This document shows, piece after piece, positions 1-64,000 of a DNA stretch of 64,000 nucleotides. The position numbers and the translations under genes are program-made. The DNA is taken from the NCBI GenBank assembly GCA_043775635.1, contig JAYVSE010000111.1, positions 11,002-75,001 of the forward strand. The letters are read 5' to 3'. The notes below the pieces were generated by a model that saw nothing but the letters and a program-made list of their open reading frames with translations, did not search any database and was not told the DNA's origin. This DNA comes from Planctomycetaceae bacterium. GTDB lineage: Bacteria > Planctomycetota > Planctomycetia > Pirellulales > Pirellulaceae. How positions within the stretch are numbered: position 1 is the stretch's first letter; each line of letters opens with the position of its first letter.

Positions 1-1
1 C

Positions 2-2029
2 GACTTCGGAAACAGCGGCTGTTCTCTGGCAGTGAAACTTCGCCGTCCAATGGCCGTCGATGCGATCGAGATGATCCACATCGACATGCACAATCGCGAA
101 AGAGATTTCCACAAGCGGATACCGATGCTGATGTCGGCCGTGCATCTCCACGATATCGCTGTACCCGACAACAATTCAGATCCGCTGTTCCCCGCATGCC
201 AATGGACCTGTGGTGACGATGCTCTTGCAAAGCCGGATGAGCGGGGTCTGGTTGTTTCCCCGAAACGTTACCTGGGTAGGAGCGAAGATGAGCCGGTCAC
301 CGTATACGGTCGCGATGTGAGTTGCCACCTACCTGTCGAACTGCTCATGGCTTCCATTCTCAAGGAGGCGCACTTCGCCATTCGGTACAGCTTGCACTCA
401 GAGGTCGATCGAGGACAACCGACCATGACCCTCACCTACCCATCGACGTTTTCCCGATCGGAGATTTTGCGGCTACAACACTGCTATCTGGCGGCAGTCG
501 AGCGCCTCCTGCCCGCTCGATGTGGTTGCGCCGGTGTCGCCCGACTACCCCGCATGATAGATGAGGCATCCGCAGCTGCCTTCTACTTTCTGTACCGGGA
601 CTTCTTCTACTCGGCAGGTCGGGTGCCAGCGTTTCAATATATCTACCCGCGCGGGGCCAATGTGTTGATAATGGATTTCGGTGGAGGGACCACTGATGTT
701 GCGCTGGTTCACTGTGCCGCGACATCTTTGCCTTCCGTTGGCAGTTCTGGCACTCCCAAGGGAGTGGAGCACAAGGTCCGTATGAAGGTGCTTCGTCGCA
801 CGGGACTGCGCCACTTTGGCGGAGATATCATTACGAGCGCGGTGTTTAAGGTATTGAAAGCAGCAATTGCCGACCACCTGTCGCCAGGAGTTCTGGCTAA
901 GCGGGGAAAGGATGAGAAGTTTGCCGCCTGGTACGCCCGAGAAGCTGCCAATATCGACGTGATCGTGCCCACCATCTTTCGCCGCCTTGCCGCCGGTCCG
1001 AATCGGGATCGCCGCAGACAACTGGCGAAGGATCTGTGGGACTGGTCGGAGAGGGTCAAAAGATGGTTGGGGACACCAAATGAACCCTTTGCGGAACCTG
1101 TCGGAAGTTCAAGTTCTCCTCTGGACGTTATGCTCAGAACCGGTGGTCCGAATCAGCGCCGCAGGCGCGGCCAACTTGCCGCTCTCGGCGGAGAAGAAGC
1201 GCCCGAGGATTGGTTGACGACTCAGCTCCCCAAAAAACTGCAGGCTGAGAAGGGAGATGTGGATGACCAGATCCAGCCGCATCTGACAGACCTGATGAAT
1301 AAGGTCAACAAGCTGCTGAACGCCGAGTTTTCGGAGGCAAATTCGATCAGTGGTGAGGCTGCGGAGTTGCATCGAGCCTACGTCGTTGGACAAGCCGCGC
1401 ATTTTCTGTTGATTCGCGAAGCGATCAAGGGGAAGCTCGCCATACAACTGGTAAATCACAAGCATCGCCAGCATGAACCGGATTGGGACTCGGCTGCTGA
1501 TCTGGACGTTCGGCGGCTCATTTTTGACAAGCAGGAATCAAAGTACGCAGTGGCTAAAGGAGCTGTCTTGTTCGCGTTCGTCAAGACGGGGCTCTTTGAA
1601 GCTGAGTTTGAGGGTGATGAGAATCTGCAGGATCGCCTGCCGTTCGATGTGCTGTACGAAACCTTAGCCACCACCCGCGACATTTATCTGGCAGATGACG
1701 ATTACAATCGGATGAAGGAGCAGTGGGTTTCGATGCCCCTGCTCAGAATCAAAGAAACGGATGGGAATCGTACCATAACTCTTTTGCGACGCTGGCCGGG
1801 TGATGAGACACCAACGGGTAAGTCGGGTGATGAGACTCCCAAGGGTGATCCGTTCTTTGAGTTTTCGATTGGCCAGCCAATCGTTGGCGACCTGAAAATC
1901 CGGTATGCAGAGTTCGATTCCTATTCAGGCTTCGTCCTCAAGGATTTTGATGGGGATGGGGAAGAAATTCGCGGCAAGTGGATTGCGTCCCCGGAGACGG
2001 TTCCCCCAATGCAGCGAGGTGACCTGTGA
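2..2029 (+). CDS. Divergent Hsp70/actin-fold ATPase (nucleotide-binding domain only); 5' end runs off the window
   Basis: The frame is open from nt 2. DFGNSGCSLAV, upstream of the listed GTG at 32, matches the Hsp70 phosphate-1 motif (DLGTTNSxVAV). Other matches: IDEASAAAFYF (cf. NEPTAAALAY), LIMDFGGGTTDVALV (phosphate-2, DLGGGTFDVS), YVVGQAAHFLLIREAI (degenerate adenosine motif, LVGGSTRIPxVQ) and AVAKGAVLFA (cf. AVAxGAA). No canonical substrate-binding domain follows. Confidence 0.85.
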   Translation, partial: DFGNSGCSLAVKLRRPMAVDAIEMIHIDMHNRERDFHKRIPMLMSAVHLHDIAVPDNNSDPLFPACQWTCGDDALAKPDERGLVVSPKRYLGRSEDEPVTVYGRDVSCHLPVELLMASILKEAHFAIRYSLHSEVDRGQPTMTLTYPSTFSRSEILRLQHCYLAAVERLLPARCGCAGVARLPRMIDEASAAAFYFLYRDFFYSAGRVPAFQYIYPRGANVLIMDFGGGTTDVALVHCAATSLPSVGSSGTPKGVEHKVRMKVLRRTGLRHFGGDIITSAVFKVLKAAIADHLSPGVLAKRGKDEKFAAWYAREAANIDVIVPTIFRRLAAGPNRDRRRQLAKDLWDWSERVKRWLGTPNEPFAEPVGSSSSPLDVMLRTGGPNQRRRRGQLAALGGEEAPEDWLTTQLPKKLQAEKGDVDDQIQPHLTDLMNKVNKLLNAEFSEANSISGEAAELHRAYVVGQAAHFLLIREAIKGKLAIQLVNHKHRQHEPDWDSAADLDVRRLIFDKQESKYAVAKGAVLFAFVKTGLFEAEFEGDENLQDRLPFDVLYETLATTRDIYLADDDYNRMKEQWVSMPLLRIKETDGNRTITLLRRWPGDETPTGKSGDETPKGDPFFEFSIGQPIVGDLKIRYAEFDSYSGFVLKDFDGDGEEIRGKWIASPETVPPMQRGDL

Positions 2030-5000
2030 GCGACGCGATTCGCCACATGAATGCCATTATCGCAACATGCTTCTCGTTGGTCCGGCTGAGAGGCCAGTTG
2101 GTCCATCAGGATCCTGCTGTGATTGCGGGCATTGATCGCACCATCGAGCCCCTGTCTAACGCTGTAAGAGTAGCGGGTTGTCGGGCCATCCTTCAAAAAG
2201 ACCTAGGGGATCGAACTTTCGGTAACGGGCTGGTTAATCTGCCAGAGAATCAATTTGAAAAATTTTGTCACGAAATAAAACGTGACACGCTTAATTCATT
2301 CAGCCCGCTGAAGGACAAACATCGGGACCGTTCCGCGTCCTCTCTGAAGTCCAACGGGAGTGAGACCCAGAGATTGTTGAAGGGGATCTGGCGACGGAGA
2401 TTAGGGCTTATTCAGTCGGTAAAGCCTGACTCGATGGACGTGGAAGATCACCGCGAGCAATTGGCCAATGACGCGAAAGCACTGCAAATGGAGGCGCAGA
2501 AGGCAACGGTTCTCAAGAATTCTGTCAGCGATTGGGTCAAGAGTCTCTCAGAAATGTCGCTCGGCTCGGCCGAATGGATTTCCATCCGGGGGTGTCTGAC
2601 CGTGGATGAAGTAGATTCGCCGGTGTCCCCGCGATTCGTGTTGCACCTGGAGAATCTTAGGAACCATCTTAATGTGTTGCTCAACCGCCAGCGTGATGTT
2701 AAGCAGAATGTAAGCCGACAAGCTGCAAGAGAGAGTATTCAACCGGCGCAACAGCGACGTTTTGCGGCGGCTCAAGTGTATGTTGACGACTGCCGGAAAG
2801 ACCTTGAAGAGGTTGACCAATGCCTTTCAGCGGTAGAAGTCGAACTTCGAGATTCTCGCCGGATCGTCAATGCCATCGTGCAGCACATCGACTCCCATCT
2901 CAGTGAATTTCCGCCTGCCACCGGGTTCATTGCGAATCACGCCAGCATCGAGGAAATCAACGCGATTAGGCAAGCCGACCGCAGTTCTAATCGGAGCGAC
3001 GACAAGATCTGTGTGGACGAGAAGGTGTTGGGGCCTCGGTGCAACGAGATTGTGGCGACCGGGCTAATTGTCGAATCGTTCCTGAACCTGCGTCGCGACC
3101 AAAAAGGCATTCCGGTTTTGTCAACTGTTGATGATATTGGCACGTTCATTGCGATGCGTGACGGTTACGACGTGATCGCGAATGTCGAACCCGGAGATGT
3201 ATGGCAGTTCGTGCAGGGGAGCCGTGCCGATGATGGTGCGTACGCCCGCCGTCCATCTCCGGGTCTCGTACTCAAGCAGTCTGGCGGTCGCTTAATCCCT
3301 CTGTTCAAGCTCGAATCCGCCCTGTTTCGCGAGTCGCTGGTCCAACTGTTTCGAGAATCCAAGGCTCTCGACGATGCCTTGGCAGAGCATCTCGAGACGC
3401 GGTGCTCTGAAACACTCAGGAAATTCATGAAGGTTTTGGATGAAACCGTCCTCAGTCTGCCGGAGTTCAATGGGAAATTGCGAGTCCCGGAAACGTCCGG
3501 CCTGATCGAACAGGCGCGAGCCTTGGGGGCCGAGTTGTGGTACGTCCTCCTACAGAGAAGCGATTTATGCATTCACACCTATCGCTTCCTTGGCGCGTTG
3601 AAGAGCGCTGGCATCCGCATTGATATCAGTCCGCACGTCGAAGGCAACGCGACACTGAGGGAAGATCAGGCGAGTTCTCTGCAACTCATCCCCAATCCTG
3701 GCTGCCTGTTTCTTGAACATCAACTGGAGATCGCGTGGTATGACGTTGACGGTAATGTAAAGCGTGAACAGTGTGACTTGCTCTATGTTCCAGAGCATCA
3801 AAATGAGGTGGCGGGACGGCTGGTGCGCTCCGCCAGCAAGATTCGGAAACTTTGCCAGGCATTGTCCGGTGACGAACGCTCGAAGTTGACGCAACTCATT
3901 CAGTTTGTCGTTCAAGCGCCGCCAGAATCTGTCGCGATGCCTGGATTGAAACTTCTCAATTCCCTATTGGGCCGCGAAGGAGACGTTCCAGCGCGGTTGC
4001 GCCAGGAGATTCTGGAGGGATTGAAGGTTGATGGTGTGGAGATCACACCCTGTGATGTCCATCCGGAAAGTTTGGCCCAGCAGTGCGAGACGGGACAATT
4101 GACTAATGTTAAGTTCCAACTGATGGTGGAGGACATTCCCGCTCCGACATTGCGTCTTCGTCAGTTCGGTGCCCCACAAGTGGGCCAGGCAATTGTGGAT
4201 GTTCTCTGCCCCGCGAATGTTGTCGATTCGGTGAAGTGCGTCCTGCAAGATTTGTTCGACGTGGACGTCGATTACTTCCCGTCGCTACTGGCCATGCGCA
4301 GTCGCGCCGTCACCCGCTTCATCAACTCATCCACCGACCTCGAAGATTGGTTGAGGGGCGAACTGCGCGCATGGGTGAATGATCGCGACGAGCATGTATC
4401 CGCTGAGTTGGCTAAGCTCATCTTTGAGCGTCCCAAAGATCCGCTGCTCTCCCTTATCGTCGAGCTCGGAATAATCGACCGGGATGAGTTGGAGGTTCGC
4501 AAAGCGTGTCTGAAGGAAGTGTCCCAAGACGAACTGGAAATTCCACCGGATGCCGTCATGCATTACGTGTTTGAGGGTGTCACGAGGCGGTTTGTTGAAT
4601 TGTTGCTGCCGTCCCTGCCTGATGCATCGCAATCTTCTGATGAGAGATTCCTGGAGGATTTGAAACGGTTTTGTCGTCTGGAACGACATTTCACGCGAAT
4701 TCTTGAGGGCTCGCCATTCTCCCTTGTCCCCAGTTGGATTGACAATGAGATGGGACGCTGTGAGCCTGATTCCAACGAGTCACCAGAGGTCGCGTTTCTG
4801 CCAAACACAACTCAGGGAGAATGGTATGTCCGGCGGGTGGGGATGAAGAAGCGAGAGGGTGGGTATGTTCGCAGTCCGAGCTTCCTTATGTCGGCGGGAC
4901 AGCCATCCGATGCCTACCGGCAAGCGCAAGGATTTGTGGATGTTGTCGATAGACATTACAAGATCCCGACAGATTCGCTTCGGACGGTTCTCCAACAGTG

Positions 5001-5379
5001 GCCGCAAATGGAGATTGTCGGTGACCAACGTCTGGCAACTTGGCTGCGTTATCAACTTCTGGACGAGTTGGCGAACACTGCGAAATCAGAGGCGGTTTGG
5101 CAGATGCCGATCGACTTGCGAGAAGACTTCTTTGGTGACTACGAGTGTACGCTAGTTTCTCTCAACAGATATGTGAAGGAAAAATGGAACTACGAATTGA
5201 ACACGGAAGTGCGGCGTGAAAAGCTGGGTCCAAAATGGAAGGACTCCGTGGAACTTGCGGATGGGCGAACGGATTTTCCTGTTGGTGCAGACGCGGTTTG
5301 CATCCGGCCCATCTTGGAAAAGATTGATGGAACGTTGATTCATAAGGGCGTGGTCAAAATTATAGACAGGCAAAACTGA
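2026..5379 (+). CDS. Large (1117 aa) predicted cytoplasmic protein of unknown function, translationally coupled to the Hsp70-like gene
   Basis: The long ORF starts with GTG inside the upstream stop (GTGA overlap at 2026-2029). There is no TM segment or signal peptide, and I recognise no motif. Competing antisense ORFs are short. Confidence 0.75.
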   Translation: MSDAIRHMNAIIATCFSLVRLRGQLVHQDPAVIAGIDRTIEPLSNAVRVAGCRAILQKDLGDRTFGNGLVNLPENQFEKFCHEIKRDTLNSFSPLKDKHRDRSASSLKSNGSETQRLLKGIWRRRLGLIQSVKPDSMDVEDHREQLANDAKALQMEAQKATVLKNSVSDWVKSLSEMSLGSAEWISIRGCLTVDEVDSPVSPRFVLHLENLRNHLNVLLNRQRDVKQNVSRQAARESIQPAQQRRFAAAQVYVDDCRKDLEEVDQCLSAVEVELRDSRRIVNAIVQHIDSHLSEFPPATGFIANHASIEEINAIRQADRSSNRSDDKICVDEKVLGPRCNEIVATGLIVESFLNLRRDQKGIPVLSTVDDIGTFIAMRDGYDVIANVEPGDVWQFVQGSRADDGAYARRPSPGLVLKQSGGRLIPLFKLESALFRESLVQLFRESKALDDALAEHLETRCSETLRKFMKVLDETVLSLPEFNGKLRVPETSGLIEQARALGAELWYVLLQRSDLCIHTYRFLGALKSAGIRIDISPHVEGNATLREDQASSLQLIPNPGCLFLEHQLEIAWYDVDGNVKREQCDLLYVPEHQNEVAGRLVRSASKIRKLCQALSGDERSKLTQLIQFVVQAPPESVAMPGLKLLNSLLGREGDVPARLRQEILEGLKVDGVEITPCDVHPESLAQQCETGQLTNVKFQLMVEDIPAPTLRLRQFGAPQVGQAIVDVLCPANVVDSVKCVLQDLFDVDVDYFPSLLAMRSRAVTRFINSSTDLEDWLRGELRAWVNDRDEHVSAELAKLIFERPKDPLLSLIVELGIIDRDELEVRKACLKEVSQDELEIPPDAVMHYVFEGVTRRFVELLLPSLPDASQSSDERFLEDLKRFCRLERHFTRILEGSPFSLVPSWIDNEMGRCEPDSNESPEVAFLPNTTQGEWYVRRVGMKKREGGYVRSPSFLMSAGQPSDAYRQAQGFVDVVDRHYKIPTDSLRTVLQQWPQMEIVGDQRLATWLRYQLLDELANTAKSEAVWQMPIDLREDFFGDYECTLVSLNRYVKEKWNYELNTEVRREKLGPKWKDSVELADGRTDFPVGADAVCIRPILEKIDGTLIHKGVVKIIDRQN

Positions 5380-6212
5380 TGGGCAGGCAGAGTTCTTCTA
5401 TCTCCGAACAGTCGGTGCCGCCGCAGTGGCCAACTGCCCCTGCGTGGGTGCCAATCGCCGCATTCATCGTCGCCTTGGCCGCTGGAATCGGCGCACGTAG
5501 CGTTGTCCCAGACCTCAGTACGCAACATCTTCTGTCAGGTTCGGTGGTCGCCAGTCACGTGCTGGCCGTGACATTCCTAGTCTGGTTCTTGTCGGATGCC
5601 TGGGCCGCTCGGGCGTCCCTCCGCGCACTGGACAAGGAGTGGGTAAATCGCAGGATTGCCGCGCGGCGCATGATCACAAATCCCACCCGCATCGTGTTGG
5701 ATCTTGAAGAAATGCTGTACGCGTTTCAGGAGCGTTGTTCTTCCCGTTGGATTTGGATGTTCATCTTCTCCATATCAATCTCGCTGCTTGGTTTTCATGC
5801 CTTCGTAACTCATGTGAGAACAACAACCACTCCCGTGCAGTCTGCCCCCCTCGAACTCTTGCTGGTACCCATGGCTGAGTTCTTGCTGGTTTCCGTGATT
5901 ATTGTAGGCGGATCTGCTTGGTTACGTCGCGAACGGGCGCTGGCCGGGGAGCAGATCAAAGCGCACGTCAACGCATATTACAATACAGGCGAAGTCGCGA
6001 AATTGATAAATGTCTCCGACCACACGATTGAAGAAAATTTAATTTCGATCACCCCGCCCGAACCCACTCCTCCCGTGACTGGCGACCGGGAGGACATTTG
6101 GGGGAATTCATCTGGTGCATCAAAGAGTGCGCCCTTCGATCCATTTGGGAATGTTACTGGCGGACGACCGCCGAAGTCTTCGAAAGCTTCTCGGAGCGAT
6201 CCATCCGCATAG
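5379..6212 (+). CDS. Four-TM inner-membrane protein with a Pro/Ser-rich C-terminal tail
   Basis: TGATG stop/start overlap at 5377-5381. Hydrophobic helices: WVPIAAFIVALAAGIG, VVASHVLAVTFLVWFL, WIWMFIFSISISLLGFHAF, LLLVPMAEFLLVSVIIVGG. Confidence 0.7.
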   Translation: MGRQSSSISEQSVPPQWPTAPAWVPIAAFIVALAAGIGARSVVPDLSTQHLLSGSVVASHVLAVTFLVWFLSDAWAARASLRALDKEWVNRRIAARRMITNPTRIVLDLEEMLYAFQERCSSRWIWMFIFSISISLLGFHAFVTHVRTTTTPVQSAPLELLLVPMAEFLLVSVIIVGGSAWLRRERALAGEQIKAHVNAYYNTGEVAKLINVSDHTIEENLISITPPEPTPPVTGDREDIWGNSSGASKSAPFDPFGNVTGGRPPKSSKASRSDPSA

Positions 6213-6224
6213 AGGACGAACACG

Positions 6225-8591
6225 ATGAAGACTATGGGTGATCTTTGGGAATTGCCAGCGCTGACGATAGCAGTCGCGTGGGCGACTTGCCTCTCGTGGA
6301 TGGGGCTGTTTTTGGCTCCGTCTCCGCCCGAAACCTCGACCGACAGAATCGTCATTACTTGGGAAGAGTCTCAATCAGAAAGCCCCGCCCCGACGGGGTC
6401 GCCCCAGAATGGAGTCGATGATCCCAGTAATCCACGGTCAAGTTCCCACCCCGCACGCTACCAAATGGGCTATCTCCCGCTGAAGGTCATTCCTTCTCTC
6501 GATTCTCCCTTGTCCATCCGCTACGCGGCAAAATTCGGTGGCAACGCCAAGATTTTTCACCGCACGATTCCACCAGGAACCAGTTCGATCGAACTCCCGT
6601 TCTATCTCGGTCCTCGCGAAAGCGAACTCCAAGTCGAAACAGTCACCTGCGAACTGCTGCTCGACGAAGGCTACAATGTCGGGGAGCACACGATCCACAC
6701 TCGATCGTTCCGGGGCCGAACACCGGTTGCGTGGCTGGTGGCAAATCAAGCCGAACTTATCGAGAGCAAGACTGACGCGGTCACCTTTCTGTTGCACGCC
6801 GAAGCTCCGTTGCCCACGCAGGCATCTGTCTCCTTTCGGTTGTCGGGCACTGCTTTCGAGCAGGGCTTTTATCGTCGTACTGACGACGTGACTCAGTTCA
6901 CAATACCTGCCGGCGGGCAGGACAGTCGCGAGGTGTTGAGCATTCGTCGGGAGAAGTCGCTGTCGGGAGCTAATCGGCAGCTCATTCTCGAAACGTTGGC
7001 CAGCAACGATCTCCACATTCACAATTCTCCGCTCAAAATCGTTTGTTCCGCCGCTGCTGCACCCCAATTTTCTGCCAGCCTCTTGAAGCAGAGTATTTCG
7101 GAAGGAGCGAGCACGACGATGCAGATTCGCCTTCTTTCCGGTGTCGTTCCAGACGACGGAGTTCCATTCTCAATCGAATTTCCCGACAAACAGTTGCGGG
7201 TGACTCCGAGCACAGGAAGCTTCGGCAAAGAGAAGAGTGAAGTGTCGATCGAGGTGGAAGCCTTACCCGACAAGTTGGCCTTTGAAGGCGAATCTCGCGA
7301 GCAAATCAAAGTTAGCATCAATGAACGCGACGTCGTGCGCGAGGTGCGGGTGGTCGATGCCACTTCAGCGGTGCTGCGGTTTTCCAACGAGACGGGTAAG
7401 CTTGATGTGAAGGAGGGTGCCAAAAGCCCGGTCGTATTGACGGTCGAACTGACAGATGAAGTCATCGCTGCAAGCCCGGTCGCGATTCCATTTGTCCTGA
7501 CTGCCCCGGACGACTCCGCAAAGAGCGAAATCACGACGGTGCCTGTGGGAGTGTGGAAGGACAAGAAACTGAGTGGGACGCTCCAGATTCCGGCAGGTTC
7601 GAGCCGTGCCACGCTATCGCTGTCTTCTCCGGATGACGAGCGAATGCAAGAACCTGATCTGATGTTCCGACTTGATTTCTCCGATGAGGGAAAGCCCTGG
7701 CAATTCTTTGATGGTCGCCCCCGATCATTTGCTGTGACCGTCGTGGATGACGATCTGTTCCGGTACATCCCAATTACTCCTGTTCCCGTTGCCGAATCCG
7801 CCGAACTGACCGTCGTCAAGATTCTGCAGATCAAACCGAAACTTTCGACCGCAGAAACGCTCTCATTTACGATCGAGACAATATCGACCGCTGGCCCGGC
7901 GGACTACCGCATAGGGTTGGAAAAACAGGGCGAGGCTTATCGGTTGCCGTTGCTCGCTGGGGCTGAATTCGGCACGATCCCGATCCATGCGATTGCTGAT
8001 GGCATCTTTGAAAACACCGAAACCATCAAGTTGAAATTCCCCGACACGGTGTCTAAGGAACCGATCGTCATTGAGGTGGAGGATAAGGACCAAGCTGGCA
8101 GCGTGCTGGTTCTGGTCATTGCGAATGATGCGATCAGGGCCTCTCTCCCGGAGCAACTGAAAAAGCTGCAGGCGCTCCCGGTGGACTTGATGGCTCGGAC
8201 GGTCCATCTGGTGGACGGATCGGATACCCCATATCTGGGGGGTGGATCGATCGACCTTGCAACGCTTGATTACATCAAGTCGGCGAACGACGGCACTGCC
8301 ATCGAGAAGGCGATCGCAGCCTGGACGACTATCACTGCCGTTCGGAAACCGAAGGTAACCTGCATTGTCTGGATGTCCGACGGTGCAGGTCAGGGTACAT
8401 TCAATGCTTGGGATCCCCAAAAACGACCGGAGAACGAGATCCACCTCGTCTGGTTGGGTGGGGAATCAGAGAAAAAGAATGTTCTCAGTTGGATTACCTC
8501 TCCCTTGGAAGAAATTGACCCAACGGCAGTCCAGCGGCTGGATCGAAATAGTCCCAATGCAAGCAGCGTCATCAGTCAACTTCTTCGTTAG
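6225..8591 (+). CDS. N-terminally anchored envelope protein with several Calx-beta-like repeats and a C-terminal vWA-like domain lacking MIDAS
   Basis: 12-nt gap after the previous gene. N-terminal TM segment LTIAVAWATCLSWMGLFLA. Repeats of the type SVSFRLSGTA...FTIPAGG...SI and TAGPADYRIG...LLAGAEFGTIPIHAIADGIFENTETIKLKF resemble Calx-beta. The C-terminus has VLVLVIANDAIRAS and CIVWMSDGAG, a vWA-like beta1 and DG strand without DxSxS. Domain calls are by eye only. Confidence 0.65.
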   Translation: MKTMGDLWELPALTIAVAWATCLSWMGLFLAPSPPETSTDRIVITWEESQSESPAPTGSPQNGVDDPSNPRSSSHPARYQMGYLPLKVIPSLDSPLSIRYAAKFGGNAKIFHRTIPPGTSSIELPFYLGPRESELQVETVTCELLLDEGYNVGEHTIHTRSFRGRTPVAWLVANQAELIESKTDAVTFLLHAEAPLPTQASVSFRLSGTAFEQGFYRRTDDVTQFTIPAGGQDSREVLSIRREKSLSGANRQLILETLASNDLHIHNSPLKIVCSAAAAPQFSASLLKQSISEGASTTMQIRLLSGVVPDDGVPFSIEFPDKQLRVTPSTGSFGKEKSEVSIEVEALPDKLAFEGESREQIKVSINERDVVREVRVVDATSAVLRFSNETGKLDVKEGAKSPVVLTVELTDEVIAASPVAIPFVLTAPDDSAKSEITTVPVGVWKDKKLSGTLQIPAGSSRATLSLSSPDDERMQEPDLMFRLDFSDEGKPWQFFDGRPRSFAVTVVDDDLFRYIPITPVPVAESAELTVVKILQIKPKLSTAETLSFTIETISTAGPADYRIGLEKQGEAYRLPLLAGAEFGTIPIHAIADGIFENTETIKLKFPDTVSKEPIVIEVEDKDQAGSVLVLVIANDAIRASLPEQLKKLQALPVDLMARTVHLVDGSDTPYLGGGSIDLATLDYIKSANDGTAIEKAIAAWTTITAVRKPKVTCIVWMSDGAGQGTFNAWDPQKRPENEIHLVWLGGESEKKNVLSWITSPLEEIDPTAVQRLDRNSPNASSVISQLLR

Positions 8592-8617
8592 GAAGTTGGA
8601 GTAATGAGAGGCATGTC

Positions 8618-10312
8618 ATGACACAAAAGAATAAGCCCCAGATCGCTCATGCGTCCGGTTCCGCCCCGAATGTGGAACACATCGACAGCGATGTGTCATC
8701 TGCTGGAAGCACCTCGCAGGCGGCTTCGATCCCGTCAAGGCCCCTACCAAATCCACCGGCGCCGTTCTCCTTGGGCGATGCGTTGTGGTACACAAATCCA
8801 ATTATCGGCCTCGCTACCTTAGTCATTTGTTGCAGCATGCTTCTCGGCATTGGACCACGACGGGTCTCCTTAGGAGAAAACCAAGGTGCCAACGCTATAA
8901 TTCTGACTGCAGAGATTGGTCAGCCTGCGGACGCCACTCGGCCGGAAAACGCAACTACTGCGACACCTGAGCACGGACCAAAGTCTAGTCCGATGGCCGC
9001 TTCCATCGACAATCAGCCGACTACGGCAACTCTTCAACTGGATCAAGGCCAATTCGATGCACTCGTGACTCGTCTGCTTGATAGACCGGAAATAAAGACC
9101 CCGCTTGAAAACCTAGCGGCTGTGAATAATACCGTTAGTGAGAACACAACAGCGATAAAGAGCTTGACCGAGTTAATTACCAAACGAGACAAGTTAGACA
9201 AGTTAGCGGCTGACAAAGATATTAAACATGAAATCGAAATAGAAATTCGGGCTACTAAAGATGCGATCACTGCCGCGGAAAAGGAATACAACTCGAAGGT
9301 ATCCACAAGACAGGAAAAGCAATCCGAACTAACAAAGCTACGGGATGAATACAAAGCGATGGATACGGCCTTGGAAAAGGAACATACAAAGCTAAAAACG
9401 GAGTTTGAAAGGAAAAAACAGGACAATGCTGCGGCAGTCAGGAGTCTCGAAGTAGAACTTGCCAAAGAACTGGCAATCCGTGGGTACAAAACCCAAAACC
9501 TGGATCTCAAAGACCCGACATTCTCCAGCGCCCTTCAGTTCTTTCGTGCAGCTGCGATAGACGGGATGAAAGAGGCCAGCAATTCTTCGAATGAGAAGCA
9601 CCTCGCTCAATTGCGAGAGCTTCAGTTAGCGGTCGCAGACTTCAAGCCCTCCAAAAACAACTCGGTGGCGATCGTCATTCCCCATCTCCAGCATAAACTT
9701 TGCGAAAAACGAATTATCCCTGCCCTCCAGCAAATGGAACAGGAGTTCAGCACGTGGGAGGCCAAAATCCCCGGCTTGGAAATCCGTTGCTATCTCGTTT
9801 CTCCGAAGTCGCCATTCCTCTTTCGCGAACCGCTTGCATCCCGCTCTTCAGTGAAAAGTCCTTTGCTGACATTCACTCCCGACGGAAATCTGGTTCCCGA
9901 TAGCGTCGAATGGGATAAGGTGACCGCAGATCGAATCCTGCTACTAGCGGAATGCCCGGAAACAGGTTTGCTGTACGAGGGTAAAAAGACATTCCCACTT
10001 CCTGACAATCAGTCTCGACCAATTGAAATCGTATTACTCCCAAATCTGACGCCAAATCAATTATGGAAGAAGGACAAGCAGGGAACTCCAACCGCCGAAG
10101 AGTTAAAGATCTGGTACGAACGTTCGATATCTTCAAATCTGACGAGCTTGACCATCGTCTGCGCGAAATCCGATCCTGCGCCGGCAGGAACAGAACCCGT
10201 CAACTTCGAGTCTCGACTTCAGTGGTCGATCCGGCGCGCAATTTTGCCGGAAGGCATGGAATTCTCACCGCCCCGAGTTCACGCATCCCGAGGTCAGAAT
10301 GAATCGAAGTAA
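8618..10312 (+). CDS. Single-pass membrane protein with a long coiled coil and an alpha/beta C-terminal domain
   Basis: GAGAGG lies upstream of the ATG. TM segment IIGLATLVICCSMLLGIG. A Lys/Glu-rich heptad-like stretch (KLDKLAADKDIKHEIEIEIRATKDAITAAEKEYNSK...) is followed by alternating hydrophobic strands (VAIVIP, IRCYLV, ILLLAE, IEIVLLP, LTIVCAK). Confidence 0.7.
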   Translation: MTQKNKPQIAHASGSAPNVEHIDSDVSSAGSTSQAASIPSRPLPNPPAPFSLGDALWYTNPIIGLATLVICCSMLLGIGPRRVSLGENQGANAIILTAEIGQPADATRPENATTATPEHGPKSSPMAASIDNQPTTATLQLDQGQFDALVTRLLDRPEIKTPLENLAAVNNTVSENTTAIKSLTELITKRDKLDKLAADKDIKHEIEIEIRATKDAITAAEKEYNSKVSTRQEKQSELTKLRDEYKAMDTALEKEHTKLKTEFERKKQDNAAAVRSLEVELAKELAIRGYKTQNLDLKDPTFSSALQFFRAAAIDGMKEASNSSNEKHLAQLRELQLAVADFKPSKNNSVAIVIPHLQHKLCEKRIIPALQQMEQEFSTWEAKIPGLEIRCYLVSPKSPFLFREPLASRSSVKSPLLTFTPDGNLVPDSVEWDKVTADRILLLAECPETGLLYEGKKTFPLPDNQSRPIEIVLLPNLTPNQLWKKDKQGTPTAEELKIWYERSISSNLTSLTIVCAKSDPAPAGTEPVNFESRLQWSIRRAILPEGMEFSPPRVHASRGQNESK

Positions 10313-13076
10313 TGCAATTAGTATACTTTTCATATTCGGGTTTTGGATGGCGATTGGGGTTGCCGCCGAAGCCGCGCGAAAGCCCTGTTACGTGGCTCAT
10401 GACAGGTACAATCCGTACAGATCGATTGGCACGGATGGTCCAGAGTATGCCGACCTGACGCAGGGCACTCGCTTCATGCAGCAATTCGAGTTCGACCCAG
10501 CCGAGAATGTGCAGCGTGGTGAGAAGATTTTTTCAAAGCTCTATAAGGCGAACGGAGTCGTGTTCGGCTATGTCGAACAGGATCTCATGGTGATCGGCAA
10601 CCAAGCCGCTTTGGTTAGTCCCAGAATAAAAATTCATCGCAAGGTTCGACTTGCCAACTCCGAGGTGTACCTAGCGACGGAGCAGAATAGCGAAAAAACG
10701 GTCAAAATCCCCGCTTTGCCGCGTCCCGAAGTGGACGCTAAACCTCTGAACGAATATCAACTGGCGAATCTGTTCTTCGTATACAAGGAAACGCCGGAAT
10801 ACTTTCTTGTGGGCAGCAGCTTTGCGTTTACGGAGGAAACGGGCAACACGGCGGCTAATGCCGTCAAGGGCTGGATTCACAAAAGCCGGTGCATCGAATG
10901 GAACACACGTTCGGCACTGGAATGGAATTGGGAGAACGCCGATCAACGCGAATTACCCGCCGTCATGTTTTCGGCTGCTGAATCCGCTGAGAGAAACGAG
11001 TTTTCGGAAAAAAAGACGCTGGATCTGATTAAGGAGTACGCCAAGGGACTGCGCAAGACAAAAGCCGACTTTCGACTGATTTCTCAAATGCCAGAAACAG
11101 AACTTCGAACGAGTGCAGAAGCCCGATTGGCGACAATGAACCTGCAGGATTTGCAGCGATTTATCAGTGATGCTCGATCTGACAATGTTGATGCCGTGAC
11201 GACAGGAACCGAGGCCGAACTCAGGCAAAAGGCGCAAAAGACACTGAAGGGAAGAACGGTGGAACAACTGAAGCAGGATGCTGCCGAAGATCTGTTTAAC
11301 CGATATCAGGACTATATTCACGAGCCGTTTGTGTTCGAAAAGGGTCGTTGGAAGTTTCCACGTCTGCATCCGAATGAGCCGCGAATGCCCCTGCTTAAGG
11401 ATCTCAAGTTCTCCGAGAACTTCGCGAATATCCCCCAACTGCAAAGTTTCAATGGCTATACGGTGGCAGCGACGGCGGGATTTCAGGGAACAATCACCGA
11501 TTCGGAACGATTGCAACTGCAGGAAAAGGCGCGGCTCGCCTTGGCGGCGCTGCGGCGTCTCGACGTACTCCTGTTGATTGATTCCACGTCAAGCATGCGC
11601 CCATACATGGTGGCGTCACTTGGTGCGGTGGCACGGCTCGCCGACGAACTGCGAAACGATTCGTCAGTCGAGGTACGGTTCGCTCTTGCGTTCTACCGGG
11701 ACTATTCTGACAACAAAAAAAATTGGTTTACCTTCCTAGACTACACACCAATTCCGGTTGAGAACCTGAAAGTGGAGGGGACACGTCGTGCGTTTCAGCG
11801 TGTTGTTCAGGCCATGACCGAAGAGCGCAAGAACAGTAACACGACGCGAAAAAACACTGAAGACGCAATTCGCCAACTGCTGACATTGTCCCAGGATCCA
11901 TTCTTCGTAATGCTCGATCAGGCATATCGTGTGGACGCAATCGACGGTGGAAACACGGTTCCCGAGAGTGTGTTTCGCGCAGTTTCCGAATCGCTGGATC
12001 GAAAACGATCTACCGGTGACCGGATGGAATTGGCAATTGTCATCGGCGACGCCGGGGATAATGGGGATAGCGGATTGAGTCGCACTCAGCTTGCACAGAA
12101 GCTGATTGGACGTCACCAGCAGATGCCCACTGGCCTTTCCGTCATCAACGTGGCTGGCGACGACGGTCACGCATTGGAAGCGGACTTTCAAAGTATTGCT
12201 GAATCGATCAATGCGCGTTTCAACGAGAACAATGACGTGAATGCGCCCGGATATACCCAGGTGGCAGCGTGGCAGCGTGGAGAAACACCCGAGCAGACTG
12301 TCCGGGCAATCGTGAAACAGGTTGCAGACCTGAAACTGCAGTCGCAGAGTTCATTCGGGGGCGTCGTCGATATCATCAGTGGTGCATTTCGCACGGCGGT
12401 CCTGTCACAGACTGCTAAGAACATGCTGAGAGCCCAGGGCGTCAAGGTCGAGCAGTTGCGATCGATCGAGGGAGCCGAGATATTTCGGACCTCCATTGTC
12501 CCGTACGAAAAAGATTTCGTCGATGCAAACAATCCGACCGTTGTCATCAAACGCGGCTCATGTGGGGTGCGCGTCAATATAATGATGAGAGATCTCGAAG
12601 TCGATCAGCTGGTTAAAGCTCTCAAGCTGATCGTGGGCGAAGATATCCGTGGGCATCAAATCAAGGACGGTGACACTTTGCGTTCATTGCTCGTTAAGTC
12701 TGTGGAGATCGTTTCCGGAGAGGCGAATTCAAAAAAAACGTTCAGCGAAGCGATGGAGTCGTTGGGAGGGCTTCCGGTTCATTCGCCTTTGATGAGGAAG
12801 CCGGACGAATTTGAAAAACTTATGAACGATAAGAAGTCGCTGGACCGGGAGTTAGAACGGCTAACGATGGTGCGTAAGCGATTGGAGGATGTGCTCGTAA
12901 ACCGATACTCGCGACTAGAATGGAAAGACGGAAAAAACAAAGACGGCTTTCCAACTCGCGAACTCACTTATTCTGCCGATCAGCCGTTTAGTCCACCGCC
13001 GAAGACGCGTTCATTCACGTTTAGCGATGGGGTTTACAAGTACTATTGGGTGGACTACGAACACGAATACCCCTAG
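10299..13076 (+). CDS. Secreted von Willebrand factor A (vWA) domain protein with an intact MIDAS
   Basis: Overlaps the upstream gene by 14 nt, with GAGG 5 nt before the ATG. Signal peptide ISILFIFGFWMAIGVAAEA. DVLLLIDSTSSMRPYM carries DxSxS. FALAFYRDYSD and LAIVIGDAGDNGDS are typical vWA strands. Confidence 0.85.
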   Translation: MNRSNAISILFIFGFWMAIGVAAEAARKPCYVAHDRYNPYRSIGTDGPEYADLTQGTRFMQQFEFDPAENVQRGEKIFSKLYKANGVVFGYVEQDLMVIGNQAALVSPRIKIHRKVRLANSEVYLATEQNSEKTVKIPALPRPEVDAKPLNEYQLANLFFVYKETPEYFLVGSSFAFTEETGNTAANAVKGWIHKSRCIEWNTRSALEWNWENADQRELPAVMFSAAESAERNEFSEKKTLDLIKEYAKGLRKTKADFRLISQMPETELRTSAEARLATMNLQDLQRFISDARSDNVDAVTTGTEAELRQKAQKTLKGRTVEQLKQDAAEDLFNRYQDYIHEPFVFEKGRWKFPRLHPNEPRMPLLKDLKFSENFANIPQLQSFNGYTVAATAGFQGTITDSERLQLQEKARLALAALRRLDVLLLIDSTSSMRPYMVASLGAVARLADELRNDSSVEVRFALAFYRDYSDNKKNWFTFLDYTPIPVENLKVEGTRRAFQRVVQAMTEERKNSNTTRKNTEDAIRQLLTLSQDPFFVMLDQAYRVDAIDGGNTVPESVFRAVSESLDRKRSTGDRMELAIVIGDAGDNGDSGLSRTQLAQKLIGRHQQMPTGLSVINVAGDDGHALEADFQSIAESINARFNENNDVNAPGYTQVAAWQRGETPEQTVRAIVKQVADLKLQSQSSFGGVVDIISGAFRTAVLSQTAKNMLRAQGVKVEQLRSIEGAEIFRTSIVPYEKDFVDANNPTVVIKRGSCGVRVNIMMRDLEVDQLVKALKLIVGEDIRGHQIKDGDTLRSLLVKSVEIVSGEANSKKTFSEAMESLGGLPVHSPLMRKPDEFEKLMNDKKSLDRELERLTMVRKRLEDVLVNRYSRLEWKDGKNKDGFPTRELTYSADQPFSPPPKTRSFTFSDGVYKYYWVDYEHEYP

Positions 13077-13209
13077 GAGTCTGTCCGAATACCGTCGAAC
13101 GTCTGGATTTTACGGGGGATGGCGCTAAAAGACGCGTGCGGGATTGTTCATTTCTTGGCGGGGGCGGTTTGCGGGCTCGGATTGGTGGTGCTCGGGATGG
13201 GAGTCAGGG

Positions 13210-13911
13210 ATGAGTCGCACGTTTCGTGAGTGGTCTCCGGAGCAGATGTGGATGTTTCCGCCGTCGCCGCAGGACTGGTTGCCGGAAAATCATCTGGTCT
13301 ATTTTCTGATGGATGTCTCGACGCAACTGGACCTGGCGCCGATCGTGGCTTCGTATGACAGCGAGCAAGGTGGCCAGCCGCCGTATCATCCGCGGATGAT
13401 GCTGGTGCTGTTGTTGTACTCGTACTGCATCGGCGTGTTTTCGTCGCGGAAGATCGCGGCTCGGTGCGAGACCGACGTGGCCTTTCGAGTGATCGTGGGC
13501 GAGACCATTCCCGACTTCCGCACGATGAGTGAGTATCGTCGCAGGCATCTCGAACAGTTTCAGCAGTTGTTTGTCGAGGTGCTGCGGTTGTGTCAGGAAG
13601 CGGGGTTGCTGAAGGTGGGTCGCCTCGCGTTGGACAGGACGAAGGTCAAGGCGAATGCGTCGCGACACGTTTTGGTCTCAAACCGCGCCATGAGTTACGG
13701 CCGCATGACGACTGATGAGCTGCGTCTGCAAGCGGAGATCGCCGAACTGTTGAAGCAGGCTCAAACGACGGACGCGGCCGAAGACCGTGAGCATGGCCGG
13801 GATCAGCGCGGTGATGAATTGCCTGCGGAACTGGCTCGGCGCGAAAACCGGCTGGAGAAGATTCGTGAGGCCAAGGCGGCGTTGGAAAAACAGGCTCGCG
13901 AGGCCGCGTTG
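13210..13911 (+). pseudogene. IS5/IS1182-type transposase, N-terminal fragment only (DUF772-like region plus coiled coil; the DDE core is missing)
   Basis: MSRTFREWSPEQMWMFPPSPQDWLPENHLVYF...YHPRMMLVLLLYSYCIGVFSSRKIAARCETDVAFRVIVGE..PDFRTMSEYRR...LALDRTKVKANASRH...AMSYGRM...RGDELPAELARRENRLEKIREAKAALEKQARE is the conserved N-terminal half of this transposase family. It runs without a stop into the ABC ATPase. Confidence 0.75.
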
Positions 13912-14748
13912 GTGGACGCGGACTCAGACAAGGATAGCTTGGTCTTTGAATTGGACAATGTGACCTGTCGACTCGGAACCAATCTCGTGCTGGATCGCGT
14001 GTCTGCGAAGATTCGAGCGGGTTCGGTCACGTTCATCTGCGGGCATTCAGGATCGGGGAAATCCACGATGTTGAATCTGCTCGGGTTGCTTCGACCCGAA
14101 TTTGAAGGTGGTGATGTCACGCTCCGGCTGGATGGTATGGAACCTCGCCCTTATCGAAGCCTATCGATGTCGAGTCAAACGGGATTGAGAAGCGACTATT
14201 TCGGCTTTGTACTGCAGTCATCCTATTTGATGCCCTCGCTGTCGGGACGACGCAATATCGAGATGCCGCTCGTGATCCACCAGTCGAGTCAACAAAAACG
14301 GACGGAACGACTGGAACGGTTGTTGGATGCAGTGCCCGCGGACTTGCGAGAGGCGATCGACAAACCCCCGCACATGGCGTCTGGCGGACAACAACAGCGA
14401 ATGTCGGTGCTCCGAGCACTCATTCATGATCCCAGGGTCGTCCTCGCCGACGAACCGTGCGCCAATCTCGATCCCGTCAACCGAGACATGGTGATGGAGT
14501 TGATGATGGCGTGGAAGTCCGGGGCACTGTGGGCAGTGGATGATCAGAAACCCGCTCCCAACAGAACTCTCCTGATTGTTAGCCACGACTCAGAGAGCGT
14601 TGTCCGGCGCGCAGACGCTATCGCGGTCCTGCGAAACGGTCGGTTGGTGAATGGGCGAGTCCTGCAACGTGCAGAATTGCATGCCGACCCGTTTTTGGCC
14701 AGACAGCAGTTGGAACGGTTGATGGAGAACGGTGCCGTTGAGTCGTGA
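13912..14748 (+). CDS. ABC transporter ATP-binding protein (MacB/LolD-like); native start replaced by the in-frame transposase fragment
   Basis: Walker A GHSGSGKST, signature ASGGQQQR, Walker B VVLADEP, H-loop region IVSHD. It is part of the continuous ORF 13144-14748. GTG at 13912 is a possible independent start, so the start is uncertain. Confidence 0.8.
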   Translation: MDADSDKDSLVFELDNVTCRLGTNLVLDRVSAKIRAGSVTFICGHSGSGKSTMLNLLGLLRPEFEGGDVTLRLDGMEPRPYRSLSMSSQTGLRSDYFGFVLQSSYLMPSLSGRRNIEMPLVIHQSSQQKRTERLERLLDAVPADLREAIDKPPHMASGGQQQRMSVLRALIHDPRVVLADEPCANLDPVNRDMVMELMMAWKSGALWAVDDQKPAPNRTLLIVSHDSESVVRRADAIAVLRNGRLVNGRVLQRAELHADPFLARQQLERLMENGAVES

Positions 14749-14793
14749 TAGTCGTGACGAACGCTCTGATTCGGCAATTGGAACGGAGAACTC

Positions 14794-16311
14794 ATGAAAA
14801 TCCGCGATGCAATGCGCATCAGTTGGTTCGGCCTGACTGCCAGCGGTCAACGACTCATTGCTCTGGCGATGGTGGCGACGCTGATGCTGGCTTGCGCTGC
14901 ATGGTGTAGTGTCGCTGGCCTGCTGACCGGGTCCGAGAAGGTCAGTCAATATCGTATCGAAAAGCGTCCGCTGCCTTTCCGTTTGCTCTTGGGTGGAGAA
15001 CACACCCGACTTCACGAGACGGATGTCGCGGATCTGGCAAAGGCCGTCCGCGACCAATCAAATCATGGTTTGAAGGATGTTTCTCCGTTTCGCGTGCTCG
15101 CTTGGAATGTGGGGATTCCTGACTCCAGCAGCCCTCAAAATCCCAATTTCTGGTATGGGACCAAGGGCCGCACGATCAACTCCGACCACCATGGAAAGGT
15201 GCCGAGCGGGTCTCTGCACGTTCTGGTTGCGGGCCTAGAGTTGGCTGATGACCGGAGCAGCCGGATCGAGACTGGAGTATTTGTCTGCCCGAGATTGCTG
15301 TCCAAACTTCAAATCAACGACAGCAGTAAACTTGAGTCTCTGGTGATCGACCTTCAGTTGGAAAGCCGCCCGCCTGAAATTGTCAAGATACTTGGGGTTC
15401 TCAAACGTGACCCACCCGAAATGGTCTATTTTCTCTGCCCAGAACCGCTGGAGACGCAACTACTGGACCGTCCGAAGAAAGTGCGACTTCAACCGCTGGA
15501 TCCAGCTTGGTTCCCCGACCCAGACGAAGAGAAGGCGCTGCTGCAGATCGAGGAGGTTGCACGCGATGTCATGGGCATTTCCGAAGCGAACGTTGACTTC
15601 CCAGAACGACGCTGGATTTCACTAACAGGCCCAGGGCGACCACTGAACGAGTGGACTCAGGTAGGCGATCAGATCCGAAGCAAGCTGCCTGGAGCCGGGC
15701 CTCCTACGACGGGAACGATACCACTCTCGCAGGTCGTCGTAATCGACGCGGTATCATCACGCCAATATCACATGGTGAGCATGTATTTTCGGGAGGGTCG
15801 AAATCTCCCTCAGGCGGTCAGCGTGTTGGCGGATCAGCCGAAGCTGGATGGTAAGGTGGATAGAACAGTGGCAGAATTGGTAGTGCAATTGGAGAGCTTC
15901 AGTGCTGCACGACTTGCCGCATTGACAACCATGCAAGTCATCCTGGCATTCATGTGCGGCAATGCGCTTTTGATCATCCAAGTGATGCGTTGTGCTCAAC
16001 GGCGTCATGAAGCCGCCATGTTGCGCGTGATGGGAATGAGCCCTTTTAACCTCGTAATGATTGCTGCTCTCGATGGATTTTTCGTGTGGCTGGTGGGAAG
16101 CAGCCTGGGTTTGGCGTTGGGAATGATGTTCGGAGTTATTCAAGCTGCTTGCAGTTTTAGCGATCCACGCGAGGCACAACTCGGATACGACTTCAATGGC
16201 TCTGACATCGTCTTCTTGCTCTGGACCAGTTTGTTGATCACTGTCCTGAGTGCCTTGATGGCCGCCTATTTTGCCTGGCTGCGTAAAACACCAGCGGACA
16301 TGTTTGACTGA
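14794..16311 (+). CDS. FtsX/MacB-type ABC permease with a large extracytoplasmic domain
   Basis: GGAGAA RBS. Topology is TM1 (LIALAMVATLMLACAAW), about 330 aa of loop, then three C-terminal TM segments (MQVILAFMCGNALLIIQV, LVMIAALDGFFVWLVGSSLGLALGMMFGV, IVFLLWTSLLITVLSALMAAYFAW). This is typical of MacB/LolCE/FtsX. Confidence 0.75.
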   Translation: MKIRDAMRISWFGLTASGQRLIALAMVATLMLACAAWCSVAGLLTGSEKVSQYRIEKRPLPFRLLLGGEHTRLHETDVADLAKAVRDQSNHGLKDVSPFRVLAWNVGIPDSSSPQNPNFWYGTKGRTINSDHHGKVPSGSLHVLVAGLELADDRSSRIETGVFVCPRLLSKLQINDSSKLESLVIDLQLESRPPEIVKILGVLKRDPPEMVYFLCPEPLETQLLDRPKKVRLQPLDPAWFPDPDEEKALLQIEEVARDVMGISEANVDFPERRWISLTGPGRPLNEWTQVGDQIRSKLPGAGPPTTGTIPLSQVVVIDAVSSRQYHMVSMYFREGRNLPQAVSVLADQPKLDGKVDRTVAELVVQLESFSAARLAALTTMQVILAFMCGNALLIIQVMRCAQRRHEAAMLRVMGMSPFNLVMIAALDGFFVWLVGSSLGLALGMMFGVIQAACSFSDPREAQLGYDFNGSDIVFLLWTSLLITVLSALMAAYFAWLRKTPADMFD

Positions 16312-16537
16312 ATCGGAGAGGCAACTCAAGACGTTCCAGTAAGGCCAGTCGCCCTCTGACGCAGACCGCCGTCAATGCAACGACACGGAGCAAGTCCCCA
16401 GAAACTGGACGAAGACCGGCCAATTTCAGGGTACGGGTGGAATGTTTGAATTGTCGTGACGGGGGGCTTGCACACGGTGCGGGGCGATGGGTATTCTGCG
16501 CCGAGTTTGTTCCGGGCTCTCAATCTAAGGTGACACC

Positions 16538-18184
16538 ATGCTACGTCTCGCCCCCTTTGCTGCACTGATATTGCTCCTCACAATCTGTGTTCCGGAGGCC
16601 CATGCGTTGGAAGCGGATCAGCTCTTGAGGAACACCAGCAAGTCGAACTCAACGTCCGAGGTTGCTCTCAGTGCAGCTCATTCTGCGCTCCGTAATTCCG
16701 ATTACGCTGGTGCATTGGCCGGACTAACGAAACAATTGGAATTGTCGCCGAAGGATGCCCGCTTGTGGTGTCTTGTCGCATATTGTCACGACCAACTTGG
16801 TGATTCTCCTCGGACCATTGCCGCGTCGCAGATCGCAGCAGTGCTCCGGAAGCGCAATGAGGATGGTGAACCTGCCCTTTATCGCAGCTTGGAGCGGATT
16901 CAAGGCCCTTTTCGAATTCGATTGGAGCAGTCCAAGCGAGTTGTGGATCAGAGCAAGGACTCTGACGCGGATTTGGTGCGGAAGTCGCTCGGCGCATTGA
17001 ATGTGGATTTGGTGAAATCGCCCGTTGAGATTGCCCCCATCGTTGAGGCCGTCCCCATTGTTGAGACCACGCCCTTTGTCGTGTCAGTCCCAACTGTTGA
17101 CACCAAGGCGAATGAGGTCGTCCCCACCGTTGAGGCTACCCCTGTCGTTGAAACCACCCCCTTTGTCGCGTCTGTCCTACCTATTGAGACCCCGGCGGAT
17201 GAGGTCGCGCCCGCTGACGCGGGGCTAGTGCTGGTGCTGTTAGAAAGTTCTGCTGTTAGCGTGCTTGGCGATGACACTGCGGCAACGAAAGCCGTTGAGG
17301 ACGTTAAGGCGGATGCAGCAGCGGATGCTAAAGATGTCGTGAGTCAGGAGGCGGTACGAAAAGGGGTCGCAGAATATCTGACCGAGACCATCAAAGATGA
17401 GGTGTTGCAGGGAATTGTAGATCGCCTGTGGAATGCCAATGATGGAAAAGACATCAATCGACTCGGCGAAGGGAAAGAAGAAAAAGCCAAGGCCGAGGGG
17501 TTAGCGAGGGAAATCAGCAAGGGGATTTCGTTGACTCTTGATCCTGCCCCTAGCCTCTCATGGACAGTTAAGGGCTTCTCGCCCATCAACGAGTTGCCTC
17601 GGTTCATGGACAACGCATACTTCAACCGGTTCGGGAAGGATACTCCGCAAGAGGTCAAGGACGCTCTCAAGAAATCCTTGCGGATCATTCCTCCACCTGC
17701 TCCCGCTGAGGCGGTGATCAACGCGTCCTCGACCGCATACGCGGGCGACGCTGTCTCTTTCGATGGAAGCAAGTCGACAGCGGAAGGATCTAAAATCGGA
17801 AAATACGAGTGGGACTTCGACTATGACGGTTCCACCTTCAACGTCGATGCGGAAGGCCCGACCGGCTCCCATACTTATGACACTGCAAAAGTCTGGACGG
17901 TTGCTTTGAGAATCACCGTTGATGGAGCGCCCCACCTGAAGACAGCTCAGGTGACGGTGGAGAACAAGCCATCAACAGTAGTCGTGGCCGTTCCCTGTCA
18001 GAGCCAACCTTGCTGCGCTGAATGCGCGGAGAGCCCAAAACCAGTCTGTGTTGCGGTTTCCTGCGTGTGCTGTTGCCGTTGTATTAACGTGAGATGCAAG
18101 CCGACTCGTGCTTGTTGCGACTCGTTGCTTCGATGTGGACCTCGCAGGGGATTCCGCAAGTTGTTGCGTTGCTTCTGCCAATAG
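16538..18184 (+). CDS. Secreted protein: TPR-like N-terminus, P-x-V-E tandem repeats, PKD domain, Cys-rich C-terminal tail
   Basis: Signal peptide LAPFAALILLLTICVPEAHA. The TPR-like segment is YAGALAGLTKQLELSPKDARLWCLVAYCH. The PKD-like segment is YEWDFDYDGSTFNVDAEGPTGSHTYDTAKVWTVALRITVDG. The last 64 aa contain 16 Cys. Confidence 0.75.
   Translation: MLRLAPFAALILLLTICVPEAHALEADQLLRNTSKSNSTSEVALSAAHSALRNSDYAGALAGLTKQLELSPKDARLWCLVAYCHDQLGDSPRTIAASQIAAVLRKRNEDGEPALYRSLERIQGPFRIRLEQSKRVVDQSKDSDADLVRKSLGALNVDLVKSPVEIAPIVEAVPIVETTPFVVSVPTVDTKANEVVPTVEATPVVETTPFVASVLPIETPADEVAPADAGLVLVLLESSAVSVLGDDTAATKAVEDVKADAAADAKDVVSQEAVRKGVAEYLTETIKDEVLQGIVDRLWNANDGKDINRLGEGKEEKAKAEGLAREISKGISLTLDPAPSLSWTVKGFSPINELPRFMDNAYFNRFGKDTPQEVKDALKKSLRIIPPPAPAEAVINASSTAYAGDAVSFDGSKSTAEGSKIGKYEWDFDYDGSTFNVDAEGPTGSHTYDTAKVWTVALRITVDGAPHLKTAQVTVENKPSTVVVAVPCQSQPCCAECAESPKPVCVAVSCVCCCRCINVRCKPTRACCDSLLRCGPRRGFRKLLRCFCQ
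17034..17207 (+). repeat. Tandem 87-nt (29-aa) duplication inside the secreted-protein gene
   Basis: Unit 1 (17034-17120) encodes PIVEAVPIVETTPFVVSVPTVDTKANEVV. Unit 2 (17121-17207) encodes PTVEATPVVETTPFVASVLPIETPADEVA. Both units end in (a/g)atgaggtcg. Confidence 0.8.
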
Positions 18185-18467
18185 ACTTGTCCGTGCAACA
18201 CTCACGTGAGATTTTGAAAATTCGTTGACATTAAGTCTACCGTCCATGAACGCCGGTGCGGCACGCAAAGAAGCCCCGAGCGTCGTGCTCCTGAGCGCCC
18301 GAGACAAACCGAGTGAAGTGGCAACACCACCAGCAAGGAGATTCAGTCGCTCACGGACACGTTGTGGCAATTCGTGGAAATACACCGAACTTGACGGCTC
18401 GTCGGAGTCATGACGCGGCGCTTCTCTCGTCGTCGCTTCAAACGATTCTGGACAGAGTGGGTGAAAC

Positions 18468-19646
18468 ATGGCCGTGTGGATGATCATGCACGAAGCATGT
18501 TGCGCGGCGATCGACTCACCCGTATACTTCACGAAACTCACTTTACGTGCCGTGAACGACGCCTCTCCAGACCATCGGCTACCCGACGACACTGCACCTT
18601 TCCCGTCAAGTTCTGAAACGGTCGTCGGGCTTGTTTCTGTACCAGACCAGAGTCCGTCGAGTCTGTCCAATGGCGAGGTCATTCCGGCGTTCGCACGACC
18701 CGGCGAGTTGACGGATTCCAGTCTTCGTGTCCGCCTCGCAGAAGCCCGGGAGGCGTGGCTGACCCGATCGCCCTCCCTGCAAACGCGCGACTGCTATGCA
18801 CGCGATCTCCAGCAATTTCTCGGGTTCGTCGGTGCTGCTCCCAACCAGCTCGAAACACTCGTGACGATCCGCCCGGCGCAGGTTGCCGCGTGGCGGGATC
18901 AACTACGCGAACGCGGCCTCGCGAATGTCTCGATTCTCCGAAAGCTCACGGTCCTCCGTTCACTCTTCTCGTACCTCCAAACCTACGGCTACACCGGGGC
19001 GAACCCCGCTCACAGCAGCTTCGTCCAGGCTCCGAGTGTGCCGCGCGATGGCAAGACTGTCGGTCTCTCCCCACAAGACTGCCGACGCCTGCTCGAAGCT
19101 CCCGATCTTGATACGCCGGTCGGTCTCCGCGACCGGGCCATCCTCGGTGTCCTCGCCTATTCCGCGTGTCGAGTCGGAGAACTCGCCCGGCTCCGCGTGC
19201 GGGACTTCAAGGAAAGTGGTGGGCACAAGGTGCTCGAACTCTTCGGCAAGGGAGGAAAGGAACGTCGTGTCCCGCTGCATCCCGAAGCCGTCGAACGCAT
19301 CCTCGCGTGGCTCGACAAGGCTGGCCTGCGCGACGATTCGCACGGGCCGATGTTCCGGGCAACGGCGACCGCTCGCGGACAAGGCCGCGATGGCTTCAGG
19401 CCCTCACCCCTCTCGAAGCGGGCGATTCAAGCCCTCGTGAAGCAGTATGCCCGCGAGCTGTGTCTCGATCCGGCGGTGACAGTGCATTCACTCCGGGTGA
19501 CGGCCCTCACCACGGGTCGCGAACGGGGAGCCGACATCATCGATCTGCAAGACTTCGCCGGACACGCCGATCCGCGCACGACACTCACCTACATTCGCAG
19601 TCGTGATCGTCTGAGCAAAAGTCCCACATACACGCTGCGGTATTGA
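18468..19646 (+). CDS. Tyrosine recombinase / phage-type integrase
   Basis: Core-binding-type N-terminus (TRDCYARDLQQFLGF...QVAAWRDQL). Catalytic region: GLRDRAILGVLAYSACRVGELARLRVRDF...HSLRVTALTTGRERGADIIDLQDFAGHADPRTTLTYI (R...HxxR...H...Y). Confidence 0.85.
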   Translation: MAVWMIMHEACCAAIDSPVYFTKLTLRAVNDASPDHRLPDDTAPFPSSSETVVGLVSVPDQSPSSLSNGEVIPAFARPGELTDSSLRVRLAEAREAWLTRSPSLQTRDCYARDLQQFLGFVGAAPNQLETLVTIRPAQVAAWRDQLRERGLANVSILRKLTVLRSLFSYLQTYGYTGANPAHSSFVQAPSVPRDGKTVGLSPQDCRRLLEAPDLDTPVGLRDRAILGVLAYSACRVGELARLRVRDFKESGGHKVLELFGKGGKERRVPLHPEAVERILAWLDKAGLRDDSHGPMFRATATARGQGRDGFRPSPLSKRAIQALVKQYARELCLDPAVTVHSLRVTALTTGRERGADIIDLQDFAGHADPRTTLTYIRSRDRLSKSPTYTLRY

Positions 19647-19738
19647 TGCGAAAGCGGGGGGATTGCGATCCATGTGTACCAGGAGTACACCCGTCTTTGA
19701 GAACAGCGCCAAGACTATTCATTCCCGCCCGACACTCC

Positions 19739-20056
19739 ATGATAGAACCCCACAAAGCAACACGGTACATGGCAACATACATCGCAATCGTTGTGCGAAA
19801 CGCGATGGAGGGCTTCCATTGTCAGCATCTGTCCGACAGACAGATGAAGGAACTGAATCCAATCATCCGCAATGCTATCTGCACAGCGCTACATGCCGCA
19901 AACCTCGCCGATTCGTCGTCAGCCGCCATGCGGTTCATCGACTACCACAACCAGTCTATCCCGCGCTATTGGGAAGATCCCGTTCTGCTGGATGGCTTCA
20001 GGCAGATGCTGGAACAGGAAGAGGTAGAACGCCGACCGAACGATCAGGAGCAGTGA
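19739..20056 (+). CDS. Hypothetical protein
   Basis: ATG at 19739 inside ORF 19643-20056 gives MIEPHKATRYMATYIAIVVRNAMEGF... No motif recognised. Confidence 0.4.
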   Translation: MIEPHKATRYMATYIAIVVRNAMEGFHCQHLSDRQMKELNPIIRNAICTALHAANLADSSSAAMRFIDYHNQSIPRYWEDPVLLDGFRQMLEQEEVERRPNDQEQ

Positions 20057-20093
20057 GTCCCACATGTTTGGCGGACGCATCCACTCGTTTCCT

Positions 20094-20438
20094 TCACTGC
20101 CGGGGTTCCAAAGGATGTAGTCCCGCTGCGTGGCGGACCATCTGGCATTGGTCGTCACCGGCCTGCATGGCGACGCACTCGTTGGGGCGAGTCGGGTAGA
20201 TCGAACATCGCTTGTCGGCGGCCATAAACGGGCAGGGGCGTTCAGGTCCGCACGCGAGCAGAATCACGAGGCCAAAGTCGTTCTGAAACTTCTCCACCAC
20301 CTGTTCCGCAGACTGGCCCGCGAGATGCGGGTCAGCTTCGATGAGTCGAGGCTCTCGCAACAGATCAATCGCGTCCGCTTCGACTATCAGACTGCCGTTG
20401 CAGCACGCGCCGCATTGATCGCACTCAAATCGAGTCAT
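20094..20438 (-). CDS. YkgJ-family (CxxCxxCC) Zn/Fe-chelating cysteine-cluster protein
   Basis: The internal ATG at 20438 gives MTRFECDQCGACCNGSLIVEAD...CPFMAADKRCSIYPTRPNECV. The upstream part of ORF 20094-20840 overlaps the methyltransferase gene and looks non-coding. Confidence 0.7.
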   Translation of the reverse strand: MTRFECDQCGACCNGSLIVEADAIDLLREPRLIEADPHLAGQSAEQVVEKFQNDFGLVILLACGPERPCPFMAADKRCSIYPTRPNECVAMQAGDDQCQMVRHAAGLHPLEPRQ

Positions 20439-20446
20439 AGAGAGTT

Positions 20447-20456
20447 GGGGGGGGGG
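20447..20456. repeat. G10/C10 homopolymer tract in the 5' leader of the YkgJ-like gene
   Basis: Ten consecutive G on the plus strand (C10 on the coding strand). It sits 9 nt upstream of the ATG at 20438 and downstream of the methyltransferase stop (20477). Confidence 0.9.
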
Positions 20457-20476
20457 AAGAGAGTCGTCAGAAGCCT

Positions 20477-21259
20477 TCAGAAGAGATGAAGCTGAGATTG
20501 TGGGCGAGGCGGCGAATCGTCGTGGCGTGTTGTTTGGTCTTCGGTGGTCGATGGCTCTGAATGAGCGGGCGTTGGGAACGATGCTTGTTCTTGGACCGGA
20601 GCGGGACATGATTCGAGCGGTACTTCGCGGATGAAGCCTTTCAAGTTGAAGCCGGTGCGGTAGACGAGCCGCTGCTCGTTCTTGAAGCTGTTGCCCCAGA
20701 TAATGTAGCCGTACAGGTTCCTCAGCGCGAGGTTGATGGCCGTCATGCGGACGCATCTCAGGTCGATGTCCTGCCCGACGAATTCCCAATGTGGTCGAAC
20801 GTCCGCCGCCGCCAGCAGCATTCGTCCAGAGCCGCAGCACGGATCACAGACCGTCCTCCGCGTCCCCGCTTGTTGGTCGTCGTCTTCACCCAGCGTCATC
20901 CTCGCCATCATCTGACAGATCGGTTCGGGCGTGATGAACTGCCCAGCCTCGCCGTAGCTGATGCTCCCCTGAAAGAGGTCGCCCAGGATGTCTTGGCGAG
21001 TCTCTTCCATCGCGTTCACGAGTACCCCGAACGCGCGGGCGATGGAATCGCAGCCTCGTTTTCCTGGCTTGCCTGCGGAGTGTTTCTTCACGGTGGCGAG
21101 GTACTGCTCTTCCATTTGACTGCCGGAAAGAGCGCAGACGGTCATCTGTAGGAAGTCCTCAAAACTTTGTCCGCGACTGACACCACTGCGGTGAGATGCC
21201 TCTTCAACGAGATCGAAGACGGGCCGGGTTTCTGGGTAGAGGAACGATTCCTTGGGCAC
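20477..21259 (-). CDS. Class I SAM-dependent methyltransferase, N6-DNA-methylase-like, short form
   Basis: GTG start. FITPEPICQMMARM, motif I VCDPCCGSGRMLL, acidic motif II FVGQDID. I do not see the catalytic (D/N)PP(Y/F) motif; the protein ends soon after IIWGNSF. Confidence 0.55.
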   Translation of the reverse strand: MPKESFLYPETRPVFDLVEEASHRSGVSRGQSFEDFLQMTVCALSGSQMEEQYLATVKKHSAGKPGKRGCDSIARAFGVLVNAMEETRQDILGDLFQGSISYGEAGQFITPEPICQMMARMTLGEDDDQQAGTRRTVCDPCCGSGRMLLAAADVRPHWEFVGQDIDLRCVRMTAINLALRNLYGYIIWGNSFKNEQRLVYRTGFNLKGFIREVPLESCPAPVQEQASFPTPAHSEPSTTEDQTTRHDDSPPRPQSQLHLF

Positions 21260-21295
21260 ACGATAAGGGGAAAGGATTCAGAGTGGAAAGCGGTT

Positions 21296-21847
21296 TTAGA
21301 AGAGGTGACCTCGCTTGGCGGACGGTGCCACTGAGACAGGGACCGTCGGTGCAGTCGTGAGTTGAACTTCAGCAGCAGCCGGGTCTGATGGCGATGGCAC
21401 AATGGGTTCTAGTGTCACTGGTGCGACGGGTTGTCTGATCGCAGCCATGAGTTTGGCTCGTGCGTCGTCGAGTGCCGTCAGGAACATGTTGAGTTGTTCC
21501 TGCCCGACGACGGTCATGGCTTCCGCGATCTCGGACACGAGTTCATCGAAGACCTCGGGTGAGATGCCCGCAGAGTTCTTCGGCTCCAACGTGTAAGTGC
21601 GCAGCTCAAGATGCGAGGCGGCATCCGGGGTGAGCGGATCGCGGGCCATGCGAGTGACTCGCGTGTGCTGGATCGGACGGCCGGGGATGCCGTTCCGAGT
21701 GACCCAGTTCAGATCTTCGCGAATGTCGTCGAGGACATCTCGCACGACGCGGACTTCGTCGGCCAGTTTCTCTATGACATCAGTCAGTCGTTCGGCTTGC
21801 TGGCGACGGGGTGACGCGGGAGCCGTTGCGGGAGAAGATTTTTTCAT
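21296..21847 (-). CDS. Hypothetical protein
   Basis: ATG at 21847 (MKKSSPATAPA...). Same strand and operon as DUF932 and the methyltransferase. No motif recognised. Confidence 0.45.
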   Translation of the reverse strand: MKKSSPATAPASPRRQQAERLTDVIEKLADEVRVVRDVLDDIREDLNWVTRNGIPGRPIQHTRVTRMARDPLTPDAASHLELRTYTLEPKNSAGISPEVFDELVSEIAEAMTVVGQEQLNMFLTALDDARAKLMAAIRQPVAPVTLEPIVPSPSDPAAAEVQLTTAPTVPVSVAPSAKRGHLF

Positions 21848-21957
21848 GAACGGTGCGGGAAGGCAGCGTGCCATCGAAGCCGCAGTGCGTCAAGAACACA
21901 GTACGTCAAGAAACCCCGAGCGTCATGCTCGGGGTGGGTCAGAGGATGGTGCTGGCG

Positions 21958-22989
21958 TCAGGCGGACAGCCCCAGGAGTTTGGACACTTTTTGATCGGCT
22001 TCCGTGCGGTCGCCGGCATAGGTCAGGCTCACGTTTTGCTGGGTCAGGGCATCGACCAGATTCCACAGCGTGAACGGTTTCCCTGCTTCGCCGAGTTGCT
22101 TCACCGCACGGGCCACAGCTTCCTTGCCGAGGTCGTACTTCTGAAGCGTCTTCATAACTTGTTCGGCTTCGTCGCCGAGCTTCTCGTGCATCGCCTTGCG
22201 GACGACGGCGGCGAACGAATCGCGTCGTTCGTCCCGCCGGGCCGCTTGCAACTCGATCAGTCGGCGGACCTCGTTCAGCGACTCGCGCACGTTACCCGTG
22301 TGTTTGCGCGTGAACTCGGTGACATCTCTTGCGTCCCACACGATGTGGTTGCAGCAGACCTTCTGAAACCAGAACGTCTGAATGCCAAGCGACCGTTTCC
22401 CGACTTCGCTGTTCCAGACGAAGAAACCCGGACAGAAGTCCTCCCCATCGACCTCGATCCAACCGCTGGGGTCGATCAGGAAGCAGAACAAGTCCTGCTC
22501 GCCGCAGTAGAGGCCGGTGGCCTCGTTGAAGGCCGTTTGAGGCGGTCCATAGTCGTCCGCAACCTCGCGGACAGCGGCCAGCAAATCGGCATTCCACAAT
22601 CGGCTGTAGGTGACACCGTGGACCGACCGAAGTCGATCTCCCGTCGCCAACAGTTGCAACGGCCGGTCGCCCTGCGGCAGCGTCTCGCGGAGAATCCGAC
22701 TCGCGGTTTCACCCGAGACGCGGTTCACCGTGTCCTTGCTCACCAGTGCCAATCGGCAGAGCTGTGAAAAGCTCCAGTCGTTGAGCCGAACCGTTCCCTC
22801 GGTTCCCGTCTTGAGCTGGACCTGCCCGAAGTCGTCTTCGGCAACCTGGAGTTGCCCCGGTGGCTTCCACAGGTCGCGAGATTCGCGCTGCTGCGATCGA
22901 CAGTGATCGAGCATCGCCTCGACGGACGGAAAGCGTTCGTCGGGGGCACGGCGATAGAGTTCGCGGTGCGCGTGCATCAGTGTGGCCAT
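21958..22989 (-). CDS. DUF932-family protein (plasmid/ICE establishment-region protein)
   Basis: ATG at 22989 is preceded by AGGAGA. FVWNSEVGKRSLGIQTFWFQKVCCNHIVW matches the DUF932 signature (NSHDGxxx...FRxVCxNG). The Arg-rich 5' extension of ORF 21958-23370 was rejected. Confidence 0.7.
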   Translation of the reverse strand: MATLMHAHRELYRRAPDERFPSVEAMLDHCRSQQRESRDLWKPPGQLQVAEDDFGQVQLKTGTEGTVRLNDWSFSQLCRLALVSKDTVNRVSGETASRILRETLPQGDRPLQLLATGDRLRSVHGVTYSRLWNADLLAAVREVADDYGPPQTAFNEATGLYCGEQDLFCFLIDPSGWIEVDGEDFCPGFFVWNSEVGKRSLGIQTFWFQKVCCNHIVWDARDVTEFTRKHTGNVRESLNEVRRLIELQAARRDERRDSFAAVVRKAMHEKLGDEAEQVMKTLQKYDLGKEAVARAVKQLGEAGKPFTLWNLVDALTQQNVSLTYAGDRTEADQKVSKLLGLSA

Positions 22990-23231
22990 GACATCGTCTC
23001 CTGAAATGCGAAAGAACATGACGCCGGACAAGGAACATCCCCGTACCGCACCTGCTCGAAAGTGAGCAAGCAGTTGCAGGATGCCTGCTCCGAACAGACA
23101 AGCGCAATTGACGCGGGCGAGTTCGCGTGTCCTGACGTTTTCATTCCGCAGACTAACTTCGCAGCACGCGACGGGCTGGTTTCCAAGAACGGCTCTCTGC
23201 AAGGCAGAGAGCCGGGGACGAGAGCGTCGCC

Positions 23232-23552
23232 TCAGAACGGTGTTGGTCCCGCACTCCCTTCGCCGTCCTGGCCGGGGAGCGGTGTCTCGTAGACATACTC
23301 CTGGGCCTTCTGGAGCGCGAAGATCAGGGCTGGCAAGTCGGCCGGATTGTAGGAACCGGCGTCCCTCCATTCCTTGCCTTCCTTGTCATAGTACCGACGC
23401 GGGTTGATCGTGATGTTGCGGAACGAACGGAGACCATCGTCGGTCTCGGTCGTGTTGAGCCAGATCGCGACGCCCACGCCGCTGGCGAAGGGGCCAATCT
23501 TCTTCTCGGGATGCACGGACGTTTTTTCCTCGACGGGCTTGGACTTGGCCAT
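23232..23552 (-). CDS. Small conserved-looking hypothetical protein (106 aa)
   Basis: ATG at 23552 gives MAKSKPVEEKTSVHPEKKIGPFASGVGVAIWLNTTETDDGLRSFRNITINPRRYYDKEGKEWRDAGSY... A PC4/ssDNA-binding-like fold is only a guess. Confidence 0.5.
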   Translation of the reverse strand: MAKSKPVEEKTSVHPEKKIGPFASGVGVAIWLNTTETDDGLRSFRNITINPRRYYDKEGKEWRDAGSYNPADLPALIFALQKAQEYVYETPLPGQDGEGSAGPTPF

Positions 23553-23764
23553 GACGGGTCTCCTGACGGATGGCGGGTGCGAAGGACCGAACGCTCTCGG
23601 GGAGCGCGTCACGACACCGTGACGCAGAGACCACGCTGCCCCAACAGCAGACGAAGCGCAAGAGGATCTGACGGAAGCATCTCCCGCACCGGGAACATCC
23701 GTCGCAGGAAGTCGCCGCGAGTCAAATCCCCGTGCTTCTCGGCACGGGGGGAGCGTCCTGCTCG

Positions 23765-23998
23765 TCAGCGCTTGGCGCGTTTGCGAGCCTGTTTGACATC
23801 GACCAGCACGAACAGACACGTCGTGTGGGCGATGTTGCGATGCCACGTCTTGCCCAAGCGGCTGTGGCCAACTGTCGTGGGTGGGAAGCCTCCCCGGTCG
23901 AGCCAGTTCAAAAGCCCCGTGGCGAGTTCTTCGGCTCGATCCCAATCTTTCAGAGAGCGGGCTTCCAGCAGTTCCTTCCAGGCAGCATGCGGGTCCAT
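23765..23998 (-). CDS. Small 'MDPH...GGFPP' family protein, paralog of the partial ORF at 63722
   Basis: ATG at 23998 gives MDPHAAWKELLEARSLKDWDRAEELATGLLNWLDRGGFPP... Compare 63722: MDPHQTFLDMFQAMKDEDHATARELAQALQCWFAKGGFYPD. Confidence 0.5.
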   Translation of the reverse strand: MDPHAAWKELLEARSLKDWDRAEELATGLLNWLDRGGFPPTTVGHSRLGKTWHRNIAHTTCLFVLVDVKQARKRAKR

Positions 23999-24157
23999 AC
24001 GATGTGTCCTCGATACGGGTCTGTGAACGAGCGAAACGCTCTGATTCCTGCTCCGCATGGAACAGGGACACGACCGTAGCGCGAGCACCTGCGGTGCGCA
24101 ATGGGCGCAGAGTCTCCTTGGACTCCTTGTCCCGAGAACGCGAGGTATACTCCCCGC

Positions 24158-24556
24158 ATGGCACTCACCATTTCCGACAAACAGCTCGAAGCTATCGACG
24201 TGCAACGGCAACCTCTGGTGGTGCGGCACAGCCGCACCGATAAGGGGTATGTCGTGATGCCGAAATCTGTTTACGAGGCTTTGCGACCGTTGATTGAGTT
24301 CATGCAGACGATGAGTTCCGTTCCGGCGGACGCTGGGGAGACGACCTGGACGGACGCCATGAACGCTCGACGCGGGGCGCTCATCTGTAAGAAGTACGAA
24401 TCGAAGCTCACCGCTGATGAGAAGAGGGAACTCAAGGCGTTGCAGCAGGAGGTTGACGTGTTCGCGGAACGTGTCGCCGGTCCCCGCAATGAAATGCTGG
24501 AGTTGTTACTGCTCGGGCTGGAACACAAGGCCGCTCGGCAGAAAGCCACAGGCTGA
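24158..24556 (+). CDS. Hypothetical protein
   Basis: ATG at 24158 (MALTISDKQLEAIDVQRQPLVV...). No motif recognised. Confidence 0.45.
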   Translation: MALTISDKQLEAIDVQRQPLVVRHSRTDKGYVVMPKSVYEALRPLIEFMQTMSSVPADAGETTWTDAMNARRGALICKKYESKLTADEKRELKALQQEVDVFAERVAGPRNEMLELLLLGLEHKAARQKATG

Positions 24557-24708
24557 TTGGCTTGAACGCATTCCATGAATCGGCCCGCCCACGGACTGGC
24601 GGTGCGAAGCGGTCAACTTCGCGGGGACATCATTCGCAAGTTTGCCAGCCACTTTCGGAAGATAGAAAACCGACTCCCTCACTTGGAGAGCAACGATAGA
24701 CTGCCGCC

Positions 24709-24978
24709 ATGAGCCAGCCTTCCCCGTCCAATGTTCTTGACGAGTTGCTTGATCCCGTCAGCCGTTGCCTGACGCCTGACGTGGCGCGCCGCATCGCGGG
24801 GCTGCGAGCCTCGCCGCAGGTCCAGAAAAAACTGGACGACCTTGCCGAGAAGTCCACCGAGGGGACGCTGACGGCCGCCGAGCGGTGGGAGTATGAAACG
24901 TGCGTCCGGGTGATCGACTTCATCAGCATGTTGCAGGCCAAGGCCCGCGCCATGATCGCCTCTGACGTTTCGAATTGA
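24709..24978 (+). CDS. Small antitoxin-like protein, paralog of the HNH-associated gene at 25479-25769
   Basis: The C-terminus GTLTAAERWEYETCVRVIDFISMLQAKARAMI parallels GTITPAEQSTLEEYILTGEFLDLLHVKARRTL in the neighbouring gene. Confidence 0.5.
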   Translation: MSQPSPSNVLDELLDPVSRCLTPDVARRIAGLRASPQVQKKLDDLAEKSTEGTLTAAERWEYETCVRVIDFISMLQAKARAMIASDVSN

Positions 24979-25080
24979 TCGGATGTCGTGAGTCCTGGCG
25001 GATGATTTTTCTACGCTGCGGACTCCACCTGAACGGCGGGAGTGTCGTCATGGAAAAATCGCACCCGATGGTCGGCATTC

Positions 25081-25482
25081 TTATGTAAAGAACAATCCAT
25101 CTTCCATGAGCGACTTCCGGAAGATCACCCGTCGATCAGAGTTGATTCGGAGCAGCGCGATTGTGGCTTGGGCAATTTCCGTCTTGCCCCGCAGCACCGC
25201 ACCGTCCCACCAGAAATGATCGTTCCAAGCGTCTGTGCGGGGGTGGAACAATCGCACGAGTTCGTCGGTGCCGGGCACGTAAGCCGAGGCATCGCTCCCC
25301 TTGAAGTCGTTGCATCGCGCGCAGGCCCAAGCGAGATTCAAAAGCACTGTGGGGCCGTCATGTTTCACGGCGCGAATGTGGTCCGCCTCATGCGGCACCT
25401 CCGTCACCCAGTCGGGTAACTGACAATACTCACACCGCCCCTGGGCGCGCTGCCGCACCTGTTCTCGCAGGGCGGGATTCAT
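25081..25482 (-). CDS. HNH endonuclease
   Basis: RCEYCQLP...HEADHIRAVKHDGPTVLLNLAWACARCNDFKGSD is the HNH/Cys-box signature. ATGA overlap with the upstream small gene. Confidence 0.85.
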   Translation of the reverse strand: MNPALREQVRQRAQGRCEYCQLPDWVTEVPHEADHIRAVKHDGPTVLLNLAWACARCNDFKGSDASAYVPGTDELVRLFHPRTDAWNDHFWWDGAVLRGKTEIAQATIALLRINSDRRVIFRKSLMEDGLFFT

Positions 25483-25769
25483 TGGGCAGACAAACCACTC
25501 TGCCGCAAAGTGCGTCGAGCCTTCACGTGGAGCAGATCAAGAAACTCGCCCGTGAGGATATATTCCTCCAGTGTGGACTGCTCGGCAGGCGTAATCGTGC
25601 CGGCGTTCTTCTTCTGGAGCAACTCGCGGATACGATCTTTCGCCCCCTCCTTGAGATGCAGTGACAGCAACTCCCGCGCAAACTGCGGGCTCTCCATCGG
25701 GCCTTCAGGCTCAACGATGTCGGTCAGAATGCCAGGTGATGGAAGAGTGGCTTCGGGGTTCATGTCCAT
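25479..25769 (-). CDS. Small protein translationally coupled to the HNH endonuclease (putative cognate antitoxin/regulator)
   Basis: Its stop overlaps the HNH start (ATGA at 25479-25482). See the paralog at 24709. Confidence 0.6.
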   Translation of the reverse strand: MDMNPEATLPSPGILTDIVEPEGPMESPQFARELLSLHLKEGAKDRIRELLQKKNAGTITPAEQSTLEEYILTGEFLDLLHVKARRTLRQSGLSAQ

Positions 25770-25891
25770 ACTCTACCACGATCGGGGGAGAGCGTCGAGT
25801 TTTTCTAAGATGCAGTCATCGAGCACACGAACGGATGTCCACGACGCGCGGAGCGGTCGGGAAGACGGACCCCTCAAACAGAGGAAACGGG

Positions 25892-28057
25892 CTACCTCGC
25901 GAGTCCGTACCGCTCCCGCGAGACCTGTCGGATGATCTTCCCCCGGTGCGGACTCAGGCGGGGCGGTGCGAGCGTCGTCATCGAGAACGTGTGCGGTGCG
26001 CCATCGACCAGAAGGCGGAGATAGCCGTGATACTTCGGAATGTGCATCAAGTCTGCGGGGGTGAGGCCCGCTCCGAGTAGTTCGGAGAGAACTGTCGCAT
26101 CGCGGGGGCCGACGGTCATGCACAGCATCGAGCCGCAGTTGCCGAGAACGCCTGCCAGCGTGGCGGGGTCGAGTTGTTCCAGGAGCTGCGTCGAAAGGAC
26201 GTAGCTTGTGCGGTACTTCCTCGATTCTGCGAGGGCATCGGCCATCGTCGAGTTGCCGGGCGACAGGTAGGAATGAAACTCGTCGATCACGACCACGGCA
26301 TCGGGGCGTTCCTCTTCAGGGACGTTGGCCCGGCTCATGGCCGCGACCTGCAAGCTCGACAGCAGTAGCGAACCGAGCAGCGTGGACGCATCGTGACCGA
26401 CCGTCCCCTTCGACAGATTGCAGAGCAGAATCTGTGACCGGTCAAGGATTGGTCGGAGTTGAATCCCCTTCTCGGTCGCACCGAGTATCGCCTGCAACCG
26501 TTCGTTGGTGGTGAATGCACCAAGTTTGTTTTGCAGGCTGGCGAGATACTGCGTGCGATCCCGTTCGTTCCAGCGGTCGAACTCGGTCAGCCAGAACGAC
26601 TGCACGGCGGGGTTCGTGACAGCGGCCACGACCGATTTGCGGTAGTTCGCGTCGGTCAGCAGCCGCTGCACGGTGATGAGCGATGCGTCGCGACGACCGA
26701 TCAGGGACAACAGGCTGTTTCGAAAGATGTGGAGCAATCGCGGGGCAGTTGCTTCGTCGAACCCGAACACGTTCTTGAACGCGGTCAGTACGCCGTCCGC
26801 AATCAGGGTCGGATCACTTCCGGTGGGACCGATCAGCGGATTGAAACCGACCGGAGCCAGACGGTCACTGGCATCGAACAGGATCACCTCATTGGTGCGT
26901 CGTGGCGGAATGCAGTCCAAGACTTCCTCGACCAGTTGGCCGTGAGGATCGACCAGCACGACTCCCCGGTTTTGTTCGATCTGTTGCAGGACGATGGTTT
27001 GCAGGAAATTGCTTTTGCCGGAGCCGGTCTTACCGACGACGATCAGGTGCCGTCGCAAATCATCGAGCTGAATGCCGAACTGGTCTCGTTGCTGACGGAA
27101 CTGCACTCGACCGAGCAGTGTCACGGGCCGATGGGGTGACGGGGCGGGCAATCGAAGCGGTGGTTCGACTTCGCGGAAGCGTGATGCTTCAACTCGGGCA
27201 ATGGCCCGCTCGGTGTCGGCGAGCGGATGCCAAAGCGATGAGACTTCAGCCGATGTGAGCAAGAACCCTCGTTGATGTTGAGAACGAAAGGCCACCGTGA
27301 TGAAGGCTGATTCGCCGGTCGCGAATTGTCCGAAGGCCCCGGCGATCTCGCGGAGTTTGCGGCGGGCGAACTCTTCGGCTTCGATGGGGGCGGTGACTTC
27401 GATTCTCAAGCGGCACTCGAAGAGTGGGGCGGTCAGTTTCTCGCTGGGTTGAGGTTCGTGAACCGAGCGGCTGATCGCTCGAAGCAGCAACCACGACAGG
27501 AAACGTCGTCCCCATTGCGGATGCGTTGCGAGGGCGAGATAGCGGTGACGCAATTCGTGGGAGAAGAACCGCCGGGCGGACTGCCGATGAATTCCTTCGG
27601 CATGGTGAATCGTGCGATGTGATGCGGGCTTCAAACTCAGTCGGACGGCACACTCAATCCGGCCCGATCGTCCGGTACGCAAGGCCGAGAAGAGTGGGCC
27701 GAGCGGATCGAGGAACCTGCCGGCCACGCTGTCTCGAAACGAGTCCGATGTGCGCAGCGTGAAGATGTCGGGCGTCCACCAGAGTTCTCCAGCCCAACAG
27801 TGTTGAGCGTGACGTGAGGCGGTCTTATCGAGCGGAATGATGGAACTGCCGGGATAGGCGTCGAGCAGGGCTTCGCGGAATAGTGCCCGCAGTTCATCCG
27901 GGCACTCAATCGCCAGTCCGACTTCACCCCGATCCGTGCGGACCTGCAACTCGATCCCCCGTCGTGAGGGGTCGGCCCGGTGCAACAACCGCAGCAGCGA
28001 TTCGGTGTAGGCCGGGCCGCGTTCGTTGTCCGCCGGTGGTCGGATGGAAAGTCGCAT
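25892..28057 (-). CDS. TraD/T4CP-like P-loop ATPase (FtsK/HerA superfamily)
   Basis: Walker A LIVVGKTGSGKSN, Walker B AVVVIDEFHSYL, then RKYRTSYVLSTQLLEQL. ATG at 28057 is preferred over the TTG at 28075. Confidence 0.8.
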   Translation of the reverse strand: MRLSIRPPADNERGPAYTESLLRLLHRADPSRRGIELQVRTDRGEVGLAIECPDELRALFREALLDAYPGSSIIPLDKTASRHAQHCWAGELWWTPDIFTLRTSDSFRDSVAGRFLDPLGPLFSALRTGRSGRIECAVRLSLKPASHRTIHHAEGIHRQSARRFFSHELRHRYLALATHPQWGRRFLSWLLLRAISRSVHEPQPSEKLTAPLFECRLRIEVTAPIEAEEFARRKLREIAGAFGQFATGESAFITVAFRSQHQRGFLLTSAEVSSLWHPLADTERAIARVEASRFREVEPPLRLPAPSPHRPVTLLGRVQFRQQRDQFGIQLDDLRRHLIVVGKTGSGKSNFLQTIVLQQIEQNRGVVLVDPHGQLVEEVLDCIPPRRTNEVILFDASDRLAPVGFNPLIGPTGSDPTLIADGVLTAFKNVFGFDEATAPRLLHIFRNSLLSLIGRRDASLITVQRLLTDANYRKSVVAAVTNPAVQSFWLTEFDRWNERDRTQYLASLQNKLGAFTTNERLQAILGATEKGIQLRPILDRSQILLCNLSKGTVGHDASTLLGSLLLSSLQVAAMSRANVPEEERPDAVVVIDEFHSYLSPGNSTMADALAESRKYRTSYVLSTQLLEQLDPATLAGVLGNCGSMLCMTVGPRDATVLSELLGAGLTPADLMHIPKYHGYLRLLVDGAPHTFSMTTLAPPRLSPHRGKIIRQVSRERYGLAR

Positions 28058-28322
28058 GACGGAACGAGTGGGCAAGTGATCTCAAGTGCTTCCCGCTCCC
28101 TTCGACGGAACGCCACTTCGGGAGCGGGCCCGTCGGAACTCGCGCCCGCATCGGCTCTCGCGTCCCGGAACATCCGAGTGTTTTCGGCTCGGTTCCGTCG
28201 GGGGTACTGAAGAGACGCCACCTCATTCGGCAACTCTGACGGACGTTTGGCGGGGGATGCGAGTGTCCGCGCAATGACGAACGGGCCGGGTCGAGCGAAA
28301 GTGGATCGAAGGGATGTCCACT

Positions 28323-29225
28323 TTAGCAGACGCTGGTGGTGATCGTCACTTGGCGGGGCCTGGCCCTTGTGGTGGCTCGCATGTTCGGTACGAGTGACCG
28401 CTTCAGTCCGCGATGATCGGTGAGAAGCGCCTCCCCACATGGATCATCGTTGCTCAGATATTCGTCCAAGCTGACGCCGACGAAGACAGTGCGCTGCGGG
28501 TTTTTCATGACTCGGCTCGCGAGGTCGAGGATGTGAGTCAGCCGGTCCCGGCTGCGGGTGGTGACGAACAGCACGAGATACCGTTGCGGGTCGAGGGCTG
28601 CGAACTGCGATTGATGAGCGTCGTAGCCCCGCAACTTGCGTTCGATCGACTCGACATCGAGTCGCGAGCGGACACGCTCCGTCCCGTTGTCGAGTTCCAC
28701 GCAAAAGTGAAACGACCGGCCATCGGGAGTGTGCAACTGGAACGCACAGTCGGGCACCACGCTGAATCCTCCCGCCTCCAGCATGACGCTGTTCTCACGG
28801 GCGAAGTGCCGCACGGCAATCCCCCGCCGATGAGCGGCCAAGAACGTCTGCACGAGGAAATTCCCCAGGCACCGCGTGTGATGATGGTGTCCGGGGGCGA
28901 TGGCCTCGAAAAACCGCCGTGATGGCAATGCCGCCTCGTCCCCTTGGAGCCATTGATAGCCCGCACGGGTCAGCTTCCAGTAATGCGGTGCCCCGCCTCG
29001 CCCCACGGTCGCGAGCGGCCAGCTCTGAAGCAGCCCCGCCTCGCGAAGTTGCTGCAACCGACGACGGAGCAGCCGCTCCTGCGTGAACGGTTCGGCGAAT
29101 GTGGCACTCAGCCGATACAGTTGATCGGTCGTGAATGGGTGCCGGTCAATGGCCTCGAAGACTGCCACGTCTCGCGGCGTGAGCTGACATCGGGGGCCGT
29201 GATGGCGAGCGATTCGCGTTGGCAT
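28323..29225 (-). CDS. Replication-relaxation family protein (wHTH N-terminus)
   Basis: QLTPRDVAVFEAIDRHPFTTDQLYRLS...LLRRRLQQLREAGLL is typical of the Replic_Relax family. ATG at 29225. Confidence 0.65.
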   Translation of the reverse strand: MPTRIARHHGPRCQLTPRDVAVFEAIDRHPFTTDQLYRLSATFAEPFTQERLLRRRLQQLREAGLLQSWPLATVGRGGAPHYWKLTRAGYQWLQGDEAALPSRRFFEAIAPGHHHHTRCLGNFLVQTFLAAHRRGIAVRHFARENSVMLEAGGFSVVPDCAFQLHTPDGRSFHFCVELDNGTERVRSRLDVESIERKLRGYDAHQSQFAALDPQRYLVLFVTTRSRDRLTHILDLASRVMKNPQRTVFVGVSLDEYLSNDDPCGEALLTDHRGLKRSLVPNMRATTRARPRQVTITTSVC

Positions 29226-29283
29226 CGGACTCCCGGCAGTGTAGCGTGAGACCAACTCGGACCCGACCAGTTTCGCTTGCACC

Positions 29284-30492
29284 ATGAACCAAAAGCGTGG
29301 CTACATCGACGGCGTGGATGACCTCATCGCTCAGACTCCGGTCGAGCAGGTGTTGGGCTACTTTCATCAGCCGCTCCCGCAGAAGACAACGGGGGAACAT
29401 CGAATGCCGTGCTGCTTCAACGCAGGCTGTAATGACAGCAGCTACGGGGCGCTCACCATCAATCTGACCGACCCCGCCAGAGTAATCTACTGCCATGTCT
29501 GCCAAGTACGTGGCAACCTCCTCACACTGATTCATGGCCTGACTCAACATCGCCCGCCCACGGGAGGCCGATTGCGTGGTGACGAGTTCAAGGCGGCCAT
29601 CGCGACGCTGCAACAGATTCGTGGCGGTGCCCAGCCAGACCTTTCGTCCGCAGTGAATGCGCCCGTTCCATCTGACACGTCGCCGACGCCTCCGCTGTCC
29701 CTCTCGTCCGAAGAACCGGTCACGGAAAACATCCCGCTCCAGGATCAGGAGAAAACGCGAGGACTCGTCAATCTGTGGGAAGATCTCGTCGTCGAGGTCG
29801 AGCAGATGTCCCCGGCGGCGGCATCCTATTTCCGGGAGCGTCCGTGGCTCACGCCCGAAGTCTGCCGTCAGTGGAAAATGGGCTACCTTCCCCGCGATGG
29901 ACGCAGCCTGTTGCGGGGTCTGATCGTCTATGCCCACACCAACGAGGCGGGCGACATCCTCAGCTACTCGGGCCGCGACCCCGCCTTCGCCGACAAGTGG
30001 AGCGAGTGGGTGCGAGCCGGCCGTCCCGAAAAAACTCGGCCAATGAAACACCGCTACGTGAAGGGCTATCACAAGGGTCTCGAACTCTACGGACAATCGG
30101 CGGATCGTTTGCAGGACCGTCGCCTGAAAGAGTCACTCGGTCGGATCGGTTTGACGGTTGTCGAGGGGATGAACGATGTCATCCGCCTCAACGAACTCGG
30201 TGTGGCGGCCGTCGGCATCTGTTCGAATCAGGCCACGAACGAACAGCTTGAAAAGCTCACCCGCTTCGCCCGTGCCGCCGCCAGCGGTCGCCTCGTCCTG
30301 CTCCCCGATAACGACGAGGAAGGAGAAACCGGCTTCAAGGAATTGCTATGGTCGCTCGCCGAGCGGGGCCTCGATGTCCGTCTCGCCTGGTCACGTCGTT
30401 CGCACGGCGGTCAGTTCAATGGCCGACAACCCGAAGACCTCACACCCGAAGACTGGCAGAGCTTGATGACTCATCTCGCGCGGCCAAGCTGA
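29284..30492 (+). CDS. Primase-like protein: zinc finger plus Toprim domain
   Basis: MPCCFNAGCNDSS...IYCHVCQVRGNLLTLIHGL is CHC2-like. VVEGMNDVIRLNELG...LVLLPDNDEEGETG is Toprim (E...DxD). Confidence 0.75.
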   Translation: MNQKRGYIDGVDDLIAQTPVEQVLGYFHQPLPQKTTGEHRMPCCFNAGCNDSSYGALTINLTDPARVIYCHVCQVRGNLLTLIHGLTQHRPPTGGRLRGDEFKAAIATLQQIRGGAQPDLSSAVNAPVPSDTSPTPPLSLSSEEPVTENIPLQDQEKTRGLVNLWEDLVVEVEQMSPAAASYFRERPWLTPEVCRQWKMGYLPRDGRSLLRGLIVYAHTNEAGDILSYSGRDPAFADKWSEWVRAGRPEKTRPMKHRYVKGYHKGLELYGQSADRLQDRRLKESLGRIGLTVVEGMNDVIRLNELGVAAVGICSNQATNEQLEKLTRFARAAASGRLVLLPDNDEEGETGFKELLWSLAERGLDVRLAWSRRSHGGQFNGRQPEDLTPEDWQSLMTHLARPS

Positions 30493-30742
30493 ACCTCCCC
30501 GTTCCTCTTTTTGAGGGGTCGTCTTTGTTTTCGAGGGGTCTCCCCGCATCATGGGCCGTCGAGGCCCCTCAGAGCGGTCGAGGCGTGATTCGGCTGTCCC
30601 GAACGCGGGAGCTTCCAACAACGCAGCCTCGAAGCCTTGCCAAGTCATGGCGAGGGGTGGGGTCGAGGTGTCGTGACTCAGCGGCGTTGCTTCCGGCACG
30701 GTGAGTGGCGTGCGGCACACCGTCGCGGCTCTGCTTCAGAGG

Positions 30743-30803
30743 CCGCGACCCCCGAGGTTACGCAGCCGCTCAGTCGGCGTTGTCGGAAGCTCGGGGGTCG
30801 CGG
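30743..30803. repeat. 14-bp perfect inverted repeat (ccgcgacccccgag / ctcgggggtcgcgg) with a 33-nt loop, in non-coding DNA
   Basis: Arms at 30743-30756 and 30790-30803, read directly. The repeat lies in the ~600-nt gene-poor stretch between the primase gene and the iterons. Confidence 0.8.
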
Positions 30804-31030
30804 GCGATAGCCTCGCGACGGTGTGCCCTCATCGAGGGGAGCTTCTTCGCTACGCGAAGCGCCGTGCGTGTCGTCTCCGACGATCCGGGGCGTGATCCTC
30901 AACCCGATCCGGGCCGGGATCACTTTTCGCTCCGGTCGAGTGTGCAGCCTGTTCTTCTGTTTGAGGCGTCCCGTGTTCGCTCCGCGAACACTCCCCTGTC
31001 GTTCGTCGTGCAAAACATTTCTGACAAGCA

Positions 31031-31059
31031 GCGGCCTCGGGCCGCCTCTCTTTGTTTTC
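31031..31059 (+). terminator. Intrinsic-terminator-like hairpin with a T-tract
   Basis: gcggcc-tcg-ggccgc (a perfect 6-bp stem) is followed by ctctctttgtttt. No convincing protein gene lies upstream on the plus strand after 30492. Confidence 0.5.
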
Positions 31060-31172
31060 AATTACTTTGATTCAATTTCTTTGGCGTAACCAATGGCCAA
31101 GTCGTTGTTTGCCTTTTCAGCCAAGAAATCTCGATGGACTCACTGTGGGAGCGAAGGCAAACTCTTCAAAAA

Positions 31173-31257
31173 GGTGACGCCAACTGCGGGTCTTCCCCCG
31201 GAATAGGTGACGCCAACTGCGGGAAACAAGCACAAAAAAGGTGACGCCAACTGCGGG
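31173..31257. repeat. Three perfect 18-bp direct repeats GGTGACGCCAACTGCGGG (iterons), putative oriV
   Basis: Copies at 31173-31190, 31206-31223 and 31240-31257, spaced 33 and 34 bp. They lie immediately beyond the 3' end of repA (31279). An AT-rich stretch at about 31046-31135 sits next to them. Confidence 0.75.
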
Positions 31258-31278
31258 TGGGCAGGTCTCATCAATCGT

Positions 31279-32727
31279 TCAATGGTCGCTGTGGTTCCGT
31301 TGCTGCAAGAGCTGGGACAACGATGCGGATGAATCGCCCGCGAACTCGGGATGGTCAGTCCTGAACTGTCGGCTCAAGTGCATCCGAGCAAATCGGTCGG
31401 CATTTGACCGAGCCTCGGACTCCTCCTGACCGTCCGCGTGCAATTGCTGAAAGAGTCGGGTCATGACCGTCTCAAAAGCGTCGCGGGCTTCATTGTGGAG
31501 ATACTGCTCGAACGCGGCCTGTTCGTTCCCAGCTACCATCGACTGCGGACGATCCGCCTGCTTCGCCCGCTCCTGCTTCTGAAGCTCCCGCCACCAGTCG
31601 GGCGGCGTGGTTTTCTGAGTCTTCGCCTGCCGGATGTAGTGCTGAAAGTAGGCGGGGGGCGATTCCTTGATGAGCTTCCGTTCGACTGCCGCGAGCGTGA
31701 TGTCCGACCATTCGGCGATCAGTCGCGGCGAGAACTCGCCCAGTATCCGCCGAATCGTGGCCGGGTCGAAACCGATCTTCTCCAGCGGCTCGACCAGTGG
31801 AGATTCGTCCGCCGTGAAGGTCACTTGAGGCTGCGTCACCCGCTCAAAATACACCCCGCGAGGAAACTGCACGACATGCACACCCTTGGTCCGCTTTGTG
31901 AACAGCCCCCGCACCGAAGTGACACCAGATGGCAGTGCGATGATCTCATTGTCCAGCAGAGTCTGAGCGACACGGACGAGCTTTTGCTTGATCTCCTTCG
32001 TCGCCAGCGTCTCGGCAAACCCTAGCGTGTTGACCCCCAACTGCCGCAACTCGAACGCCGGAGAATGATCGCTCCGCCAGAACATCTTCGACAGCAGCAA
32101 AAACATCCGTCGCGACGCGACATCGAGTTGCCGATACATACCGAAGTCGAATGTGAAACTCCCCGCCACGGCCTCGCAGAACCGAAACCACTGGGCATCC
32201 CACACAAAGTGCCATGCCCGCGATGACGTATCATCCAGCGGTAAACTGTACTTCAACAGACCGAACGCGACTTGGCGATGTTCCCCCCGCAACGGGTCAT
32301 AGAAATGGTCGCTCTCGTACACCACGCCCGCCAATCTCCGGATCGCATCGCGAAACAACTGATACCGATTCCCCTGTTCTTTTCCCGCTTCGATGAGTCC
32401 AAGCTGTCTCAGACACCAGTGCGGCGTGGCATAGAAATCGGCACTCGGCTCGGGCTGGGCGAACGTCAACGCCAGCAACCCGTACAGATACAGTTCGTCA
32501 TTCGGAGACAGGCCAAACGGACAGGCCACGTGGGCCGTGGCCGTCTTGCGATTCCGATGCCGGTCTGTGAAGTCGTAACGGACTTGATGAAGACTTCCCG
32601 CCTGCAATGACTGCGACGCATCCAAGGGGCACAGGGCGTGTTCCACGAGCGTCTGCTGGGCCAGCCCATTCCCCTTCCGAGTCGGTGTCCGTTTCAAGGG
32701 CCGTTGCGGAGTCACAATCGGCGACAT
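31279..32727 (-). CDS. repA: Plasmid replication initiator protein A (RPA family)-like
   Basis: ATG at 32727. QQTLVEHALCPLD...CPFGLSPNDELYLYGLLALTF resembles the RPA-family N-terminus. The adjacent iterons support the call. Confidence 0.6.
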   Translation of the reverse strand: MSPIVTPQRPLKRTPTRKGNGLAQQTLVEHALCPLDASQSLQAGSLHQVRYDFTDRHRNRKTATAHVACPFGLSPNDELYLYGLLALTFAQPEPSADFYATPHWCLRQLGLIEAGKEQGNRYQLFRDAIRRLAGVVYESDHFYDPLRGEHRQVAFGLLKYSLPLDDTSSRAWHFVWDAQWFRFCEAVAGSFTFDFGMYRQLDVASRRMFLLLSKMFWRSDHSPAFELRQLGVNTLGFAETLATKEIKQKLVRVAQTLLDNEIIALPSGVTSVRGLFTKRTKGVHVVQFPRGVYFERVTQPQVTFTADESPLVEPLEKIGFDPATIRRILGEFSPRLIAEWSDITLAAVERKLIKESPPAYFQHYIRQAKTQKTTPPDWWRELQKQERAKQADRPQSMVAGNEQAAFEQYLHNEARDAFETVMTRLFQQLHADGQEESEARSNADRFARMHLSRQFRTDHPEFAGDSSASLSQLLQQRNHSDH

Positions 32728-32735
32728 GTAAAGCG

Positions 32736-33347
32736 TTACTTGGAAGAGCGAAAGAGTCGCGACCAAATTCCCGGTCGCTGGGCCTTCTTCGGAGATTTGT
32801 TTTGAGCCTTCACCACGGGCGGCTTCGCAACGGACTTCATGACATTGGCAGCGTCAGTCGAATTCTTCTGTTCGACGAATGCCTCCGAAGCAACCGGCTG
32901 CGGAGCGGCAATCGCCAGCCGCTGCTGCAACTCCCGCATCAGGACGTTCGACTCCCGCATCCGTTCATTGAGACTCGCAATCTGATCGTCCTTGCGATCG
33001 AGCTGTTTCTCCAGCGTCCGCATCTGTTCGTCCTTGCTCTTGAGTTGCTCCTGCAACACCTGCATGACCAATTCGACGTGTGTCATGACCGGTCCGCCGT
33101 CCGTCACTCCCCCACTCTCCGCCGCATCCTCCTGCGGAAATCGCCTCAACAGAAACTGCCGGTCAATCTTCCAGACATACGGTTCCTTGGCGGCCTTGCG
33201 CCGCTCCACCTCTTCGGCAGACGGCAGGATAAACAAACGATCGACGTGCTGTGGATCGGCCACAATCTCCCGCAACAATCGCTTGATCGTCGATTCCGAT
33301 TTTCCAATGAATTCCCGAGCCTCGCTGACACTGAGATGCTGATCCAT
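32736..33347 (-). CDS. HTH DNA-binding protein (excisionase/MerR-type HTH) with a coiled-coil C-terminus
   Basis: ATG at 33347 gives MDQHLSVSEAREFIGKSESTIKRLLREIV, followed by a heptad-like region (LEKQLDRKDDQIASLNERMRESNVLMRELQQRL). Confidence 0.55.
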   Translation of the reverse strand: MDQHLSVSEAREFIGKSESTIKRLLREIVADPQHVDRLFILPSAEEVERRKAAKEPYVWKIDRQFLLRRFPQEDAAESGGVTDGGPVMTHVELVMQVLQEQLKSKDEQMRTLEKQLDRKDDQIASLNERMRESNVLMRELQQRLAIAAPQPVASEAFVEQKNSTDAANVMKSVAKPPVVKAQNKSPKKAQRPGIWSRLFRSSK

Positions 33348-33981
33348 AGGGGGGAAGAGGGGATACACGCACCGTAGCGCAACACCGAATTGAACGCAAA
33401 TCGAGCTGAATCCCCACTGACACAGTCCTGTTGAACCGGTGTCAAACGGGGGGTGGCATGGCACAGTTCGAGAGGGGAGTCATGGCCGGAGTGCATCGCC
33501 CGTTTAGTTAGGTTCAAAGCGGTTCCGTACCGATTCAATGGACCGGTTCCTGAATGATGTCATGCCCCTCACGAAGTCGGTTCGTATCCGGGCGAAATCA
33601 GGACGCCGAACCAAGGTCACGACTGGCCTCAGGTCACGCCCTGACAGAACGGGGATCAGACCATGAAACCAGCCGACGGTAGGGGACTGAAAAATCATCA
33701 TGTTCAAGGGCTGAACAGCGTACGCAGCGGACAAAGAAGAGGGGAGTCATCGCACCGTTCAACATTGAACCACCACTGTTCGTGAACCCGATGCTCGAAC
33801 GAGGGCAGGGCCTGTTCAGACGCGGGTCAGCATCGAGTCAGTGAATCGGTTCAGGAATAATTTCCTGTCGCCTCAAGACTCGGTTGGGTTTCTTCGTAGA
33901 CTGCGGGAGGGCTCATCCCCGTTGGGTACAGATCGGACGCATGGGACTCCACGCAAGGCTTCAATTTACTTGAGGGCACAC

Positions 33982-34488
33982 ATGGCACGACGCAAGATCG
34001 CCGTCATCGGGAATTCAGGATCGGGTAGGTCGAGTTCCGTGAAGATGCTTGGCGGGGACTTGGCTATTGCCGAGATGGACGTGCATTTCGATACACGAGT
34101 CTCGCCACCGTATGAGCAAGTCTTGAAGTGGATACTTGAGCGAACCGAGGGCCAAAACGTTGTGGACATGAGTGCCCACATACAAATGCTAAGAGACATG
34201 ACGGATGCGAAGCGGAACGCCCTGCATGCGGATCGCTTCAGTCAAATCCTGTTCGTCTATCTGTACAACTCGGACCTGGAGAAGCGCAGACAATTCCTAG
34301 AGCAGCCCAATGCGAGGGGACACAGGAGGAGGCCGGAGAACATCGAGCTCACATTGACATACCACGACGCCGTGTACGAAGCCTGCAAGGATCTCGCGGA
34401 CGTGACCATCAACACTACGCACATTGGCATCGAGGAGGTCGCCACTCTCATCGATGGCCTTCGTCACGCGGTTATCGAGCCTAGTTGA
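33982..34488 (+). CDS. Small P-loop NTPase/kinase-like protein with an atypical Walker A (Arg in place of Lys)
   Basis: ATG at 33982 gives MARRKIAVIGNSGSGRSSSVKMLGG. Confidence 0.5.
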   Translation: MARRKIAVIGNSGSGRSSSVKMLGGDLAIAEMDVHFDTRVSPPYEQVLKWILERTEGQNVVDMSAHIQMLRDMTDAKRNALHADRFSQILFVYLYNSDLEKRRQFLEQPNARGHRRRPENIELTLTYHDAVYEACKDLADVTINTTHIGIEEVATLIDGLRHAVIEPS

Positions 34489-34563
34489 TCGTGTGTTGAG
34501 AGCCAGTGGGTGGGGGTTTCGTACATCCTCCGAAGATGCGGATCGTTCTCCAACAGTCGGTAG

Positions 34564-35625
34564 TCAGGCCGCTTTCCGTTCAAATGACTTCACCAGCCCA
34601 CCCACATAGGGCCGGACGATGATCTGGTCGCGGTCGAGCTTCGGAACTTCTTCGGGAGCCTCACGGATCGGCGGCAGGTGCCCCCGTTCCATGTGTGAAC
34701 GGGTCTTGTTGTAGTAATCGACCCACTGACCGACGATGTGATCCAAGTGCCGGTGGCCGAACAGAATGAACTTGAACAGACACTCGTACTTGATCGTTTG
34801 AATGAAGCGTTCCACCCGTCCGTTCAGATTGGGTGAAGCCACCGGTAGCGCATTGGTGCGAATGCCTTTCGCTTTCAGCGTGGCCACGAATTCCTTGGTG
34901 AACTTCGTGTCCCGGTCGTGCATCAGAATCGAGGGCTTTTCTGTCCGTCCCGCTGTCTGCTCGATGAATGCGTCCGTTTGCTTCACCACCCAGCGGGAAT
35001 TGGGCCGTCCAGTTGAAGGCGAGACGATGACCTCCCGCGTCTTCATGCACAGGAAGGCCAGCAGATAGACGTTGCGAATGCCGCGTGCCGTGATCGTTTT
35101 CACCGAGAAGAAATCGCACGCCCACAACGTCTCGCCGTGACGCTCGATGAAATCATTCCAGGTATCCGACGTGCGATCCGGTCCAGGTTGGAGGCCCTCT
35201 TCCTTGAGGATGTTACGTACCGTTTGTCGGCTGATCCCTTTGATCCCCAGTTTCCTTAGTTCTCCAATGATCCGGGTGTAGCCGAAGCCGGTGACTCTGG
35301 CGATTTCCAAGACCAGATCCCGGATCTCTCGGGGTTTGCGTTGGCCCCCTTTGGGATTCGGAGTTTTCTTGTCGGTCTTCTCGTCCCGACACCAGCGATA
35401 GAAGGTCGAGACCGAGACAATCGTGATCAGTTCTTCAATCGCCCGGCCCAGCGCCTTTCCGAACAACAGCAGTCGCTGACGTTCGTCTGGCCGCGTATGT
35501 ACCTCCGTGCCAAGTCGGCTGCGGAGAATCTTGTTCTCCTCTTTCAAAAACTGAACATACTTCGCGAGTTCGCGATCCGTCGCGGATGCGATCAGGGTCA
35601 GCAAGGGGTGGAATAGTTTGGCCAT
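34564..35625 (-). mobile_element. IS transposase with a retroviral-integrase-type (rve) DDE domain, IS481/IS3 superfamily
   Basis: N-terminal HTH region. WACDFFSVKT (D), LMHDRDTKFT (D), NGRVERFIQTIKYEC (E), YYNKTRSHM. The terminal inverted repeats were not resolved by eye. Confidence 0.85.
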
Positions 35626-35955
35626 CGGCGTATTGTGTGTTTTCTCATTCTGGAAGGGATTTCACATTCCTTGTACCGCGCTAAGAGCTGGGAAAACCGC
35701 CGGTTCACGAGCGAATTTCTGGCGACTTGAAAAGCCGTCTTCGTGACGTGTTACAGGCCGCACAATGCGGCCAGTCTTGGTACGCGAAGATGTCTGCGTG
35801 GGGCTGCGATTCGCTCTGACGCGGCTGCGCACTTTTCCAAAACAGCGGCCTGCATTTCCCCCTACGAATCCCCCCACTAACACGCGAAATCTGCGTTTGA
35901 GCAACGCCTCCTCCAAGCATGGTAAAAATGAAAGCCCCTGAAAACAGGGGCTTTC

Positions 35956-36696
35956 GTGAGCATTGGGAACGCGTTGGGAAAGCAAGGACGGACTACGGAA
36001 CCGAAGGAGTACCAGCAGTTGCTGTCGCTGATCCGCGACCCAAGTTTTCGCGACGTGGTTGTCACGACATGGGAGACCGGCTGCCGACCGCAGGAGTCGC
36101 TCCGGGTCGAGGCCCGTCATGTTGATCTGGTCAAACAGCGTTGGGTCTTTCCCAAATCGGAAAGCAAGAACAAGAAGCTCTTGCGAGTGGTTTACCTGAC
36201 TGACACAGCCGCCGAGATCACTCGGCGACTCGTACTGGCCCGCCCGCAGGGCAAGTTGTTCTGCAACGGTGGCGGGACGCCGTGGACCACAGACGCTGTC
36301 AACAACATGTTCATGCGGATTCAGATTCGCATTGGCAAACAGCTCATGCTGGAACGCGGTCTCACGGTATCGGATGAGGCCATCGAGCAGCTCATCCCGA
36401 CCCTTGCCCCCACGCGGAAGCTCAAAGGCAAGCTCCTCAAGAAATCGCCCGTGCTGCTGCGTCAGGAAGCTCGACGCAAACTGTCCAACAGGCTGGCGTG
36501 CAGTCTCGCGCAACGCTGGTCGCTGTACGCCATCCGCCATACCTGGGCCACAAACGCCTTGCAGAAGGGCGTAGACCCGCTGACGACGGCCATTCTGATG
36601 GGACATAGCGACCCCGGCACTCTGTCAAAGGTTTACCAGCATGTGGCATTGAATCCGAGTCACATGCTCAATCAGGCCAAGCGAGCGGCGGAATGA
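35956..36696 (+). pseudogene. Tyrosine recombinase, catalytic domain only (N-terminal core-binding domain missing)
   Basis: TWETGCRPQESLRVEARHVDL...LYAIRHTWATNALQKGVDPLTTAILMGHSDPGTLSKVYQHV. The ORF starts with GTG at the beginning of the catalytic domain, about 330 nt from the IS transposase gene. Confidence 0.6.
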
Positions 36697-36728
36697 CAAA
36701 CCCCGCCTTCGTGGCGGGGTTGTCGTAG

Positions 36729-36950
36729 TCAACTGAGGCTGATGTGACGCAGGCGAGGGCGTTGGCGAGGGAGCTTGGGAATTTCCAGCCTGCGTCCCCG
36801 CTTTGTTGTTTCCAGATAGGCTTCCAGTTGCTCTTCACTGACTCGGACACCCGGGCAGCGATGGTGTTCCAGTCGCCCCGACGTAATCAGACCGTAAATC
36901 GTCGAGACGGAGCAGTTCAGACGCACGGCAACTTGGGTGACTGTCAGCAT
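36729..36950 (-). CDS. Excisionase-type HTH DNA-binding protein
   Basis: ATG at 36950 gives MLTVTQVAVRLNCSVSTIYGLITSGRLEHHR, an HTH_17/Xis-like motif. Confidence 0.6.
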   Translation of the reverse strand: MLTVTQVAVRLNCSVSTIYGLITSGRLEHHRCPGVRVSEEQLEAYLETTKRGRRLEIPKLPRQRPRLRHISLS

Positions 36951-37101
36951 GTACTTTCTCCCGTCTCGATGCAGGGACCAAACAAGCATTGGTCGCGCCG
37001 TTCCACCATTCTTCAGTCGCCCTCCCGTAGGCACATTGGCCCACGGGAGGAATGTCACCTCCTTGGAGTACGGCCGAATAGATCACGTCCTTCGCTATCG
37101 A

Positions 37102-37356
37102 CTACCGTTCGGATTGCTGTTCCCGGACTGGTTCTTTCGCCGGGGTGTTCCGGGCGGCGTAGTTATTGAGGACGGACTCAAAACTCTCATGACCACGTGT
37201 TTCGCTCGTCACCTGAAACTGCGTGGGATTCGCAATGGTGCCCAATTCTTCATGGGTTTGGGTAATTCCGTTCCAAGGGTTGAGAACCGCGTTTTGGAGG
37301 TCTTTGAGTCCGCGTCGCCATTCGGCGGAGAGGACACTCGATGTACTTGCTGCCAT
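37102..37356 (-). CDS. Small hypothetical protein
   Basis: ORF only. It is on the same strand as the coupling-protein gene cluster and downstream of it. Confidence 0.3.
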   Translation of the reverse strand: MAASTSSVLSAEWRRGLKDLQNAVLNPWNGITQTHEELGTIANPTQFQVTSETRGHESFESVLNNYAARNTPAKEPVREQQSER

Positions 37357-37401
37357 GATTTGTCATTCCTGTTTCAAAGGTCGTTGCAGAAACCCAATCA
37401 A

Positions 37402-37977
37402 TCAAAAATCTTTCCGAAGGCCACGCATCCGCTCCGACATGGCCTGTTGTTCGATCTGCATGTCTCGCATGGCGGTGACTTGGCGGCTGATGGCGTATTG
37501 GTTCATGCAGCGGACGATGGTCAACGAGACGATTCCCGCCATCACGAACAGACCCACGGTGGGTGAGAACGGGCAGAGCATCGCCCCGAGGGGCACGCAC
37601 AAGGATGGCTCTTGGTTCTTGGCCTGCGATTCCGACTTTGTGAACGGGACGCGCATCGAGAGCCACGGCCACCCGGAGTACTCACTGTGTTCTCGGTGGC
37701 CACGAGCGTGGAGGAATCCGGTTCTCAGCCGCTGGCAGACCAACGCGATGATCCATGCGTAGAAAAACCACAACATGCGGATGTCGTTAGACTCGGCCAC
37801 GACCAGCATCATCATGATGACCGCAAAGACGCCACTGAAGCCGGGAACGTTCGTCCCGAAGCTGTGCCGGATGAACATCGTGATGCAGATGGCATGAGCG
37901 TTGGCCAGCAGGTACAGCCAGTTCACACCATTGCGAAAGTCGTGTTCAAAGCCGCCCTGTTCAGGTTGTTGAGGCAT
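37402..37977 (-). CDS. Multi-pass membrane protein
   Basis: Starts 2 nt after the upstream stop. Several hydrophobic helices (WLYLLANAHAICITMFI, FSGVFAVIMMMLVVA, LWFFYAWIIALVC, VGLFVMAGIVSLTIV). Confidence 0.6.
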   Translation of the reverse strand: MPQQPEQGGFEHDFRNGVNWLYLLANAHAICITMFIRHSFGTNVPGFSGVFAVIMMMLVVAESNDIRMLWFFYAWIIALVCQRLRTGFLHARGHREHSEYSGWPWLSMRVPFTKSESQAKNQEPSLCVPLGAMLCPFSPTVGLFVMAGIVSLTIVRCMNQYAISRQVTAMRDMQIEQQAMSERMRGLRKDF

Positions 37978-37979
37978 GA

Positions 37980-39512
37980 TTACTCCTGAAAGAAGGTTCT
38001 GTGGATCCAGTTCTCACCTGACGAGAACGGCAAGCCGGACTTGATAACGATGGCATCGCACGCGAGGCCGTTGGCCTGACCGCCCGTGCGATGACCACTC
38101 ATAAAAACGTTTTCTTGGACGATGTTTTCGTAGTGTTCCGAGAAAGAGCCGGTGAATCGACTCTGCCCGAACAAGTCATCACAGACATCTCCGGTCGGAG
38201 CGGATGATCCGCCGAACAATGTCTCTCGCCGTTTACCAAGTTTTTTCACAGCCCATTCGGCGGTATCGACATCGACGGTGTGCAGTAGCGTGTGCGAGAA
38301 TTGCGATAGCAAAGCATGCGTCTGCTGCTTGCCCGATTCGCCCTTGAGTGCGGCATAGAAGTCAGGCAGTCCATGTGCGATATAAATCATGCAGCCGAGG
38401 TGCGACCGACACTGAGCCAGATACTGAGCGTCAAACAAATTCACATGCTGTTGCGCCTCGTCTGCCCAAATTACGTTGATGCAGTCGCCCGGTTTGGCCT
38501 CGCGCCGTAACACGCGGCGTTGCGTGAGATACTTCCAACCGGCACAGACAAAGCTGCCGATATCACCCCATTCCGTCGGCGACATGTTGATTAGTACAAA
38601 CGTCCCGTTGAACATGTCGTCGGGAGTGATGTTGGTTGTCGTGGAGACCAATTCCCGCACCACTCCCGTATTGAAGACGTGAAGCAGCCCCATCACGGAA
38701 GCCAGAATGCTGCTTCGCGTCCGATCTGCTAGCAATGGCATCTCACCGAGCCAGTAGTCAGTGGCCATCGCGACATCGTGCGACTCAACGGGCGACTTCG
38801 CGGCGTTGTGGGCGGCTTCCAGGCACTGACAATGAAAGCCTGCTCGCCACGCATCGCTCGTGAGCTGCTCGGCATTCTGAGCGGCCCCGACAATGAACCG
38901 TTGCAGGTCAGGAGCCGACACCTTGTCCGTCGCGTGCTTCACAATCTCCACGGCGTTGTAGATCATCCGTTCAGACTGTTGTCGCCAGAACGGGTCTTGG
39001 TCGGAGCCGCCGCTGGCGTCACTCGCCCGCAATGATTCCCCGATGGTAAGAATGCACTTCGTGATGTTGCGAGTATGCCCACCATGCCGCATTTCGTAGT
39101 CGAGGAAGTTGAATCTCAGCGGCTCTGACGGCGAGAAAATACGCAGGTCTTGGCTTCGCCCCGCAGCGGCGAAAATCCCTTTCCACATCGTCGCGTCTTC
39201 GGGTTTGCTACCCAAAATTAGCCCGCCACTCATCGGCATCTTTCCGTTCGAGTAACGGACGATGCTCGTGCCAACCAGTTTTCCAGAAGAACTGGTCTTT
39301 CCGGAACCAACGATCCCCAGAATGCACAGACCACCGTTGAGCAATGACCGCACCGAGAACGGATCGCGCGGACTCCAATTGAACAGCGTCGTCTCCAGTG
39401 GATCACTCGGCCCTGTCGGGCAATGTCGCTTGAAGAGGGCGGCAATCACCACCAGCAATAGAGCCGTGAACGTCAAGAAACCGGACACGGCATATGGCAA
39501 CGGAGCGTACAT
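37980..39512 (-). CDS. Type IV coupling protein-like ATPase (VirD4/TraG/TraD family)
   Basis: ATG at 39512. N-terminal TM segment AVSGFLTFTALLLVVIAALF. Walker A ILGIVGSGKTSSSG, Walker B NVIWADEAQQHV. Confidence 0.75.
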   Translation of the reverse strand: MYAPLPYAVSGFLTFTALLLVVIAALFKRHCPTGPSDPLETTLFNWSPRDPFSVRSLLNGGLCILGIVGSGKTSSSGKLVGTSIVRYSNGKMPMSGGLILGSKPEDATMWKGIFAAAGRSQDLRIFSPSEPLRFNFLDYEMRHGGHTRNITKCILTIGESLRASDASGGSDQDPFWRQQSERMIYNAVEIVKHATDKVSAPDLQRFIVGAAQNAEQLTSDAWRAGFHCQCLEAAHNAAKSPVESHDVAMATDYWLGEMPLLADRTRSSILASVMGLLHVFNTGVVRELVSTTTNITPDDMFNGTFVLINMSPTEWGDIGSFVCAGWKYLTQRRVLRREAKPGDCINVIWADEAQQHVNLFDAQYLAQCRSHLGCMIYIAHGLPDFYAALKGESGKQQTHALLSQFSHTLLHTVDVDTAEWAVKKLGKRRETLFGGSSAPTGDVCDDLFGQSRFTGSFSEHYENIVQENVFMSGHRTGGQANGLACDAIVIKSGLPFSSGENWIHRTFFQE

Positions 39513-39638
39513 GGGCGACCTTCCACTGTTGAAACCGGTGCCACCGGTTTGAATGAACAAGGGCCAGCCCTAGCCGCTCGATATGCGCATGCACCGTCCT
39601 AGAGTGCGACTTCCTTCAACGCTGTCATCCCAACCCAA

Positions 39639-40016
39639 TCACCGGCGAACTCTTTGTGAGTCCCACCATTCACGCTCCGCTCGGCTTGCAGCCAATTGTT
39701 TTCGGAGCACGATTCCCTTGCGAACGGTGAGGACCAGCATCGTGAGCACCACAGCCATGAAGCCACACATAAACAGTTCCGTCTCTTCTTCGGTCCCCGA
39801 CTGGACCATCATCAGAGTGAACTGATCGAGCGGCGTTCCATCGGGGCGAGCCAATCCACTCGCATCAACCAACGTGCGCGGCATGCCGTAGCGCCCGAAC
39901 TCCCAGCGAGTTCCAAATTGGCTCGCGTGGTAAAACACGAGTCCCAGCATGAACAACGGGCCGACCAGCGCAAACAAACGATCGGAGGCTTTCATGGCAA
40001 TGGTTCCCAATAACAT
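39639..40016 (-). CDS. Small two-TM membrane protein
   Basis: LFALVGPLFMLGLVFY and FMCGFMAVVLTMLVLTV. Same-strand cluster. Confidence 0.5.
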   Translation of the reverse strand: MLLGTIAMKASDRLFALVGPLFMLGLVFYHASQFGTRWEFGRYGMPRTLVDASGLARPDGTPLDQFTLMMVQSGTEEETELFMCGFMAVVLTMLVLTVRKGIVLRKQLAASRAEREWWDSQRVRR

Positions 40017-40055
40017 CGTGGTGAATCAAGAAGGGGCCGTCGCGGCCCGACAAAC

Positions 40056-40976
40056 TCATGCCGCCTTGCACTGATCCTTGAGCATGGCGATGAATGTCCC
40101 CAGCTCGACCCCTTGCGGCCTCACCTTGCGAGCCTTGCCCAGCAGTTCTTCGAGGATTTCGATAAAGCCCTCCAGGCTCAGTGAGTGACCAACGACCGTG
40201 ACGGTTCGTCCATCACCCAACTGAGCCGTGGCTCGACCGGTGGCAACACTCGGGTCTTTCGTGACGCTCTTCGCCTGGGCCTTGATCGCCCCGGCGAGCC
40301 CATCCCGAGTCAGCCGCCCGGCGGCGAACTGGTTCGCCAATTCCTGCTGCTGGCCCGCATCGCCAACGCGAGAAAGCTCGTAGGCTGCACTGGCGGGAAT
40401 CAACCCCGCAGCCACTTGATTCTGAATCGATTCCGGTAATGTCAGCATCGCCAGCAACCGCGTCGCCGACGCATTACTGATTCCAAGCCGAGTCGCCGCC
40501 TCTCCTGCCTTCCACCCGGTGGACTTCATTAGCTCGACGATGGCGGTGGCCTTTTCCAGAGGCGTGAGATCTTCTCGCTGCACGTTTTCAATCAATTGCC
40601 GTTGCAGCACTTCACCTTCGCACAGATCCTTGCCTTCGATGATGACCGCGAGTGATGTCAGTCCGGCCATTGGAGCCGCCCTCCATCTTCGCTCTCCGCT
40701 CACCAGCATGAACTTTTCCCCAAATCGACGAACCCGGCACGGCTGCAACTGTCCAACCTCTTTGAGACTCGTCGCCATGCCGTCCAAGGATTCCTGATCA
40801 AACACCTTCCGTACCTGAACGTTTGCGACAATCTTGTCGAGCGGTATGTGCTGAATCTGTTCCACGCCGATGCTCCTTGTAATTGCTTGCCTATATGGTG
40901 AATCAGACGTTCGGGTGCTGCGTGAGCAACAGCACCCGAACGATCCGAAATCAATGACGTTGCCACTGGTCCTCAT
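40056..40976 (-). CDS. parB: ParB/Spo0J-family partition / nuclease-like DNA-binding protein
   Basis: IPLDKIVANVQVRKVFDQESLDGMATSLKEVGQLQPCRVRR.GEKFMLVSGERRWRAA is the ParB box (GERRxRA). An HTH follows (GEAATRLGISNASATRLL). I saw no ParA gene. Confidence 0.8.
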   Translation of the reverse strand: MRTSGNVIDFGSFGCCCSRSTRTSDSPYRQAITRSIGVEQIQHIPLDKIVANVQVRKVFDQESLDGMATSLKEVGQLQPCRVRRFGEKFMLVSGERRWRAAPMAGLTSLAVIIEGKDLCEGEVLQRQLIENVQREDLTPLEKATAIVELMKSTGWKAGEAATRLGISNASATRLLAMLTLPESIQNQVAAGLIPASAAYELSRVGDAGQQQELANQFAAGRLTRDGLAGAIKAQAKSVTKDPSVATGRATAQLGDGRTVTVVGHSLSLEGFIEILEELLGKARKVRPQGVELGTFIAMLKDQCKAA

Positions 40977-40997
40977 GCTGCTCCAGCAAGCCGTCCC

Positions 40998-41867
40998 TCA
41001 TTGCTTTGAGTTGCTGCGAAAGAACCGCTTCCGAAGTTCTCGTTGCAGGAGTCCGCCGATGAGCACCGTCCGGCGTCCGTTCCGGTCAAAGAACCGGAAA
41101 TAAACAAACCCGGCAGCGGCCAGCGTTCCCCCGAACAGCAGCAAGGTTCCACCGTAGTGGCGGCCCGCTTCTTCGACCAAAGGCCGAACGGCGGAGTCGG
41201 CGACGATCCCTGTCAACTGCACCGTCCCATTCAAGAATGGCTCGGGGTTCGCCAGAAATGTGGCCATTGTTGCACCGATGGCGAGTGCCCCCTTGTTGCG
41301 CCAAATGAACTCGCAAGCTGGGTCACCAAACTTGGCCACCACATCCACCAGTGGCTTTTGCAATGTGCTGTCCGAGGCCAGCATCGCAAGGCGTCGTCCG
41401 TTCTGCGGCGTGACATGAGCCAGCGCCTTTGCCCCAGACTCGGCGAACGTCTCGACCAGACCTTCGCCGACCGTTCCGTGTCGGACGAGCGACTCCGCCG
41501 CGTCGTCCCCGTACTGAGCAATCAGTTTCAGGGACCGAGGCTTCGCCGCAAGCTCCACGGCGTCATCGCCATACTTGCCGAGCAGGCGCAGTGCGAGACC
41601 ACCATTTTCGGCGGCCTCTTGAGCCACTCGCCCCGCCACCGGGCCAACTTTCCGAAAGGCCGCTGAAACGACTTCGTCACCGTGCTGCACAGCCAGTTGC
41701 GACATCCGTTTGGATAGCCGGTCGATTCCCTCAACCGCAATTTCCTTCCCGAATTTCCGGGTCATGAACTCCACCGATTCCTGCACGGCCTTGGAAGTGA
41801 CTCCCGCCCAGGCAACGTGTTCCCACAGCACAGCCATGATGACCGCCACCACTTGCATAATCTTCAT
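40998..41867 (-). CDS. Secreted or membrane-anchored helical-repeat protein
   Basis: Signal-like N-terminus MQVVAVIMAVLWEHVAWAG and C-terminal TM segment LLLFGGTLAAAGFVYF. Confidence 0.5.
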   Translation of the reverse strand: MKIMQVVAVIMAVLWEHVAWAGVTSKAVQESVEFMTRKFGKEIAVEGIDRLSKRMSQLAVQHGDEVVSAAFRKVGPVAGRVAQEAAENGGLALRLLGKYGDDAVELAAKPRSLKLIAQYGDDAAESLVRHGTVGEGLVETFAESGAKALAHVTPQNGRRLAMLASDSTLQKPLVDVVAKFGDPACEFIWRNKGALAIGATMATFLANPEPFLNGTVQLTGIVADSAVRPLVEEAGRHYGGTLLLFGGTLAAAGFVYFRFFDRNGRRTVLIGGLLQRELRKRFFRSNSKQ

Positions 41868-41912
41868 CGAATGCCCCCTCTTCTCTGTTTTGGGTTTGGG
41901 ATCAGGATTGGA

Positions 41913-42911
41913 TCAGAGTGCCATACCGGTCAGCACGACCTGTTCGATGGCCCGCCGACGCGCCACGTTGCGGCGATTGGTATAGTCCTGCAAACGCCCC
42001 TTCATTCCGGGGGTTCGCTCGCTTCCTTCGAGGATCAGCCGTTCCATCTCGTTGAGGTTCTCGTTCACCTTGTTTGCGAGCTGCCCCGCCGGGTCGAACG
42101 CCTCGTTGTAGATTTCGGAGACGATGGCATCGACGATCAGGCCGACGACAACTCCGATCCCAAACGTCTGCCAGCCCGAGGCGGCTCCGGCACTCAGAAT
42201 TCCGGCCGACGCCGCCAGTTGCGCGGCCACATGGGCGAGAATCTCACCCGCCACCAACGAGACGATCTCTTGAGCGATCATCCCTCGGAAATCCCCAGCC
42301 GCCGCCTGAGCCGACGTTTCAAGGGCAGCACGCAGTGCCTGACTCAATGCCTCCCGATCAATCGCCACCGCGACACCGGTCGAGGGCAGCGCCACCAGAT
42401 CGGCTTCCATCGAAACGAGCATTTGTGACTCGATGTCACCGAGCCGTCGCAGATATCCACCGATCATCCGTTCCATCAACTGTTCAAGTTCGTCGGGGCT
42501 GAACAGATTGGCCGCAAAGCGCTCCTGAAGAAACGTCGCATGATCACCGTTATTCGTGAAGAAATCGGTGGTGAGCTTGAGCTTGCTGTCCCACCCCAGT
42601 GCCTCGACCGCAAATGGCCGACTTCGCTCACGGGCCTTGGCGAAGAACTCGTGGACCTCATTCAGATACGGATTGAGACCCACGGCACTCTCGCGGTCGG
42701 CCCAATCGAGATGCCGATGCAGGACTTCGGTTGCCCCTTTCACCTTCACGGACCTTGCCTCGCCACTTGGCTCGCTTCCACTGCTGGACAGGGCGACTCG
42801 CAACATCACCGCCATGATCACTCCGGCCGTTACCCCGAGGGCCGTCATCACGGTCCTGTTCGGATTCGTCTTCAACGCATTCCACTTCGCTACCATCGAA
42901 TTTGCAGACAT
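41913..42911 (-). CDS. Membrane protein with a Gly/Ala-rich C-terminal TM region
   Basis: ATG at 42911 (MSANSMVAKWN...). TM segments TALGVTAGVIMAVML and GWQTFGIGVVVGLIVDAIV. Confidence 0.5.
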   Translation of the reverse strand: MSANSMVAKWNALKTNPNRTVMTALGVTAGVIMAVMLRVALSSSGSEPSGEARSVKVKGATEVLHRHLDWADRESAVGLNPYLNEVHEFFAKARERSRPFAVEALGWDSKLKLTTDFFTNNGDHATFLQERFAANLFSPDELEQLMERMIGGYLRRLGDIESQMLVSMEADLVALPSTGVAVAIDREALSQALRAALETSAQAAAGDFRGMIAQEIVSLVAGEILAHVAAQLAASAGILSAGAASGWQTFGIGVVVGLIVDAIVSEIYNEAFDPAGQLANKVNENLNEMERLILEGSERTPGMKGRLQDYTNRRNVARRRAIEQVVLTGMAL

Positions 42912-43134
42912 GACTAAGCTCCTCAAGAAAACTGCGGGGAACAACAAACACAGACACAAAAAACGACCACGAATGATCCAGCGGACTGAAGTCCTTTGAA
43001 CCATCCGTGGTCGCGACATTTCCGGCCAAGACGCGGCGCGTGTTGCTTGGTCGGAATATTCAGAGCAGTGGCCGCTGCTTCCCGACTGCCACTCTCAAGC
43101 ACCTCGATATCCGAGCAACCATCTCAATCACTGC

Positions 43135-43359
43135 TCAGTTGCCGCGCTGGTAAGCGTCGATTTCGAGCCTCTTCTTCTCCGTGTCGACTGACACGTTTTC
43201 GATGCTCTTGATCGCCCATACAGTGCCTGCAACTGCCCCGACAGCCGTCGCTGCTTGTGTGACTCCTGCAACAGCAACAACGGTCTCGGGGCCACATCCA
43301 ACAAATCCGGTCACAATCAAACTTGCCGCCAGAATCGCCTTCAGTGTTTGCTTCTTCAT
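43135..43359 (-). CDS. Small lipoprotein
   Basis: AGGAGA RBS and ATG at 43359. MKKQTLKAILAASLIVTGFVGC carries a lipobox. Confidence 0.6.
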   Translation of the reverse strand: MKKQTLKAILAASLIVTGFVGCGPETVVAVAGVTQAATAVGAVAGTVWAIKSIENVSVDTEKKRLEIDAYQRGN

Positions 43360-43746
43360 TCCAATTCTCCTTCGTAAGAACACGATTGGTGCTTGAAGTC
43401 CGTCACGCACGCAGATGCACCGGAATACTGCGTGAACATCAGAAGCGCCCTGCAACGATGGGCGGGCCACGTCGCTTTTTTCTTCATCGACTTCCATCGA
43501 ACTGGTTGTCATGCGGCTGTTCTGGATGACGAGCCGTCGCACGCATCACGCGTTGACATTCACAATTGGCCGTGATAAGCACATAAATCAGTAAACGTGA
43601 ACAAATAGGCGTGCGTGGAAGAAGGCGGTCTACATCGAGACCAAGCTGCGAAAACACGGCGTCAGGCTGAGTTGGCCCCTGCTCGCTTTACCGTGCAGGC
43701 AACGCTGCGCGGATACTCGCCGGGTATTCGGTTGTGGAGCCACATC

Positions 43747-44136
43747 ATGCCGGGGCATGAGTCGGATTTTGAGGTTGATACGTTCAAGGCAGCGTATTGC
43801 GAGACGATTCCGCTGGCGATTGCGGACCAGATTGATGGCATCCTCATCGACTGGCTGAAAGATCCTGACGTTAGTTGTCAGGAACTCGTCGTGCGGGTGG
43901 ACAGCATCATCGCTGAGCTAGAAGTGCTGCATCAGCAGCTAGCCAACACAAGTGACTACCAACCCCATGAGGACATGGTTCCGTCACTCGTTGAATCGCT
44001 GCTCAGCATCCGGGACGATGTTCTGCCGGATCGCTCGCAGCACGAAGCATTCAGCCGAGTCATCAACAAGATACGAGCCTATTACAATCCAGGTCTCTCC
44101 CAAGATTGCGCAAAACGCCCGCTTGGCAGGGGATAG
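43747..44136 (+). CDS. Hypothetical protein
   Basis: ATG at 43747 (MPGHESDFEVDTF...). No motif recognised. Confidence 0.4.
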   Translation: MPGHESDFEVDTFKAAYCETIPLAIADQIDGILIDWLKDPDVSCQELVVRVDSIIAELEVLHQQLANTSDYQPHEDMVPSLVESLLSIRDDVLPDRSQHEAFSRVINKIRAYYNPGLSQDCAKRPLGRG

Positions 44137-44197
44137 CCCGAACGTGCCGTATCCAGACATTTTTCAACTGTCGGAGACTGCCCGGTAAAACCTGCAA

Positions 44198-45427
44198 TTG
44201 CCGCACTCGCCGGTGCCGCAGTGGGTTGCGGAATTGTCTGAAAATAACTGTGAAGAAAACGAGCCTCACAGTTCCCCTAATTGCGGAAGCAGAACGAATT
44301 CACCACTTCGACGGAGTCTTCCCATGCCTTTCGACACAACGATGGCCGCGCTCGTCGCGCTCCGGAGCGGTTCACCGGAACAGCGTGAGAAGGCCGTAAT
44401 TGAATTCTACTCTTCCTCAGAGCCTCAGATTCGTGAGTCACTACTCGCTCACTCCACCTTTTGGGACTCAACGATCGGTTTTTCTTCAGCGCCTTTTGAA
44501 GAGTTGTGGGTCAAGGCGGCCGAGCTGTGTCGTACCGAATCGGTTCAGCAGCAAATAAGTCACATGAATCAGGCGATCGAATGCAACTCAGATTTCGGAC
44601 AGAAAGTGGTTCTCTTCAAACCGCTCGCCGGCGTCATAGCGCAATTTCTGATTCTGAGCAGCGCGCCCGAAAAACTCGCCCGGATGTTCAGCGAAACATT
44701 CGTTGTCAACGACAAACACCGCGCCGACGCAACAGCCAGGGCGAATGGGAAACCTGCAAAGCCAATAGCGCTCTCAGACCTTGAACTGCTCCAAGGCCCC
44801 GACCCTCAAGAGAAACCATCTCCGCTCGTGCTTGCCGTCAAGAATTGGGATGTGCCTGTCAACGATGAAGCCGGTGTCTCTCCCGAGGCCGATGAGTCAC
44901 TGCGCACGTACCGATTGAAATGGGGATACCTACGCAGGGCGCTGATCGAGGCTGCCTTGCCGAAACTTCATGATGACGCGGCGATTGCAGAGAGTCTGAT
45001 CGACGAGACTCTCGCGATCGCCGTATCTAAGGAACCCCATAAACCCATCCGGCATCCAGCTAAGTATGTCTGGTCCCGGTTTCTGAGGTATGGAATTCGG
45101 AAATACAACAGCTCACGCAATCAGGTCATACCACTGGATGACGCCAACCTTGAGGTTCACGTCCCAATCGGCAAGCGGCCTTCGCCAGAGACTCCGCCAC
45201 AGGATGTCGGCCCGGAGGACCGGCAGTGGCTTCACAACCAACTCTCCCGGTTCCCACCCACTGACCGGCAACTGCTGATTGCCAAGCTGTGCGACAGACT
45301 CCAGCCCAAACCATCCGCTCAGAAACTGTTCTACTATTTCAAGGTGTTCATGAACAACAAGAGCGCGTGGCAGAAATACAACCGAGCCTGGAACAAACTA
45401 GAGGGCCTGTTCAAGAAACTCCACTGA
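44198..45427 (+). CDS. Hypothetical protein with a sigma-70/ECF-like C-terminal half (weak)
   Basis: AESLIDETLAIAV...YVWSRFLRYGIRKYNSSR is region-2-like. LSRFPPTDRQLLIAKLCD...AWQKYNRAWNKLEGLF is region-4-like. The start may be the ATG at 44324. Confidence 0.45.
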   Translation: MPHSPVPQWVAELSENNCEENEPHSSPNCGSRTNSPLRRSLPMPFDTTMAALVALRSGSPEQREKAVIEFYSSSEPQIRESLLAHSTFWDSTIGFSSAPFEELWVKAAELCRTESVQQQISHMNQAIECNSDFGQKVVLFKPLAGVIAQFLILSSAPEKLARMFSETFVVNDKHRADATARANGKPAKPIALSDLELLQGPDPQEKPSPLVLAVKNWDVPVNDEAGVSPEADESLRTYRLKWGYLRRALIEAALPKLHDDAAIAESLIDETLAIAVSKEPHKPIRHPAKYVWSRFLRYGIRKYNSSRNQVIPLDDANLEVHVPIGKRPSPETPPQDVGPEDRQWLHNQLSRFPPTDRQLLIAKLCDRLQPKPSAQKLFYYFKVFMNNKSAWQKYNRAWNKLEGLFKKLH

Positions 45428-45512
45428 TTGTGCCGCGAGCATCACCGATGCGTCGCGACGCTGCCGTGCCTTTTCCGTCAGATCACACAACACTTACCAC
45501 GCGGAGTTCACC

Positions 45513-46472
45513 GTGAAACACGAAAATGGCGGTCTTCAAGACCACCCACTCAATCGCCTTCCAGGTTTCAACAGGTTCCTGCAGGTCGCTGCGGGCGATG
45601 GACGATGGTCCGACGAAGAACTTGCCCTGAAAAGTTCTTCTCCGTGGTGGCTTCTTCGTGAGGCGCAAGCATTCATCGCATTAGCGAGAGTCCATGACGC
45701 GCCCGAGTGGATTTCGATCAGGATCAAAGCGGCCGTTAAATGTGTTCGGGAACTTCCCGAACTGGATATGCAAAGTGCGGCCATCGAACTCTTGCAGTTG
45801 GATTTGCCCGACGAATTGAAAATGGTATTGCACCACACCTGGTCAACAGCCTTCGTTCAACCATCGAAACCTCGATGGAACGGCATATACGTTCTCGGTA
45901 CGCTCGCGGCGGCTTGTCTGATTCCCTTCATCATCTTGGGCGCTAAGAACTGGTTGCCGCAACTTCTATCTCCCGACAGCAGAGTGAAGCAGTCATCGAT
46001 TCTCGCTTCACTGACGCTTTCCGGTCATTCAAAGGGCGACGAGGCGACGACGGTCCATAGCCTGGACAAGTATGTGTTTGAGGCCAAATCACGAACCGAA
46101 CTCCCGTTTGGCTGGCTGGTGGCCATGGATGACGAGGCTGCGATGATGCGGCAGTTTTCCAAGAACTCCGGAAATGAAATCGTTCTCACTCATCATGGTC
46201 AGTTCGATGTCCGTGAGTGTCACGAGTTCTTCGCGGTCATCCTTGCGGACAATGACTTTGGCCCCCTTCATTCGGAGGATGTTGATTGGCTTTCACCGGA
46301 GCAGATTGCCGGATTGCAGCAGCTTGCCGAAAACAGCTCCAGCGCTATGGCGGCCGAAGCGATCATCGAGCGCGCATTGCGTGACTCAGGGTTTGCAGGG
46401 ACATTGCGTTTGTCCGTCCATCACTACAAGCACCTGCTTACACAGCGACCAAAGAGCATAACTGATGAGTGA
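45513..46472 (+). CDS. Single-pass membrane protein (positionally anti-sigma-like)
   Basis: GTG start. One TM segment (IYVLGTLAAACLIPFIILGA) separates an N-terminal domain of about 120 aa from a C-terminal domain of about 180 aa. Confidence 0.5.
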   Translation: MKHENGGLQDHPLNRLPGFNRFLQVAAGDGRWSDEELALKSSSPWWLLREAQAFIALARVHDAPEWISIRIKAAVKCVRELPELDMQSAAIELLQLDLPDELKMVLHHTWSTAFVQPSKPRWNGIYVLGTLAAACLIPFIILGAKNWLPQLLSPDSRVKQSSILASLTLSGHSKGDEATTVHSLDKYVFEAKSRTELPFGWLVAMDDEAAMMRQFSKNSGNEIVLTHHGQFDVRECHEFFAVILADNDFGPLHSEDVDWLSPEQIAGLQQLAENSSSAMAAEAIIERALRDSGFAGTLRLSVHHYKHLLTQRPKSITDE

Positions 46473-46555
46473 GACGAACTTCATCGTCAGTGACGATTTC
46501 AGTGAATAGCGAATGCCCGGACTGAATCAAGAATACCCCTACTGAAGGATATCAC

Positions 46556-48646
46556 ATGACCTCCAGAACTATCCGGCGCTGCGTGATGTGGGTCGCGGTT
46601 TTTTCCGCCTGCGCGCCGCATCAGGTTGAGGCGCAAGCCATTTCGAAAGTGCCCCACCCCAAGAACGGAAAACCCGCAGCCTTCTTTGGTGTACTTAAGG
46701 ACTATCCAAGGGAGCTGACCTATCCGGTGGAGTCCGGGATCGCATTGGCGAATGGTCTTCATGACTGCGGTTATCGCGTCACCCTGACGACCGGGAAAGA
46801 CTGTATTCAGAACGCCACAGCCAAGTTGAATGCGAGTATTGATGCCTCGCAGGAAAGCTCTTCGGTGGCCGAGTTGGGCGTTCAGATCGACAATTGGCTG
46901 AAATCGGTTTTTGAAGGACCGACGCGGGCTCCATTCGGATTGTTGGTCCTCAGCGGGCACGGCGAAGTGCGGAACGGTGAGCAATTCTTCATGACACCAA
47001 CCGATAGGGCCGGGGAAGGTGGGCTCAGCATTCGCGGCTTGCAAACTGCGATTGGTTCTCGACGCCTGCCAGTGGTCTTAATTATCGACTGTTGTCGGTC
47101 GATGGAAAACGCAAATCCCAGCCCGGTGCTTTCGCCGAATGAAAATGAACCCAAGGGGCACGAACGGACTGATGTCTCGACGGGTATGAACAAGTCATCC
47201 GTGGAGGCAATGGTCAAGAGAAGCAGGGGAAACCGATTTCAAATCAACCGACGTAAAGGTGACGTTGATGACAAACATGCGAAGTGGAGTCCGTTGACCG
47301 TCTATGCCACTGCCCCACTACGTCCCGCAGCCGACACGCAGTTTGACCTGTTGGGAACGCTCGCGCTGGGTTTGAAAGATCCGGAGGGGCCCGCCGCTTT
47401 CGAGGCGAGGCTGCACTCAACGATTCCCTTAGAGCATCTAGGGAGACGATTTCGCGATCAAGACCTCTCGCTTTGCATCTGGTTCAACTATGCCATGGTG
47501 CGAATTGGAACCATGTCGGAGAGCGAACAAGTTGTTCACGTTGAACGCGGTTACATCGATCAGTCGATGGTCATCGCGGCACGGGACGGCATCTATGACA
47601 CCCAACCTCCAATTGACTTGTTGGCGAGTTGGAGGGAGTTCGCAGCGGCGGACTTGGCCACCGATGTCGATGCTCCGAACCACGTCGTGATTACCCGGAC
47701 CCCCGGAACCCGCACGGGTCGTTTGAGCGCCACTTCGTTTTTGGATTCTGTGGATGTCAATAACGGAATGTCCGTGTTGATCGAAGTCATGGCGCGGTCG
47801 GACAAAGATCGGAATGACAATGGCCTCATGTGTTTGTTTCAACCGGGCAACAATCTACTGAAGTTGGAACTCTCGCAGTTTTCATCCAGGTGGAGCAAGC
47901 CGCAACCCATTCCATGGAATCGTCCCGCCAGACTAGTCATCCCGCTCGACAATGTTCCAAAGGGAAGCAGCCTTTTGACATCCATGGCCATCTCGGTCGA
48001 TCCTCAATCCGTCGTGAAAGATCCTAACGGTGTGGGAACATGGCCCGAAGGCTGTTCGGTGACAGTCACTCGCATGATCTTGCTAGGAAACAACAACGCG
48101 GCACTGAAATCTGGAATCACCGATGTCTCCACAAGTGCGTATGACTTGGTGCCTCGCACTTGGCTGTTGGACATTCTTCGAGAAAAGAATGAGTCACAGG
48201 TCACCGCAGGCATCGAGTTCCAAGTCACGAAGGCCACATCGAAAGTAAATTCGTCGATTGAACGCACAGACCCACGCACTCGGATATTGAAAATGAGCGT
48301 CTTAAAGGGTGAAAGCGGTCGAGCTGCCGGTAAAGGCGGCCCGATTTATCCGGAGATTCCAGTGGGAGGAAGTCGTTTCCGACTCGAAATGGTCGTCAAG
48401 TCATTCAAACCCACCGACGAGAAGTCGAAGTCGTGCATCGTCATTGTGTTGTTGGAATCCAATGGCAGGACGGCGGCAACAATGATCGAAAATGTCGATC
48501 CTTCAAAAATAGGGAAGAGAATTTATTGCGACATCGACTTCGGCGGAGAAATGAACAGGAGTGGAGTCGCAGATTATCTTGCTCTGACGACCGATGCTGC
48601 TGAGTTGGAACTGTCCTCGCTTGCCATTGTTCCTCAGTCAAAGTGA
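46556..48646 (+). CDS. Secreted caspase-like (peptidase C14 fold) protease with a ~450-aa C-terminal beta-rich extension
   Basis: Signal peptide VMWVAVFSACAPHQVEAQA. Catalytic-dyad context LLVLSGHGEV (His) and LPVVLIIDCCRSM (Cys), in the order and spacing expected for caspase/metacaspase domains. Confidence 0.75.
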   Translation: MTSRTIRRCVMWVAVFSACAPHQVEAQAISKVPHPKNGKPAAFFGVLKDYPRELTYPVESGIALANGLHDCGYRVTLTTGKDCIQNATAKLNASIDASQESSSVAELGVQIDNWLKSVFEGPTRAPFGLLVLSGHGEVRNGEQFFMTPTDRAGEGGLSIRGLQTAIGSRRLPVVLIIDCCRSMENANPSPVLSPNENEPKGHERTDVSTGMNKSSVEAMVKRSRGNRFQINRRKGDVDDKHAKWSPLTVYATAPLRPAADTQFDLLGTLALGLKDPEGPAAFEARLHSTIPLEHLGRRFRDQDLSLCIWFNYAMVRIGTMSESEQVVHVERGYIDQSMVIAARDGIYDTQPPIDLLASWREFAAADLATDVDAPNHVVITRTPGTRTGRLSATSFLDSVDVNNGMSVLIEVMARSDKDRNDNGLMCLFQPGNNLLKLELSQFSSRWSKPQPIPWNRPARLVIPLDNVPKGSSLLTSMAISVDPQSVVKDPNGVGTWPEGCSVTVTRMILLGNNNAALKSGITDVSTSAYDLVPRTWLLDILREKNESQVTAGIEFQVTKATSKVNSSIERTDPRTRILKMSVLKGESGRAAGKGGPIYPEIPVGGSRFRLEMVVKSFKPTDEKSKSCIVIVLLESNGRTAATMIENVDPSKIGKRIYCDIDFGGEMNRSGVADYLALTTDAAELELSSLAIVPQSK

Positions 48647-48685
48647 AACCTAACTTTTGTTCCCTGGATAGACGCTCTTGGGCGT

Positions 48686-48701
48686 CGGCGGGAAACCGCC
48701 G
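48686..48701. terminator. GC hairpin between convergent genes (cggcgg-gaaa-ccgccg)
   Basis: A perfect 6-bp stem with a GAAA loop lies between the caspase-like gene (+) and the RelE-like gene (-). No T-tract. Confidence 0.35.
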
Positions 48702-48718
48702 CGTGCCTGTCCGGGGAG

Positions 48719-48988
48719 CTACTGTCGTCGATCAAGCCACTGGTACACTGCACCGTCGTTGCGTTTTCCGAACGTAACCACCGCGACCGTTTCTTCGTCG
48801 GCACGATAAATCACGCGGTACTCACCGACCGCGATTCGAGAGTAGGGGCTGTTTTGCAACGGTTTGGAATAGTGCGGGGCCGGGTCTGCAAGCAGGTCGA
48901 GGATGGCACCGACCACTTGGCGATACTGTTTGGCGGGTAACTCATCCAATTCCTTGATGACCGCCTTTTGCAGCGAGAGCGTCCTCAT
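48719..48988 (-). CDS. RelE/ParE-family type II toxin
   Basis: LPAKQYRQVVGAILDLLADP...RIAVGEYRVIYRADEETVAVVTFGKRNDGAVY is typical of RelE/ParE. Confidence 0.85.
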   Translation of the reverse strand: MRTLSLQKAVIKELDELPAKQYRQVVGAILDLLADPAPHYSKPLQNSPYSRIAVGEYRVIYRADEETVAVVTFGKRNDGAVYQWLDRRQ

Positions 48989-49242
48989 TCGGACTGACGG
49001 AGTCGATTCGTCAGCAGACGGACCGCGTCAGTATGTCCGACCCATTCGCCCGCCGCTTCGGCAGCCTCCGCACGAGCGATCCAGTACAGGTCTTCGAGTC
49101 GCTGCAAATGCTCGTACTCGACTGGTGAGAGAACGACGGCAACCGGCTTTCCCGATTTCTGAATCGTGATCGGTTCGTCCCTCGTCATCGCGAGGTATTC
49201 GCCGAACTGACTTTTGAAATCACTAGAACTGACATGTTGCAT
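48985..49242 (-). CDS. Phd/YefM-family antitoxin
   Basis: ATG at 49242 gives MQHVSSSDFKSQFGEYLAMTRDEPITIQKSGKPVAVVLSPVEYEHLQ. 4-nt overlap with the toxin gene. Confidence 0.8.
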   Translation of the reverse strand: MQHVSSSDFKSQFGEYLAMTRDEPITIQKSGKPVAVVLSPVEYEHLQRLEDLYWIARAEAAEAAGEWVGHTDAVRLLTNRLRQSE

Positions 49243-49388
49243 GGCTGAATTGTCCTTTTCAGCCAGAATGACACAAGTGGACGATTCGCGCAACCAGTTT
49301 GTTTCCCGGATGAGATAGAGGCAAATAACGTCCTTTGTTTGCCTCTATACTTCTTGCGCATGTTTCCCGAGTGTGGCATGGTCGCGTC

Positions 49389-50375
49389 ATGGAATCCGAC
49401 CCGACGATCTTGTTGCCGATGACCTCAATGGAGCGAACGCACCTTCCGGCGATCACACCTCCCGCTTCGATTCTCGCGGCGGGACCGGCGGCTTCGTTTG
49501 CGTTTGATGAGTTCTTCGGAGCAATGATTTGCAACCGGTACACGCGAGCGGCCTATTTGAATGCAGTGAAGCAGTTCCTCACCTGGGTCGAATCACGCGG
49601 AATCGCATTAGAGCGGATCACACCGGGCATGGTCGGAGCTTATTTCGATCAGCATTCCGGCAGCCTGCCCACCAAGAAACTTCATCTTTCCGCGTTGCGG
49701 AATTTCTGTGACGTGCTGGTCAACCGCCACGTCCTCATCCTAAATCCGGCAGCTACTGTCCGTGGCGAACGCTATCAGGCTATTGAGGGCAAGACACCAG
49801 AGATCACTCGCGACCAGGCCCGCACGTTGCTGGCGTCCATCGACACGTCTCGGCCAGTCGGACTTCGCGACAAAGCACTGATTGCAACGTTGATCTACAC
49901 CGCCGCCCGTGCCGGGGCCGTCGCCAGCTTGCGACTCAAGGACTTCACCCATGACGGCACGCAGTACTCACTTCGTTTCATGGAAAAGGGCGGAAAATCA
50001 CGGTCCATCCCCGTCCGCCACGACTTGCAGCAGTTGCTGCTCGACTATCTGGAAGTCTTCGACGGTCAGTCCGAACCGAAAGACGCACCTTTCTTTCGTT
50101 CGGTTGCCGGTCGAGTCGGCCAATTGACGAGCCAGCCACTCCGCAACATCGACGTGTGCAGGATGATCAAGCGAAGGCTTCGCACCGCTGAGTTGCCTGG
50201 ACATTTCTCGCCGCACTCTTTCCGGGTGGCCACCGTGACGGATCTGTTGACGCAGGGCGTGTCGCTGGAGGACGTGCAGTATCTGGCGGGCCACGCCGAT
50301 CCACGGACGACTCGGCTCTACGACCGGAGGCAGAAGCAGGTGACGCGGAACACGGTGGAGCGGATTTCGATTTGA
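49389..50375 (+). CDS. Tyrosine recombinase / integrase
   Basis: ATG at 49389 (the ORF opens with TTG at 49335). TRAAYLNAVKQFLTWVESRG, GLRDKALIATLIYTAARAGAVASLRLKDF, HSFRVATVTDLLTQGVSLEDVQYLAGHADPRTTRLYDRR. Confidence 0.85.
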   Translation: MESDPTILLPMTSMERTHLPAITPPASILAAGPAASFAFDEFFGAMICNRYTRAAYLNAVKQFLTWVESRGIALERITPGMVGAYFDQHSGSLPTKKLHLSALRNFCDVLVNRHVLILNPAATVRGERYQAIEGKTPEITRDQARTLLASIDTSRPVGLRDKALIATLIYTAARAGAVASLRLKDFTHDGTQYSLRFMEKGGKSRSIPVRHDLQQLLLDYLEVFDGQSEPKDAPFFRSVAGRVGQLTSQPLRNIDVCRMIKRRLRTAELPGHFSPHSFRVATVTDLLTQGVSLEDVQYLAGHADPRTTRLYDRRQKQVTRNTVERISI

Positions 50376-50494
50376 GGATTCCGACAATGTTTTTCGTGAC
50401 GATCGGAGTCACCGTACAGAGGAATTGGAATCGATGGATCACCCGCAACGAACTCTCGGAAAACACTTGTTTTCCGTCATTTGGTAGCTGTCAT

Positions 50495-50547
50495 ATAACT
50501 GTCACATGACTTATGACAATGTTACTGATACGATAATAACTGTCACA
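50495..50547. promoter_or_regulatory. Two perfect 12-nt direct repeats ATAACTGTCACA plus extra TGTCA boxes, between the integrase and the next gene
   Basis: Copies at 50495-50506 and 50536-50547, 41-nt spacing. Additional CTGTCA at 50488-50493 and an inverted TGACA at 50513-50517. The downstream ATG is at 50559. Confidence 0.55.
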
Positions 50548-50558
50548 CACACGCAGAC

Positions 50559-51119
50559 ATGAGTGTGATACAATCATCAATAACAGCATTCACAATCATC
50601 GAGCGCAATATGACCGATACAGGAAAAGACACCCGCAAACGACCAGGCATCCTCGAATTGGTCTCCGGAACCGCGATTGGTGCAGGAACGGGATTTTTTG
50701 GATGGGTCTTTCATATTCAACCGACTCACATGCTGGATCAGGCGAAAGCAGTTCAACAAGCAACCGCCACTGGCGAACTGGCGAGGAACGCACTGCAAAT
50801 CGCGGGACTTGCGCATCCTCCAAGCCACACAAATGAGGCTGCCTGCGAGAAATACAGGGGCGCTCTCGCGAAGGCCGTCAATGGTGTCAAGCGGTCAGTC
50901 ACGATCCAAACAATTGACAAAGTCGAACTTGGGGTAATCGCCGTTGGCGCGGGGCTTGCCGCTGGCTACCTGATCAACAAATGGCGCAACTATGGTGTAC
51001 CGAGTCCCGAGAACGAGGCAGCTTCATCGGAGCAGTCACACGCTTATCGTCAGCTAATGCCCGGTATCGCTCGCAATGATATGGTGGGTCATGGTACACG
51101 ACAAGGGCCAAGACCATGA
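50559..51119 (+). CDS. Two-TM membrane protein, hypothetical
   Basis: LVSGTAIGAGTGFFGWVF and LGVIAVGAGLAAGYLI. Low-GC region. ATGA overlap with the next gene. Confidence 0.5.
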   Translation: MSVIQSSITAFTIIERNMTDTGKDTRKRPGILELVSGTAIGAGTGFFGWVFHIQPTHMLDQAKAVQQATATGELARNALQIAGLAHPPSHTNEAACEKYRGALAKAVNGVKRSVTIQTIDKVELGVIAVGAGLAAGYLINKWRNYGVPSPENEAASSEQSHAYRQLMPGIARNDMVGHGTRQGPRP

Positions 51120-51502
51120 CATCCCAGAATGCAACTGACACATATCAATCCATATTCTCCACCCCGCAACGTGACTGTGCTCGGTCATTTGCCTACATCG
51201 ACCAGGTAGGGTCCGCCTTTATAGGTGCCACACTTTGTGGAATCTTGTCATGGCAAGGCAAATCTAATCTACAAATATTATTGATAGCCACGAGCTGTCT
51301 TGCAGGAATAGCTGTCACAAATTATGGAGCTTTCATCCTCAAGAGCCAGTTTGCTACATGTGATGATTTATGTCATCAGCAGCGTCGCAATTCCGACAGT
51401 CCGCCAACAACTGCGTCAACTGTCCTCGCCTCGCACAATCGGGCTTGGGCCAATTGTATCACTCGCCCGATACCCCGAGGTGAATATACAAGTGAAAGAT
51501 GA
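51116..51502 (+). CDS. Two-TM membrane protein, hypothetical
   Basis: GSAFIGATLCGILSW and ILLIATSCLAGIAVTNYGAFIL. Coupled to the previous ORF. Confidence 0.45.
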   Translation: MTSQNATDTYQSIFSTPQRDCARSFAYIDQVGSAFIGATLCGILSWQGKSNLQILLIATSCLAGIAVTNYGAFILKSQFATCDDLCHQQRRNSDSPPTTASTVLASHNRAWANCITRPIPRGEYTSER

Positions 51503-51654
51503 TAATACGGCAACAACAACCTGCATTATCATTGGGATCCACTCCGCTCACCGCTACCGAACCATAAATAACAACCACTTATGCTGCGTCGCAAAAAAAC
51601 TCACGCGCGTCGGCACAAGTGGTTGCGTGGGCCTTGCATTAGCGCCTTCGCTTT

Positions 51655-51888
51655 CTAATCATGATACCGCGCGATTTTCCCAGTAGGAAGCGAGTCTGCG
51701 GGATCGATGTGCTTGTCCTCGTGCGTTATGCCGAGATCATTAAGAGTTTTCTTGACGAATTCGTATACACATCTCGTGGCAACGCTGCCAGCTTGCCAAG
51801 CAATTCCGGCCTGAAACGCGTTTTTAAGCTGAGTTTCGTGGGCCTTGTCAACCATGATCACGCGCTTTAAGGAGTTGAAATTTGGCAT
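51655..51888 (-). CDS. Small hypothetical protein downstream of the dynamin-like operon
   Basis: ORF only, on the same strand as the DLP genes. Confidence 0.3.
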   Translation of the reverse strand: MPNFNSLKRVIMVDKAHETQLKNAFQAGIAWQAGSVATRCVYEFVKKTLNDLGITHEDKHIDPADSLPTGKIARYHD

Positions 51889-52003
51889 TGCCTGTTCCTC
51901 TTGCCGCTGTAATGAAAGTTAGAACAACAAAAAGCGACATGTCTATTGTTCTTGCTGGTACGACCAGCGGTATTTTTAGTGAGAGGTCTCTGTCCCGATG
52001 ATC

Positions 52004-54019
52004 TCATCGCCCAGGAGCACCTTGGAACGCGGCGACCTGCAGTGAATCCACAATAGCACTGATGTTGTCTTCAACGGCGGCGAGCCGATTGCACTCGGAG
52101 TCAAAGCTGTACTGCTCTCGCTGCTTGTTTTCGATCGCTGTGATAAGGCTATTTTCTCTCTCCAAAATGTCTTGGGCAATGTTGCGTGTGACAAGCTCTG
52201 CGAGGCCGTTGAAAGCATCATCAACTTGTTGTCGAAGCTGAGCCGACTGTTCTTCAGCGGGAATGGACTGTACTGCTTGGCGCAGGCCTGCGATGATACC
52301 GCTTTTCATCTTGTTGACCGTTGCACCCTGCCGCCACACTGCCATTACGACGCTGGCAATTGTGCCGATCACGGGTATCATGTGCGCAAAGGCGTGGAAC
52401 ATCATCTCAGCAATGATTCCTGCAACGAGCGGAGCGATGTCAATCGCAATTCCGGCGGCTTCCAGCTTGACGACGGGATTACCGACATCCCATTCCGATG
52501 TTAGCCAGTTTGCAACGATCTCATCGACATCAAGTGTTTGGGGCGAGTCCTGTCCGTCAGTCGTTTCCCCGATTTTGTGAAGAATCTGTCGATACTCATC
52601 CGCCTCAGAAGTGAGGTAGTCGATCAATGTTTTCTGCTCCGTCTTCATCTGGACGGAGGCAACTGTGGTTTGCCATGACTTGAATAATCCCTTAATGAAA
52701 TGTTCGACTTGTGGCTGGAGTTGAGCTCGAATGCGATTCTCAAGTTTGTCTTCCTCTGACCGCATCCAGTCAAGGAGCGGTTGCACAGCGAGTAGGCGTT
52801 CGGTGATTTCAGAAAGGTCGAACGTCTCGACCGTCGCATCAATGTCTGCAGAGCGCATGTGTTCGCGGAGCGAATCGAGCAGCCACTGATAGTATTCCAA
52901 GCCGCGACCGCGCAGAAATGCTTCAATGTGTTTGCGCAACCGCCGTAGACGATCAAGTTCTGGTTCGATTGCCTTCTGTTTTCGTTCCAGTTCCTCGACG
53001 GATTGACCTAGCAGTTTGATCTGAGTCGTCCGATATTCTCCGTAGCGAATATGAGCAGCGCGAGCCGTTTGTAAAGCGAACTCATTTCGCACAGCCGCCC
53101 GTTCTTCTAATAAGAGTTTCTTGAGGCTCATTTCAAACTGGGGTACGCCTGAATCTTGTAGTTGCGTGTTGTCAGTAATTCCCGCTACACGCAAATCCAG
53201 AGCTTGCTTTGCATTGACTGGGAATACTCGTTCGTTGTAGCGGTTGATTCCGTCGATCAGGCAGTAGGAAGAGAGAAGAGTGCGGAAACGCTCTTCGACA
53301 CGTCGTTGATCTTCGGGATCATCCGTCATCTCACTAATCAGGTTCCAGTAATTGATAACGAAGAAGAATGTCGTTTGACGAAGAACGTCGCGCACGAAAT
53401 CAATAAAGTTTCGTTCTTGTTCAGTCATCGGCATAGTCGCGTTGAGGATCATCACGACTGCGTCTGCCTTTTCGAGAAACCGGCTTGTGCGATCTGTTCG
53501 TACCGGGTCGTCATTCAAACCAGGAGAGTCAACGAGTTCGACGCGGTGACGGCAAAGTTCCAGAGGATATTGCACTTCCGCATAATCCACGACTTGGAAT
53601 CGCTCAACATTTACTTTGTCGCGGCCGTGGTGATCTTCTTCCGAAAGAATATATCTTCGTTTGAAGTCATCGAGCGACATGTTTGCTACAGGACTCGCCG
53701 GATCCTTGAAGAGAATCTTCACGCCGGGCTCTTCTGCGTATACCAGTTTAGTCACAATCGCAGTGCTTGGCACCGGTTTCTGTGGCAGAATCTTCTGTCC
53801 CAACATGGCGTTGATCAATGTTGATTTGCCACGATTAAAGTCGCCGACGACGACAATTGTGAAGCGATCCGCAGCGATGCGCTCCGCCTGATGGCGAATG
53901 GTCCGAGCCCGTTCAGCCAGTTCCTTCTCGTGAGACATCAACCCCGCGATCTGCTCCAATCCCATAGCAAGCTGTTGTGCCAGTAGATCGTTCTGCTCCA
54001 AGTCAAGAACGGTTTTCAT
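52004..54019 (-). CDS. Bacterial dynamin-like GTPase (DLP-B)
   Basis: ATG at 54019 overlaps the upstream stop (ATGA). G1 VVVGDFNRGKSTLINAMLG, G2 region PVPSTAIVTKL, G3 LVDSPGLND. The G4 position reads FFVINYWNLI (non-canonical). Hydrophobic paddle: IAPLVAGIIAEMMFHAFAHMIPVIGTIASVVMAVW. Confidence 0.85.
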   Translation of the reverse strand: MKTVLDLEQNDLLAQQLAMGLEQIAGLMSHEKELAERARTIRHQAERIAADRFTIVVVGDFNRGKSTLINAMLGQKILPQKPVPSTAIVTKLVYAEEPGVKILFKDPASPVANMSLDDFKRRYILSEEDHHGRDKVNVERFQVVDYAEVQYPLELCRHRVELVDSPGLNDDPVRTDRTSRFLEKADAVVMILNATMPMTEQERNFIDFVRDVLRQTTFFFVINYWNLISEMTDDPEDQRRVEERFRTLLSSYCLIDGINRYNERVFPVNAKQALDLRVAGITDNTQLQDSGVPQFEMSLKKLLLEERAAVRNEFALQTARAAHIRYGEYRTTQIKLLGQSVEELERKQKAIEPELDRLRRLRKHIEAFLRGRGLEYYQWLLDSLREHMRSADIDATVETFDLSEITERLLAVQPLLDWMRSEEDKLENRIRAQLQPQVEHFIKGLFKSWQTTVASVQMKTEQKTLIDYLTSEADEYRQILHKIGETTDGQDSPQTLDVDEIVANWLTSEWDVGNPVVKLEAAGIAIDIAPLVAGIIAEMMFHAFAHMIPVIGTIASVVMAVWRQGATVNKMKSGIIAGLRQAVQSIPAEEQSAQLRQQVDDAFNGLAELVTRNIAQDILERENSLITAIENKQREQYSFDSECNRLAAVEDNISAIVDSLQVAAFQGAPGR

Positions 54020-55500
54020 AGTTGGGCTGACGACCTTTCCAATAGGGGAATATCGAGGCGATTGGCAAATGCGCGACACCGCGCTGTCACGCTTGCCGGT
54101 TCATTTGATAAATGAGCTTGCAGCCACGAGTGGAGCTCGCGCTCGAAGCTATTCCAGTTGTGGAGATAGATATCCACGTCGCGGTGTCCGCTACCAGAGT
54201 CTGTCGTGTGTCTCGTAGAAATGAGTTTTGGAGAGATCCAAGAATAGCCTATGATTGCCCCAATCATGAGGCCCGCATTCGACAAGATCGAGTACGCTTG
54301 AAATACAGGAGGACATAAAGCAACTACCAATGCATACGCGATCGTGCCGGTGACTAGCGCTACTCCTATGCGCTTGGCTGTTGCCACCCACTTTGCATCA
54401 GTGGGCGGAAATGCACATTTTAATGTCGTCGATGCCGGCGCTAAAGAGAGTTCTAGCTGTTGTACGGCCTCTCCCGCCTTAGCAAACAATCCCTCTTGAG
54501 CACCCGGCCGCACTGCCTCCAAATGGTGTAGCCAAATTCCATGTAAAGTGGACTTGTTTCGCCATTCATGAAGTTGATCTAGCACATCGGCCCGCAATCT
54601 TGGAGTATCACGCAATTCACCCGCCATCTGCTTTTCAATACCGCGTTTCAGAGTTGTCAAATGCTTTTCTAACTCCGCCACAATTCGCGTATGTTCATCA
54701 GCGGTTAGCGGCAAAACGGGCTTCGACTGTGACTGGTTCGACCTCGCGCAGATCTGAGTGACGAGATCGGCGACCAATCGCCGCTCGTGACCATGTCGAG
54801 CCAACTGGCGAATGGCGGGGGGGACCGCCAATAAGTCTGCCGGTGAACTAATAAAACCGTCGTTAATTCGTTTGCCGCCGGTCTCCCAGAAGTCGACACC
54901 GAGTGTTCGGCTACCGGCGAAACCGCTCCGCTGCAAATGCGCTTCCACGAATTGTCGGACTTCGATGGTCTCGTCTGGGGTTGGTTGCTCGCCGGGAAGG
55001 GCGATGACGAGACCACGAATGTAGTCGGTGAGCTTGACTAATTCCGGCACAATTCGGCGCTCAGATTCGCTTAATGGTTGCGCCCAGCGCGTGACAAAAA
55101 TGGCCTGATCAAACCCGCCGAAATCGGCGAAGCTAGAAATGAGACTGGTGGAGATCGTCGATACCTCAAGAGCATATAGGTATCCATCCAGCATTTGATC
55201 CATTTTGAAAACCGGCCAATTCGATGAGCGGGGTTGAGCCATATCCGGACGGTGGCCGATAACGACCGGACGGTTGTCAGCATTACCGATTGCCGCTACT
55301 GCGCCAGCCCCCAACCATCGCGAAAGAAGTAAATCCAATCCGCCGTGGGGCTGTCCGATGAGTAGAGTGGCAGATCCCGCGAACGTCCGTTCGCGAGGTT
55401 TCGCCTGATGCTGGACGACGATCACTCGCTCTTCAGAGAATCCTGTCGCTTGAGCGAGTCGTTTGAGTTCATCCCAATCTGCAGTTTGAAGCGATTGCAT
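54016..55500 (-). CDS. Dynamin-like paralog with a degenerate P-loop (predicted pseudo-GTPase) and a C-terminal membrane hairpin
   Basis: AAGGAG RBS. LLIGQPHGGLDLLLSRWLG aligns with VVVGDFNRGKSTLINALLG but lacks GKS/T. IFVTRWAQPL aligns with the FFVINYWNLI / IPVLNFTNLL position of its neighbours. Hairpin: IGVALVTGTIAYALVVALCPPVF...NAGLMIGAIIGYSWI. Confidence 0.6.
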   Translation of the reverse strand: MQSLQTADWDELKRLAQATGFSEERVIVVQHQAKPRERTFAGSATLLIGQPHGGLDLLLSRWLGAGAVAAIGNADNRPVVIGHRPDMAQPRSSNWPVFKMDQMLDGYLYALEVSTISTSLISSFADFGGFDQAIFVTRWAQPLSESERRIVPELVKLTDYIRGLVIALPGEQPTPDETIEVRQFVEAHLQRSGFAGSRTLGVDFWETGGKRINDGFISSPADLLAVPPAIRQLARHGHERRLVADLVTQICARSNQSQSKPVLPLTADEHTRIVAELEKHLTTLKRGIEKQMAGELRDTPRLRADVLDQLHEWRNKSTLHGIWLHHLEAVRPGAQEGLFAKAGEAVQQLELSLAPASTTLKCAFPPTDAKWVATAKRIGVALVTGTIAYALVVALCPPVFQAYSILSNAGLMIGAIIGYSWISPKLISTRHTTDSGSGHRDVDIYLHNWNSFERELHSWLQAHLSNEPASVTARCRAFANRLDIPLLERSSAQL

Positions 55501-55519
55501 TATGACTCCTTGGATCTCA

Positions 55520-57265
55520 TTAACTGGCGACTCGCATTAGTTGGCAATTTGTCGCCATGAATTCCTCCAGGAGGAGTCGAAGTTGCCGCCGGTCGATAAG
55601 TTCTGCGTCAGTTTCGACCGGCAGAGGTTTTTCGAGTTCTGCGGTCTGAACAGAAAACTCACTGAGCAAGGTTTCCAGTGTCGCTTCAAAGACACTTACC
55701 ATTTGTCTTGTAAGAAGTCGTTCGGAACGTTCCCACTCCTCACACGCGCGAGTTTGGAATGCGGAAACATATTCGGCGTCGGTTGCAGGCGTCGATTGAC
55801 TGGCAAGGGCCGCGCCAATACTGGCCCCAATTGCAGTTCCGAACGGGCCAGCAACAATAGTGCCTAGCAAGCCATACAAGAACGCACCACCACCAACTTC
55901 GCCTCCGCTCGCAGGCTTGTCCGGAAGACTGCCAACACTGATTGAAACGCTTTTGGGGGGCGGTAACTCTGGTTTGGTGGTCAAGTCCCGCCCGCAATCA
56001 TGTGCTATTTCCACGAGTGCGTCACGTACAAGTCCTTCCAGCGACGTGGCCACAGAACAAAGATGGTGGTGATACCAACCCGAAGCATGCTCGTCGAGCC
56101 GAGCCCGAGTTTCGTTCGAATACCAACTGCAAATGTTGCTCTGGGTCTCCGCGAGGACGCTCCTTGCTGAAGTTTTCAGTCCCGCAAGCATCAAATTGGC
56201 GGATGTTTCCGCTTCCTTCCGTTTTCGCCGTAGTTCGCCCAGTTGAGTTTCGCGTTCCTTCCGAGCCACATGAGCCTTGTCTTCCAGTTCCTTCAGCCGC
56301 CCATAGTTTCCTGTATCGAATTGTTCATAGGTCGCCCGTACCTGCGAGACACGACTTCGTTGCGCCAGCACTCGCCCCTCTTCCGCACTCAAATGAGCCA
56401 ACACCGCCTTCAACGCTGCGAAGTCATTAGACACCTCGCCATTGCCTTTGTCAGTGCCAAGGAGTGCGGCCCGGACATTGACCTCAAAATACAAACGATC
56501 ATGGCCGGGTGGCCGGAATGAGATGTGGCTTATCAATTCGCTCTTGAGCCATCGCTCCAGGCGAACTCGAACTTCGTCGCGTTCAGCGTCGTCTTCCAGC
56601 AGGTTAGTAAAGTTCAGCACAGGAATGATCGGAACCTCAGGACGTGCTTTAAGCCAGTTCGCCGCCAATTCCCGCTCCTGCTGCTGGAGACACTCCCGGG
56701 CATCCAGCAACCAAATCACCACATCGGCGTGGCGGAGCGCACGCTCTGCCCGCGCGCTTTGCGTTGCAGCTTCATTCGTGCCCGGCGTGTCGATTAGCAT
56801 CACATTTTGCGACAACAAGTCAGATGCAACAAAGACTGTGATCCGCTCGATGTTGTCGGAAACTTGTCCATCATCACTAAGGACTGCAAACGAATCCAAT
56901 CTGTCCAGCGGATGCGATTCAATGCGACCGTCTGCAAATCGTATCTCCACTTCCTCGTGGCTTGCACCCCGAAGACAGGTTACGTGGCCGGTTGTCGGAA
57001 TCAGTTTTGCTGCCAGCAAGCGTCGCCCCAGCAAAGCGTTGATCAGCGTCGATTTTCCACGGTTGAAATCGCCAAACACAACCACACTCACATGCGATTC
57101 ATCCAACGTCTCGACTAGATCAGAGACCTGATAACACCTCGCTTGGTCTCCAAGACGCTTGAAAACAGTATGTAGTTGTGCGAGCGAAGGATGCCGTGAT
57201 CGCCACTCTAGGTCACGACGTTCGTGATTCGGCTCCGCTTGGCATCGAGTGCGTTTAGTCGTCAT
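55520..57265 (-). CDS. Bacterial dynamin-like GTPase (DLP-A)
   Basis: ATG at 57265 (the ORF opens with TTG at 57277). G1 VVVFGDFNRGKSTLINALLG, G2 region LIPTTGHVTCL, G3 LIDTPGTNE. The G4 position reads IIPVLNFTNLL. Gly-rich hydrophobic segment: GGGAFLYGLLGTIVAGPFGTAIGASIGAALA. Confidence 0.85.
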   Translation of the reverse strand: MTTKRTRCQAEPNHERRDLEWRSRHPSLAQLHTVFKRLGDQARCYQVSDLVETLDESHVSVVVFGDFNRGKSTLINALLGRRLLAAKLIPTTGHVTCLRGASHEEVEIRFADGRIESHPLDRLDSFAVLSDDGQVSDNIERITVFVASDLLSQNVMLIDTPGTNEAATQSARAERALRHADVVIWLLDARECLQQQERELAANWLKARPEVPIIPVLNFTNLLEDDAERDEVRVRLERWLKSELISHISFRPPGHDRLYFEVNVRAALLGTDKGNGEVSNDFAALKAVLAHLSAEEGRVLAQRSRVSQVRATYEQFDTGNYGRLKELEDKAHVARKERETQLGELRRKRKEAETSANLMLAGLKTSARSVLAETQSNICSWYSNETRARLDEHASGWYHHHLCSVATSLEGLVRDALVEIAHDCGRDLTTKPELPPPKSVSISVGSLPDKPASGGEVGGGAFLYGLLGTIVAGPFGTAIGASIGAALASQSTPATDAEYVSAFQTRACEEWERSERLLTRQMVSVFEATLETLLSEFSVQTAELEKPLPVETDAELIDRRQLRLLLEEFMATNCQLMRVAS

Positions 57266-57793
57266 CAACGTTTCCAAGATTCCGAGGATCTAATTCTCGC
57301 CAGACTGCAATGCTGTTAGCAAAGTATCCATTGACCTTCATCTCAAGCAGCCAACCTGTTCGTTGCATAAAGTGTTATGAACAGCAATGACATCGCTTTC
57401 TAGGGAAGCCCGCAAGATGCTAATTTGATATAGATATTGATCTGTCTATATGAATGACGGGTGTCAGCCCCTGAACCAGGGCGAACGCATCAAATTCCTA
57501 ACGGAAACCGTTGAAAAATAAGGTGTTTGCGTTGACTCCAATCAAACTCGTATGTTTCACGAGTAATTTGAACTTACGTCAACACGGGTTTATCTCGGAA
57601 AATGGCATATTCGCCGCTGATTTTGGTGCGTTAGCCCTGGCCCCTGAACTACACGAAAATCTCGCAGTTTTTGGGAATCCTCTGCCCATCCATGAATGCC
57701 CAACATCGACCGCTGCCTCCCATTGCATCTCCTCCTCCAGCAGAACGGGGCCAAAAAGCGAGTATTCCGCCCTGACACTCGGATAAGATGACC

Positions 57794-59506
57794 TCACTCA
57801 GACGAAAACGATGACCCTAAAATGGCATAGTCGTGATGTGTCATATCGGGAACACCATCTCGCCGATTGAATGCTTCGGCATTCTCTTTGGATACCTGGA
57901 AATGAACAATCAAGGCCAGCGGGTCACGGCTTCCGATGCGGACAATGTGCCCCAGAGAACGGGTCGTTGAAACGTAATTGCTGCGCAACCAGGCCCCCTC
58001 CCCCATGAGCGTTTGTTCAAACGTCTCCGACTTCGGATTGCCGCGAAATTTCACCGACCCGTCCTTGAGTTGGTCCTTGATTCGGATGTCGAGGTCACGC
58101 AAGGCGAATCGAGGATCGACGGCGTCCGCGACGACTGCTCTTGTCCACCGATCTCGGAATAGTGCAAACTGTACCGGCGACTTGTCTTCTTCCGGTGTGA
58201 GTTTCAGTTCGCCGGTTTCAATCTTCTTTAGGAAGTCCTGGCGTCCTTTGTTGAATAGCTCGGGTTCTACCGTCACCCACATCGAAACAGGCCAATCATA
58301 GGGCCATCCTACCTTTCGGTCCTTCGGCGGACTGAAGGTCACCAACATGCCGTCGGGCTTTGTCGTCGATTGTGCGCTGTACCGATAACCTTCGGGCACG
58401 AGCATTTGGAAGCCGAGCAGCGGATTTGAAATGCGAGCGAGGCGCGTCCGGTCAAGAAGTTGCTGAAGGCGCAGAATGCGTATGCCACCGTACTGCTCCG
58501 TCAGATACCACTCCTTGTCCTGAATGTACTTCTTGATCACCGTCAAGGCATCTCGTTCGACATAGCCGTGGTGGATCAGGGGGGCCTCGACCTCCACGCC
58601 TCCAAGCTTGATCGTGGTTGGTCGAGTGGCAGATGCCGTGGTTGGTCCGGCTGGCTCCGCCCGGAATGCCACCGGCGGGGCGCTCGTGTGAACCAGAAGC
58701 TGATCCGCATTGGACTTCGTAAGATCGAGCGCCGCCAAAGCGACTGGCTTCTGTTTCCAGTCGAAATCACGGATATGCTTGTAATGCACGGCAATGCCGA
58801 CACGCGGCGCAACTTCGAGCTTACTGGACTGGATGCCAATCACCTTCGCATCACCGGTGACAATGGGACATCCGCTGTATCCGAGTGCAATCGGAATTCC
58901 ATGCCGAACGAAAGTTGCGTCGGCCGCAAACGGCTTGAATTTGCTGGTGTCACTGAGTAGCAACTGGTCTGCCCACTGTTTGACCGTAATGACTTCCGCA
59001 ACGTACTTGCCTTCAAATAGGGCGACCTTCAAAGCCCACTCGCTACCCAGCGCGTACAGCGGCGTTGGGATCTTCCGGTCGTCGGTATGCAGTTCCAAGG
59101 GGGGGACTGCAAGAGGATAGGTCGGATGCGGTCGCAGAACCGCGAGGTCATGCTTTTCATCGAGAATGACATCCAAACACGTTGCAAAGATCTTTTGCTG
59201 CGAGAGCCGGTATCTTACGGTCGCGATTTTTTTGCCGGTTTCAGTTGGTGCCAGAGAGTGCGCTGTGGTGACGATCCAATTCCGCTTCTGGGGATCTGAC
59301 ACCACGAATCCGGTCCCACGGCCGGGCGACCCCTGCTCCTTGCCTGATTCCGGCCAGAACTCAAGGTAAACGACCGAGGGCTCGATCTTGTTTTGAACCT
59401 CAACGCCTTTGTCCGCCGACTGTGCTTCACTCCATGACGGCGCGGCGGCAGCTAACACGAGCCAAGCCGACCACGCCAGGCATTTTGAGCACCTTCCGCA
59501 CTTCAT
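57794..59506 (-). CDS. Secreted trypsin-like (S1/PA-clan) serine protease with a ~300-aa C-terminal extension
   Basis: Signal peptide LAWSAWLVLAAAAPSWSEAQS. Triad context: GTGFVVSD...WIVTTAHSL (His), EKHDLAVLR (Asp), IALGYSGCPIV (Ser). Confidence 0.8.
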   Translation of the reverse strand: MKCGRCSKCLAWSAWLVLAAAAPSWSEAQSADKGVEVQNKIEPSVVYLEFWPESGKEQGSPGRGTGFVVSDPQKRNWIVTTAHSLAPTETGKKIATVRYRLSQQKIFATCLDVILDEKHDLAVLRPHPTYPLAVPPLELHTDDRKIPTPLYALGSEWALKVALFEGKYVAEVITVKQWADQLLLSDTSKFKPFAADATFVRHGIPIALGYSGCPIVTGDAKVIGIQSSKLEVAPRVGIAVHYKHIRDFDWKQKPVALAALDLTKSNADQLLVHTSAPPVAFRAEPAGPTTASATRPTTIKLGGVEVEAPLIHHGYVERDALTVIKKYIQDKEWYLTEQYGGIRILRLQQLLDRTRLARISNPLLGFQMLVPEGYRYSAQSTTKPDGMLVTFSPPKDRKVGWPYDWPVSMWVTVEPELFNKGRQDFLKKIETGELKLTPEEDKSPVQFALFRDRWTRAVVADAVDPRFALRDLDIRIKDQLKDGSVKFRGNPKSETFEQTLMGEGAWLRSNYVSTTRSLGHIVRIGSRDPLALIVHFQVSKENAEAFNRRDGVPDMTHHDYAILGSSFSSE

Positions 59507-59518
59507 GACAAAACCCCA

Positions 59519-60301
59519 TTAGCGGCTATTTGGCCCACCCCAAATACGGAACAGTTCCCGAATCATTTCCTTCGCAGACGGCGGCGGCTTCAACCGCCGC
59601 AGTTCCGCGATCTTGGAGCGGACATCGTTTCCACCATGCTTCTCCAGAGACTCCAGATTCTCCTCGTCTGACAGGTTCTCATCATAAAACGCCTTGACCA
59701 CTCTGAGCCACTCGACGGCCCCCTGCTGCTGATCGCTGGTGGGAACAAGAATCCCCGGCTTCCCATTTTGGACGATTGCGTCGAGTTCTTTGCGAACGCC
59801 ATCACGTTCGGCAGTCAATCGGCTGATTTCGTCACGCTGCCTTTGGATCAACCGAAATTCGATGAGGGCGGTAACCGCACAAAGCAGGCAGACCGCTGCT
59901 GCCGTCGCCAGCCATGATCGTGGTATCTGCCACGATGCGGATGCAACATTGTCCCGCGCAACCGTGATGCTCTCTCTTGGTGTGGTGCCCCCGGCACGGT
60001 TCTGCTTTTCCGATGCCGGGACGGAAGGCGCGGCGACCGTTTCCACAAAATCGGCTGCGCTCGTCTCAAGGGGTTCGGCCATGACGCTGCGGACCACTTC
60101 GATTGCTTCGCGAACGGCCGGGAACTTCGCTGCCGCCTCTTCCACCTGACGTTTTTCATCAGGATTGCATTCATCCACGATGTACCGCGCGACCATGCCG
60201 TCGTCGATATCGCCCCAAATCGCCGCTTCCGCCGCGTTGTACGCGCGCAGCTCAACTTTCAGTCGATCCCAGCGCTCTTGTGGTGCTTCCGGCGGCGTCA
60301 T
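59519..60301 (-). CDS. Single-pass membrane anti-sigma-factor-like protein
   Basis: ATGA overlap with the ECF sigma gene. Cytoplasmic N-terminal domain, TM segment WLATAAAVCLLCAVTALIEF, periplasmic C-terminal domain. Confidence 0.55.
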   Translation of the reverse strand: MTPPEAPQERWDRLKVELRAYNAAEAAIWGDIDDGMVARYIVDECNPDEKRQVEEAAAKFPAVREAIEVVRSVMAEPLETSAADFVETVAAPSVPASEKQNRAGGTTPRESITVARDNVASASWQIPRSWLATAAAVCLLCAVTALIEFRLIQRQRDEISRLTAERDGVRKELDAIVQNGKPGILVPTSDQQQGAVEWLRVVKAFYDENLSDEENLESLEKHGGNDVRSKIAELRRLKPPPSAKEMIRELFRIWGGPNSR

Positions 60302-60930
60302 TGGTCTGCCTCACCAGTAATAGACGGGGCGAATGCCAAATCCTGCAACGGATTCTTTTCCGCGCGATGAATTTCTGCTCCGAATTCACGAAGGGTTCTG
60401 GCGAGTCGCGACCTTACAGCCGCCAGCCGGTAATAAACAGCCCGCTCGCCAAGTCCCAACTGGCAGGCGATGTCAGCCGTCGGCACGTCGTCCAAATACA
60501 GTTGCCAAGCCTGCTGGTATTCTTCTGGAAACTTTTGCATTTCCCGTTGGAAGCTGACAATCAGCTCCGGGTCCGCCGGTTCGGAAACACCGCCTGAGTG
60601 CCATTCGTCCGTCAGTGGAACGAAGCGATGGGAATCCAGACCACGGGCGTAATCGATGCACTTCCGGGCAGCAACGGAGGCCAGAAAGCAGCAAAACGGG
60701 CAGTCCTCCCGCCATTTTGGAAGGGCCAGCAGGCCGTGGAACAACGCCGTTTGCGCCGCATCGTCCCAATCCATCCGCCGAGTTGGCCCCAGTATGCGTG
60801 CCGCGATGGAGTGGATACGCCCCTGATGCGTCCTCGCAAGTTCATTGCCAGCGCCAGCATCGCCAACGCGATAGCGGCGAGCCAGTTCATTGCAGCAGCC
60901 GTTTGGGCATCGACAGAATTTCTTGATCAC
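60298..60930 (-). CDS. ECF-type RNA polymerase sigma factor
   Basis: Region 2: ELARRYRVGDAGAGNELARTHQGRIHSIAARILG...WDDAAQTALFHGL. Region 4 HTH: YQQAWQLYLDDVPTADIACQLGLGERAVYYRLAAVRSRL. GTGA overlap with the upstream PP2C gene. Confidence 0.8.
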   Translation of the reverse strand: MIKKFCRCPNGCCNELARRYRVGDAGAGNELARTHQGRIHSIAARILGPTRRMDWDDAAQTALFHGLLALPKWREDCPFCCFLASVAARKCIDYARGLDSHRFVPLTDEWHSGGVSEPADPELIVSFQREMQKFPEEYQQAWQLYLDDVPTADIACQLGLGERAVYYRLAAVRSRLARTLREFGAEIHRAEKNPLQDLAFAPSITGEADQ

Positions 60931-61952
60931 GATGATGCGCTCCCGATCACAGGTGGCAATCGGCGGAGCGAGATCACTGCAATGTCGTCATCTTGCGGAT
61001 GGTCGCGTAGCGCGTCCAATACAACATCGACCACCGCATCGTGAAGCGATGTCACATTCAGCGAATTCTCCACTTGGCGTTGCAATGTCGCCCGCAAGTG
61101 TCCTTGCGCATTGCACTGGTCAAACACGCCGTCGGTCGCGAAGACAATTTCGTGGTCGAGCGGGACAACCTCGTCTTGGACTGTAAACATTTCCGGGTAA
61201 TCGCGACCGAGAAACATGCCGCCAAATCTGACGACCTTCACCGGTCGATGGGTCATGTTCCCCACGAGATATTGGATGTCGCCGCCGGCAGCGGCGCGAA
61301 TTTCACCGGATTCGTTCGCCCGCAGCACGACGAGTTCGACATGCACGCTCTTCTTGGGCAGGTATTCAGTGAATTCTCGTTTCAGCCAGCACAGTACATC
61401 CAACGGCTCGTTCATTTCGCCTTTTTGACCGATTTCCCACAGGGCCTCCAAGCTGGCGGCGGTCAGATGCGCCGCCACTGATTTTCCCATGACATCTGCT
61501 AACAGAATCCACACGTTGTGATTTGTCGCCACATGGACGCATATCAAGTCACCGCCGACTTGGTATTTGGGCCGGTAGTGGTATCGGGCCTGATATCCCG
61601 TCACTTCCGGCAACGTCGGATCGAAACGAAACTTCTGCCCTGGCAGTGGGACGGCAGACTCTGGCTTCGGATTGAGAACCTGTAACGCTTTGTAGATGCC
61701 CAGCGCCTTGAGCGCGAGGGGGGAATAGCTGGCGAGCGTTTCCGGCGTCAACGATCGCAGGTAGACCTTCAGGTATCGCAGCGTTCGATCAAGAAGGTCT
61801 TTCGGATCATCTCCATGCAGCAAGCCTCGGCGCAACATGCCTTGGATAATCCGTCGCAAGGCAGACTGGAACTCTTCAAAGAGGTAGTCAAAATCCGGCC
61901 GGGAGTGTTGGTCCGGATCATCCCCGTCGTTTGGCGGCCCGCCAGCTAGCAT
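60927..61952 (-). CDS. PP2C/SpoIIE-family serine phosphatase
   Basis: ATG at 61952. GGDLICVH...VWILLADVMGKSVAAHLTAASL matches the SpoIIE signature (GDxxD...DVxGKGxxAA). C-terminal VFATDGVFD...HPQDDDIAVISL. The Arg/Gly-rich 5' extension to 62462 was rejected. Confidence 0.75.
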   Translation of the reverse strand: MLAGGPPNDGDDPDQHSRPDFDYLFEEFQSALRRIIQGMLRRGLLHGDDPKDLLDRTLRYLKVYLRSLTPETLASYSPLALKALGIYKALQVLNPKPESAVPLPGQKFRFDPTLPEVTGYQARYHYRPKYQVGGDLICVHVATNHNVWILLADVMGKSVAAHLTAASLEALWEIGQKGEMNEPLDVLCWLKREFTEYLPKKSVHVELVVLRANESGEIRAAAGGDIQYLVGNMTHRPVKVVRFGGMFLGRDYPEMFTVQDEVVPLDHEIVFATDGVFDQCNAQGHLRATLQRQVENSLNVTSLHDAVVDVVLDALRDHPQDDDIAVISLRRLPPVIGSASS

Positions 61953-62430
61953 GGGATTGAATCTTTCAAATTGAACCTGGTCGGAATTTCGAGCGGTTTC
62001 TTTGAATGCAATTCGATGCACCGTGTACCGTAACGGCCCAACAATGCTGGGGCAAGTGGGCACCTCGCCGCTGCGGCGACCGCGTGACTCCAGGCTCCGC
62101 TTCGCTGCGGTTCTCTGTCGAGGAACGGCGAAACGCCCCTTGCGGCCCGCTGGTGCTGCGGCCTTCGGCCTGAAGCGGACGCCTGCGGCGCTGTTGCTTC
62201 TTCTGAGCGTGGGGGGAGAAGCCCCCGGTCCGTCAAGGATCTGGCCGCGCGACCTCTGCGGCTGCCTCCCCATCTTCCGCGCTCGAAACTCGCTTGTGCA
62301 GACGGGTGCCCTCCGCGCCGGTCGTCCTTGACTGCCCTCCCCCCGGCCTTTGGCTCTTTGTTCCGTTCGCCAAAAGCATGAGCTGTTTGGCTCGCGAACA
62401 AATCCATTCTTGAAGAGGGAGAACCAGACC

Positions 62431-63333
62431 ATGACGACTGCCACCACACCCCGCGTTGACATCTACACTCGCATCACCGCCCACATCGTCGAAGAACTGG
62501 AACGGGGCGTTCGCCCGTGGCTCAAGCCTTGGAACGCCGAACATGCCGCCGGACGCATTACGCGACCTTTGCGGCACAACGGGCAGCCCTACAACGGCAT
62601 CAACATCTTGATGCTCTGGGCTTCTGCGGAATTGCAGGGGTTCGACTGCCCGTTCTGGATGACGTTTCAGCAGGCGAAGGAACTCGGCGGATTCGTGAAG
62701 AAGGGAGAACACGGCTCGCCCGTCGTCTACGCCAGCACCTTCAAAAAGAAGGACCAGAGCGACGAAGGACAGGAGACCGAGGCCGAGATTCCGTTTCTGA
62801 AGGAATACAGGGTCTTCAATGCTCTCCAGTGCGAAGGACTGCCCCCGCACTTCACGGCCCTTGCCGAGCCGCCGAAAGAGACACTCGCCCGCATCGAACA
62901 GGCCGAGACGTTCTTCGCCCACACCAAGGCCGACATCCGCACCGGCGGCAATCGAGCCTTCTATGCGGTGGACTCGGACTACGTGCGGATGCCGCCCTTC
63001 GAGACCTTCGTCGATGCCGAATCGCACGCGGCGACACTGGCCCACGAGTTGACCCACTGGACACGGCACCCTTCCCGCCTCAACCGGGAGTTCGGCCGCA
63101 AACGTTGGGGCGATGAAGGCTATGCAATGGAAGAACTGGTCGCCGAGTTGGGATCGGCGTTTCTCTGTGCCGACCTGCACATCACGCCCGAAGTGCGGGA
63201 AGACCACGCCGCCTATCTCGCCAACTGGCTGAAGGTCTTGAAGGACGACAAGCGGGCGATCTTCTCCGCCGCGTCTCACGCATCCAAAGCAGTGGACTTC
63301 CTGCACGGCCTGCAACCACAGCCGGAAGCCTGA
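62431..63333 (+). CDS. ardC: ArdC-like antirestriction protein (ssDNA-binding N-domain plus zincin metalloprotease domain)
   Basis: ATG at 62431 with a GAGGGAG RBS. IYTRITAHIVEELERGVRPWLKPW...PYNGINILMLW is the DUF1738/ArdC N-terminus. The HExxH motif is in ATLAHELTHWTRH. Confidence 0.85.
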   Translation: MTTATTPRVDIYTRITAHIVEELERGVRPWLKPWNAEHAAGRITRPLRHNGQPYNGINILMLWASAELQGFDCPFWMTFQQAKELGGFVKKGEHGSPVVYASTFKKKDQSDEGQETEAEIPFLKEYRVFNALQCEGLPPHFTALAEPPKETLARIEQAETFFAHTKADIRTGGNRAFYAVDSDYVRMPPFETFVDAESHAATLAHELTHWTRHPSRLNREFGRKRWGDEGYAMEELVAELGSAFLCADLHITPEVREDHAAYLANWLKVLKDDKRAIFSAASHASKAVDFLHGLQPQPEA

Positions 63334-63343
63334 TCGGTTTGAA

Positions 63344-63380
63344 CCACACTCCCGGCCGCTTTGCGGCGGTCGGGTTTTCC
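63344..63380 (+). terminator. Copy 1 of a repeated post-stop GC hairpin cassette (ccacactcccggccgcTTTGcggcggtcgggtttt)
   Basis: Starts 10 nt after the ardC stop. Bulged stem cccg-gccgc / gcggc-ggt-cggg, followed by tttt. A near-identical copy is at 63650. Confidence 0.45.
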
Positions 63381-63414
63381 TCCCTTCGCTATTCCTTTCA
63401 ACGGAGCTTCCGTC

Positions 63415-63639
63415 ATGGACCAGAATCAAACCAGCCTTGACCTCTTCCCCTTCACGACGTTGCGGCGGGCGAGTCTCTCGACGTTCTACGTCATCTGCCC
63501 TTGTTGCGAGTCTCGCGTCGATGCGTTCCCTACCGGCAGCGACCACGCACGCCACCTTGTCGTCTGTGAACTGTGCGACTCGTCCTTTGACTACACCGAC
63601 AAGGACATACGGCAGACCGAAGACGAACCGACCGCCTGA
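63415..63639 (+). CDS. Small zinc-ribbon protein
   Basis: ATG at 63415. Two CxxC pairs (CPCCESRVD...VCELCDSSF). Confidence 0.5.
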   Translation: MDQNQTSLDLFPFTTLRRASLSTFYVICPCCESRVDAFPTGSDHARHLVVCELCDSSFDYTDKDIRQTEDEPTA

Positions 63640-63649
63640 TCCACTTGAC

Positions 63650-63686
63650 CCACACTCCCGGCCGCTCTGCGGCGGTCGGATTCTCT
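63650..63686 (+). repeat. Copy 2 of the post-stop GC hairpin cassette
   Basis: ccacactcccggccgcTCTGcggcggtcggattctc starts 10 nt after the stop at 63639. It is followed, as in copy 1, by ggagcttcc(g/a)tcATGGAC. Confidence 0.6.
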
Positions 63687-63721
63687 TCTGCTCACTCACG
63701 ATCTTTCAAGGAGCTTCCATC

Positions 63722-64000
63722 ATGGACCCCCATCAAACGTTTCTCGACATGTTTCAGGCGATGAAGGACGAAGACCACGCGACCGCAAGGGAACTGGCCC
63801 AAGCCCTGCAATGCTGGTTTGCCAAGGGCGGGTTCTATCCTGATCAATACTCGCCCGAGGCGATCCACACTTACATTGCGTCTGTCCTGCGTCGCACGGC
63901 CGGACGCCAGAAGCCCGAACTGCCGTTCAGTCTCGTATGCACCGATTGCGACGCGGGCGAAGGGATCGCAACCGAAGAGGAGGCGATGGACGAAGGCTGG
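63722..64000 (+). CDS. 'MDPH...GGF.P' family small protein, 3' end beyond the window
   Basis: Not in the ORF track because there is no stop before the window end. My translation: MDPHQTFLDMFQAMKDEDHATARELAQALQCWFAKGGFYPDQYSPEAIHTYIASVLRRTAGRQ... It is a paralog of 23765-23998. Confidence 0.5.
   Translation, partial: MDPHQTFLDMFQAMKDEDHATARELAQALQCWFAKGGFYPDQYSPEAIHTYIASVLRRTAGRQKPELPFSLVCTDCDAGEGIATEEEAMDEGW

Follow-up and report, generated by a model that had tools for sequence, protein, structure and literature searches.

The window analysed here, a 64,000-nt stretch of a contig assigned to a Planctomycetaceae bacterium, begins with six plus-strand open reading frames. ORF calling reproduced exactly the six same-strand frames and the five junctions described in the initial annotation: overlaps of 4 nt at 2026, 1 nt at 5379 and 14 nt at 10299, with gaps of 12 nt and 26 nt between the last two. 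Inside the six-gene block, 4 promoter-like sites were counted versus 7.4 in shuffled sequence, and 15 terminator-like sites versus 17.1. Because such sites were no commoner than in shuffled sequence, a single transcript is compatible with these counts, though not proven by them. Five of the six proteins gave no above-threshold match in Pfam, NCBIfam or PADLOC.

Comparison with an identical Logan contig and with related loci showed that these six genes make up only the back half of a conserved Planctomycetota cluster of 10–12 genes, whose 3' portion lies in the window. The genes were labelled A to J, and their order is A (kinase-like transmembrane protein), B/C (secreted paralogs), D (dynamin-like GTPase), E (Hsp70-like), F (1117-aa orphan), G (4-TM protein), H (Calx-beta), I (coiled coil) and J (vWA-like), often followed 3' by an ABC ATPase and then an FtsX permease (Table 1). 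The Hsp70-like gene had been placed at the head of a six-gene operon. It does not hold that place, nor is it complete in the window: E is cut by the window start and encodes 897 aa in full rather than 665, its start lying 665 nt 5' of the window in the identical Logan contig; at least four same-strand genes (A, B, C and D), read from contigs extending past the window start, precede it, and the ABC ATPase and FtsX permease genes follow the block. The cluster thus pairs a dynamin-like GTPase and an Hsp70-like ATPase with a set of membrane and periplasmic proteins.

Table 1. Genes and protein features of the cluster within the window (nt, window positions; aa, protein positions)
Feature	Position	Strand	Remarks
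E, Hsp70-like ATPase	1..2029	+	(<1)..2029; 3' 675 codons only; ORF open from base 2
E, N-terminal beta-rich domain	aa 1–215		outside window
E, enlarged helical insert of the Hsp70-type nucleotide-binding domain	aa ~496–667		
E, C-terminal beta-rich domain	aa ~756–880		
F, 1117-aa cytoplasmic orphan	2026..5379	+	translationally coupled to E
G, small 4-TM inner-membrane protein	5379..6212	+	low-complexity tail; hydropathy
H, N-terminally anchored or secreted Calx-beta protein	6225..8591	+	N-terminal hydrophobic segment
H, Calx-beta Pfam match	nt 7779–8036, aa 519–604		E 0.02
I, single-pass membrane coiled-coil protein	8618..10312	+	TM at aa 61–79
I, external coiled coil	aa ~155–340		followed by C-terminal globular part
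J, exported 925-aa protein	10299..13076	+	N-terminal signal/anchor
J, divergent vWA-like domain	nt ~11556–12218, aa ~420–640		between conserved N-terminal domain and C-terminal domain
J, MIDAS-like motif	nt 11580–11597		D428-S-T430-S-S432-M
ABC-transporter ATPase	13144..14748	+	
ABC ATPase, ABC_tran domain	nt ~13990–14463, aa 283–440		Pfam 2.3e-21
ABC ATPase ORF, DUF772 transposase fragment	aa 77–146		N-terminal, in frame; Pfam 2.5e-17
FtsX-family permease (MacB/FtsEX-type)	14794..16311	+	precomputed Pfam FtsX

The Hsp70-like character of E was borne out by motifs, profiles and a structural model. The motifs AAIDFGNS, KR (310/311), DEASAAAF, DFGGGTTDV, FGGDxIT, VVGxAAHF and VAKGA were invariant in 10 homologs, as were residues D223, K310, E410, D447, T452 and D454, which by motif alignment would be equivalent to D8, K70, E171, D194, T199 and D201 of DnaK. 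When the AF2 model of E (pLDDT 74, pTM 0.75) was searched against the PDB with Foldseek, the top 50 structures were all Hsp70 or Hsp110, with DnaK 4b9q as the best (E 2.8e-20), and the NBD-only structure 7rax was matched at a TM of 0.72. Full-length DnaK in the ATP-open state outscored the NBD alone, and E also has a C-terminal beta domain; no sequence match to a canonical substrate-binding domain (SBD-beta plus lid) was obtained in Pfam or in the PDB sequence search. The latter returned Hsp70 matches only, all weak, and the Pfam HSP70 model did not detect E; hhalign against a PF00012-bearing protein gave a probability of 99.5%. Model and motifs together confirmed the assignment of E as a predicted Hsp70-superfamily ATPase retaining all catalytic residues. 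No DnaJ or GrpE Pfam match was found in any cluster protein, and the initial annotation had not spotted J-domain or GrpE partners either.

Gene F had been described as an orphan and remained one: single-sequence family searches were blank, its family profile gave no signal in the PDB or Pfam, an exhaustive phmmer search of 1.84 billion representatives returned 6 proteins only, and no relatives were detectable outside the cluster. The conserved part of F is its last ∼240–300 aa, with invariant SAG..P and RP motifs. In at least 14 loci this C-terminal domain forms the end of the gene that directly follows E, and the start-stop overlap of E and F was kept in four of four close loci. Alignment of the F C-terminus with a GrpE-like protein by hhalign gave an E of 0.012 at a probability of only 3.6%. 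The predicted topologies of the remaining four proteins agreed with the initial annotation. For G, 3–5 hydrophobic segments were found across four orthologs, with 4 in the window protein, and its position was conserved in 8 loci.

In H, the Pfam Calx-beta score was just below the cut-off (24.8 vs 27 bits), while an ortholog in a related locus (L004) reached an E of 2.4e-5 and the family profile matched two stretches to NCX1 CBD1/CBD2 (E 6.3e-6). Profile searches thus confirmed the predicted Calx-beta repeats. A putative C-terminal alpha/beta domain of H was noted by eye only. Protein I gave weak SMC and LmuB coiled-coil matches and otherwise M-protein-type coiled coils only, as had been expected. 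The findings on the claimed MIDAS-intact vWA domain in J were mixed. The DSTSS motif is present, and all 12 family members conserve it as [VIL]3-D-x-[TS]-x-[ST]-M; the Asp of a ‘GDxGD’ motif was found in most members where covered; the MIDAS Thr position, however, is taken by an invariant Glu (E556), and all Pfam matches of the family were sub-threshold (VWA in 6 of 12 members, best 7e-4; VWA_4 in 5 of 12; TssR_VWA in 4 of 12). One ortholog (L002) matched Pfam VWA at an E of 0.0015. Against the PDB, the top match of the J profile was the uncharacterized protein 3rag (E 0.017), and the weak matches were mostly to vWA domains, those of collagen VI, integrin alpha-1 and CobT (E 0.026–1) among them. 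The AF2 model of J, at a pLDDT of 33.5, was too low for structural confirmation. These sub-threshold but coherent matches indicate that J is probably a divergent vWA protein.

Among the upstream genes, which lie outside the window, D was confirmed as a predicted dynamin-like GTPase of the bacterial type, whose G1, G3 and G4 motifs are intact. It matched Pfam Dynamin_N at an E of 4.6e-9 (37 bits vs a curated cut-off of 27), and its family profile retrieved cyanobacterial SynDLP, the best solved relative (E 7.8e-19), together with Campylobacter DLP, mitofusins, Nostoc BDLP and IniA. The G1 GxxxxGKS and G3 DxPG motifs were invariant, and the Asp of G4 TKxD (D344) was nearly so; no Dynamin-like_hel_bact match was found for D. 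Its best PADLOC match was LeoA of Eleos (1.4e-11), which was partial and covered ∼70 residues of the G domain. The profile of A gave weak kinase-domain matches (LanKC at 0.0016; also VRK3, CK1, YabT and PknI). As its consensus, LHxxGxxLGLxxPxNV...LPDLGF, lacks the HRD Asp though a DFG-like Asp is kept, the domain would be pseudokinase-like at best, and A looks like a membrane protein whose cytoplasmic part resembles a catalytically dead protein kinase.

Downstream of J, the transposase fragment within the ABC ATPase frame appears to be what is left of an IS that inserted between J and the ABC gene. The FtsX permease is laid out as TM1, a large external domain and a C-terminal TM bundle, and its gene probably closes the cluster. 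The ABC ATPase gene lies directly 3' of J in three other loci (L010, L014 and L020) and overlaps the end of J in a Fuerstiella contig (L056), where a precomputed Pfam FtsX match was also present; in L014 and L020 the frame after the ABC gene has the same N-terminal TM pattern as the permease. Only gene position, in five loci, ties this pair to the rest of the cluster. With an ABC ATPase and FtsX permease encoded beside anchored periplasmic proteins, including a coiled-coil one, the arrangement recalls the Type VII ABC mechanotransmitters (MacB, FtsEX-EnvC, LolCDE), although in this window an IS fragment separates J from the ABC gene.

Besides the matching contig, some 25 further Planctomycetota loci showed the fixed gene order; the contigs carrying it were assigned to Planctomycetaceae, Fuerstiella, Gemmataceae, Fimbriiglobus, Urbifossiella, Pirellulales and Kuenenia. 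In more than 20 independent contigs all ten positions A–J had orthologs arranged alike, though protein identity was only 20–35%; because the order recurs at such low identity across independent contigs, it is not a product of chance. Among the loci compared, A-B-D-E-F is the invariant core. D lies immediately 5' of E in every locus with upstream sequence, and F lies immediately 3'. Synteny of E and F homologs with the vWA-like gene J was seen in 13 of the 16 loci with enough downstream sequence, and J was missing from at least three Gemmataceae loci retaining A-B-D-E-F. The accessory genes 5' of A vary between loci and may be mere neighbours. In five Gemmataceae loci a zinc-ribbon GTPase with the Walker B sequence ‘DTGGE’ lies directly upstream of A, and in one locus a GYF_2 and TM-rich gene lies upstream of it. 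Genes for a GrpE-like protein, an FGE-sulfatase/FGS protein and a STAND NTPase come after a more distant D-E pair (L032), and a distant E relative in Bryobacterales has the neighbourhood vWA / Tubulin_2 / ZnR-HSP70 / GrpE. Next to the window's own cluster lie an integrative element and an IS fragment.

The literature search turned up no publication on the cluster, in line with its initial description as an undescribed system. It does share the grammar of several known systems. GTPase-centric conflict systems, including DO-GTPase/GAP1-N2, have been reported with HSP70, GrpE, vWA and kinase themes, planctomycetes included, and ZnR-GTPase and GYF + TM genes are named as parts of the planctomycete ones (Kaur et al. 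2020, PMC7159879). Like the present cluster, these are membrane-proximal multi-gene sets in which a GTPase occurs with an HSP70-family ATPase, sometimes without a peptide-binding domain, and with vWA, beta-sandwich repeat, kinase-type and TM proteins. The ZnR-GTPase and GYF genes adjoining some loci, and the genes linked to the distant D-E pair, are further likenesses, the ‘DTGGE’ GTPase beside A fitting the published description. However, the GTPase here belongs to the dynamin/BDLP family and not to the DO-GTPases (the word ‘dynamin’ is absent from PMC7159879), and the cluster has a fixed gene order and no variable effector. In cyanobacteria, BDLP genes of a ‘chaperone clade’ are followed directly by a gene with a DnaK domain (Jilly et al. 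2018, PMC5827413). The two-gene core, a dynamin-like and then an Hsp70-type gene, has the same order; the cyanobacterial set, in contrast, is a gene pair only, without kinase-like, orphan F, Calx-beta, coiled-coil, vWA or ABC/FtsX components, and E has extra N- and C-terminal domains. These two precedents, PMC7159879 and PMC5827413, are closer than MoxR-vWA.

In the MoxR-vWA/Bat systems a chaperone-type NTPase is likewise encoded with vWA and TM proteins in one operon, but the vWA protein here is exported and neither cytoplasmic nor BatA/B-like, the constant partners of the ATPase are the dynamin-like protein and the orphan, and no AAA+/MoxR match was found in any of the 10–12 cluster genes. 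Eleos and B. subtilis DynA have a dynamin-like GTPase as the membrane-acting component; they are without Hsp70-like, vWA or ABC components, and the cluster has neither the LeoBC partner nor the second DLP that Eleos has. In direct and precomputed scans, cluster proteins A–J gave no Pfam match to DO-GTPase, GAP1, GASH, FNIII, EAD or GrpE. The Pfam copy searched presumably holds the DO-GTPase, GAP1, GASH and FNIII models. Membership in MoxR-vWA/Bat, Eleos and DO-GTPase/GAP1 was rejected, as their defining parts were not found in the cluster.

By analogy with BDLP-based DynA and Eleos and with the GTPase-plus-HSP70 conflict systems (Kaur et al. 2020), the reading favoured here, tentatively and at somewhat less than even confidence, is that the cluster encodes an envelope-spanning machine for membrane surveillance or remodelling, which would protect the membrane under conflict or stress such as phage, toxin or envelope damage. 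The conflict-type neighbours (those of the L032 and Bryobacterales loci, the ZnR-GTPase and GYF_2), the LeoA match and the adjoining IS and integrative element were counted for protection; the shared gene order, the identities of the components and the cyanobacterial BDLP-DnaK pair were counted for this reading as well. Against it stands the lack of a recognisable effector (nuclease, protease, pore-former or NADase) in the conserved set, whose genes and their order vary unusually little for a conflict system. The differing accessory 5' genes and the sub-threshold vWA matches of J also weigh against it. The GC content of the cluster (51–55%) equals that of the flanking chromosome, unlike that of the adjacent mobile element, no E homologs were found on plasmids, phages or viral contigs, and the Gemmataceae sequences form a coherent clade in a neighbour-joining tree of E; these observations, too, were counted against protection.

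The same observations fit a lineage-specific housekeeping machine, which would build or remodel a planctomycete envelope feature, with membrane invaginations, budding, FtsZ-independent division, surface fibres or holdfast, and macromolecule uptake as candidates. This is possible, but was judged somewhat less likely than protection. Dynamin and Hsp70 would here form a membrane-shaping motor, and the ABC/FtsX pair and the coiled-coil protein would act like FtsEX-EnvC; FtsX-type permeases are known to drive periplasmic partners mechanically, as in FtsEX and MacB. The coherent Gemmataceae clade fits long vertical inheritance, the gene order is fixed across classes as divergent as Kuenenia, Gemmataceae and Planctomycetaceae, the cluster was confined to one phylum, Planctomycetota, among the matches listed, and 7 of the 12 cluster products are envelope proteins with adhesion-type domains. 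Yet the ∼30 planctomycete matches among those listed were all MAGs or metagenome contigs, with no cultured reference strain, and some Gemmataceae loci lack the G–J module. Neither do the two Kuenenia sequences group in the E tree, and Fimbriiglobus is split over two subclades; the conflict-type genes beside several loci also speak against it.

The proposal of the initial annotation, an ‘Hsp70-vWA’ pair in which an Hsp70-fold ATPase replaces MoxR and matures, metallates or activates an exported vWA protein, the rest being envelope clients, now appears improbable. E and J do occur together in most informative loci, couples of an NTPase chaperone and a vWA protein are a recurrent theme (PMC7159879), and linkage to a vWA gene is seen in a distant relative of E as well. 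But E is cytoplasmic, whereas J has a signal peptide and is exported, so that any direct chaperoning would need to take place before export; three loci retain the core and do without J; the invariant neighbours of E are D and F; and the MoxR-like AAA+ partner logic, for example a cytoplasmic vWA protein, is absent. That the genes are hypothetical genes or wrongly called frames that lie on one strand by chance and have no functional unity, as the five window proteins without database matches might suggest, is scarcely credible, being contradicted already by synteny at ten orthologous positions, and also opposed by the conserved start-stop overlaps and the confident model of E.

In the protective machine favoured above, the external metal-dependent binding modules (vWA, Calx-beta and B/C) would sense damage or a ligand in the periplasm or at the cell surface, and a signal would be relayed across the membrane by G and the single-pass proteins A and I, possibly also by the mechanotransmitting ABC/FtsX pair. 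In the cytoplasm, the dynamin-like GTPase D would assemble on the membrane and remodel it by tethering, sealing or scission, while E, with F as its dedicated partner, would load, regulate or disassemble the D assembly. We infer the ligand, the sense in which the signal travels and the contacts of E with D and with F. Membrane protection is favoured over general protein folding as the task of such a machine, and its role in these planctomycetes may possibly be a defensive one.

The six plus-strand ORFs and the five junctions between them were all reproduced as the initial annotation had claimed when they were checked on the window, and promoter-like and terminator-like matches within the block were not enriched relative to shuffled sequences. 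The first of these genes, encoding the Hsp70-like protein E, had been taken to be complete at 665 aa and to head the operon. It was found that its frame is open from base 2, and that in the Logan contig SRR23617269_23815, which is identical to the window, E begins 665 nt upstream and is 897 aa long; the ORF of 665 aa starting with GTG (32..2029) is therefore an edge artefact. On the same strand upstream of E, this contig carries a PGAP1-like gene, a 563-nt gap and then A (kinase-like, with a TM segment), the secreted paralogs B and C, and the dynamin-like GTPase D. Because these four genes precede it, E is the fifth gene and not the head. The proposed six-gene Hsp70-vWA unit was thus correct in its genes and junctions and mistaken in its extent and centre, the observation being confirmed and the interpretation supported only in part. 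The actual cluster extends further and is centred elsewhere, on a dynamin-Hsp70-orphan core; a kinase-like membrane partner goes with this core, and the vWA/Calx-beta/ABC envelope module is optional.

Full-length E had ∼11 close relatives, all planctomycete, in a word-indexed database of 5.8 billion clusters. The order A-B-(C)-D-E-F-G-H-I-J was common to the contexts of five E relatives (L002, L003, L004, L057 and L058), and BLAST indicated orthology at every position with 22–35% identity, as well as paralogy of B and C. Scanning one genome per GTDB species by pattern and tblastn gave at least 50 loci. By family HMMs, the A-B-D-E block was detected in at least ∼20 Planctomycetota species genomes among the matches listed, with carriers including Gemmataceae, Fimbriiglobus, Urbifossiella, Kuenenia and Planctomycetaceae. 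D lay directly upstream of E in every listed locus with upstream sequence, and in at least 14 loci the gene immediately downstream of E ended with the conserved C-terminal domain of the orphan protein F, found by HMM. The vWA-like gene J was present downstream in 13 of the 16 listed loci whose downstream sequence runs to 7 kb or more and was undetected in the other three (L016, L022 and L026), so the suggested synteny of genes 1 and 2 with a vWA gene extends to other genomes. The invariant core is A-B-D-E-F, not the pair E-J. An ABC ATPase followed J in L001, L010, L014, L020 and the Fuerstiella contig L056; in the last, its gene overlaps the J stop, and an FtsX permease gene comes next.

Coordinates of the cluster, its neighbours and related loci (window positions unless a locus is named)
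Feature	Location	Strand	Remark
A (550 aa), B (429 aa), C (445 aa), D (742 aa)	upstream of window	same as E	D with Pfam Dynamin_N
E/F junction	GTG at 2026 overlaps TGA ending 2029	+	
F/G junction	5379	+	common to stop and ATG
G/H and H/I junctions	gaps of 12 and 26 nt	+	
I/J junction	10299	+	14-nt overlap
ABC ATPase ORF with fused DUF772 (IS5-type) transposase fragment	13144-14748	+	directly after J
PKD_4 secreted protein	16538-18184	+	just past ABC/FtsX
PKD_4 secreted protein	L056:9236-11014	-	just past ABC/FtsX
Tyrosine integrase	18468-19646		integrative/conjugative element-like block
DUF932 gene	21958-23370	-	same block
TrwB/VirD4/HerA-like ATPase	25892-28075	-	same block
Toprim protein	29284-30492		same block
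Tandem bacterial dynamin operon	52004-57277	-	second DLP-like GTPase at 55520-57277
Secreted trypsin-like protease (by eye)	57794-59506	-	upstream of dynamin operon
ZnR-GTPase genes	L011:932-3076, L022:1702-3852, L023:2-2770, L025:2-1948, L026:2047-4218		directly upstream of A
GYF_2 + DUF4190 TM-rich protein	L058:2710-3351		directly upstream of A
Tandem E-like genes and F-like gene	L029:9542-19982, L031:9620-18709		
Distant dynamin-like + Hsp70-like pair	L032:7342-19777		
Distant E relative	L034:3429-13483		Bryobacterales MAG
Hsp70-like genes	L037:8663-14280, L036:8735-15871		Sporosarcina limicola; Lachnospiraceae

None of the six window proteins had a significant match when scanned directly against Pfam, NCBIfam and PADLOC. 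The invariant motifs of E (AAIDFGNS, KR, DEASAAAF, DFGGGTTDV, FGGDxIT, VVGxAAHF and VAKGA) probably correspond to Hsp70 phosphate-1, K70/R71, NEPTAAA (E171), phosphate-2, LGGEDFD, the adenosine motif and AVAxGAA, respectively, and by this alignment E is predicted to keep the Hsp70 catalytic residue set. Its profile matched almost only Hsp70s among PDB sequences, weakly, and a PF00012-bearing intermediate at 99.5% probability (hhalign). The AF2 model of E (pLDDT 74) matched DnaK, BiP, Ssb and Hsp110 at probability 1.0, with a best E of 2.8e-20 and an NBD-only TM of 0.72, and the Hsp70-like call was upheld by this structure comparison. Additions were an N-terminal beta-rich domain (aa 1–215), an enlarged helical IIB-like insert (aa ∼496–667) and a C-terminal beta domain (aa ∼756–880). 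Full-length ATP-state DnaK outscored the NBD alone on the model, and a degenerate SBD-beta-like domain in E is therefore possible.

The lack of a recognisable motif in F (1117 aa) was borne out: family, PDB and PADLOC searches with the single sequence or a 13-sequence profile were all empty. Exhaustive phmmer against 1.84 billion representatives found only six proteins, and the word-indexed search, in which the F profile matched itself alone, was too insensitive for F and J. Because GrpE-domain proteins come after the E-like genes in L032 and L034, the F C-terminus was considered as a GrpE-like nucleotide-exchange factor. It gave only a weak lead by hhalign for L032 (E 0.012, probability 3.6%) and nothing against the L034 protein, and the F C-terminal HMM matched neither of the two GrpE-domain proteins. 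In L029 and L031, two tandem E-like genes were followed by a 1340–1420-aa protein weakly similar to F, pointing to E-F pairing in other planctomycete cluster types as well, ones without a detectable dynamin gene. Firmicute E-like proteins (L036, L037 and others) were rejected as cluster members since their neighbourhoods differ. The Hsp70-like proteins of L036 and L037 (about 890–900 aa) are distant from E and had no Pfam matches; the former adjoins a 1481-aa Ig-repeat protein and the latter a phage baseplate hub/VgrG-like gene. These contexts appear different from the cluster and also undescribed.

Among the upstream products, D is a bona fide GTPase of the BDLP/mitofusin type, and its G motifs are conserved. 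The cytoplasmic domain of A is kinase-like and lacks the HRD Asp; A also has one TM segment and an external C-terminal part. Profile searches with the secreted proteins B and C detected no homologs.

For the envelope proteins, the initial descriptions mostly stood: G has four TM segments, H has Calx-beta repeats and, at its N-terminus, an anchor or a signal that is cleaved, and I has one TM segment and a coiled coil. Neither the I profile nor the B/C profile had informative matches in the PDB. In J, claimed to be a MIDAS-intact vWA protein, Dx[TS]x[ST]M is kept in 12/12 family members, with the GDxGD Asp in most members where covered; the usual MIDAS Thr is replaced by Glu, and the vWA signal was coherent and sub-threshold. 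The word-indexed search with J, an insensitive one, returned only J itself and one Fuerstiella protein, and an AF2 model from a 2-sequence alignment was unusable (pLDDT 33.5). In the ORF directly after J, the DUF772 fragment (aa 77–146) is in-frame with a complete ABC ATPase domain (aa 283–440). By comparison with the Fuerstiella ABC gene, which is 299 aa long and overlaps the 3′ end of J, the window seems to have acquired an IS remnant between the two genes, and this remnant may have broken the coupling of the ABC/FtsX pair to the operon. The PKD_4 protein just past this pair, with a Cys-rich C-terminus, may be a conserved neighbour of the cluster.

The 5′ flank differed by locus, with a PGAP1-like hydrolase upstream of A in the window's cluster and a GYF_2 + DUF4190 protein in one Planctomycetia MAG. 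PMC7159879 lists GYF + TM proteins among the components that GAP1-N2 GTPase systems have in planctomycetes. PGAP1-like, GYF and other 5′ neighbours showed no recurrence across loci. Clustering of flanking ORFs yielded mostly antisense shadow ORFs; genuine recurrence was confined to the ABC ATPase that follows J and a Gemmataceae ZnR-GTPase before A. The latter, in five Gemmataceae-subclade loci, combines a zinc ribbon, a P-loop GTPase (GHGKT, Walker B DTGGE, TKGD) and parallel beta-helix repeats, and, compared by description, would fit DO-GTPases as published. In L032, the distant planctomycete dynamin-like and Hsp70-like pair was followed by a GrpE-like C-terminus protein, an FGE-sulfatase (FGS) domain protein and a STAND-type NTPase, a neighbourhood typical of conflict systems. 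In L034, vWA-like, Tubulin_2 (E 1.5e-56), zinc-ribbon HSP70 (PF00012, 4e-12) and GrpE C-terminus proteins were found; this gene order agrees with the theme of tubulin and HSP70 in Kaur et al. 2020, yet in an acidobacterial host.

The block at ∼18.4–30.5 kb has a GC of 59–62%, versus 51–55% for the cluster (or 59–63%, versus 51–57% elsewhere in the window), and looks like an adjacent integrative element, not the carrier of the cluster. E had no homolog among PLSDB plasmids or INPHARED phages, and only generic giant-virus Hsp70 matches in IMG/VR. The separate, canonical tandem dynamin operon of the window encodes a 691-aa BDLP (Dynamin_N 8e-28, Dynamin-like_hel_bact 7e-24), a 494-aa TM protein and a DLP-like GTPase with the P-loop GDFNRGKST; no Hsp70-like gene is linked to it. 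The protease gene upstream of it carries the motif GYSGCP.

Filing the cluster under Bat/MoxR, Eleos, DO-GTPase/GAP1, gliding or adhesin assembly was rejected because the defining components are absent: it has no AAA+ ATPase, no LeoBC and no DO-GTPase/GAP1 matches, its GTPase being a dynamin. The initial placement outside characterised systems was thereby retained. A literature search, with most subscription journals outside its scope, found no description of the planctomycete cluster, which is absence of evidence only. In the way it would work, the cluster is closest to the GTPase-plus-HSP70 systems described by Kaur et al. 2020 (PMC7159879); it includes, too, the BDLP-then-DnaK pair that Jilly et al. 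2018 noted in cyanobacteria.

The cluster encodes three cytoplasmic proteins of NTPase or partner type (D, E and F), an ABC ATPase, and membrane-embedded or anchored products (A, G, I and FtsX, with H anchored or signal-cleaved). The exported proteins B, C and J are putatively classed with metal-dependent binding folds, the vWA signal of J being sub-threshold and B/C having no homologs. As far as their motifs indicate, D and E both keep their catalytic residues. External binding modules would detect damage or a ligand, and coupling across the membrane would fall to A, I, G and FtsX; D would assemble on and remodel the membrane, and E with F would load or recycle the D assembly, as Hsc70 acts on coat and dynamin-type assemblies. 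The scheme is also analogous to the 'NTPase thresholding' logic put forward in PMC7159879.

A role in protection or conflict is tentatively favoured, in view of the accessory genes of conflict type, the neighbourhoods of relatives and how fast F, G and I diverge. A housekeeping role in the envelope or in membrane shaping comes a close second and is somewhat doubtful; the fixed gene order, the restriction to one phylum among the matches listed, the host-like GC of the cluster and the lack of an effector in it speak for it. It is improbable that the cluster is a Planctomycetota-specific trans-envelope machine with a candidate part in FtsZ-independent budding/division or endocytosis-like uptake, in which D and E would shape the cytoplasmic membrane and the outer layers would be worked on by the FtsEX-like ABC pair along with the periplasmic coiled-coil, vWA and Calx-beta proteins. 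For this reading, the apparent patchiness and absence of cultured-strain matches among those listed speak against a universal essential role. Endocytosis-like uptake has been reported in Planctomycetota, and eukaryotes pair a dynamin-like GTPase with an Hsp70-fold ATPase for vesicle scission and uncoating.

The cluster is of a kind already known, the NTPase-plus-vWA or GTPase-plus-HSP70 multi-component systems, and several of its protein families have no informative homology. F, B/C and G, which have no detectable homology, together with I and the J N-terminal domain, which have no match other than coiled coil and vWA, provide unannotated families for structure and function work. The 'NTPase chaperone plus vWA' grammar is widened to take in dynamin-Hsp70 pairs besides AAA+ and DO-GTPases. 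A bacterial dynamin hard-wired to a dedicated Hsp70-fold ATPase, with catalytic residues predicted to be kept, and to an orphan partner offers concrete candidates for bacterial dynamin regulation. The cluster is large, conserved and entirely unannotated, in a phylum whose membrane biology and FtsZ-less division are still unexplained; if defensive, it would be a new immune system at the membrane level, and if housekeeping, it would matter for the cell biology of planctomycetes.
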